From Lingula anatina (lineage: Eukaryota > Animalia > Brachiopoda), in contig CM120641.1 of assembly GCA_051362555.1 (NCBI GenBank), positions 21,452,001-21,516,000 of the forward strand: a stretch of DNA of 64,000 nt, in the 5' to 3' direction. The notes under the pieces are model-generated. The model was not told where the DNA came from. It worked only from the letters and a program-made list of their open reading frames with translations, and made no database searches. Each line of letters begins with the position of its first letter. The first letter of the stretch is position 1. This document shows, piece by piece, positions 1-64,000 of this stretch. The translations under genes and the position numbers were made by a program.

Positions 1-656
1 AACTTGTTTGTTTTTTTAACAAATAGATATCACAGAAAAGGCAAACAGAACTTGGTGAGAATTAAGATAGCAAGTTGCTTGCAAGTATTTAAAAAAAAAA
101 AAATAATAATAATAATAAAAACAAAAAAAATAAGGGAATAATTAAGAACTGAATAAAATACAGGGCATTGACATACTTATTAACTTTGTCATAGAAAAAA
201 ATGTTACCAAATGATTTACAGCTAAAGACTTTATATACTTTATTATTATTAATTTTATTATTATTATTTTTGAAATGTATACCAATCCTCCCCTTCCTAT
301 CCACTGCCTTCGCCTAACCCCAAATTTCTGGCAGTGACTAACCTCTATAGCTGGTCTTCCCTATATTGAAATCCTGGATCTCTTGAAAATTTAATAATTT
401 GAAGTGCTTCAAAAAAGCATGTGGGTGCCATTAGTTAACATTCAGAATGCCAAGTATATGTGCTGCTCTATATATCAAGAATTTGTTCTGTCTCCAATTT
501 TGGCATAAACATATCTTTAACTTTATCAATTTAAGGAAATATGCGGTTTTGCTGTGTCTTGTGTACCAGAAGTAAGAAATCCCAGACACGATCTCTAAAA
601 CATCCTTTCTACAACAATGACTACATAAGAGAACAAGCATTCCCTTCAACAAACAC

Positions 657-18484
<17,828 letters not shown>

Positions 18485-18986
18485 TATGGCGGTTTTCTGC
18501 AAGATATATATATATGTTTGATTATTTTACATATTTCACATAAGCATGTTTAAAAAACATTTCTTAAATGATGCTTTTAAAAGTCTCATTTGAACATATT
18601 AGAGGGGAAGGCAAAGACAGGGTGCGTTGAAGAATTCAAAGGTTAATAATAAGATGCTCTGTCTGACAAATGATTGCACATTCAGATACGTAATTAAATG
18701 TCTCGGGGATTCCCATGCAATGCTGCCTTGGGAAATTAAAAAGGAAATGTGGTGGGCTGGTTAAAGAGCCTGTCTGTATAGAAAAGCTACACATAATGTA
18801 ACACACTCCGACTGTCAGTGACACTGCGCATCCTAATTTCAACTGTAAATCCACACCTTTTGATTTGTAACGTCGCCCAAAAAGCATTTTCCAAATTCAA
18901 GTTTTCTCATAAAGGATATTTTCAAAATATAATGTTAAAGCAATGAAAACTACCATACCTTTTAAAGATTTAACGAAACACCTTAC

Positions 18987-19319
18987 CTGTTTATGTGTGT
19001 AAATAGTAATTCAGAATTCCTGGCAACTGCCGCCTATCCCAAACAAAAAGACGGCATATCATTGGTTAAAATATTTGCAAAAAAAATCACACATGTCAGG
19101 GAAACGCCAAAAGATATCTATATGATACGTACACTGTAGAAAAACGCTTTATTCCTTTTAGTCAATTAAAATTATTGGCAAATTCCAATTTACGATCAAA
19201 CAATCTTCACTAATCTTGAACTTCCTGTTGAATATTGCAACCAATCAGGTGACGTGGTTCAAATAGACTAAGGGAGTTACAAATAAATACATGCAGAGCA
19301 GATGGCTTGAGGGTAGACG
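18987..19319. promoter_or_regulatory. Bidirectional promoter region between DZANK1 (minus) and PET117/SENP8 (plus)
   Basis: The DZANK1 first-exon donor (minus CAG|GTAAGG at about 18987) and the PET117 ATG (19320) are about 330 bp apart, head to head. Motifs: X-box-like GTTGCCAGGAAT (19016-19027, minus), CCAAT (19241), TGACGTGG (19250-19257). Confidence 0.6.
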
Positions 19320-20517
19320 ATGTCGTCAACAGCATCTAGGTTTTTTCTTGCGGGCGCCATATCTTTTGCAGTCGGGTGCTCTATTTTTGTTTATTTTTCG
19401 GAATCAGAAGCTAAAGCAGTGAGTCAATGAATTACACCTTTAAGGAAATAGACTTTACATATATCAGCAAACTAAGCTTTTCGGTACAACTAGTATTACC
19501 AGTAGTAGTACTTATGCAACCATTGGCATCTATATCACCTGACCATGTGTCTCCAAAACACATTATACATATATAGTTATACATGTAACTTTTTTGTAAG
19601 ACTAGTCATGGATTTTCGATATTTTTCAATATTTATTTATGTGGTGACTTTAGTTCCTTCTGCTATTCAAATTAGTTTTTCAAATTTATTATTCTATATT
19701 ACCTCTGAAATGATCCCCTCTTTCTTGACTTTTGAACATAAAATAAAACGACAATTGGCTTTTCAAACTTTTTCATTTGAATATTAGAAGTTTTGACGAA
19801 AGTCATCTTGAATTTCCCCTGGCATGTGAACATCTAACATAACATAACATCTAACAAAGGAGACTTGTACTTTTTAGAGACACGTGTATAACGTACTGCA
19901 TACTTAAAAATTTTTTTGGGGGGGGGGGGGGGAAGAGAACTTAATAAAAAAAAGCTATGCAGGCCTATTAACCTATATGTCAAAGGCAGGGATGTTTTAG
20001 AACAACTGCACTGATTTGGCATAGAGCTTAGACCAAATTTCTTAATTTAGGATAACAGATCTATTCAAGTGACAGTACTTAAGTCGTCATGTTTTGCTCA
20101 TTTCTAGAGAAGAAAAGCAGGTCCCCTGAGAGATTTGGAGAGGCAGAATCGAAAAAAACAAAATATTGTGGCATTACAGGAACAGCGAAAGTTGCAGGCA
20201 AAGTTAGAGAGGGCATCACAGGAACAACAGGCATGTATAGAATACATTTGTGAGCCACAATGTGTAGCTACAATATTCTGCACCTGTAAAGGAGAGGGGG
20301 CTAGGGGGGAAATGATTTTATTATTTGCAAACACCATGTTTGATGTGTGTGCAAATTAGTTCAGTATGAAAATAGGATTGTAACAAAATTATTGAATGAA
20401 ACTTCGACATCTTTTATCTTAAAAGGCATTAACAAATGCTTTGAAGTTTTGTTTAAGGTGTGTCAAATCAATTTTTTGTCATGTTTTCAATTATTTACTT
20501 TTTAGGATAACAAGTAA
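19320..20517 (+). CDS. PET117: PET117 cytochrome c oxidase assembly factor homologue (about 77 aa, 3 exons)
   Basis: Exons 19320-19418 (GCA|gtgagt), 20108-20230 (ttctag|AGA...CAG|gcatgt) and 20506-20517 give MSSTASRFFLAGAISFAVGCSIFVYFSESEAKA-RRKAGPLRDLERQNRKKQNIVALQEQRKLQAKLERASQEQQ-DNK*. This matches PET117 (human MSRSSKVVLGLSVLLTAATVAGVH...RLRDGVIRDIERQIRKKENIRLLGEQ). The last junction is less certain. Confidence 0.88.
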
Positions 20518-20527
20518 ATGACTTGGG

Positions 20528-21187
20528 ATGAAAAGAATGGCAAGTCAAGGAGACATGGTGTTGAGTTTTCATGACAGTTTGCTCAGGACGAGTGATGTGG
20601 ACACTTTGGTGCCTGGAAACTGGCTGAATGATAACATTATTGCATTTGCTTTTGAATATTTTGAAAAAGTACAATTCAAGTTGCATGAAAAGGATGTGTC
20701 ATTTATCAGCCCAGATGTTACCCAGTTTATTAAACTTAATTGTGGTGATGAACTTGGGATATTTTTAGAGCCGTTGTGCTTGACATCCAAGAAGTACATT
20801 TTCTTGGTTGTTAATGATGAGAGTTCAGCAGCTAGAGCTGGAGGATCACACTGGAGTTTATTAATGTTTTCAAGACCAGAAAATACTTTTTACCACTACG
20901 ATTCTTGTAACAAATCCAATAGTAAATCTGCGAAAGTTGTTGCTATGTCTATAGAAATATTTCTCAGGGCAACTAGAAAAGTACAGTTTAAAAATGAAGA
21001 AAGTCCACAACAGGAAAATACTTGTGACTGTGGAATGTATGCAATTTGCAACACAGAGCTTTTGTGTAAGAAACATTTAGATGAAGATGAAGTGGATTTA
21101 TTTAATACTATTACACCAGAGTATGTGACTAAAAAGAGACAAGAGATGGTGAATCTGATTCATAAATTGGCAAGCACCTCTAAATGA
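20528..21187 (+). CDS. SENP8: Sentrin-specific protease 8 / NEDD8-specific protease 1 (DEN1), single coding exon
   Basis: VLSFHDSLLRTSDV...WLNDNIIAFAFEY, catalytic His in GGSHWSLL, Asp in HYDS and Cys in QQENTCDCGMY are typical of SENP8. The start may be 20537 (MASQGD). AATAAA signals follow at about 21217, 21423 and 21456. Confidence 0.95.
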   Translation: MKRMASQGDMVLSFHDSLLRTSDVDTLVPGNWLNDNIIAFAFEYFEKVQFKLHEKDVSFISPDVTQFIKLNCGDELGIFLEPLCLTSKKYIFLVVNDESSAARAGGSHWSLLMFSRPENTFYHYDSCNKSNSKSAKVVAMSIEIFLRATRKVQFKNEESPQQENTCDCGMYAICNTELLCKKHLDEDEVDLFNTITPEYVTKKRQEMVNLIHKLASTSK

Positions 21188-21860
21188 CATCCACAGATGA
21201 ACATTTGATTAATGCAAATAAAAACATTAAAGTACAACCCTGGCAATGAAACATACAAAATAATGGAAGAGTTTTCAGACAAAAATTTATCAATATTTCT
21301 TCAGCCCATTTTCAATAGTTATTTAAATGTCTAGGGTTTGGGGCAATTTGCTAGTTCATAAGATGATGCTCAATGTCATTTTTTCTTCATCTATATTTTC
21401 GAAGTCAAATATTGACAACCTAAATAAAAAGTGCTCTTATATTGAAAAACCTTGCAATAAAAGTACAATATTGCTGGTGTCAGAATGTCAGCACTTTTTA
21501 TCAATACTCAAAATATGAATAACAGAAATAATGTCTTAAAGAAACAATAAACATGTTTATGAAAATATGAATATTAGAAATGTGACATAATGTAATTTGA
21601 TCATTTGAGTGAATTCCGAATATAATTTTAACAGTCATTAATAAGTTGGTCTTGAAGAAGTACAAGTGTTCAGAATTGAATTTGCATAGTAAATAAACGT
21701 AGTCTAGCTTAGCTCTACATTATATTGCCCTTCTCCTTTGTATTTCCTGGCAAGTTGGAGAAAACCTGTGAAGTTATCTATTGATGCCAGGCATGTTATT
21801 CAGGTAAAATTGGTCTAGTGCAGAAAAGGGTCCATATGCAAACTGAATTCAATACATATA

Positions 21861-22407
21861 TACCCCGTTCACACTACGCTCAGTTATCCGGATAAGTTGC
21901 GAATTAGGTCACAATTCGAATAAATGCAGTAGTGTGAACGCAAGAGGATTTTGAAAATGCGCATTTTCAAAATCCTGCAAGCGAGGTGGATTTCTAAGCG
22001 CGATCCGGATAACTTACCGGAATCGACACCTGTACAGATCTTACTGCGCATGTGTGCAGATAAGTGCGGGTATCTATGAACGCTGGTTTATTACTTTAGC
22101 GATTGCACCAAACGTATTTGGAGGTCACCACTCACTACAACATGAGGAAACAAACTTATTTTGCCACCTTGTACTTCTCAAGAATGCTGGAATGTCTTTT
22201 GAGTTGCATTTGCCGTCACAAATTTTTGTTGATATTTTAAGATTTCCTGTGCGGCGCATGCGCGAGTGTTCAAAACAGGAAGTTAAACCTGAAATTTTCA
22301 ACGTGGGATTCGGATTCGCTTAGCGAGTGTGAACGCAATACCGAATCGGATTCCTTAAGAAAAATCCGAATTATAGAAATGCGCATTTTGGCAACTGTAG
22401 TGGGGTA
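21861..22407. mobile_element. PIF/Harbinger-like MITE between the convergent SENP8 and hydratase 3' ends
   Basis: Begins TACCCCGTTCACACTA and ends TAGTGGGGTA (partly deleted TIR), with ATA on both sides. CpG-rich relative to its flanks; internal GTGTGAACGCAA repeats and the palindrome GGATTTTGAAAATGCGCATTTTCAAAATCC. Confidence 0.7.
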
Positions 22408-22464
22408 ATAATCTTTAAAATCCAGCTTTACATTGGCATGTTGTGAAAGATCCCTTCTTTATGC

Positions 22465-23838
22465 TTACTTTTTCCACTTTCGTGTTCCCATGTCTCTTTC
22501 TTTGACAGCTTGTTTGAAACCCACTTGGTTGGTCCTCTCTTGGAAAGCGACACCTTCTGGGCTGTGTCTGGTCATCCCATCAAATACCGAAGCAAGCCTC
22601 TGTGAAGCAAACAATCCCATTTGTTCAACAGCTTGATTAATAACTTGTTTTTGAAAAAACAACTGGTTAGTTGGGACAGACTTAATTCTGTCTACAAAGT
22701 TATTAACAGTGTCATCAAGTTTATCTGCTTGTACGCTTTTTCCAACTAATCCAATTTTTTCGGCTTCTACTCCATTTATAAGATCCCCTGTAAAAAGCAT
22801 ATATTTTGCTTTCTCTAGCCCAATTCTGTAAACCCACATAGCTGTGGTGGGGCATCCCCACACTCTAGCAGGGGGGTAGCCTATTACTGCATCATCTGCC
22901 ATAAAGATATTATCACAACACAATGCAATGTCACTACCGCCTGCAATTGCATACTTCTCAATTTTACAAACAACAGGTTTCAGACTTCTCCATAATGACA
23001 TGAAGGCAAATGTGCACTCTGACATGAGTGAAAAGTCCAGATAAGGATCCCAAGGCATGGTTTGACTAAAAGGTGTGGTTCCACGCTCTGGTTCTGCAAA
23101 TATCTTCAAATCATATCCTGAGCAGAACACTCCATCCTTCCCAGACAACACCAGTACCTATATTAAAGTTTTAAAAAATTTATTATTAATATTCAAAGTA
23201 ACAGTAACGTATTCAAAATGTCAATTTTTATCCATAAACCTTCCCAATCAAGACCAGTTTCATTAAGTTTAAAGAAATTAAGTTAACTTTATGAATAATA
23301 ATTTAACTGAAAATTTTCTAATTTTAATACCATGTACTAGTATTACTCTCTTACTTTGAAATTGAATTTGATTTTCAGCTGATAAGTATTTTTGCAATAC
23401 AAACATTTTATTTGGATTTTCAATAAAAATGCTCTTTCTGTAAAATAAATTCATAGAAATACGAGACATGCAGATGCCACGTCATACGTGTATGCCTAAT
23501 CATTGCAATGACCTTGAAAGCTAACTAAAGACTCAACAACATACATATTTCCAGACACATGTTTATACCTTTACATTCTCATCCCAATTTGCCAGTTTCA
23601 CAGCATCTTGAATTTCCCCAGGCATGTGCATATCTATAGCATTCAAAACATGTGGTCGATTCAACTGAATGTGGGCAACCTCATCCTTTACATCATAAGC
23701 AACACTTTTAAATGAATCTGGATCAATTTTGTTTGAACTGTGGAAATATTTCATTGCATTTCCTAGCACTGTTTGATGTTTTAACCACAAGGGTATTTCC
23801 CTTCTCTGCCTTCTCAAGCATCTGGCAGCCAAGAACAT
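22465..23838 (-). CDS. Enoyl-CoA hydratase/crotonase family protein, bacterial PRK08272-like subfamily, about 320 aa, 2 coding exons, probable mitochondrial presequence
   Basis: Exons 23569-23838 (MFLAARCLRRQRR...IQLNRPHVLNAID...DENVK) and 22465-23157 (VLVLSGKDGVFCSGYDL...AIAGGSDIALCCD...IGYPPARVWGCPT...), joined by a phase-0 GT-AG intron. Crotonase oxyanion-hole motifs FCSGYDL and AIAGG are present. Confidence 0.9.
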
Positions 23839-24574
23839 GGTGAAATCTATCTTGTAGTCCAAGCAAATGCAGGTGTTTACAGTGGATCCCTAAATGTTGT
23901 CCCCGTAGCCAGTGCAGTGCCTGCCTGGTATATGCTGTACCTGTTCAAAACATTTCCAGGTAAACAACAATTCGGGCACTGGGTCAGAAATGAATGACTC
24001 CTTAAAACAATTACTTTGAATTTGTTATCACAAATGACAATGTTAGTGTTTTTGTACAGTAAATAGAGATAATTTGAATGGATTTATTAATGCAGATTGT
24101 ATATTTACTTGGTTTCCACTGGAAGCAATAATCCTTTCACTCACCTGTCCAGCATTGTCAATTAGAACACATTTTTCAAAATAATACCAGTATATAAACT
24201 GTTGGTATTCAATTCTGTTATTATTTAAAATTAATTAAATAATTTACATGCGTGTCCACTTCACGTACATGTACATGTATACATGCTTTCTTATTTTAGA
24301 TTATTAGTTATCCAGTGGGAACGACAAAAATATGAGTTCTTCTTTATTAATGACTGTTTCCGTACCCTATCAAGGCCACAGCTAGAATAAGACGACTCCC
24401 GTTTACATACTAATTCACATACATGTAATCATCAAAACCAGCAATATTACTCTTCTGTACGTACAAATTATAATCTAAATTTCCCCGCCATTCCCTCTTC
24501 CTCCCCCTTCTGTTTTGTGGTGCTTCCTACATTGTTTTTTCGTCTTAGTCTTTCCATCCCCCTATATAACTTAC

Positions 24575-24803
24575 ACGGTATTTTTCAATGAATACGTTCA
24601 AAACAGAAACCTGATAAACCAAAACCACTTTCGTGCGACGGGACTCGTTGACTCGTGAGACAACAAGAAGTGATACCTGGATTGGTATCGAGGCCTTACT
24701 GTGGATAAATGATATCTCGCTATGACGCTCGAGAAGTAGTGAAAACGAGGTTAAATCATGATCTGAGGCCAGCACGTTAGAGTAAGTGTAATTATTAGAG
24801 AAA
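24575..24803. promoter_or_regulatory. Probable bidirectional promoter of the hydratase (minus) and YLPM1 (plus)
   Basis: Minus-strand donor-like sites at about 24575 (CGT|GTAAGT) and 24145 (CAG|GTGAGT) suggest 5'UTR exons of the hydratase. A locally CpG-rich stretch lies directly upstream of the YLPM1 ATG. Confidence 0.45.
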
Positions 24804-27800
24804 ATGTTTCCCGGTTGGCAACAATGGGGTCAAAACATGACCGGGGTGAATCCTGCTATGGCCAACGTCCAGCCACAGATGCAGATCGGAAGTTTTCCTC
24901 AACAAATGTACTGGGGGTACCAGCAACCTCAGCATCAACAATGGCCAGGGACACAGCCGCCAATGGCATCTGCCGGTGGAGCGCCCGGTCTCTTGGGATT
25001 TGGACCTCCCGGACATCAACTGAATATACAGCCAGGACAACAGGGTATTCCTGGATATGGTGGCATGACACCAGCACCCCCTGTTGAGCCTCCGAAGGAA
25101 GAAAAGCCCCCACTCCCCCCAGAGCCCCAAGCACCAGAACCTCCTCCACCACCAGCTCCTGAAGGGGAAGAGGTAAGATTTTATTATCTCTGTAAAGTCT
25201 GCAGATTATATATTTGCTTGTCTAGTTGAGTAATAATGGTGACTTGAAGTAATATTCCCATCCAAATGCTTTTTTCACACAGAAGCAAGTTTAACAAAGA
25301 GAACTTAAAATTATCACTAATGTTAATAACTGAGATTGCCCAGGGTTTCATTTTGTATCTCCTAACTTCAATCTTATGTTACAATTTGTTTTATACATTT
25401 TCATTTAAGTGAAACAAAACTTTCTTCTTGTAAAACTAGCACACATGTTTTATCAATATTTTCATTTTCCTTTATAGAATCTAGGTCCAAAAGATTCAAG
25501 AGAGGCAGAGAAGTTAACCAATTTACAACAGCAAGCTCAGCAGTGGCAAAAACAGAAGCAGTGGGAAGAATATACACAAAGCTGGTACTCCTATCAGCAA
25601 CAGATGCAGCAGTATATGCAAAGTTAGTTTCATCATTACAATACACTGTATAATGCTTGTGTATGTGGCATGAGTTGAATGTTCTGTTGTGTGACTGCAA
25701 TACTTTGATTGCTCTTGTCTTTTCAAATACACAATAATTTGAGGGACTAAATGTTTGTTGCAAAATTAGGGCCTGTGGGTACTGTTGTTTTTTATGGTTT
25801 CTTAAAGTGAGACAATATAGTGAGGTTTTATTCAGTCAGTCTTCTATCAATATTCATCTTTGTACTAAATATGCTTTTCGTTGGATTGGTATATTTTATA
25901 ATTTTCATTATTACTTTTTAAAGACCACACAATGGATGACATACTAAAAGAAGAGCAGGAATTCAACCAACAATATAAAGATTGGAAGCAGCAGTATGAG
26001 GATTGGAAGGAACAAAACAAAAGTATTGATTTACAATAGAAATTTATAACAATAATTGTTTTTCTTGATTGCATATTTTTATACAACATAGAAAATAGTG
26101 TGTTGACACTGATAATGCTTTGATAATGATTCAAAATTGTTGATTTCAATAATCTTTTTTATTTTTTTATCTACTTATTTATTTATTTATTTATTGCAAC
26201 AAAAGAAAAAGATCTTAGTGAACAGGTGTCTGTATGAGTAAACATGTATTTAATAGTATTAAATGATTGCTTTTTGATCAGATCACCCGAACCAAGAACA
26301 GTATCAGCAATATGCCAATCAGTGGAAGGAATATGAACAACAAATGGAAGAAAAACGTCAGGAGATTGGACAGAGGAAAGAATATTTTGAGCAACACCAG
26401 GGAGCTCAAAAAGGTGAACCTGGAATGCAACCAGGTCAAGTACCACCAGGTCAAGGTCACCCAGGTCAAGGTCAGTTCAATCAAGGACCCCCACAGGGAG
26501 ATGGCCAGGGACCTCCTCCAACTCCTAATCAATTGCAGAATCAAGGTAGATTCCCTGGACCAGGAAATGAAAGATTTACGGGGCCACGCCCCCAGGAAGG
26601 GAGGGGTTTAGGGCCTAGAGGACCACGCTTTGATGGCCCTAGAGGAAGAGGAAACAAGTTTGGTGGCCCTGGAAACAGATTTGATGGCCCAAGGGGAAGA
26701 GGCAGGGGTCAAGACCAGACAAGATTTGGTCCTCCCCAGCAGCAGGGAGGTCCTAGGTTCCAAGCACCACAGCAAGGACAGCAACAGAGGTTTCCTCCTT
26801 CAGGGCAGCAGCAGAGGTTTCAAAGTCCAAATGAACAACAGAATTCTGATGCTAATTTTGATGATCAAATGGACATTGAGGATGAGAATGAGACGCAAAA
26901 TGATGTAAATCAGTCTGGTTTAGGACAGTTTCAGCATTCTCAGGGTCCTCAGGACCAGCATATGTTTAGAGGTCCTGGACAGCAGGGGCCTAGAGGTCCA
27001 AGGGGTCCAGGCATGCAGGGACCAAGAGGACCTGCTGGACCAAGGGGCCCTCAACAGCAAAGACCACGTGGGCCTTCACAGTTGGGGCCTAGAGGACCTG
27101 TTCAACAAGGGCCTAGAGGCGCCATCAAACAAGGACCAAGGGGTCCTAACCAGGAAGGCCCAAGAGGCCCTAGAGATCCTACTCAACAAAGTCAAAGAGG
27201 CCCTAGGCCTAGGGGACCTGGTCAACAAATGTCCACTAGGCCAGGGGCGCCAGGGCCTAGAGGACGTTTTGAGATGGGCAACAAAGGTCCGAGATTTAGT
27301 GCTCCAGGAGGACCTAGATTCCAGAATGCTAATCAGATTAGTGCAAGTCCTGCTGAAACACAGAATACCAAAGGTGCTGCACAGCAGGCACCATCAGGGG
27401 TGGTTTCTCTCTTGGACTTAACATTTGATGAATCAAAAATGAAGGCATTAAATAAGAAAAATGTAGGTAGTGAACAGCAGAATTTAAGTGAAGGAGGACA
27501 GCCTCAGAGATCTGGTCCCCCTGGCAGAGGGCCAGGTGACAACCAGCAAAATAGAGCGCCACAAGGTGGACAAGGAAATACACAGACTGGCACTGTACAA
27601 CAGAGGCCCAACCAAAATCAAAAAAATCTAAACCAGTCTGATTCTCAGGGGCAAAACGAAAATAAGTCAGAAATGACGAAGTCTAAGGATAGCACTGTGA
27701 AGAATGGGTTAGTTTTGCATAGAGTATTTACCATTTTTCAGTGTAATTTACTGCACAGATTGTATTGTTTTTAGTTTATTTCTTCAATACTAGTGATGTG

Positions 27801-30800
27801 CATTGATATTGTAAAACTCATTTTTCTCTGCCATTGTTACTGCTTGCATATTTGCTGTATACTTATTAACCAATGTCTTATTTTACAGGTCTGGAGGAGC
27901 AAATCCTGTGGCTGCTACTGGTGTAGAGGTTCCAAAGGTATCTTCATTTTAAGTTATAGTATTATTTAACTGTGGCACAGTGTTAAAGAGGCATCTAGAA
28001 CTCAGTACAAGCATGTTTTTCTAGTTCTGTAAATTCTCCCACAATATGAAAAATTATGTCAAAAAGCTGGGGTGATGCTAGCTTTTTTTTTTTTAGTTTA
28101 GTTATAAATTACTACTTTTTCATCACTTTTTTCTCCAAATGGTTTAAATTTGACTAAAATAAGTCAAGTTAACCCTTTTTTGTTTAGCCAATAGTCAGTT
28201 TTAGCATTTGGCTAAATTGGCCAGTGTTAGAGCTACCCCAGTAAGTGTCCTTTTTAATGAACAATGTCAGTAATATAACCATTCATTCTGGACTTTAATA
28301 CATCTATAATTTTTTTGCTTATAGAAATTAAAGTCTGTTCTAAAATTAATTGTTGTGACTATTTTCAGTTGTCTCTCTCAGAAGAGCAGCATGCATTAAT
28401 CAGGAAGGCTGCAGAAGAGATCCAGTTGAAGGGCCTTTCAGGTATCACCACTTTTGTAGGTGGAGCCTCTGCACAGGATGATGCACATTCCTCTGACCTG
28501 GCTGATTTACCTTATGCTGGAGATAGGAATGTAAGTTGGAGGTTATTATTAATAAATTGTGAAGAATTAAAAATATCCTTTGACCAGTTTGTATATAAGT
28601 TTTATTTTGATTCTCTTTTGAAATGATCTCAGTAAATGTCTTGCTCTGCAAACTCTTTTTTATGTAAACTGACTTATTTTGATTGAATTCTTGTATGATG
28701 CAAATCATTTTGGCACTTCAGATCACAGAAAAAGGTTTTGGTGCTTCATACCGCTATGATGATGTTCCTGGCAGATATGAGGTTCAAGTCAATTTTGCTT
28801 TGATGTATTATGATGAGCTTCAGTTGAAAACTCAGAAAACTCATTCAAACTCGGAGACATTTCTCTCTTTACTTAGATTTAGTATAATTGGTTTAAGTTC
28901 TAGTTAGATAGTTACATGTATGTGGTTTAAAAACCCAGAATTTGTAAGTCTGTAATGACAGTTCTTGGTAAGACATAAGGTAGTGCAGTTACATCAGTAA
29001 AAACTGCATTCTTCATATTGGCCCTTATACCTTTAAACTTGATAAATTTACATTATTTCATTTATTTACTTTTGATTTTTGCAGGATGAAAGGCATGGTT
29101 ACTTACCGCCAAGAGACTTACCAGAAGACATATATCGGAGACCACCTGGGAGGGATCCTTATGAAGACGACTTATATGGTCGTCCCCGGTTACCTCCTCC
29201 TCCCCATGATCCTTTGTTCGATGACTTGAGAAGAGATCCTTATGATAGGAGAGGCCCACTATACGATCCATTAGGACCTCCAAGGGGAAGGTACATTCTC
29301 CTTGAACTTTAAACATTATCTCAATATCCATCAGTAACATATGATTTAGGAACACTGTGAGAATTACGTCATTATATTGATAGCAAAAAAAAAAATTTTT
29401 CTGGTTATTTCAACACTTTCCCTAAATCACCAAGGTACACCTTATACAAAACGGTTCTCAGAAGTCTAATCAATAAACCCATATCTGAATTTAAAGAAGC
29501 TAGTCTCTGAGTCTTGTTATGGTTATAGAATTGACTGGATGCATTAAAGGTTAGAAATTTAGCACTCCAAAATGGATTTATGGATCATCATGTTCTCAAC
29601 AGGTTCTCAGGTGCTAAAATTTTGATTTAATTCATGGCTATGTAAATTTCTTATGTATGTTTCATGCTTTTATCTTAGTGTATTTGTTCTCAAATTATCA
29701 TTATAAAGGAAATCTTTATTGTGTTTTATCTCAGTGGAGATGAAAAAAGTACATTGAATAAACTGGTCCTATTGACCAGGTGTACATGATTCTTTTGAAA
29801 GTGTTGGGCTGAAAATACCTTTAACCTCTGTGTTTGCCTTTCAGAGAATTTGATAGACTCTTGCCACCTCCACCAACAAGGGACAGATTGCTCTATGATG
29901 AGTACAGATACAGAGATCCATACAGGTATTCTCCACTGCCACGTCCACCACCAACTAGAGGTAAGATATGACGTGTGATGCTATATTTACTTTGATTTTA
30001 TTCCTTTTGGTCAGAACAGTTTCATTTTTTTTATTCTGTACATTCCCAAGACTCTGCTCAGTGTGCTTAAAACTTCTAAATTTTGACCCAGTGCATAATT
30101 GATCTTTCTGTTGTAACATTTAACAATTATGTGAGGTTAATTAACTTTTTCAGAAGGAGACACACTATTATAAGTAAAGGGTTTCTTGTCCTTCTTGATT
30201 GTGTAAAATGACAAGAACAGACATGACTATGTAACTGTGTTTACTCTAGGGCTTTGGTTTCTATTTTTTGATAACCAGATGTCTTTGTCAGTCTATTATT
30301 TTTTTGCACAACCTGATATAATGTTTTTTATCCTTTACACCATCAGGTTATGGTTATCTCCCAGCACCCCCTCCTCTGCCTCCTCTGGCACCCAGGTCTG
30401 CTCCAGAAGTTATTGACTATGGGCATCAAGGCTCTGTAATGAAAGAAAAAGGTAAGAGATTGATTATATAATCCATAATGTAAGTTATATTTACCACAGT
30501 GTTTGCAAGAGTCCTTTTTTTTTTTTTTTTTTTTTTTGTAATAGAAGTATTATATATATATATATATAATTTTTTTTTTGTAATGGAAGTATTATAGAAA
30601 TATCATGTAAAATAGTGTGAATCAATATATAAAGTTGTTGATTTTTGACATATAATTAATTTTAATTCACTTATTTTGCAATTTCCTTGCCAATTGGCAT
30701 TATTGTATTATAACCTTTGGGCTTATTTACTATTCTTTCGTATTTCTACAGAAAAGGAAATAATAGACTATGGCCATGGGAGTGGTAGTGGAAGCAGCAC

Positions 30801-33800
30801 TGCTGTGGATGATTATTTTTCCAAGGAGCTTATAAGAGAGAGAGGTATGGACTAGTCTACTGAGATAAGATACAAAAATAAATTAGGTTGATAATTTTGA
30901 ACATGATTCTGCTCTATATATTGCTATAATATTTTACAGATTATATTAAATTTTAGTTTTGCAAAGTCTATATGAAAAAAAAAAACTTGAAAATTATTTA
31001 TTGTTCTCTAATTTATAAAGGACTCTGTGCAATAGAAATAAAGATTATGAAAAAATGCCTATTTTTTGTTCTTTGTAGATGACCCTTACTATAATAGGCC
31101 ATTAGATGATCGGTTGTCCAGAGATATTGACCGGGGCAGGCCCAGGGAGAGAAGTAGAAGTCGAGAAAGAGACTGGGACAGACTACGAGATAGGGACAGA
31201 GAGAGAGACAGAGGAAGAGAAAGGAGCAGGGAGAGGGATAGGAGTAGGGAGAGAGAGAGAATCAGAGATATTGACAGAGGCAGAGATATTGATAGAAGTA
31301 GAGATCGGGATAGGTACACAAGAGACAGGTAAGATCTGACTTGGCTATCTGTCTGCATATATGCAATCGGGTAATATTTTTATTACTTTTGTTCTACCAC
31401 TTCTCTGTGAACAATGTAGTGATGACAGATTACATAATCTTTTTTTTAGAATTTCTTAATGAAATGAAGTTTCTCTTTCCAATTTTGTGAAAGAGATTAA
31501 CATCATGCAAAAATAGTGTAAATACTTTGTACAGGTAGAAACCCAGAAATGTACATTATCACTTGTTCAGTGTTGTATTTGCCTACAATTACTCTTCTAT
31601 CCTGTGAATTGCTGAATGATGCATATATTAATTATATTATGATAACATTTAATGAAAAGTATATATTTGGACAGGCATGCAGCAAGCTTGAGACCACCAA
31701 GGGATCCCTATCCTGCTCCAGGCGAAAGAAGTACTTCTTATGGTCACCATTCTTCACCTGTACCCCATAGCGTAAGAGATGAACCAAAGCCAGAGACAGT
31801 GAACATCATCGATATACTGTATAACCCCGGCAGAAAGACCAGACCTGCTAATATTGTTATTATCCTGCGAGGTCTGCCAGGGTCTGGGAAGACCTATATC
31901 AGCAAATTGATCAGGGTAAAGATTTTACCATCTTCCAGTGCATGAATTGTTAATGTTCTCAGTCAAAAGGTTTGTGGCTGTGATTGTCCTTTGTCAATCT
32001 AGGTCACAGTTTATTAAGTCTCAAACGCTTGGGCTCTTTGAGTGCTTTGTTTGCTGTGTGTGTGTGTATAATAGAAGTATTCAGTTTTATTCATTTTGTA
32101 CTATTTAGCTGGGTATCCTGTGGTTAGTAGGTATTGCTTTTCATTTTTAAAGGATATTGATCTGAATGCAAAGTTGGTTCTGAAAATATAGATATTTTTA
32201 GAGAGTCTAAAACCAGTTGAGCCAAAAGATGTATAATTTTTTAACTCCACTGAATATGACAGATTGGTATGTTTTTACATAGGACAAAGAAACTGCCCAT
32301 GGAGGCCATGCTCCAAGACTACTGAACCTGGATGACTATTTCATGGTGGAAGTTGAGAAGACAGAGAAGGATCCAGAAACAGGCAAGAGAGTCAAAGTAA
32401 AGGTAAGAGGGTTTTTTTTCCAGAAAATTAAAGATGCTTTGTTATTCAGATATTTTTATGGTTCACATATTGATTGCTCTACTATTGAGTGGTTCCTACC
32501 TTGCCTTTAATCTTTGCCTCCTTCATAATTGATATTTTGTTTAAGTCTGATATTTTTTTAATTATATTTGCCATGGCTTCATCTCTATATCTTAGGTGAT
32601 GGAGTATGAATATGAGCCAGAATTGGAGGAAAGCTACAGGCAGAGTTTGTTAAAGAGTTTCAAGAAGACCATAGATGATGGATTTTTCCCATTCATTATT
32701 GTTGATGCTGTAAATGATAGAATCCGATATTTTGAAGAATTTTGGAGTTATGCCAAGTCAAAAGGGTTTCAGGTAAGATATTTTTTCATTCCTTTTTCAT
32801 TCTAATCACAGAAAATATGGTACAGAAAAAAATAACACATTGATTGTTGATACTGTTATGTTTTTTTTTTTTTTTAAGAAACGTATGTTTGATTCTTACT
32901 TTAAAAAATAACCTTTTTATTTTGTTTTTCAGGTGTATATAGCTAGAATAGAAGGTGATGTTGCAACATGTGCCAAGCGGAACACATACAACAGAACACA
33001 AAAAGAGATACAAAAGGTTTTACAGGATTTTTCTCACTACTAAATCACTACTAAGTTATACATAAAATTAATACCAAGTGCTTTTGGTGCCAGAAGTTAT
33101 TTTACCCTTTTTTAACTTAAAACATCTTCTTTTCTTTTAATTTTAACATATAACAGTCAAATTCATATAACAGTCAAATTCTGAAGACCAAGATATTGAT
33201 TAAGTGAAAATGCCCAAATAATTCAAAACTTATACATGGAATTTAACAAATGTTATCCTTTTTTCTATGGACAGCAGGATAGCATTGTAATCTCCTTCAG
33301 GTTTAGGTAAAGCTTTTGATAAGTGTATTTTTGTATGTTTAAGCTTCTGGACAGATGGGAAAAGACACCTTCTCACTTTCTCAGGCTCGATGTCAGACCA
33401 CTGCTTCAAGAAGGATCCATTCAAGAGGTGAGGTGGAAAATATTTCATTCTATCTGATAAAGTAATTTTTGCCTCGCTAATTACAGAAGAAAAGTAATTT
33501 CTCAAATGTTTTTTCAAATAGACATGTTTTGACTGTAGCAAAGATATCATTATTTGAGCATAAAACACAAACTGTTGAAATTACTGAAATTTCGTTCAGG
33601 TCGAAATGGAAGATTTTAGTGAAGAAACAACCAGATCTGATGTTGCATCACAAAAGAAGGAGGAAGAAGAGGAGGAAGAGGAAGTTTCAGGGGTATGCCT
33701 TTTGCCAAATACTGCAACATTATCTCTCTCAGGCAGGGTAGCCATGTATTCCCAGCCTGTCTTTCCATGAGGTAGAGAAGTTTGTGTATGCCATGGCTCA

Positions 33801-34107
33801 CAAAGAATATTGGAACTAGCCCTAGAGATAGTTTTATGTATACAGGGTCACATAATTATATTGGAATTATTCCTAAAATAGTTTAAACATACAGTAGCTC
33901 ACAGAAGTTTATTGAAAATAGCCACAAAAGAGCTGCCCTTATATGCACTAGGTCAGAAATATATTCCCCAAACTGTTCCCCCAACAGAAGGAATCCTTCA
34001 CAGAATGTTTCCCCAATCCTTAAAGATCTGGCAATCCTACAACATAATTCAGAAAGCGTACCCTATTTTTCTTAGAAATATGTGGGATGATGTTATTATT
34101 ATTTTAA

Positions 34108-34142
<35 letters not shown>

Positions 34143-37100
34143 AATGGGGGGTATAGATTTAATATAAGTAGCACTAAACTGTGCCCAAGTGCTTGTATTT
34201 TTGCTTAGATCAGGGTAGGGGGATAAGAATTTTTTTCACTGATGGTGTGGTGAGTATGCAGGTTTTATTGAACATGTAAATTGGGTAAGGGACTGGGAGC
34301 TTAGAAGAATGTGAGATAGAAATGTAAGTATAACAATCATACTCGCTGTTGGTAAGTATGCTAGGTTTTTCACCATATCTATATTGGCAAATCAGGTAAG
34401 AGACAGGTAACTGAGCTTGTGAGGAAATGGCAGAGAACGGAAATGATGGTAAGTAGAAATTTAACTATCTTCAAGAATTATGAAGAGTCCAGGAATGCAG
34501 GTATTCAGGTAGAGTAAAATTGATCTTTTTTACGTAAACCACATAAAGGTCTTTTCTTAGAGGAGGCCATGTTTTCCTAGACTGAAAGCCCCAAACAGTA
34601 CCCAAAACAACAGATGATATTGGTTTCTCCTCTCTCATACATTACATTGGTTTGATCATCACTTATTATGAATGGCAACAATAACAATGGGTCTTCTTTT
34701 TACAAATACAGTATTTGATACTGGTTGCTGCTGGATAAATTGTTTAATATTATTATGCCAATGACAAAGCAAGCCCTGTCACATATTATACCCCATTCGT
34801 TCTTCGCTTATGTTAAAGTTTTGAGTTTGATATGTACAAGTTTGCACTTTTACAAAAAAGTGTGATGACTGTCGCAGTGTATATAAAGATTTGGGCATTA
34901 TCAAGCTCTTTATTTAAAGTTTATTCATTTATTTATTTATTGTCAGAGAATTGTTGAAGATTCAGTGTGATATAGCATGTGTGAGATAATTGTTTGACTT
35001 TCTATATGAATTTTGAACCTGTTTGAACCTGCAAGAGTAGGCTTATCTTACTTGTAAATCTAAATATTTGGCCCAAATACAACATTAATGATACTGAACT
35101 GAAAATGTCAGGGATAGAGGAAATCTTCAGTGACATTTTACTGAAGGTTTCTATGATAGAAAAAAATGTCAAAAAATCATAAATTAAGGTTTTGCAGTGG
35201 AAATCCCTTAAGTAGTATAAATCGGGAGAATATTTTTAAAAAATTGATTTAAGAAACTAAGAAATATGTTAAATTTTGAATTTTGTTTCTTTGCATTGTA
35301 GTATTTCCTTTGGCACACGAAAAAGCTGAACAGCTATTTTCTTGTACCCTTAATAATAGGATGTTGTCATATCCTGACAAAATGTAAAAAAATTATCAAC
35401 TTCAGCAGTCAGGAAGAAGACAAAAAAATGCTTAATAATGTCTGGAATTCAATATTTGGAATACCATTCCTGTATTAAGTGCCAGTTGACTGTTTTTAAA
35501 GCTACTAGTCAACACTTCTATGTTCCAGAAGAAATATCATGCAGTTGTGTAAAAGAAAATTTCGTTTAAATGTGGTGAATACTTTTTTGAGGTAGATTCA
35601 ATTTTTGGTGTATTTAATTTTTTTTTCTGAACCACCAGATATATATGTGTAAATATGTGTATGTTGAGATTACCTTTATTGCCATGTGATTTTCAAGTCC
35701 ACACTGTGAATATGAGTGCTTGTTTTCTAAATAGTGCGTCAACACTCTTTAGATACTGTAACATTTTCTCTATCACATCAAAGCTGTGTTATAGATCTAT
35801 GGAAACATAGTGTATTAAGATTTCCTGAATACAAACATAATGAAATGGTGATCACATTGAAGCGCACTGTATTAGTGTAGAAGCACTTCTTTTAAGACAC
35901 TGACAGTTTGGGTCTGAAAAAGGTGTCCCTCATTAATGCTGAGAGAACGAACAGGCCAAACACAATGAGTCTCTGTTTAAGTGCTTTATCTGTATCCCGG
36001 AGCAGGTTTCACAAAAAACTTAGCCCCCAAATTGATTGAAACTTTAATACCAATAATTTGGTCTACTTCAGTTTGAGTTAATTCTTTAAAAATTCACTTA
36101 AGTAAAATTTTGTCTTTCTTGCTATAAGGCGGACACAACATTTCATACTATTAATTAGTTTTGAATCCAAGTAGACTACATTTTTTGTCTAAAAGTTGAG
36201 ACCAATTTTCAGCTTCTTTTGTGAAACAAGGCCCTTGTAATTGTATGATATGGCTGTAATAGCTCAAATAACTATGAAATGCCATTGATCAGGACAATGG
36301 AAGCACACTTTTAATTTATCATACAAGATGTGTTACATGTGTGTAGCATTTCTAACTGATTAACATTTTCAGGGACACGCATAAGGCAGGCTTCTCCATA
36401 TTACAGCAGAGAAGATAGCATAAGGATTTTGAGTCCAAGGCTGGAGTCATTTCTGTCAAATGATTATTTGTATAATTTGATTGTTTAGGCTTTTTTCCAG
36501 GTTCTTTTCAATTCCATGGTTTATGTGTGAATTCTGTCTACCTTAAATTTTTACCAAGAATTTCAGGGAATTTGTATAACTGGAAGAATTTTACAGTATC
36601 TAACCTTTCAAGATATATCACTACATTAGGTATACATGAAGAGCAAGTGGGAATTAGATACATCTGAGGAAAGACTAGGTAAGTCATACAGACTATTAGT
36701 TTTGAGCTAAGAGTTCACTGATATGGTTTTTTTATCCATGGATATATTTTATCATGTATCACTAGAATGTTTCAAAAAATATGATAAATTGAAAAAATAG
36801 TATTTTGAACCCTGCACTAATTATTAAGAAACACATAGCCTGATATTCCCCTCTGCAGGGGAGATGAGGAAAGACCCAATGTGTTATAACATATTACTGT
36901 GCCATGTGCTGTTCTGAATGAACTCTTATTCACATATTTTCTGAAGTAACATGCATTTGAATTTCTATTATACATATACAGTGTTGATCTGTACACATTA
37001 AAGTTGATATTTCGTTCACCTGGCCAAATGTGACCAAAAGATTGAACATAAAGTATTATGCCTCCATCCCCCCTTCCCCTTTTCTAGTCTTTCTGAAATA

Positions 37101-39512
37101 GATTTGATTGGGATTATCTTATCCATCTGTCAATTGAGATAATTGATGGTAGATGAATGAAGTGCAGACTCCTGTTATTGTGCTTATGAAACCCTACCCT
37201 GTCACAACTTAATTGGCGTATATCTGAGGAACTTGCGGTTGTTTTTATGACGCGAGGCCACGCAAACGGAAATGGAAGAGTTCTGTTCGCCTGCAGTTCA
37301 GCTGAATTTTTTTTCATCATTTAATGATTTACCCGATGATAAGTTTTTAGTAATAAAACGGCCTTTTTGTGCTGGCACATTGGGAAGATGGAATAGTTCA
37401 TGCTGTGCAGTGAAAATTCGAACCATGCAGTAAAGACATTGTATTTATTTGGTGAATTCAAAAATTAAACCTGCATAGATTTTGCTTCTACTGAAATTAA
37501 AAGTAGATGAAAGAAGCCAACAAAGACACTCTAAAAGAGATAATTGTGGTAGGATCAATCTGCAGTTCAGATGGAACATATTCATTTCTTCTTATAATAA
37601 AGATTAATTTAATTGATTTTATATTATCCATCTATTGTTGTGCAATGTGCAACCTAACACTTAAGCAAGTGTAAAACAAGTATTGTTACATTAAATTTGA
37701 AATGAAACACACACCTTGCTGAATAAAAGAGAAGAATTAAAATAAGGCATTTGTTGATGTTTTCAAACCTCAGGCTCTTAAAAATCTGCTAAGAACAACT
37801 GATTTCTGTTCATAGTATGGATTTTTATGGAACAGGAAGACAGCATTGATTCTTTCAAGATGCTTCATTTCATACACATTTGTCATTTGTGCCCTTAAAT
37901 GTTTTTACACGTGTCTTAGTTATACCAGGTTTCTAATTATATGCAGTGATGTCTATTTAAAATGCAAACACCTTCATGCCAAGCAGTATGAAAAGAGGTT
38001 TGAATGATAAAGATTTTGTTTATTTCTCCCTATAAGATCAATATATGGAGAATTCCAGATTCCATTAGTATCTTCCTTTCATATATTTCTGTTATCCCTA
38101 ATAGAAGTAGCAACTGATTCTTGACAATTTCAAAGAATATGCGAAATAGTTTTGGAGGAGTACAGTCCAGGATTCGTGCCTTTTTTTTATTGCCCGTCAC
38201 AGAAAGCGTCGCTGATTGCCCATCACAGAAGGCATCGCTGATAACTTAAACTGGACTAAAAGCACTATTTTTACTGGAGTTAAAGAAGGATCGTCATTTG
38301 TATCCATTTCAAGGAACTCAGTCGTGGTTACTTTATCGATATTTTACCAGCGACTTATAAAAGTGGTCTGCGGTCATTGTATTCAGCATTGTGAATTTAA
38401 AAGATTACTTAAAGTTGAATACGATGACATTGTAACTAAGTTCCCAACTTTGATTTTCAATGAAATTTCAATTCAAAATTTTATCAATTTTATTGCTACT
38501 ACTCTTCCATCATGCATAAAAATTGTATTGCATAAACGATCCCCTTACACTACGTAAAGATCAGTTGATTAAAACATTTGTTTTACAAAACTATTAAAAT
38601 ACTTAATGTATGTTTTATGGATATTTGCCTCCACATTTTATTGCAAAATAAAACCTTTGTCACATGAATCTGTATAGATGTTATCTCATGCATGTATATA
38701 ATTTGCATCTGTTAATATTTATATACTTAAGATGTGATCTTGCTTAATATTTTTAAAAAATTATCATGTTATTATGTACAAAACAAGATTTCCCTTACTT
38801 GTTAAACTTATAATAAGAAAGAAAAGTTAAAAGAGTAGGCAAATGTAAATATCAGTTTTACTCCCATTATTCATGTGGCCAGCTGATGTACTAGGACATT
38901 TTTCATTACTTATTTTAGACAAACTGGATGGGCTTCGTGTGGGGAAGAGGAAGCGTGAGCCATCTCCGCAAAGGTTAGAAGACTACCTACAACTTCCAGA
39001 TGACTATGACTCCAGAACTTCAAAGCCAGGGCAGAAGAGAGTGAGTATAAAATTTCAACCTCAGTTATAAAGTATACCCAAAGTCTGACAATTGATGATA
39101 TCATGATACGTTTTTTGCATTTCTCTGTTGTAAGAACATATATTCTTTGGGATGGGAGGTGGGGTTGGTGCAAGGGACAGTTGAAAAATGCACAAAGATG
39201 ACTGGATTAGCCAAATCGAACATATATTTACCAATTTTCACTTAGGACAGTAATATTATAGAGACTAATGATGTGAATAGAAAACTGTACCTAACTCTAT
39301 GGGTACATTACTTTCTGTTATGTTAGTACTCTATACCAGAGGGCCATACCAAATATGCACTTCTTTCATAGGTACGCTGGGCAGACATTGAGGAGAAACG
39401 CCACCAGTTGAGACGGCGTGAACTTGGCTTTATAGTAGGGCAGACAGACTGGGAGCGCATAACAGATGACACCTATGCTGACAGACTTTTGAATCAAACC
39501 AAGTATATCTAG
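24804..39512 (+). CDS. YLPM1: YLP motif-containing protein 1 (ZAP3), about 1396 aa, 21 coding exons
   Basis: Phase-consistent exons: 24804-25172, 25478-25622, 25924-26022, 26282-27707, 27889-27937, 28369-28530, 28722-28781 (weak donor), 29085-29290, 29845-29960, 30347-30451, 30752-30844, 31079-31328, 31675-31915, 32283-32402, 32596-32772, 32933-33016, 33344-33427, 33600-33692, 36630-36678, 38919-39040, 39372-39512. Pro/Gln-rich N-terminus, GPR-rich and RD/RE-rich regions, P-loop LRGLPGSGKT, MEYEYEPELEESYRQS, KSKWELDTSE, EDYLQLPDDYD, PP1-binding RVRW, and C-terminal GQTDWERITD...TKYI* as in human YLPM1. Confidence 0.95.
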
Positions 39513-41593
39513 TCTGGAATAAGGTGCACATATAATAAACACAGTAGACTGTAGAAGTACTTAATAATCAAAAAGCAAAAGAAAAATAGTGTTAATTTTA
39601 ATTAATTTTAATCTGTTTTGTAGTAGTCTGTAACTGGCATTTAAAAAAAAGCCTCTGGTAATTTATTAGTAAAAATTAAGATATTAATATTGTTACTCAC
39701 AGATGTAATAGTTATCATTTATTTTTGTTTATTTATTATTATTATTATTTTGTTAAGCATTTAGCTAATTTTATACCTGCTTGCAAATTCTAATGGAGCC
39801 TTCCTGGGCCTCTTGATTTCTAGTGAATCATGTTAATAAAACAACTGACTATTGAATCTGACATTGCACTGATGGGCTTTGTGTGTCATGATATCTTTTA
39901 ATGCACATCTTGTGTACTTTTTTTGTGCTGAAATAACAGTGGAGATGACTTGAAAATAAACATATTACTTTCAGTTTGATGAAGTGCATTTTTTTTTTTT
40001 CAGGTGACTGGTGAAGAGATGTTTACAAAGTTTTCTAGTGCAGAACTTGGCACCAAAGGAGAAAGCTTTTACTTTACCTGATCTCTCTGGTTTGAGGAAA
40101 ACCCCTGATCTGTTAGTAGTACCCTGTAACTGGCATTTTAGTGTTAAAGATGTGGGTTAAAAAGGTTAAAATTGCATTGTTAATGTTTTCATTTAATGAG
40201 GGGTTCCTTTTTTTAAAAAATTAAAAACAATCTGTAACTCCTCAAAAACTGTAAGGGAGCTACTGACTTCATTGATGCACAAAGATGTATCTATGAGGAT
40301 ATTAAAACTACAGATTAAAGTTCAAAGTCGGCTGAAATACTGAAAATGAATGGTAATGATAGTTATAATAATACTGAGGGATTTACCTGCAGATAATGTG
40401 TGTTGTATACTTAAGCTTCCTTTCAGATTTATTATTTGGGGAAATGCTGTATAACTGATTTGAAGTTTTATCACTGATAAAAAGAATGTTCATTTACAAA
40501 AGAAACAAGTGTCTTTGAAATTAAGTCAAGATTAGAATATATTTGTTGTATAACAAAATTACCTAGTATTCTCATCATGTGGAAATATTCATAAGGGAAA
40601 ACCTGGATTGTACTAAAACTAAGAATCTCTGTTACGTAGTTGATTCACAACTTTGATTCACTTGGTATCCACGATGTTGACTGGATCCTTTTATGATACA
40701 TTTTTATGATCCAAAGACGTCAGTGTTTAGCTTAATGACAAAAATGTGACTTGTTTACTTATGTAAGTCATAAAAGTGGTATCAAGTGACCATTATTATT
40801 TTATGTTGCAGAATAACTATTTAATGTATACCTATGTATTAAAGTAAAGAATGTAAATTTAACAATGTCCAACTGTTAACAATTCTACGAATTAAAGTCG
40901 CAAAATTCTCTTTGATTCTTAGTGCAAATGATTTTTAAAAGCATTTCAAAAATATATTTTGGTTAATAAAGGCAATGCAACAAACTGTATGTAAAATATT
41001 CATGCATGATCCATATTGAAATAAAATAGTTATATATATAGTTTGAGTTTTATTGCCCTCACTGTATTGTTTTTCAAAAATTATGAAGCTGGAATTGGTC
41101 TCCTCTTTGTAGGGTTGGGAGGTATAGCCAAAGTCCTTAAATTAGCAAGAAATTCAATTCAGATTTCTAAACGTTGGGTTTGCCAAGCTCTGTTCGTTTC
41201 TGTAAAAATGTGGCAACAGGAAAAATTAGTAAAGAAGGAAAATCAGTTTATTCGTATGGAATAACAATACTCTGTTATAGCATTACTGAATTAAGATAAG
41301 TTCAGTTGGAAAAAGATACATGTATTTTGGTTTAAATTTTTTACAATCAAATATAAATTGTTGTTGTTTTACTTGTTAAAACGAGGTACCAGTCTGCATC
41401 TAATGAGTTTCCATTCTATAATTATAAAACTTATAAAAATTTTCTTCAGCTTGTTCATTATCAACATTTTAGGAAACTGGGAGATAGCTTTTATTTTTAC
41501 AAAATTCAAACAAAGCAAGGATTTAATAATGTATGTAACTCTTAGAGATAAATTCTTATTTTGGAAACCATTCCTCTTGTCAGATGCAGTTAA

Positions 41594-41907
41594 AGGGATA
41601 ATAACTCTTCGTTTCGGCCAAAAAATGAATTTTCCTGGAGTAAACAACAATTTTCCCATACTTACCAATGGTTAATGAATCCATTTTACATTCAAAGTTA
41701 GTCCCTGGTTTTTTTTCTGAAAAGTTTGGTTTTTTGTTAGCTATCAATGGAGGTCACGTGGTCTAAAACCAAGCTCAGATATCAGAATAATAGCTATAAC
41801 TGCCATTTTTGTGGTAAAACAGAATATATTGTATTTCTACATTTATGAGTTATTCACAATGTTTTTATTTTTGAAATATAGATCTCATACGAAGAGTTAT
41901 TATCCCT
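41594..41907. mobile_element. TTAA-target non-autonomous DNA transposon (Kolobok-like MITE)
   Basis: TTAA|AGGGATAATAACTCTTCGT ... ACGAAGAGTTATTATCCCT|TTAA: a perfect 19-bp TIR with TTAA TSD and AG..CT termini. A second copy lies at 1332-1687. Confidence 0.8.
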
Positions 41908-42229
41908 TTAATCAAAAGAAATTGTACAGTTGTCTCTTGCTCCCCAAATACATGACACTACTTCTTCAAATTTCAAAGGGATTTGGAAATACATTTTCAT
42001 GTTCACATATTATTGTGATTACTATTTCTCTTTTTCATATATATTTGTAATGTTAAAAATTGCTATAATTAAATAAATTTAGACAGATAAAATTATAAGG
42101 GAATTCAAATACTCAGCTAAGCAAAGCAAAAAAGAAAAAAAAACACTTTTATTGTAAATCATCATAGGGCGTGCTGAATTTTACATCCTACGGATAATAA
42201 ATCGGAGAAAAAAATATTCCCAGCACTCA

Positions 42230-42475
42230 TTCATAGATGTCGCACCTGTAGCGCCACGCTTCTGTTTTCTGCGAGTGAAAAACCGGGTTATGATTGACGT
42301 CAACCAGACAACCTTCAAGGTTTTCTAAGTAGGTCATCCTACTAAAATCATTGCGACAAACTCAAAACATAATTTTATCTGTCATCACCAGTGTGTGATA
42401 CAGAATCACAAGCGATCGAAACTAGGACAACTGTTGACATCAGAAAAAGATTTTCCACGTTCTTTAGATAGTGTT
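42230..42475 (+). promoter_or_regulatory. Probable HIF-alpha upstream promoter / 5'UTR with a perfect CRE
   Basis: CpG-enriched stretch upstream of the ATG at 42476; TGACGTCA at 42295-42302. Confidence 0.45.
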
Positions 42476-45400
42476 ATGGGCACAGTTGTAAAGGAGAAAA
42501 GAAGGTAAGTTGAAGCACTGTTATTTTCCAGATGGAAAGGATCGCATGTGGGTCATAATTATGGTACTAAAATACCTGAAACCGTCGAAAGAAATGGTGT
42601 AGATCAGTAACGTGTGAGGTTTTATATATAAAGATTTGATATCGCGCCGTCTTACCACGTGCTGAAAGTCGACTAGACTGACAGCTGCAAGTAGCTAGCT
42701 AATGTCGTAGTAATGGTAATGGGACTATAAATTAAAGCAACTGTAATTAATGCAGTGGAACCATGGCAGCCGCGCTGTAAATGTATTAATTCATTTTAAT
42801 ATCGCAATTTAAGCCGGATTTTGAGCCAAAACACACCCCACCTTTTACAACGCGTCTGGCCAAAAATAAATGTACCCTTATTTGTTAAAACCTATTTATT
42901 AGTACATGTACAGCTTTAAGTAACACCAATATACCGGTAGTTAAATACATAAAATTGATTAATTTCCTGGGAATGGGTTTTAACAAATAGATAAGGCATT
43001 TAAACATACTTGGAAAGATATAGAATTGGTCAATACACCACAAAAGCATGGAGTTTGACGTGTGCCTTAAACTTTAATGTCTCTTATTTTATTTATTTAT
43101 ATTTACTTTTTTTCGGGGGGGGGGGGGGTGATACGTGATGGTTAAATAATATTCTTTTTTCTTTTTTTACTTCTTTAAAGCATTTTTAATGGGGATAACA
43201 TAATTGCCAGTAGCAAACTGCTGTAGTAGGATGTAGATATTTGACCTAAGGGATCTTGACCTTGTCCCAGTCTAAAGTTGCAATTGTTTTACATGGGCGT
43301 AACTAGGCATACGCACGGATGCACTGTGCATACAATTTCTCGGCCAACCATGATATTATTTTATGTAAATTTAGTGTATTTTTCACGGAATTTATATCGA
43401 AAATCCTCTGTGAATTAAAGTCACCTGTATGTACAAATCCTCTGTATAAGCACAATTGTTCTGACCCCCCGTCTTGCATACTTTTATTCAACTGAGATAA
43501 ACAATGCCTGTTACCTTTACAAGTCCTATCTTAATCGTCCATCTAACTGGAACATCCTTTACCTCTTAATTCTTCTGCCTTCAACTCTTCTGTTGTCATG
43601 AGAGTAACGAACGCACTATCGCTGACGATATTTATCTCAGGTAAAATCTACCTGTGAGTTATTTTCAAAGAGCAGCTCCCGTAGACCTGGGGGCACTAGA
43701 TAAAATCTGGACACCAGGTTTAATAAGGAGCTACAGAAACAAAAGAATAATTTTTCCTGCAAAGCTTCAAAGAATTTCACACGGACTTGATCCAGCTTAG
43801 CCCTCCAAACTAACGGGATGGCATGGGCAATTTTCACAAATAAATAATTAAACTTAGATGTTTCAGAGCTCTATTGTGTCATATAATTGGTTGTTTTTGG
43901 GAGCCACGCACCTGCATGAAAGCTGGATGAAACCGCATGTAAGTTCAACTCAGAGGAGGATCCAGGATTATTCGAAGAGGGGAGGGGGGTCCGCTGATGC
44001 GAAGTTAGCCTCCTTTTAAATGAATATACCGTTCTGGGTAAATAAAAATATTGAAACTTTATTAAATCGCGAGTACATTTTTGACTTAAATGATGATTTT
44101 ATCATAAATGGAAATTAAGCTACGATGTGTGGTACATATGCTGTGATTACGCTGTCCTTCATCTGTTGCGTTAGTCTACATTTTGCTGTACATGCTGGGT
44201 ATTTAAAAAATCTGTGCGTGCAATTTTTAAAGGTCTGGTTACGCCCCTGTTTTATGCCCCCCTTTTCCTGATTGTAAGACTTATATCCTAACTTCAGGTA
44301 GCTTACAGACATTGTGGAGATGTGCATTTTAGACTCCTGATTATCAACATGTTCTATTTTTTGTGACATAGGTCTGTGGATCACTATGTAAAGTTTCTCT
44401 TTTTCCAATAATGATTATTGGTTATTTTTTTCTATGCAGTAGAAACATTGAACTGAAAATCTGCACTGAAGTTGAACTTTTACATAATATTGAAATGTAT
44501 TTAGAAACACTAAAAAGTATTATTGAACTATATAGTACATGTATGACAAAAATTTAATGGATAACAGAATTTTAATTGAAATCATCTGAGATAGTCTGAA
44601 ACGAGGCCCCCAGCTGTCTGACCTCTGTCTGAAACCAGAAAAGTGCAGGAAGCTGCTTTACTTGAGGTGGGGTTAACTTCTCTGCAATAAAGTTGAAACA
44701 CTAGGCATTGGGAATGTCTTCTTTGTAAACATTGCAAAAGAGTTACTTAAAACAGAGTGAATGTGTGCTGGTATGCTGTATTTCAACAGAAATTCAAAGA
44801 ACATAACTATTTAAATATTCACGGCTAAATTCTTTCACCCTTTTTCTCATTGTCACACTTCACTTGCTAGTCTTGTCATTATTTCTGACCCAATTCTCCT
44901 CCAAATTGATAAAATCTTGTTTGATTTCTCACACAAAAGTGAGACTTTGGATCATCTTGGATGTTTTTCATTGAGTATTTATAGTTGAACATGGAGGATC
45001 CTTTTATATTACTTTGTCATGATAATTAATTTTGCCAAATGATTTTCTCAAAACTATACCTATTAGAAAATAATTTCTGATACAGATTAAAAAAAAAAAA
45101 CTAAATTACTTGTACCCATCACCATGACTGTGTTTGTCATTGGCACTAAGAGCGCATTCTCAACGAATTAAGCCAGGCTTTACAAAGCCGGTGACCTAAA
45201 AATGGCGGACGTACATGAAAGAAAAACCGCCTAATCTTTTAATAGTCTCTCCGCCTCCCCACACGTCGTCCCTGCGGGGTACAGTCGTGTCTCCGTTCGC
45301 CATGCGGAAGCTACCTGAGAAATATTAAGTGCGCATGCTCATCAGTTAGATTCGTGGTGAAGAAAGCATGGTGGCTGAAGGCGATCGAAGGAAAAAAGCT

Positions 45401-48400
45401 ATTCTGTTCTATTATCTTTGAAAACAGAGACGAAAAAGGAATAATTTGGCCCGTAGAGCAGCAATGAATCGACTATCTACGGAGATAATATCACCAGAGA
45501 TATTCACGGAAATATTAATGTTCGGAGCCGAGATTTAATTACTGTACCCCGCAGGGACGACGTGTGGGGAGGCGTGTGAGAGGCGGAGAGACTATTAAAA
45601 GATTAGGCGGTTTTTCTTTCATGTACGTCCGCCATTTTAAGGTCACCGGCTTTGTAAAGCCTGGCTTAATTCGTTGAGAATGCGCTCTAAATGTGATATG
45701 TATTACCTACAGTAGTGCAGAAGAAAACAATGCGTTCATAATGTGTCACAGACCATTAGCTCTCACAGAAGGCATTTCAGTCAAAGCTGTTTGCTACTGG
45801 ATATTTACAAATCAATGTAAAGCTTTAGATTTTACAACTGCAAAGTGTGATGACAAAATATTCTGACACTCAAAAATTTCTTGTGATAAACCTGAAATAT
45901 AACTATCAAAATTCTAGACTAGTTATAAATTAGAAGGCAAGGGGGTATTATACCAATCAAAGCACCTGAACAGTAACTATGAAAAAAAATCAATATTTAC
46001 AAAGCCACAATCCTGGTGATCAAGTACATTTTTAAGAATGAGTTAGTCATCTTAAAACAGTAAACCACAACTGGGGCCATAATACTCTGTAAAGTACACA
46101 TTTTACTATGGAATGTTTGACATGGCAAAATTAATAAGCTACACCTTTGTTGCAGGAAAATTCTGGTAGGTTGATGGAGAACGCCGGTGACATTTGCATT
46201 TGAGAAATAACAAAATAACAAGTTCATGTAAACAACCTGATAGTTATGAAGTGGACCTTGAATCTGACCTGGAGTTTGTACTTTTTTCTTGACACCAAAA
46301 TTTGAAGTATTTTAATAACCCCCCCTCCCCATCAAGATCAAAGTATAAAACACTAATGGTGTTATGAAGTTTTGAACTTTCATGATTTCCAACACATTAA
46401 TATTTGCAGGAGTGTGAAAATGCAGACTTATGTCATTTTATTGATTTATTTATTCATGTATTTTACTATTTTTTCATGTTTGTTTGTTTGTTTGTTTTTT
46501 TCCTGTGGAGGCTAAGATCAAGATCAAAGTATCGATCACTAATAATCTTGTGAGGTTTTGCACTTTTATAATTGCCTTTGATACAGTTTGCAGAAGTTAC
46601 ATGACTGTATGATTACAACCAGATATGAGGTTGTTTTGATTATTGAAACTCGAAACAAACTTGCTCAGTTTTTAAGCAAATGTTAGGCCTCGTCTTTGCA
46701 GGATCAGTTGATGATGGCCACTTTTTGTGTACAGACACTATTAGGGACAATTCCAAGACCCTGTCATACTAACTGTAGATTGATCTATCTCCGAGAGGAT
46801 TTTCACTAAATTGCAATCAACTTGAGTGGCTTAGATGTCTGTCACACTGCAAGGGGGTAATTAATTATCGTTTCGCAGCTTCAGTAGGTGTGCCTGACAT
46901 CTAAACTGCTCAGATGAAAGCAATTTAGTGAGAAACCCCTCGGAGATGGATTGATCCTGTTAGGTCAATCTAGGTATGGGAACTCAGTCCTAGTGTTTAA
47001 ATAAGTTTTGATTGCCCCTGTATGTTCATGAAGTGCATTTTTTGTTTGTGAAAATGCAAGTCGGGTTTAACAAATTGGCCAGATTAGCAGGAAAGGACAG
47101 TATATAGAAATCTTCATTTGCATTTTTTGTCTCTCCACATGTTTCTCATGTCTATTGTGATATCATCTCACTCAGTTTCCCTGCTAACACAATGGATTGG
47201 GTTATGTGAAGTGTTCAGTTCATAAACCATTTTGGAAAGGATGTAGATGCAGTGATACGCATTGACAATCGGTCAGAAAATGATAATACCATACAAACTG
47301 TTGAACTAAGATGCTCTGAGGAAATCCACCGAGCTATTTGAGCAGACTCGTATAAACATCCTTTTCATTTATATCTCCTCCATCCAGATTATGGGTTCCA
47401 TTAAATAAATCGGTGATTAACATAGGTTGGTTGACATTGGTCAGTTATAAGATACCAAACTCCAATGAAATGTTACATTTTTACTTTAACTAAATGACCA
47501 GGTTTATCAAAATGGTTATCTGAATGACTGAGTCGAAATCCATTAGAATGCTCTCTGTAGTTTGAAACTCAGCACAGTTAATTACGTTTTTTGTACTAAT
47601 TGCTCATCTTGTGGTATTTTGTGGTGCATGTATTTCTGTGTTCTGATCACCTCATGATCACTTGAATTCTGGTTTGGATGAATCCTGGGTTGCTCTGATT
47701 TATTATATTTTAAGGGAATCTAGCTAAGATAAGTGGTTATGAAGAAAAAAGCATTGATTTCCTGTAACTTTCAGCAATTTCCCCCTTTATCAGTAAGATG
47801 AAATGTGTGTTAATCTGAATTTGAATTTAAGGAACCAATTGTTTTAATGCTCTGAATTTAGCAATTTTCAGATTGACCATTCCTATTGTTTGATATTAAA
47901 ATTATTGAAGTTTTCAAGAAAATAATGATTTTTTCATCTCTTTAAGGCCCTGTCATGCCTAGATGCCATCGACTTGAACTTTGTTGTGTAATGTTTGTTA
48001 AATGTTCTAGTCTTGCTGTCTGATTTACACATGAGCAATTGGTACTTATTTTCCAATTTTGTCTCCACTTTCAAATGGTATTCTAAGACCATATTTAGCA
48101 CCTTGGGGGAATATAGCAGTCTAGTGTGAATAATAATAGACTTACCCATAATGGTAACTTGGATGAGCGATTTGCACTTCTCATGTACATTAGTTGCTAT
48201 GGGAAATATTGGCATAAATCTTCTTGTAAATTGTTTTTACAAACAGATCAAAATTGTGCGCATTTATAAAAAAAAATTTCAACGATAAACGTTTTAAAAC
48301 ATGTTTACACTTCATAGCAGCCAGTTCCTTGTATGACAGTTTTTATCAGAACTGTAATCCAAAATTGTTTGAACAAAATAAAGGGTTGAGATAAAAACAA

Positions 48401-51400
48401 CCTGCACATTGCCCATTTAGGCTTCATGCAAATGAATTGCTCTATCGCCATTTTGACCTATTTTTCTGGTCAGTGAAGGCTGTGTATATTTCATTGGGAA
48501 TCTTAAAGCTCAAAAATGACCATTTTTCTGGATGCTGCGGCCTCTTGACTAGTAGAAAGAATACCAAGAGATGCCTTACAAGTAGGTGAAGTTTGTTATT
48601 TGTAGATACCGGTGTTACTGTGAGCGTGAGTATGAAGAGGGTAAAGGTTCCCGCAAAGAGGTTATGACGTAAATATCATAGAGAGGAGAACGTGAGTTGT
48701 GGTGCAGTAAAGTGAGTCATTGCTCCAACTGATTTGATGAGAACACATTCCACTTTTTAAAGCTTCAATTCACATCGGAAGTTATACCCAGTTATCATGT
48801 GCCGCTCAGTGGTTAAAGCACGTCACAACAACCACGAAGACCTTGACATAGAATATTTTGCTGGAAAATCAGAGAAAACCAATCAGGATCAGGAAGCCAA
48901 CTCATCCGTTAAAAGGTTAAAAACACTGTTTCTCAAGTTATTTCTTTTAACATTGAGTAACCTAGGTGTCTGACATATATCTAAGTTATCCAGAATATAA
49001 ATCTGTTTGCATAATGTTTTTAATTTCCTGGTCTTGAAATTGAAAGTATTGGGATCCAAACCCTCCATCTTCAGAAACTTTGGAGTTACCACCAAGCCTG
49101 CAGGGAAAATGAATACCTTGTTCAGGTTTCTTATAGCTTTATAGTTTAAGTAACTTTGAAATTATTGTTATGTATGTTTGGTGGCTTTAAGTGGTAGTCA
49201 CTGATCTAAACTATTTTGTTTGTATATGGTTTCTGTATAAGTTATTATGTTGTAGTGATTTTACGTTTTTCCAGTGTATTGTGGGTGTATTGAGCAGTAT
49301 TGCAGTTTAGTAAATTTTGATGTTTTCAGAATGGGAAATTAAGTGTTATTAAGCATTTATTAATGAGAATTGATGGGACGAAACAGTAAAGCAGGCATTG
49401 AAGGAGATACTACAGAGAAATTTGAGAAAGAATTTTTATCATTACTTATTTTAAAGGTTGTAGAGGATACAAATATGAAACAAGTGGTTGTTCCATAGGA
49501 TATATTCCCATTTTGACTTACTTGTAGAGTTTGAAGTATTCATAGTTTTAAAGAAAAAAAGTTGTTTCAAAAGTTTTAACTTGTGTTTCGTAGTTATTGC
49601 TGCTTAAAACCGACAAAATTGTCCAAAAATTGACATTCACAATGACTTTATTTCTTATCTGTTTATTGGGTATGAATAAAAGCATTTACGGCAAATTATT
49701 GATTCTGTTTTATTTATGATGGTTTTCATTGCAGTAAAATCTTAAATGTACATATTTATTATGTATTTCTTACTGGTGTCTATATCCTGAAAGTCAAAAT
49801 GTGTTCAATTCTTGACTTTTTAAAATATATTTTTGATAAGTTTTTTTTTTAAAGTTGTATTGGTACATTGCTTAACTTTGGTTCATTACATATTTTCAGG
49901 GACCCAGGCAGAAGAAAAGAAAAATCACGTAATGCAGCTCGCGAACGTAGGGGAAAGGAAGCTGAGGTGTTTTCTGATTTGACCAATGAAATCCCACTGC
50001 CCCAGAATGCCACTGCTCAGCTGGACAAAGCCTCCATAATGAGGATCTCCATTGCTTACCTGAAACTCAGGTCTTTAATGGAGCAAGGTACATTTTTTTT
50101 GTTCTAATTGCAGTTGCAACATATTTTTACCTGGTGTTGACTAGTCCCATTCCAGTGCTCTCATTATCTTTTATCCAAATAGCCAAATGTTTACTAGAAA
50201 AAACCTTTTTTTTTTTTTTCAAAATATTTAATATCACATTTAATTGTGCATGCTAGTATTACCTTTGGGTGGACTTCTCAGCTTGGTTAATGTTAAAAAG
50301 GGGAAGTCAACTTTAACAAAAAGCAGGACCCTAATATTTACTTGTAAAAGACAACAACTAGACCCCTTCTGTGTTATAAAAAAAATTTGAATTTAAGCGA
50401 AGCATTGTGAAAAGTGGCCCTTAGAAGTATTTTTAAAATGCTCGACATTTTTTTTTCCTCTTGGCATGGGGCAAACATAAACATTGTGGCCATTGACGTA
50501 ATTGTTACCATTTCGGCAAATGGAGGTCATAAACAACATTTCAAAAGATCACAAATTTCTTTAAGTCCATATTGATTTTATCTGGAAGTAAAAAGATTTT
50601 TAGAAATTACTGTTTCTGCCCAATGGTCTAATAATGGCTTGGGTGAAAGTAATTGCCATAAGGAAGAGTAGAAGAATGTGACAATAATGACAAAAATGTA
50701 AATATTTACTAGATATTAAATATAAGTAATGTTTTATACATGTTCTACCTTCATATTGTATTGGTGTTGAGAAGTGGATTATTTAATTACTAGTACTGAT
50801 CTATTATAATTCAGAGAAGCCTTTGAAGTATAAAAAACATTTTTATATATTTTTCTAAAATATATATAGTTGTAGACACAACTTTTCTGTGAATTTTGAA
50901 ATGATTGAGATTACCATGGCATGGCAAAGTTTAATTTATTTCACATATTTTCATTACCTATGCATAGTGTATGAATATTTTGCTTGATCCCTTTTGAAAT
51001 TAATTAAATTTGGATAATTCCTAACCTCAGTCAAGAAAACCCACAGAAACAGATTTTATGCCTTAGAATTGAATCTAGTGTATCTGTTAGTGTTTATGAA
51101 GGATTGATGTACTCAAAAAAACATGCCTCTAGGCAATATATTGATTAATGCGTATAACTGTTACTATATTTATTAGTAAGAGAAATGACAGCTTCTATTT
51201 ATTTCTGAACGTGACAGCGCTGTATCTCTTAGTTTGATCACTTCTTCAGGAAACTAACATATTGAATTACAGACAAGGTGTGTCTGTGTGTGTGTGGCTT
51301 AATTATTTCAATAAGGGTAAATCGCAATAAGGATATAGATGGAGTACATTTACTTTTCAAATAACCTGAATAACCTTGAAAAATGGACTTTGGATCATGG

Positions 51401-54400
51401 CTAATCTTATAGTGAACTCGATGAAAACCCGGCAAGTAGAGGTGCCCAGCAGACCAGTTAACTAAAGAAATGTAATGATTCTGCACTTAATAGTCACTAA
51501 TGGACACATTCCAAATGTTCCTATATCATGTATATAGGAGCAGATGGTTTTGAGCCTTAAATGTGACTGCCTTGCAAATCTCTGAGGTCAGTACATACGT
51601 ACTGAAGGAGTCCCATCAAACCAATATCAGCAAGAGTTAATAAAATATCTGAATTACTTGTGAAAGTATTAATGAACTGATGGCAATTGTCTCAGTTGTC
51701 TTGTGATAGATATTGACAATTTGCCAGATGAGAATAATGAATGAAATAAGGGAATGTAGTCTGTCCTGACTTCAAGGGTAAGCAGTTACTTGAAGGTCAC
51801 ATTGCCGTTAAAATATGCCAAGGCTAGTCACATTTGGCTTCCTTATTTTGAATCAGCTTCTGGTGTAGGAGTTAAACTATGCCACTCATTACAGTTCTGG
51901 GTACAATAATTTGAATATGTAAGCTCCAGCCCCCCAGAAAAAGTCCCAAAATGGTTTCTGTGAGCCTTTTGTATTCAATATTTGGTGTAGATAATAATAA
52001 GGTCATTAATACTGTACAATATCGGATAAGTCACGTAGGCAAAATTGTGTTAGATGGGGCTGTTCAGAATCGGCCTGGGTGAACATTGTACATTTTCCTT
52101 ATTCACCCATCATTTGAATAACAATTAATGTTTTTCTTATATCTCATCTTCTTGAAAAGTGACAATATTATACTTCATTAATTTTTTTTCCTTGAAAGAT
52201 CTTAAGGAAAATTGGTTTTTCAAGGAGGAAATGGGATTGGGGTGGATACAGACTGAATGGATGAAATGTTTAACATGTAGTTGTCATAGCAATTACATCT
52301 ATATTTAATACCTTGTATAACAGATCTTAGTGCCATGGCACTATATTTGCCAATGCTGAGGCCTTGAAAATCAGGGTTATCTTAATCTTTATTTCAAATT
52401 CACGCATTTAATAAAAGCATATACTTGTTAATTTTAACGAAAAAAACTTGGATGTTAATATCTGAGAAAAGAAGATTTACCATAATAAGTATGCTGATTA
52501 GAATAGAAAGATATGATTTTCCTTTACCTGTATTCTAGGAGCTAAACCAGAGCCCCCAAGAAATGCCCTGGAGAAGAAAGCGGATCAATTATTCATGAAG
52601 GCTTTAGAGGGGTTTCTGATGGTTATTTCCAAGGAAGGTGACTTGGTGTATTTGTCTGAGACTGTCACCAAGTATTTGGGGCTATCAAATGTAAGTTTAT
52701 CAAGATTCATTAATTTTTTTTTTTTAATATATCAATTTAGTTTTTTTTTTTTTTAAGATGAAGGGTCATCATCTTTATTTAACTCAAGTAAATCATTTTT
52801 CTAGTATATTTACTAGGTGCACTATTGCTCCATTTCTTTTTTAAATTTGATTAGTTTTATTAGTAATTGAGTAAAATTATAAATGGAAAATTATGAATTA
52901 ATTAGTTGGCAGGATGCCTGTACCTTACTGTTTGCTATCCTCAAGTAAAAAAAAAATCAATATATTAATGTTAAATGAAGTAATAACTGGCTGTACGTTG
53001 AATTATTGCTTTGTTTCATTATTGAATATCTAAGATGTTTCATTCGGCATTTCTGAACCTGTGTAAATGCCTCAAGCACACAAAAATATCATTATTCTTT
53101 CTAATCTGTCTGTATTTTTGTCTGAAGAGGCAATATTACTGTAAAGATAGTACACAAGTTATATGAAGTGGGTATTAACCTGTAGGTATTACCAGGTCTC
53201 CTTAATATATCATTTTTACGCATCAGGTATATATGTTAAGTGTGTCTGTAACAGCAGGAAGCCTTTTTATTAGGACCCTGGGTTTATGGCATTTGGAAGC
53301 ATGTCTTCTGTCATGATTTGTGGTACATGATTCACGAATGTTTTGTCAGTTGTGTTTTTGGAAAAGGGAAATTTGTTCAACAAAGATGTTTTACTTGTAA
53401 AGGAATGCAAATACCATATGATGAAAGATTTGCAAGAGCCAAATATTCTTCTTGTTGGTAGTTAGCTCTTGTGGATACTCAATATTAGGGATATGATACT
53501 GGCATTTCCATGATGGAAGACTAGAGCTAAGCAGAAAATTGAAAAAAAAAAAGTTAAAGTAATAATGCAAAAGTCACATTGTTATTGCCAGTTACACAGG
53601 ATATCATGTATGTGGAAGTTGCAGAAGTCTAAATATAATGCCCAGCTTATAACCCAGCTGTGAGGAGAATAATGTACCAAAAATTTTCAGACAAGTACTT
53701 ACATTCAGAACTTGACAAAAAGTGTGTGCCTTTGTTTTTTTACATTTTAGTACTTGGATATGTTGATCTTTCTAATTAATTTCACAGAAACTGTTTCTCT
53801 GCATGGGTATAAGTGCTAAGTAAGAACATCTGTTCTTAGTTGTCACTATTGGCAATACTATATAAATTAGCACAATGTTAAACTAGTGCTTTATACTTTG
53901 TCAGCATGAAATAGATGTCTTTTAAGAAAGCCCTCACTATCTGGAATAGACATCTAAACTTACGCTGAAAGTATTGTAAGACTCTCCAGGTACCTCAACA
54001 GGTGATTTGGTTGAAGCACGTTTAGACTGTCAAATAAGGTTCAGCTGTTTGACATTGCCAGGCTTCAGGTTTGGTGTGCCCTCTAAGCTTGCTGTAAGGA
54101 TTGATTGCAGCTGTACAGAAGTGGGATACTGCTTGGCTGGCAACTTTTTAATTTAAACAAACAAGTCAATATACTACAAATATACAGCACTGAGTTTGTG
54201 GTTTATTTTTTCCAAGTGTGATTATGCCCAAGTTTTTTTTCTTTCCTTTTTTATGTAATGTGACATTAAAAAGCAGGATATATGGTGGATCTAGGTGAAA
54301 GACGTCCACAGTATAGGCCATAAATCTCAACAACAACTGGTTTTCAGTGTGTGTAAACCCTAAAAAAGAATTATAGCCTGGTGATACTTTCTCTTGATAA

Positions 54401-57400
54401 ATTGTTTACATTTTTCAAAATGTCAAATGTGGCTTGGGTGGAGATTAAAACATGAAATGTATAAAAAATGTTTAAAACAGACGTTTAAATTAATCAGACA
54501 TTTAAAGTTAAGGATTTATATTAAGTTTTATCCAAAATTTTTCCTCCTCCAAGAAATAATCCATGTACAGAAAAGAGACCGACTTTGCTTATAGTTCTTT
54601 GTAGTATTACAGATATGTATCATGAAATTGTGTTCCTAATCATTTGATCTCTGGGCTAGATTGTGAGAATTTTTTTCTGAAGGTTTCATGCTCCATGAAA
54701 ATTGTATTCAAAGGTAATCTGTGCACATTTGAAAATACCCCATAGTAATATTCTGATGTTTAGACAATTATTCTGCAAAGCTGACTTATTTTTCCCAGTC
54801 CAAACCTAAAGCAATATCACCCATCAAGTAAAAGATCCTGAATTTGATATTTCCTTCTCAAGTTATTTAATAAAAAAAAAGGACAAAATGTCAAATCCAA
54901 GCAATTTACAAAATAAATACTTGTTAGGCAAAATATTATTAAAGTTTTGCCATAAATCATTTTCTAATTGAAATAAGAAGTTGTTTACAAGGATCAGTAA
55001 ACTTGAAGTTACTTAGGCCTTAATGGTGTATATGAAGAAAATTGTGGTTTTGGAAATTATCCAGGATAGTGTCTGCGTGAAACCTCTGAAAAAAAATGCA
55101 AGTGTTTAGACGTCTGCGGTAAACCTGTCAGATCAGATTATGTGTGAACACTTCATTTTTTTGTTTGTTTTAGCATGCAGAAAAACTGATTTTTAAGAAT
55201 TTCTTCTAAAACTTTTCTTCAAATTATTGGAAAACTGTTTCTTGCATTGGAACACAATTGAAATTTGAAGCCGAACATGAAACCAGGTTTATTTGTTTTG
55301 TCGTTTTACACAAATTTGCTGGGGTCTCTTTTTTTTACCAGGAAATTAAGAAAAAAGAACATTGAACTAAAATATTGACACATTTGTTAAAGGGAAGTTT
55401 AATTGCTAGGCTATATATTGGAACTCCTGCAACATGTACTGAAGTGGCAGGACCACCTAAAGAACAAATTCATTTTAAGGTCTTTCTGCGTGTCTTCTTG
55501 CACGTAAAAGTCTGCACCATTGACTACAGGGAGCGGGCATAGAACAAAATTTAAACTAATGTCTGGCTTTCGTGTCAAGGAGGGGATGCAATATTCTCTC
55601 CTTCTTCCTGTCCATCAGAACAACTTTTATTGGAAAACTTAGTTTGGAGACTTTCTTCTGTATTGTGTATGATGGAGGATAAAATATTTGGTAAAACCAT
55701 TGTAGTTCAATTTGAAAGCTCTCTTTAGCACATATATCTCCATAAATAATTAACAGAAAGAAATGATAAATGTTGTCCTTAGTTTTTGAACATAAATCAT
55801 TTTGACATTTTGCAAAATATAATACTTGAACATGAGAGGTCTGCTTCATGTTGTCGCATTGATAAAGTAGACTGAGAAACCTCCATCTGCTTATAATATG
55901 TCAGCTCAGACAAGACTTTGAGGGGGACCAGCTGTCTCATAAAGCTCCCTTGCAAAAAAAAAAAAAACAACTACCCCATGAAGCTCATCACTGTAAGACA
56001 CAATTATATGACTTATAGAATACATTGTAATTTTTTTTTCAAACTGCGTCATCATGGATTTTCTATGGAATTTAGCAAGAAACATAATACCCATGACATA
56101 CACAAGGCTGTCAAATCAAACGAAAAAGGAGAAAAGTTGATAAAGTTGCGATGATTGATGAAAACGCGATGGACAACTACCTTTCTTTGCAATCAAGCCA
56201 TGTAGAATTCAATAAAGCTATCAGTAAACTGGATTTGAGGACAGGGTACTTAAAATGCCTTTAAGTCCCTAAAGAATTACATATACATATCTACTCTGTA
56301 TTTTGTGAAGATAATACCAGGCTATATGTTAGGTATAACTAACACATATGTAATGATCATATTCTTAAGTAATTGTGAACCTGCTAATTTAAGCATTACT
56401 AACTGAAGTAATGCATAAACTGTTCATTGCTTGAAATTTAAGTTATGATAGTGCCAATAATTTAATACAATTCAATACAATATATCATAATTTTTATTTC
56501 CCTTAGGTTTTTATTGTAACAATGGTCATTAGATTGATTGATTATTGTTATCTTGATTACATTCACCAAAGTAGTTGATTTTTTGTGTGTATTTTGTAGT
56601 GAAACATTTGTTAATATTTTCAAGGTGTATTTTAAACAGAACATAATAAGAAAGACGCTTAAAGTATTATTTTTATTGTAAATCATGAATTAAATTAATC
56701 TATATAGTAATTATTTTGTTATCATATGGTGAAAGTTCTAGGCTAAGGCTAGGGAAAATTTTTTTAGCATAATCAAAATGCTGAGCTAAATCTATTAATT
56801 TTGTGAAAAATAATAGTATACTTTATATTTTCTAAAGCCATCTAATCTAGAAAATGTTCAGCATTTAGCAAAACTTTACCATTTGAAAGTTTTTTCAGGT
56901 GTGGGCATCAGTTTTTGATTGACAACTTGCATCATCTTTTTCTCTACAGGTTGACTTCATTGGGCACAGCCTTTTTGACTTCACACACCCATGTGACCAT
57001 GAAGAAATGAGGGAAATGCTCCTCCCAAATTGCCATCACCTTAAGAACCCCATGGACAAACGCATTTTCTTCATGCGTATGAAATGCACATTAACAAGAA
57101 ATGGCCGAAATGTCAACCTGAAGTCAGCAACGTACAAGGTAAATGGAAACATGAAGTTTATGAATTACGAATTCATGGCTTTTCCTAACAATTTCAAGTT
57201 TATGGCCAAAAAAAAAATTATATTTGCTGATATGTCAATGAAATGAAATATTTAATTTTTGCCAGCTTTCTGTTAATATCCTTAAAATATTCAAATTTGC
57301 TTAACAATTTAGTTGCTTGTTTAGATGAATTGTGCTTGTGTATAGTTAAAAAAGACTTTTTTGATAATTGTTGCCCAAATTAGTTAAAAGATATTCATAT

Positions 57401-60400
57401 GTTGCTTTTTTCACATTTAGGTGATTAGTTTATGCAAAAGGTATATTCAGGTCTGGTGCATTTCAGAAGAAATTCACTGTCACAGCTGAATTGAATTGAT
57501 ATATCATGGTAGAAAAAGATCACTGGGTAACCATGTTTCATTTGGCTGTTGCTAATTTCCGTTTCTGTGATCTGCATACCCAGTGCCATAAAAGCCATTA
57601 AAAAGAAAAGAACAGGCAGACCATTGTATATATTGTGTTGTTAATATCATTTTTGTCTAGTGGAAATTCAGTAAAATGTGTTTAAGCAACTCCCATAGTA
57701 GGTGCTCACCTTTCATAAATAATTATATTTTGAGTTTCAAGAATCAAGAAGGGCAGCAATTAAAAAAAAATGCAGAGATTTTAAGAATGAATTACAATAT
57801 ATGTCTTTTATATAAAGTAGCTGTAGTATATTTTGAATATGCAACATGCAAAGATTATTTGATTTGCACTGTGAAAAATTTCAAAACACTCTTGGTGTAA
57901 TGTGTTTGATTTCATTTGTGATTTTTAAGGTCATAAAATGTTCTGGACACCTGATACCACACACAGAAGAATTGGCCATGAAATTAGGCTTGAAGGATGG
58001 AAAGGATCTCACTTGTATAGCATTGATAGGGGAACCTATACCACATCCATCCAACATAGAGATCCCGCTGGATAGTCGCACATTCCTTAGTCGCCACAGC
58101 ATGGACATGAAATACACTTTCTGCGATGACAGGTAATCTGAAGAATAGAAATGCTGGGCTGTGTACTGAACAAAAGTATTTCTGAGACTCATACTACTGT
58201 TTTTATCTGGCTTAGACTTTTGTATCAGAAAAACAGAAAAACAGCTCTGTCACAGGAAAATTTCCAAAGAAAATTTCCATGAAAATTTCAGCATTGATTG
58301 ATCTGAGTTCTTTGTATTTGTATTGGTGACTTTTGGAAAATTAATACCAGTGTATCTGTGTCAGTTTTAGTGACTTTCAATTAATTGACCTTAACCATGT
58401 AAACCTATGCATATATCTTTTCTTTTCTTTCATCTTGATAATTACCAGTTAGTGGTAGTAGCAATTATTGCATAGCCATTTTGGATAATATATTTTCTAA
58501 CTGTTTTTGAAGAAAACTGATCGTAATTTTTTTCTTTCAGAATTCACGAACTTGTTGGATATGGTGGTGACGACTTGATTGGGAAGTCTGTCTATGAGTT
58601 TCACCATGCTTTGGATAGTGAAGAAATAGAAAGATCATATAAAACTTGTAAGTTGTTATTTAAATGAAAATGATCATGTCAGTTCTCTTTAGTTCTAAAT
58701 TCTTCTTGTGTTGAAGAAACAGTAAGGGTCTGTTCCCACAACTTTAGATCGATCTATCACCGCGGGGAGTCTCACCAGACTACCGTCAGATAATCCCCCT
58801 TAAGTGTCCGTCCCCGCCCACTACAAGCCGTAAGGGGCAATTAACTTTCGTGTCCGCCCGGCTGACAGCTATTCAGCGTGAACCCCCAGGGAGTTAGGTC
58901 GATCCAAAGTAGGTCGATCTAATCTATGGAAATGGGGTGTAAGATTTTGAGTTACACAAAGATTCAAGTTAAGCAATTTTTATATTTAAAAATATTATAA
59001 GTTTTGCCCACAGTAAGAAAAAAAATCACAATTTGCTCAAGATTAAGTAATGGGGTCAAGAGTTGGTTTCTGGGTATTATGAACTAGAGAACCATATATG
59101 CCCAAATGACGTCATTCCAGTCCAGGCCAGAAGCCCTTAATAGGGACAAGGATAATCTTATCTGTCCTGTATTAACAGTATACATAGATATCAGGTGCTC
59201 CAGACAGTGTCAAACAGCTATTTTGGGTGCAAGTTCGTATGATATTGACATCAGACCCTGGATGATAGCAGCAGTGTTTTTATTTGAAATCCTATCGTCT
59301 ATTGCTACATCAGTGTGGGGATTATAGAAATATCTGATTGAGGAGGGGGAGGTGTGCAATTTATCATAAATGCTGTTTGTGATTTTGACCACTGACCTGT
59401 CCTTAAACTGAAACTTGATTTGTGGTTCTTTTGAGAGTATATTTATTCTCAAAACTCTGTCTATATAGTAAGAAAAGTTTCTTGCATACATGCTACTTTT
59501 ACACATGCAAGGCTTGCAACTATTCTTGAGCAATGCAACACATTGCATTAAGATGTAAACCCTTTAGAATGGTGACATATTGTGTCTCCCATTAAATTGT
59601 CTGTGGAACCAGTTAACAAGTGTACATTATGCTAAGGCATGGTGTGCATCAAAGTAGAGGTTAGGAAGTGAGAACACGTCTGGGTCATATAATATTCAAG
59701 GACAGACTCCAGTGGCCCATTTAGACTCAAGTTACAGGCTACACTCAAGAAGTAACCTCTTGGAATGCATATATGCCTATGTTGGTCCTTGTACAAGTAT
59801 ACTGATAAGCAGTTCTAAAATTTAACTTGAGTTGACTTAAGTGCACATACCTCTGCCAAGTAAAAGGAATTAAAATGATACAAATATTAGGTGACCTGAA
59901 TTCATTTGAAATTCCAACCACTTCTTTACATCCCGAATAATTGTCTCTACTATAGATTTAATATTAGTGTGAAGTTATTTGAGACAACTTGTCTACAACT
60001 AAACAATTTTGTTTTTCTTTTATTAAAAGAAATGTAAAGTTTAAGGTTTGTTTCATTATTTTATTATCACGTTTACATGTATTTTTTATTATTTTTATTT
60101 TTTCCTTTTAGTGTTTTCTAAAGGCCAGACTGTGACTGGGCAGTATCGTTTCCTGGCCAAAGATGGCGGTTTTGTCTGGGTGGTTACAGAGGGCACTGTG
60201 ATCTACAACAGTCGTAACCAAAAACCACAGTGTGTAGTCTGTGTCAACTATGTTCTTAGGTAGGCTTTTGTATGCGGTAAAAACAACAATTTAATAAGTA
60301 TTTTAAAATTGGTGAATCCCACACACCCATGTTAGGTCACAAACTTTTCAAAATTATTGAGAGGCCCATTGTAAAATTTGACAAAGTTTTCTAAGTGAAA

Positions 60401-63400
60401 AAACTTATGTTGGTGGAAAATTGTCTTTCTACAAAATTTTCAAGACCGACTAAATTTCAAGTTTCTATGCTCATTTTCATTTTCATATAGTAATAGAGTT
60501 CAGTGTTAGAAATAGAATTATTCAGTGGTCATCACTTCATTACATTATTGTTATTTATCTTTTTCTATAAATCTGAGACTCCCAACTTTTTATGAATGAT
60601 CCTTTAGGCCAGTAAGGCATAGATTTTATTGGGCCAGTTTTAAAGTCACAGCCTTGAAATATGCAGACCAGTACTTATTTTATACATTGAATTTGTTATG
60701 TTATATTGAATTTATGCCCATATGTGGAGCAGCTGCTGTGTCATGAAATTTGTAATTTTGTTATCTAGTTCAAAAAATGACACAAAAATATTTTTTGTAA
60801 AAAAAAAAGCCTACAACACAGAATGAACCAGAACAAAGTAAACTTTGTAATTTTCTGAATTCCGTCTGCATAAAAAAATGTTATTTTCAGTGGTATACAG
60901 CAGGAGAAGGCCATCATGTCCAACTTCCAGAGCACTCCAGAATATTGGCCAGTGGCAGATGTAGGCATTTCACGGAAAACTGATAGAATCTGGGAGCCAT
61001 TACCAGTTGATGCTAGTGGCACAAAGAAGGAAACTTCTAGTAAGTGTAATATCTTATTGTTCCTCTTATTTTGATTCTGATTTATGAACAGAGTTTACCA
61101 ACAGTTGAGTTCCAATGTAAAGTTTGTTTTGCTTGGAGCTGGTTTTCTTATTTTATTTTTTCTATGATTCATTATTTTTTTATTTCCTTATTTATTTTTG
61201 GCATGCATTTCCTATATTTTATTTGTACGTTACTTCAAATTAAATGCTTGATGCTTTCATTGAATTTATCTCTATACTTAAAAAATCTTTTATATCCAAC
61301 ATCTATCAAAAATATATATCATAAGAAGCCGCTTTGGGATTAAAAGTTGTGTGGCTTTGTGTAAATGTGCTTCACATCCCAGGCTTTTATGCAATGCCTA
61401 TAAAAGAGACTATATCTATACATGTACAGCCGGTATATCCATATATTTGATCATGATAATAAGAAAAAAAGAACTACAAAGGCTTCATGACCTTGTGAAT
61501 TATTTACAGCACATTGTAGAAAAACCTAAATGTCCCCAAAAAGGCACATTGACAAGGTTTAAAAAATCCTTAAAGATAAGAATTTATTTCTAAAGCCATT
61601 TGTTATATATGAAATATAAAAATTGGATTTTTTAACTAAGTTAAAAGCAGTAATTTAGGAAATGGGCATTTTAATTATGGATTATGTATGATAAAAATTG
61701 CTTAAAACTGTTTATGTCCTTGAGAAGTAAGAAGCCCACTGTTAAGTGAAAAGTGTTGATGTAAGGTGATAGTTTCCCATAATGCCTTCAGTTCTTTTCT
61801 GCATTCTGTCCTTACAATTTTTAGGCAAACATTTGTATATTCACACTTGGGTGTTTTGATATAAATGATAACAGGAAAATAATTCTTTTTTTTTTTTGGG
61901 GGGGGGGGGGGGGTGAGGATTCTTAGAATAAAGGAAATGTAGTATTATTAGATGAGTTGATTGAGGTGCATGTGAAGCAAATGCACAGAAGATGTGTTAT
62001 GTATACCTCTTCTGTTTTATTATTATTTAGCTTGGGCAGATGATGAGGATCTGCTTCAATATGCTCCTGCCTTTGGAGATGCCTGTATTCCCCTGCCAAT
62101 TCCATCCAGCTTCTCTGGTAAGAGCTAGATACATGTAGCAAACCAGTAGAGAAGAGACACTTCCCTCATGAACCTCTTAAAAGCCTCTCTTTTGAACTAA
62201 GGGAGAACTGCAGTTGGTTTTTCAATGTCTTTTGTTGTATAAGAATGGTGAAACCATAAATAATTAGACTTTTTAGGAAGCATGACATTTGCTGTAGGAT
62301 TGAAATATCAAGCCTCAAAAAGAAGAAAGCATGTTTTGTCTTTTATGAAACCATATACCATTTTGCTGGAATAGAAACTGTATAAAACACCTTTGTAGGA
62401 CCAATCTTTGACAGGTTTTGCAGTAAATACACCACGGTTTCTGTATTTTTGTTTTCTTGTTTACCATTGGTTTCTGTGTGTTGCTTTTGGCATTGAATAA
62501 ATTTCCTTTTAATATGTACAGATTTATATAGATGGTTGCTCAGATGTTATAGAACTGCTGTATTATTAATACTCATAAACCCCTGCTTATCATTCAAGAA
62601 AAAGTGAAAACCAATGTTTTTGTGAAAAAAAATAGAGTGAAAATGTGAGACTACAAATGAAGCCTTGAACATTTAAAACAGTGAAATAAATTATTTTTAA
62701 ATGATTCAAAATATAAGTCTCCCAAAGAGCAGCTTCAGTATGTGCTATTTTGATTTTGTGTAGATTTGTAAATATTTTCTTTTGTCTGTAAAGTTGTTAT
62801 GATTAGCTTTTTCTGTGCATGCATGTATTGCGTTTGAGGGAAAATGCAGCATGTTGATGCAGCTTCATTTATTTTAAAAGACTTCAGTTATAAAAAGATG
62901 TAGAGATGAGAATGTTCCAAATATTTATATTTGATATGATTTGTTTGCAGAAGAACTGTTTGATAAAGGAACCAGCATGTATGATGGGCCGTTTTTCGAG
63001 GATGACCCTCTGTGTCCCTACCCAATGAAGAAGGAGCCAGATGCTAGAAATGAAAGTTTCAGGCAGTATGTTCAGCGCAGCAGCGAATCTGTGTGCGACA
63101 TGGACAGCAATTGTAGTTCCACCCCACCGGTATAGTATCCACTGCAGTTTTTGGTTGTTGTTTGAAAAGAAGTGCTGAAGAGATGAGTTATAAAAATTGT
63201 AAAATATTTTTTTTTTCTAAAAATGTAAGCTGGTCAAACCACTGCAAGTTTTGAAGATCTGCAGGTTTTCTTTTGGTGCTTGAAAAAGTAGTCATAACAT
63301 AAGGATTTTTATGCATGATTGTCATTTGTATATATACATGTAAGAAACACTGTGACAGAAATAGGAAGCATTACAAGTGTCTAGTTCCAATGCTTAGTGT

Positions 63401-63680
63401 CTCACCAATTGTTCTTTAGTATGTTTCAATCATATATAGTTTGAAAAACAACAACCGACACTGTTGTAGCAACAAGGTGTCTTTTGTTTTGACCGGTATG
63501 GCAAATGTGACAATGTCTGCTTATTGTTTTTAGTCTGAGCAGCAACATGTTAGCCCAGCTGATACCCCTGCTCCCCCAGAGGCTCTCCAGACACCGGTTA
63601 ATCTGGACAGTGTGATGTTGGACAGACTGAAGGTCAGCGAGACTGGAATCTATGTGGACACCATGGACAATGCAGACGAT
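42476..63680 (+). CDS. HIF1A: Hypoxia-inducible factor alpha (bHLH-PAS), 3'-partial; continues beyond the window
   Basis: Phase-consistent exons: 42476-42504 ([10 protein letters not shown]), 49900-50087 (bHLH: [19 protein letters not shown]...[16 protein letters not shown]), 52539-52690, 56950-57138 (PAS-A: [33 protein letters not shown]), 57930-58132 ([25 protein letters not shown]), 58541-58647, 60112-60259 ([17 protein letters not shown]...[19 protein letters not shown]), 60891-61039, 62031-62117 (NODD-like [17 protein letters not shown]), 62951-63129, 63534-63680. This is an invertebrate HIF-alpha; HIF1A is a family label only. Confidence 0.92.
45150..45687. mobile_element. PIF/Harbinger-like MITE with about 135-bp near-perfect TIRs in HIF-alpha intron 1
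   Basis: TAA|GAGCGCATTCTCAACGAATTAAGCCAGGC...GCGGGGTACAGT is mirrored by ACTGTACCCCGC...GCCTGGCTTAATTCGTTGAGAATGCGCTC|TAA, with a 3-bp TAA TSD. One arm has a small indel. Confidence 0.88.
46744..46990. mobile_element. Degenerate hairpin MITE related to 58726-58939
   Basis: Inverted arms GATCTATCTCCGAGAGGATTTTCACTAAATTGC / GCAATTTAGTGAGAAACCCCTCGGAGATGGATT; shares TAGATYGATCTATC, AAGGGG..AATTAA and TAGGTCRATCTA motifs with the second copy. Confidence 0.55.
49109..49125 (+). CDS. Candidate alternative first coding exon of HIF-alpha (MNTLFR)
   Basis: ATG AAT ACC TTG TTC AG|GTTTCT ends in phase 2, the same as exon 1, so it splices in frame to the bHLH exon at 49900. Motif-rich putative promoter at 48620-48825. 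The donor is weak. Confidence 0.45.
58726..58939. mobile_element. Degenerate hairpin MITE related to 46744-46990
   Basis: GC/CpG-rich insert flanked by TAA, with inverted TAGATCGATCTA / TAGGTCGATCTA motifs. Confidence 0.55.
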
Positions 63681-64000
63681 GTACGTAGTTTTCTTTGAGT
63701 TTTAGTACTGATATTATCAGGCTTTTGCAAGCATTAAAGTATTTCATTTAGACCTAAGAGAATTTTTTAATGTATTTTATCATTTTTTCAACACGTTATG
63801 TTACTATTATTTAATTGACTGGAAAAACAGCTGTTTGGCTTAAAAACCTGACATTTCCATGTGCGCTGTATTCTGTATGGGCATTTCGTAAAACTTTGAA
63901 ACCAACTGTTTGAACTTCAGGGAAATGAACAGGGCTTATGTGCACTTTTGGGTAAACATTTTATCAAAACAGCATTCACAAAATAATTTGTTGTGGTAAC

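Follow-up and report, generated by a model that had tools for sequence, protein, structure and literature searches.

The window, by which we mean the entire 64,000-nt stretch of Lingula anatina DNA that was analysed, carries on its + strand the three coding exons of a PET117 gene, and a SENP8 gene follows directly in the same orientation. The RNA reads support the presence of PET117 and the complete SENP8 frame on one mature, spliced, three-exon mRNA in Lingula. The features on which the description relies are as follows.

1709 to 18484, − strand: DZANK1-like gene with Fn3_assoc, double zinc ribbon and ankyrin exons (Pfam matches)
19241 to 19255, + strand: CCAAT box (19241-19245) and TGACGT element (19250-19255), read from the sequence
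19293 to 19319, + strand: short 5′ leader, delimited by read 5′ ends at ~19293-19320, with a two-codon uORF at ATG 19302
19320 to 19418, + strand: PET117 coding exon 1, 99 nt, 33 codons with a hydrophobic N-terminal segment, seen in RNA depth
19419 to 20107, + strand: intron 1, GT-AG, 689 nt, phase 0, its joint seen in 311 reads from all eight runs
20108 to 20230, + strand: PET117 coding exon 2, 123 nt, 41 charged codons, matching PF15786
20231 to 20505, + strand: intron 2, GC-AG, 275 nt, its joint seen in 105 reads from all eight runs
20506 to 20517, + strand: last three codons of PET117 and its TAA, inside the last exon
20513 to 20518, + strand: variant poly(A) signal AGTAAA overlapping the PET117 stop (ATTAAA in runs X7 and X8)
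20518 to 20574, + strand: weak-context ATG with an 18-codon ORF, right after the PET117 stop and in the PET117 frame, overlapping the SENP8 start
20537 to 21187, + strand: SENP8 (NEDP1, DEN1), intronless, 216 aa from ATG 20537 (A at −3, G at +4)
21217 to 21222, + strand: first canonical AATAAA after SENP8, with others at 21423 and 21456

Nine RNA runs with the same species label were listed, of which eight (X1-X8, from three studies) were aligned, using ~6% or 25% of each run, and X9 was left out. The junctions 19418>20108 and 20230>20506, which the earlier note had named beforehand as a check on its reading, were found in all eight runs, with 65, 73, 107, 25, 23, 2, 9, and 7 reads for the former and 19, 21, 26, 14, 7, 2, 4, and 12 reads for the latter in X1 to X8, respectively. 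The second joint was aligned as 20228>20504, a three-base slide, and the GC-AG reading 20230>20506 fits; the GC donor of intron 2 is a point absent from the earlier note. In every run, at least one read over this joint has a shorter side of 41-74 nt and extends to 20544-20577, beyond ATG 20537. Single molecules therefore hold PET117 exon 2, the PET117 stop and the SENP8 ATG at 20537, as expected from the shared mRNA that had been proposed. The mRNA structure was assembled from such short joint-spanning reads, and the two start codons are linked via overlap rather than by single reads. No other joint was listed in the eight runs, and exon 2 joins only exon 1 on its upstream side. The RNA derives from the + strand in the six stranded runs. 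A separate SENP8 transcription start at 20230-20500 had been named as an observation that would speak against a shared mRNA; all six stranded runs have no sense coverage within intron 2, and six reads with two starts (depth 2-4) lie there in X8, whose library looks unstranded.

The three PET117 exons join into a 77-codon ORF that ends at TAA 20515-20517. The proposed comparison of the 77-aa peptide with the Pfam PET117 model placed exon 2 alone above the cut-off of PF15786 (28.8 bits against 27, E = 1.4e-6, profile positions 32-65); exon 1 matches weakly (positions 1-26, 15 bits, E = 0.027). The architecture also agrees with that of the human gene, with 77 codons and an exon 1 of 99 nt in Lingula compared with 81 aa and 96 nt in human, both followed by a phase-0 intron. 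Human PET117 has a mitochondrial location and a role in complex IV assembly (PMC3334569, PMC5429353). By its sequence, the Lingula ORF is a PET117 family member, for which a mitochondrial complex IV role is predicted. A search of proteins of 73-2000 aa with exon 2 did not return Lingula PET117 or any true relative; none of its 12 candidates scored. The gene thus seems to be unannotated in that collection. This agrees with the expectation that gene predictors would miss PET117, since Lingula SENP8 is present and PET117 is absent in the protein collections searched. Because of this absence, where PET117 seems lost from invertebrate gene sets, incomplete annotation may be the reason. The lone match of exon 2 in a search of 1.84 billion sequences was a UPF0193 protein, which we took to be a chance match.

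The SENP8 ORF matches Pfam Peptidase_C48 (E = 2e-15) and, in the PDB, the human SENP8 structure 2bkq (E = 4e-63) far better than SENP1 (4e-5). The catalytic triad (His105, Asp122, Cys165), Gln159 (oxyanion), Trp29 and Trp106 are invariant in 25 sequences. An NCBI protein of Lingula anatina, with 219 aa and annotated from ATG 20528, shares 99% identity with the ORF, and this was the single Lingula SENP8 protein found in the collections searched. The earlier note had called the product a cullin deneddylase; the SENP8 identity holds, and the word cullin is loose, because SENP8 acts mainly on non-cullin substrates according to 10.1101/2020.03.20.999326. The PET117 TAA, a TGA in the SENP8 frame (20519-20521) and ATG 20528 all lie where they had been reported, ATG 20528 being 10 nt and ATG 20537 19 nt past the PET117 stop. 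ATG 20528 is probably not the SENP8 start. It reads ATA in 9 of 9 reads of X7 and 23 of 23 reads of X8, and the N-termini of homologues match a start at 20537. SENP8 therefore likely starts at ATG 20537, with ATG 20528 being polymorphic.

Variants in the RNA reads were compared with the reading frames. All five listed variants in PET117 exon 2 are synonymous. Over the whole of PET117, 6 of the 10 listed codon changes are synonymous, compared with 22% synonymous sites (the list of the batch of X1, X4, X7 and X8 holds 40 of 88 variants), and the corresponding figures for SENP8 are 7 of 15 and 19%. Both ORFs look constrained from their family conservation and from the synonymous excess in this small, partial list of variants.

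On the upstream side, PET117 stands head-to-head with the DZANK1-like gene, and their start codons are ~840 nt apart. The domain architecture of this divergent neighbour suggests that it is DZANK1-like. The CCAAT box and TGACGT element likely form part of a putative promoter shared by the two genes. No RNA depth was found at 19001-19200 in four runs, and the sense depth at 19201-19300 is 0 in X1, X4, X7 and X8. In X2, seven molecules end at 19315, and five variant-allele reads of X3 extend to ~19293. The leader is accordingly short, as indicated by the read 5′ ends at ~19293-19320. The depth in X2 is 30 at 19315 versus 53 at 19370, which indicates that many exon 1 molecules include the PET117 AUG. 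Over exon 1 the depth climbs more slowly (0.57-0.58) than would be expected from a single start at 19310 (0.70-0.74), leaving room for starts downstream of this AUG. No pile-up of 5′ ends was listed inside exon 1 or exon 2. The leader allele of the five X3 reads differs in 19296-19310 by an apparent 4-nt insertion, which would turn the two-codon uORF at ATG 19302 into a longer uORF overlapping the PET117 start.

At the 3′ side, the reported absence of AATAAA between the two ORFs was borne out. The first exonic AATAAA, at 21217, likely marks the end of the long mRNA. The depth in X1 drops after 21200, in part confounded by a divergent 3′ haplotype. Poly(A) tails were seen neither at the PET117 stop nor at the far end in the RNA reads. 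In most P1/P2 runs, depth over the PET117 exons is 3-6 times that over SENP8, which means that the two-ORF mRNA may be a minority. In a toy model with one long mRNA, the 5′ peak is 1.4-1.6-fold and the joint ratio is 1.5-1.6, compared with 4.8-5.4-fold and 3.5-4.1 observed in X2 and X3. Adding a short isoform and a loss of tail-bearing reads brought the model closer to the data, with the dips at 20571-20670 left unexplained; depth dips in raw-read coverage are not findings by themselves. In X3 only, 10 molecules begin at 20554, at a CA followed by a GU-rich stretch. We lean slightly towards the existence of an extra short PET117-only mRNA, a candidate isoform that would end at ~20530-20555 via AGTAAA. 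Such an isoform would leave the structure of the SENP8 mRNA unchanged. Of 159 dicistronic loci in flies, 69 are described as mixed type, with one cistron also being monocistronic (PMC4528330).

We consider it probable that one promoter gives rise to the three-exon PET117-SENP8 mRNA, with both proteins likely made and SENP8 likely produced via leaky scanning past the cap-near PET117 start. Translation of both ORFs from the same mRNA molecule is predicted, and leaky scanning would be the best-fitting mechanism. The PET117 AUG has A at −3 and T at +4; its context is moderate and not plainly weak because of the A at −3. With a leader of ~5-30 nt and this moderate context, part of the scanning subunits would pass the PET117 start. 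They would then meet the weak AUG at 20518, the polymorphic AUG at 20528 and finally the strong AUG at 20537, and SENP8 would be made by these ribosomes. There is no AUG inside the PET117 frame (0 in 231 nt), and none of 17 tiles from other long ORFs of the window is free of AUG. The probability of an AUG-free PET117 frame is 0.005 under base shuffling, 0.076 under dinucleotide shuffling and 0.65 under synonymous recoding, so we regard the absence of AUG as a permissive state and not as proof of selection. When a stop codon lies in the last exon, there is no downstream exon junction to mark it as premature. The PET117 stop lies in the last exon with no exon junction downstream, and the mRNA would therefore escape junction-dependent decay. 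Short leaders, a weak first AUG and few upstream AUGs are described as marks of leaky-scanning bicistrons in algae (PMC11892635).

An unlikely alternative is that the locus produces two functionally monocistronic mRNAs, namely a short polyadenylated PET117 mRNA and a SENP8 mRNA from starts in exon 1 behind the PET117 AUG, in which the PET117 exons would serve as a 5′ UTR. The excess of PET117 depth and the high joint ratio of X2 and X3 relative to the single-isoform model, the AGTAAA/ATTAAA hexamer at the PET117 stop and the slow ramp over exon 1 are compatible with it, as is the usual ending of 5′ monocistronic isoforms of flies at an upstream poly(A) site (PMC4528330). Nevertheless, many reads extend upstream of the PET117 AUG, and neither a pile-up of 5′ ends in exons 1 and 2 nor poly(A) tails were seen in the reads. 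In human, 179 of 195 PET117-KAT14 long reads hold both ORFs (PMC13303939 Dataset EV1). A short isoform by itself does not make the SENP8 mRNA monocistronic. Reinitiation at SENP8 after termination of PET117 10-19 nt upstream, on the same bicistronic mRNA, seems rather improbable to us. The spacer is very short, and the TAA followed by ATG 20518 resembles stop-start sites. However, 77 codons are long for ordinary reinitiation, which is described as rare after long ORFs (PMC5972666), and ribosomes would be diverted by ATG 20518, whose frame differs from that of SENP8. Moreover, the UGGGA core of TURBS is absent from exon 2, the sole nearby UGGGA being behind the PET117 stop, and folding of three segments gave no unusual RNA structure (z = 1.15, 0.97 and −1.16).

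It is most improbable that the locus is an operon whose RNA is separated through spliced-leader trans-splicing at acceptor 20506. Trans-splicing occurs in some animal phyla (PMC12460157), and there is a strong acceptor 31 nt upstream of the SENP8 start; no paper on spliced leaders in brachiopods was found in our literature search. Completion of PET117 requires this acceptor in cis, and the loose read ends at 20504-20506 match only the tail of exon 2, with no foreign leader among them, in all four runs with a complete list. We give next to no credence to a PET117-SENP8 fusion protein arising through readthrough, frameshift or another splice, for which we found no supporting observation. The two frames differ, the SENP8 frame is closed by the TGA at 20519 and only two joints were listed in eight runs, in agreement with the claim that a fusion is impossible. 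A search of longer proteins, a weak test, gave no fused protein.

To consider how SENP8 came to lie behind PET117, 63 SENP8 metagenome loci were surveyed. The reading frame is broken at a GA|GT donor in the codon of Glu40 in 11 of the 63. Six multi-exon loci have common introns near Glu40, Gly70 and Trp106 and, in two of the six, Asp163; Lingula SENP8 has none of these four shared introns. In a tree built by a quick method, in which the Lingula row is not placed firmly, one locus (L048) groups with corals and another (L040) with amphioxus and hemichordates (SH-aLRT 94 and 81). Irregularities in the SENP8 models of annelid, nemertean and hemichordate proteins fit introns at the same places. We therefore somewhat favour the view that a processed, intronless copy of SENP8 ended up behind PET117 and came to use its promoter. 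Intronless SENP8 is also found in an arthropod clade and a fish-like locus, which makes plain intron loss an alternative to retroposition.

The Lingula PET117 peptide was also compared with 7562 six-frame fragments of the surveyed loci, and no PET117 was found upstream of SENP8 (best E = 0.54). PF15786 had no match in 150 fragments, consisting of the 148 ranked highest by charge among 738 from 35 loci and two phmmer matches; only 23 of the 35 loci have more than 430 nt upstream of SENP8, which makes the test a weak one. Other genes occupy this position in several loci. In L020 (853-1515) and L019 (1-171), from a lineage that groups with arthropods, an ANAPC10 ORF ends 18 nt upstream of the SENP8 ATG on the same strand, with neither AATAAA nor ATTAAA between the two and four internal ATGs in 640 nt. 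The pair may constitute a candidate second bicistron, or an operon, with SENP8 downstream. L034 (1-270) has the same ANAPC10-SENP8 order with a longer spacer. A NAD-dependent epimerase lies ~350 nt upstream of SENP8 in L017 (2251-4001), and a weak FUN14 match precedes it in L036 (785-2701), both on the strand of SENP8.

According to Table 1 of PMC4716680, human DZANK1 is located ~0.25 Mb from PET117. Together with the DZANK1-like neighbour in Lingula, this suggests that PET117 stayed in place while its partner changed. A Pfam scan of 148 of the 721 ORF fragments of the window detected no KAT14-like domain. Because human PET117 has another partner, the Lingula pair likely reflects a shared promoter and not a functional tie of complex IV assembly to deneddylation. 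A doubtful but wider proposal would be that PET117 has been a leaky first cistron near DZANK1 since brachiopods and vertebrates last shared an ancestor, lending its promoter and capturing different downstream genes (KAT14 in human, a processed SENP8 in Lingula), with SENP8 having become a second cistron more than once, as behind ANAPC10 in L019 and L020.

The human PET117-KAT14 pair, mentioned in the earlier note, is in print: its entry stands near the top of Dataset EV1 (PMC13303939), where 179 of 195 long reads carry both ORFs and Ribo-seq calls both. Thus, this kind of arrangement is already known. As in the human transcript (ENST00000688188), Lingula PET117 comes first, has a phase-0 intron after codon 32-33, lies near DZANK1 and is followed by a complete unrelated gene. 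In contrast, the Lingula partner is the intronless SENP8 and the human partner is the ten-exon KAT14, and the spacer is 19 nt in Lingula and 303 genomic bases in human. The extra GC-AG intron, which puts the PET117 stop into the exon of the partner, is found in Lingula only. The human pair has Ribo-seq calls, whereas the Lingula pair is known from RNA reads and sequence. [quoted passage not shown] The Lingula SENP8 copy matches the retroposition model given there for STREMI-SLC35A4, with intron loss as the alternative. Unlike the vertebrate "gene symbiosis" pairs formed by retroposition, which have one partner per gene, the present pair is found in a brachiopod and its PET117 has a partner different from that in human. 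Dataset EV6 of PMC13303939 has no PET117, KAT14 or Lingula entry.

The green-algal bicistrons described in PMC11892635 share with Lingula a short leader, few AUGs before ORF 2 and a short spacer. They were tested in vivo and have a weak first AUG, whereas the mechanism in Lingula is predicted and the context of its first AUG is moderate. The mixed-type dicistronic loci of Drosophila (PMC4528330) are similar in that one cistron is possibly also present on a short isoform and the other is only dicistronic. Neither Pet117 nor Den1/CG8493 was found in the text or 11 supplements of PMC4528330, in which a fly PET117 listed by CG number alone would have escaped notice. Our literature search, which covered sources other than subscription journals, found no paper naming both PET117 and SENP8 and none on brachiopod bicistrons. 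The apparently new elements are the suggested partner swap in a distant phylum, the retrocopy-like second gene and the PET117-SENP8 pair itself. The same small gene would stand first on an mRNA for two proteins in both human and a brachiopod, with unrelated partners, which argues that the features of the first gene (short, poor in AUG and with a cap-near start), and not a functional tie, drive such pairs. The Lingula locus may allow the model in which bicistrons are born by retroposition to be examined in an invertebrate. If the wider proposal of PET117 as a long-standing leaky first cistron is true, the partners in animal bicistrons are exchanged, and small mitochondrial genes are hosts that can be used repeatedly and lie concealed in annotated 5′ UTRs.

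Several other features were observed in the window. An intronless rhodopsin-family GPCR gene (6031-7392, + strand) lies within the span of the DZANK1-like gene on the opposite strand. Downstream, an enoyl-CoA hydratase-like gene with one long exon (22468-23889, − strand) is convergent with SENP8. It is followed by a multi-exon gene rich in Gln, Pro and Gly with a weak P-loop kinase match (24767-33767, + strand), which is presumably YLPM1-like, and by a HIF-alpha-type bHLH-PAS gene (49853-60260, + strand). A transcribed repeat with reads on both strands occupies 21860-22400, and the many different loose ends at 21856-21862 indicate that a dispersed element starts there. Over 19301-21400, X7 and X8 have many fixed differences from the window despite the same species label, and they keep both splice joints; these runs come from a diverged population or a cryptic species.
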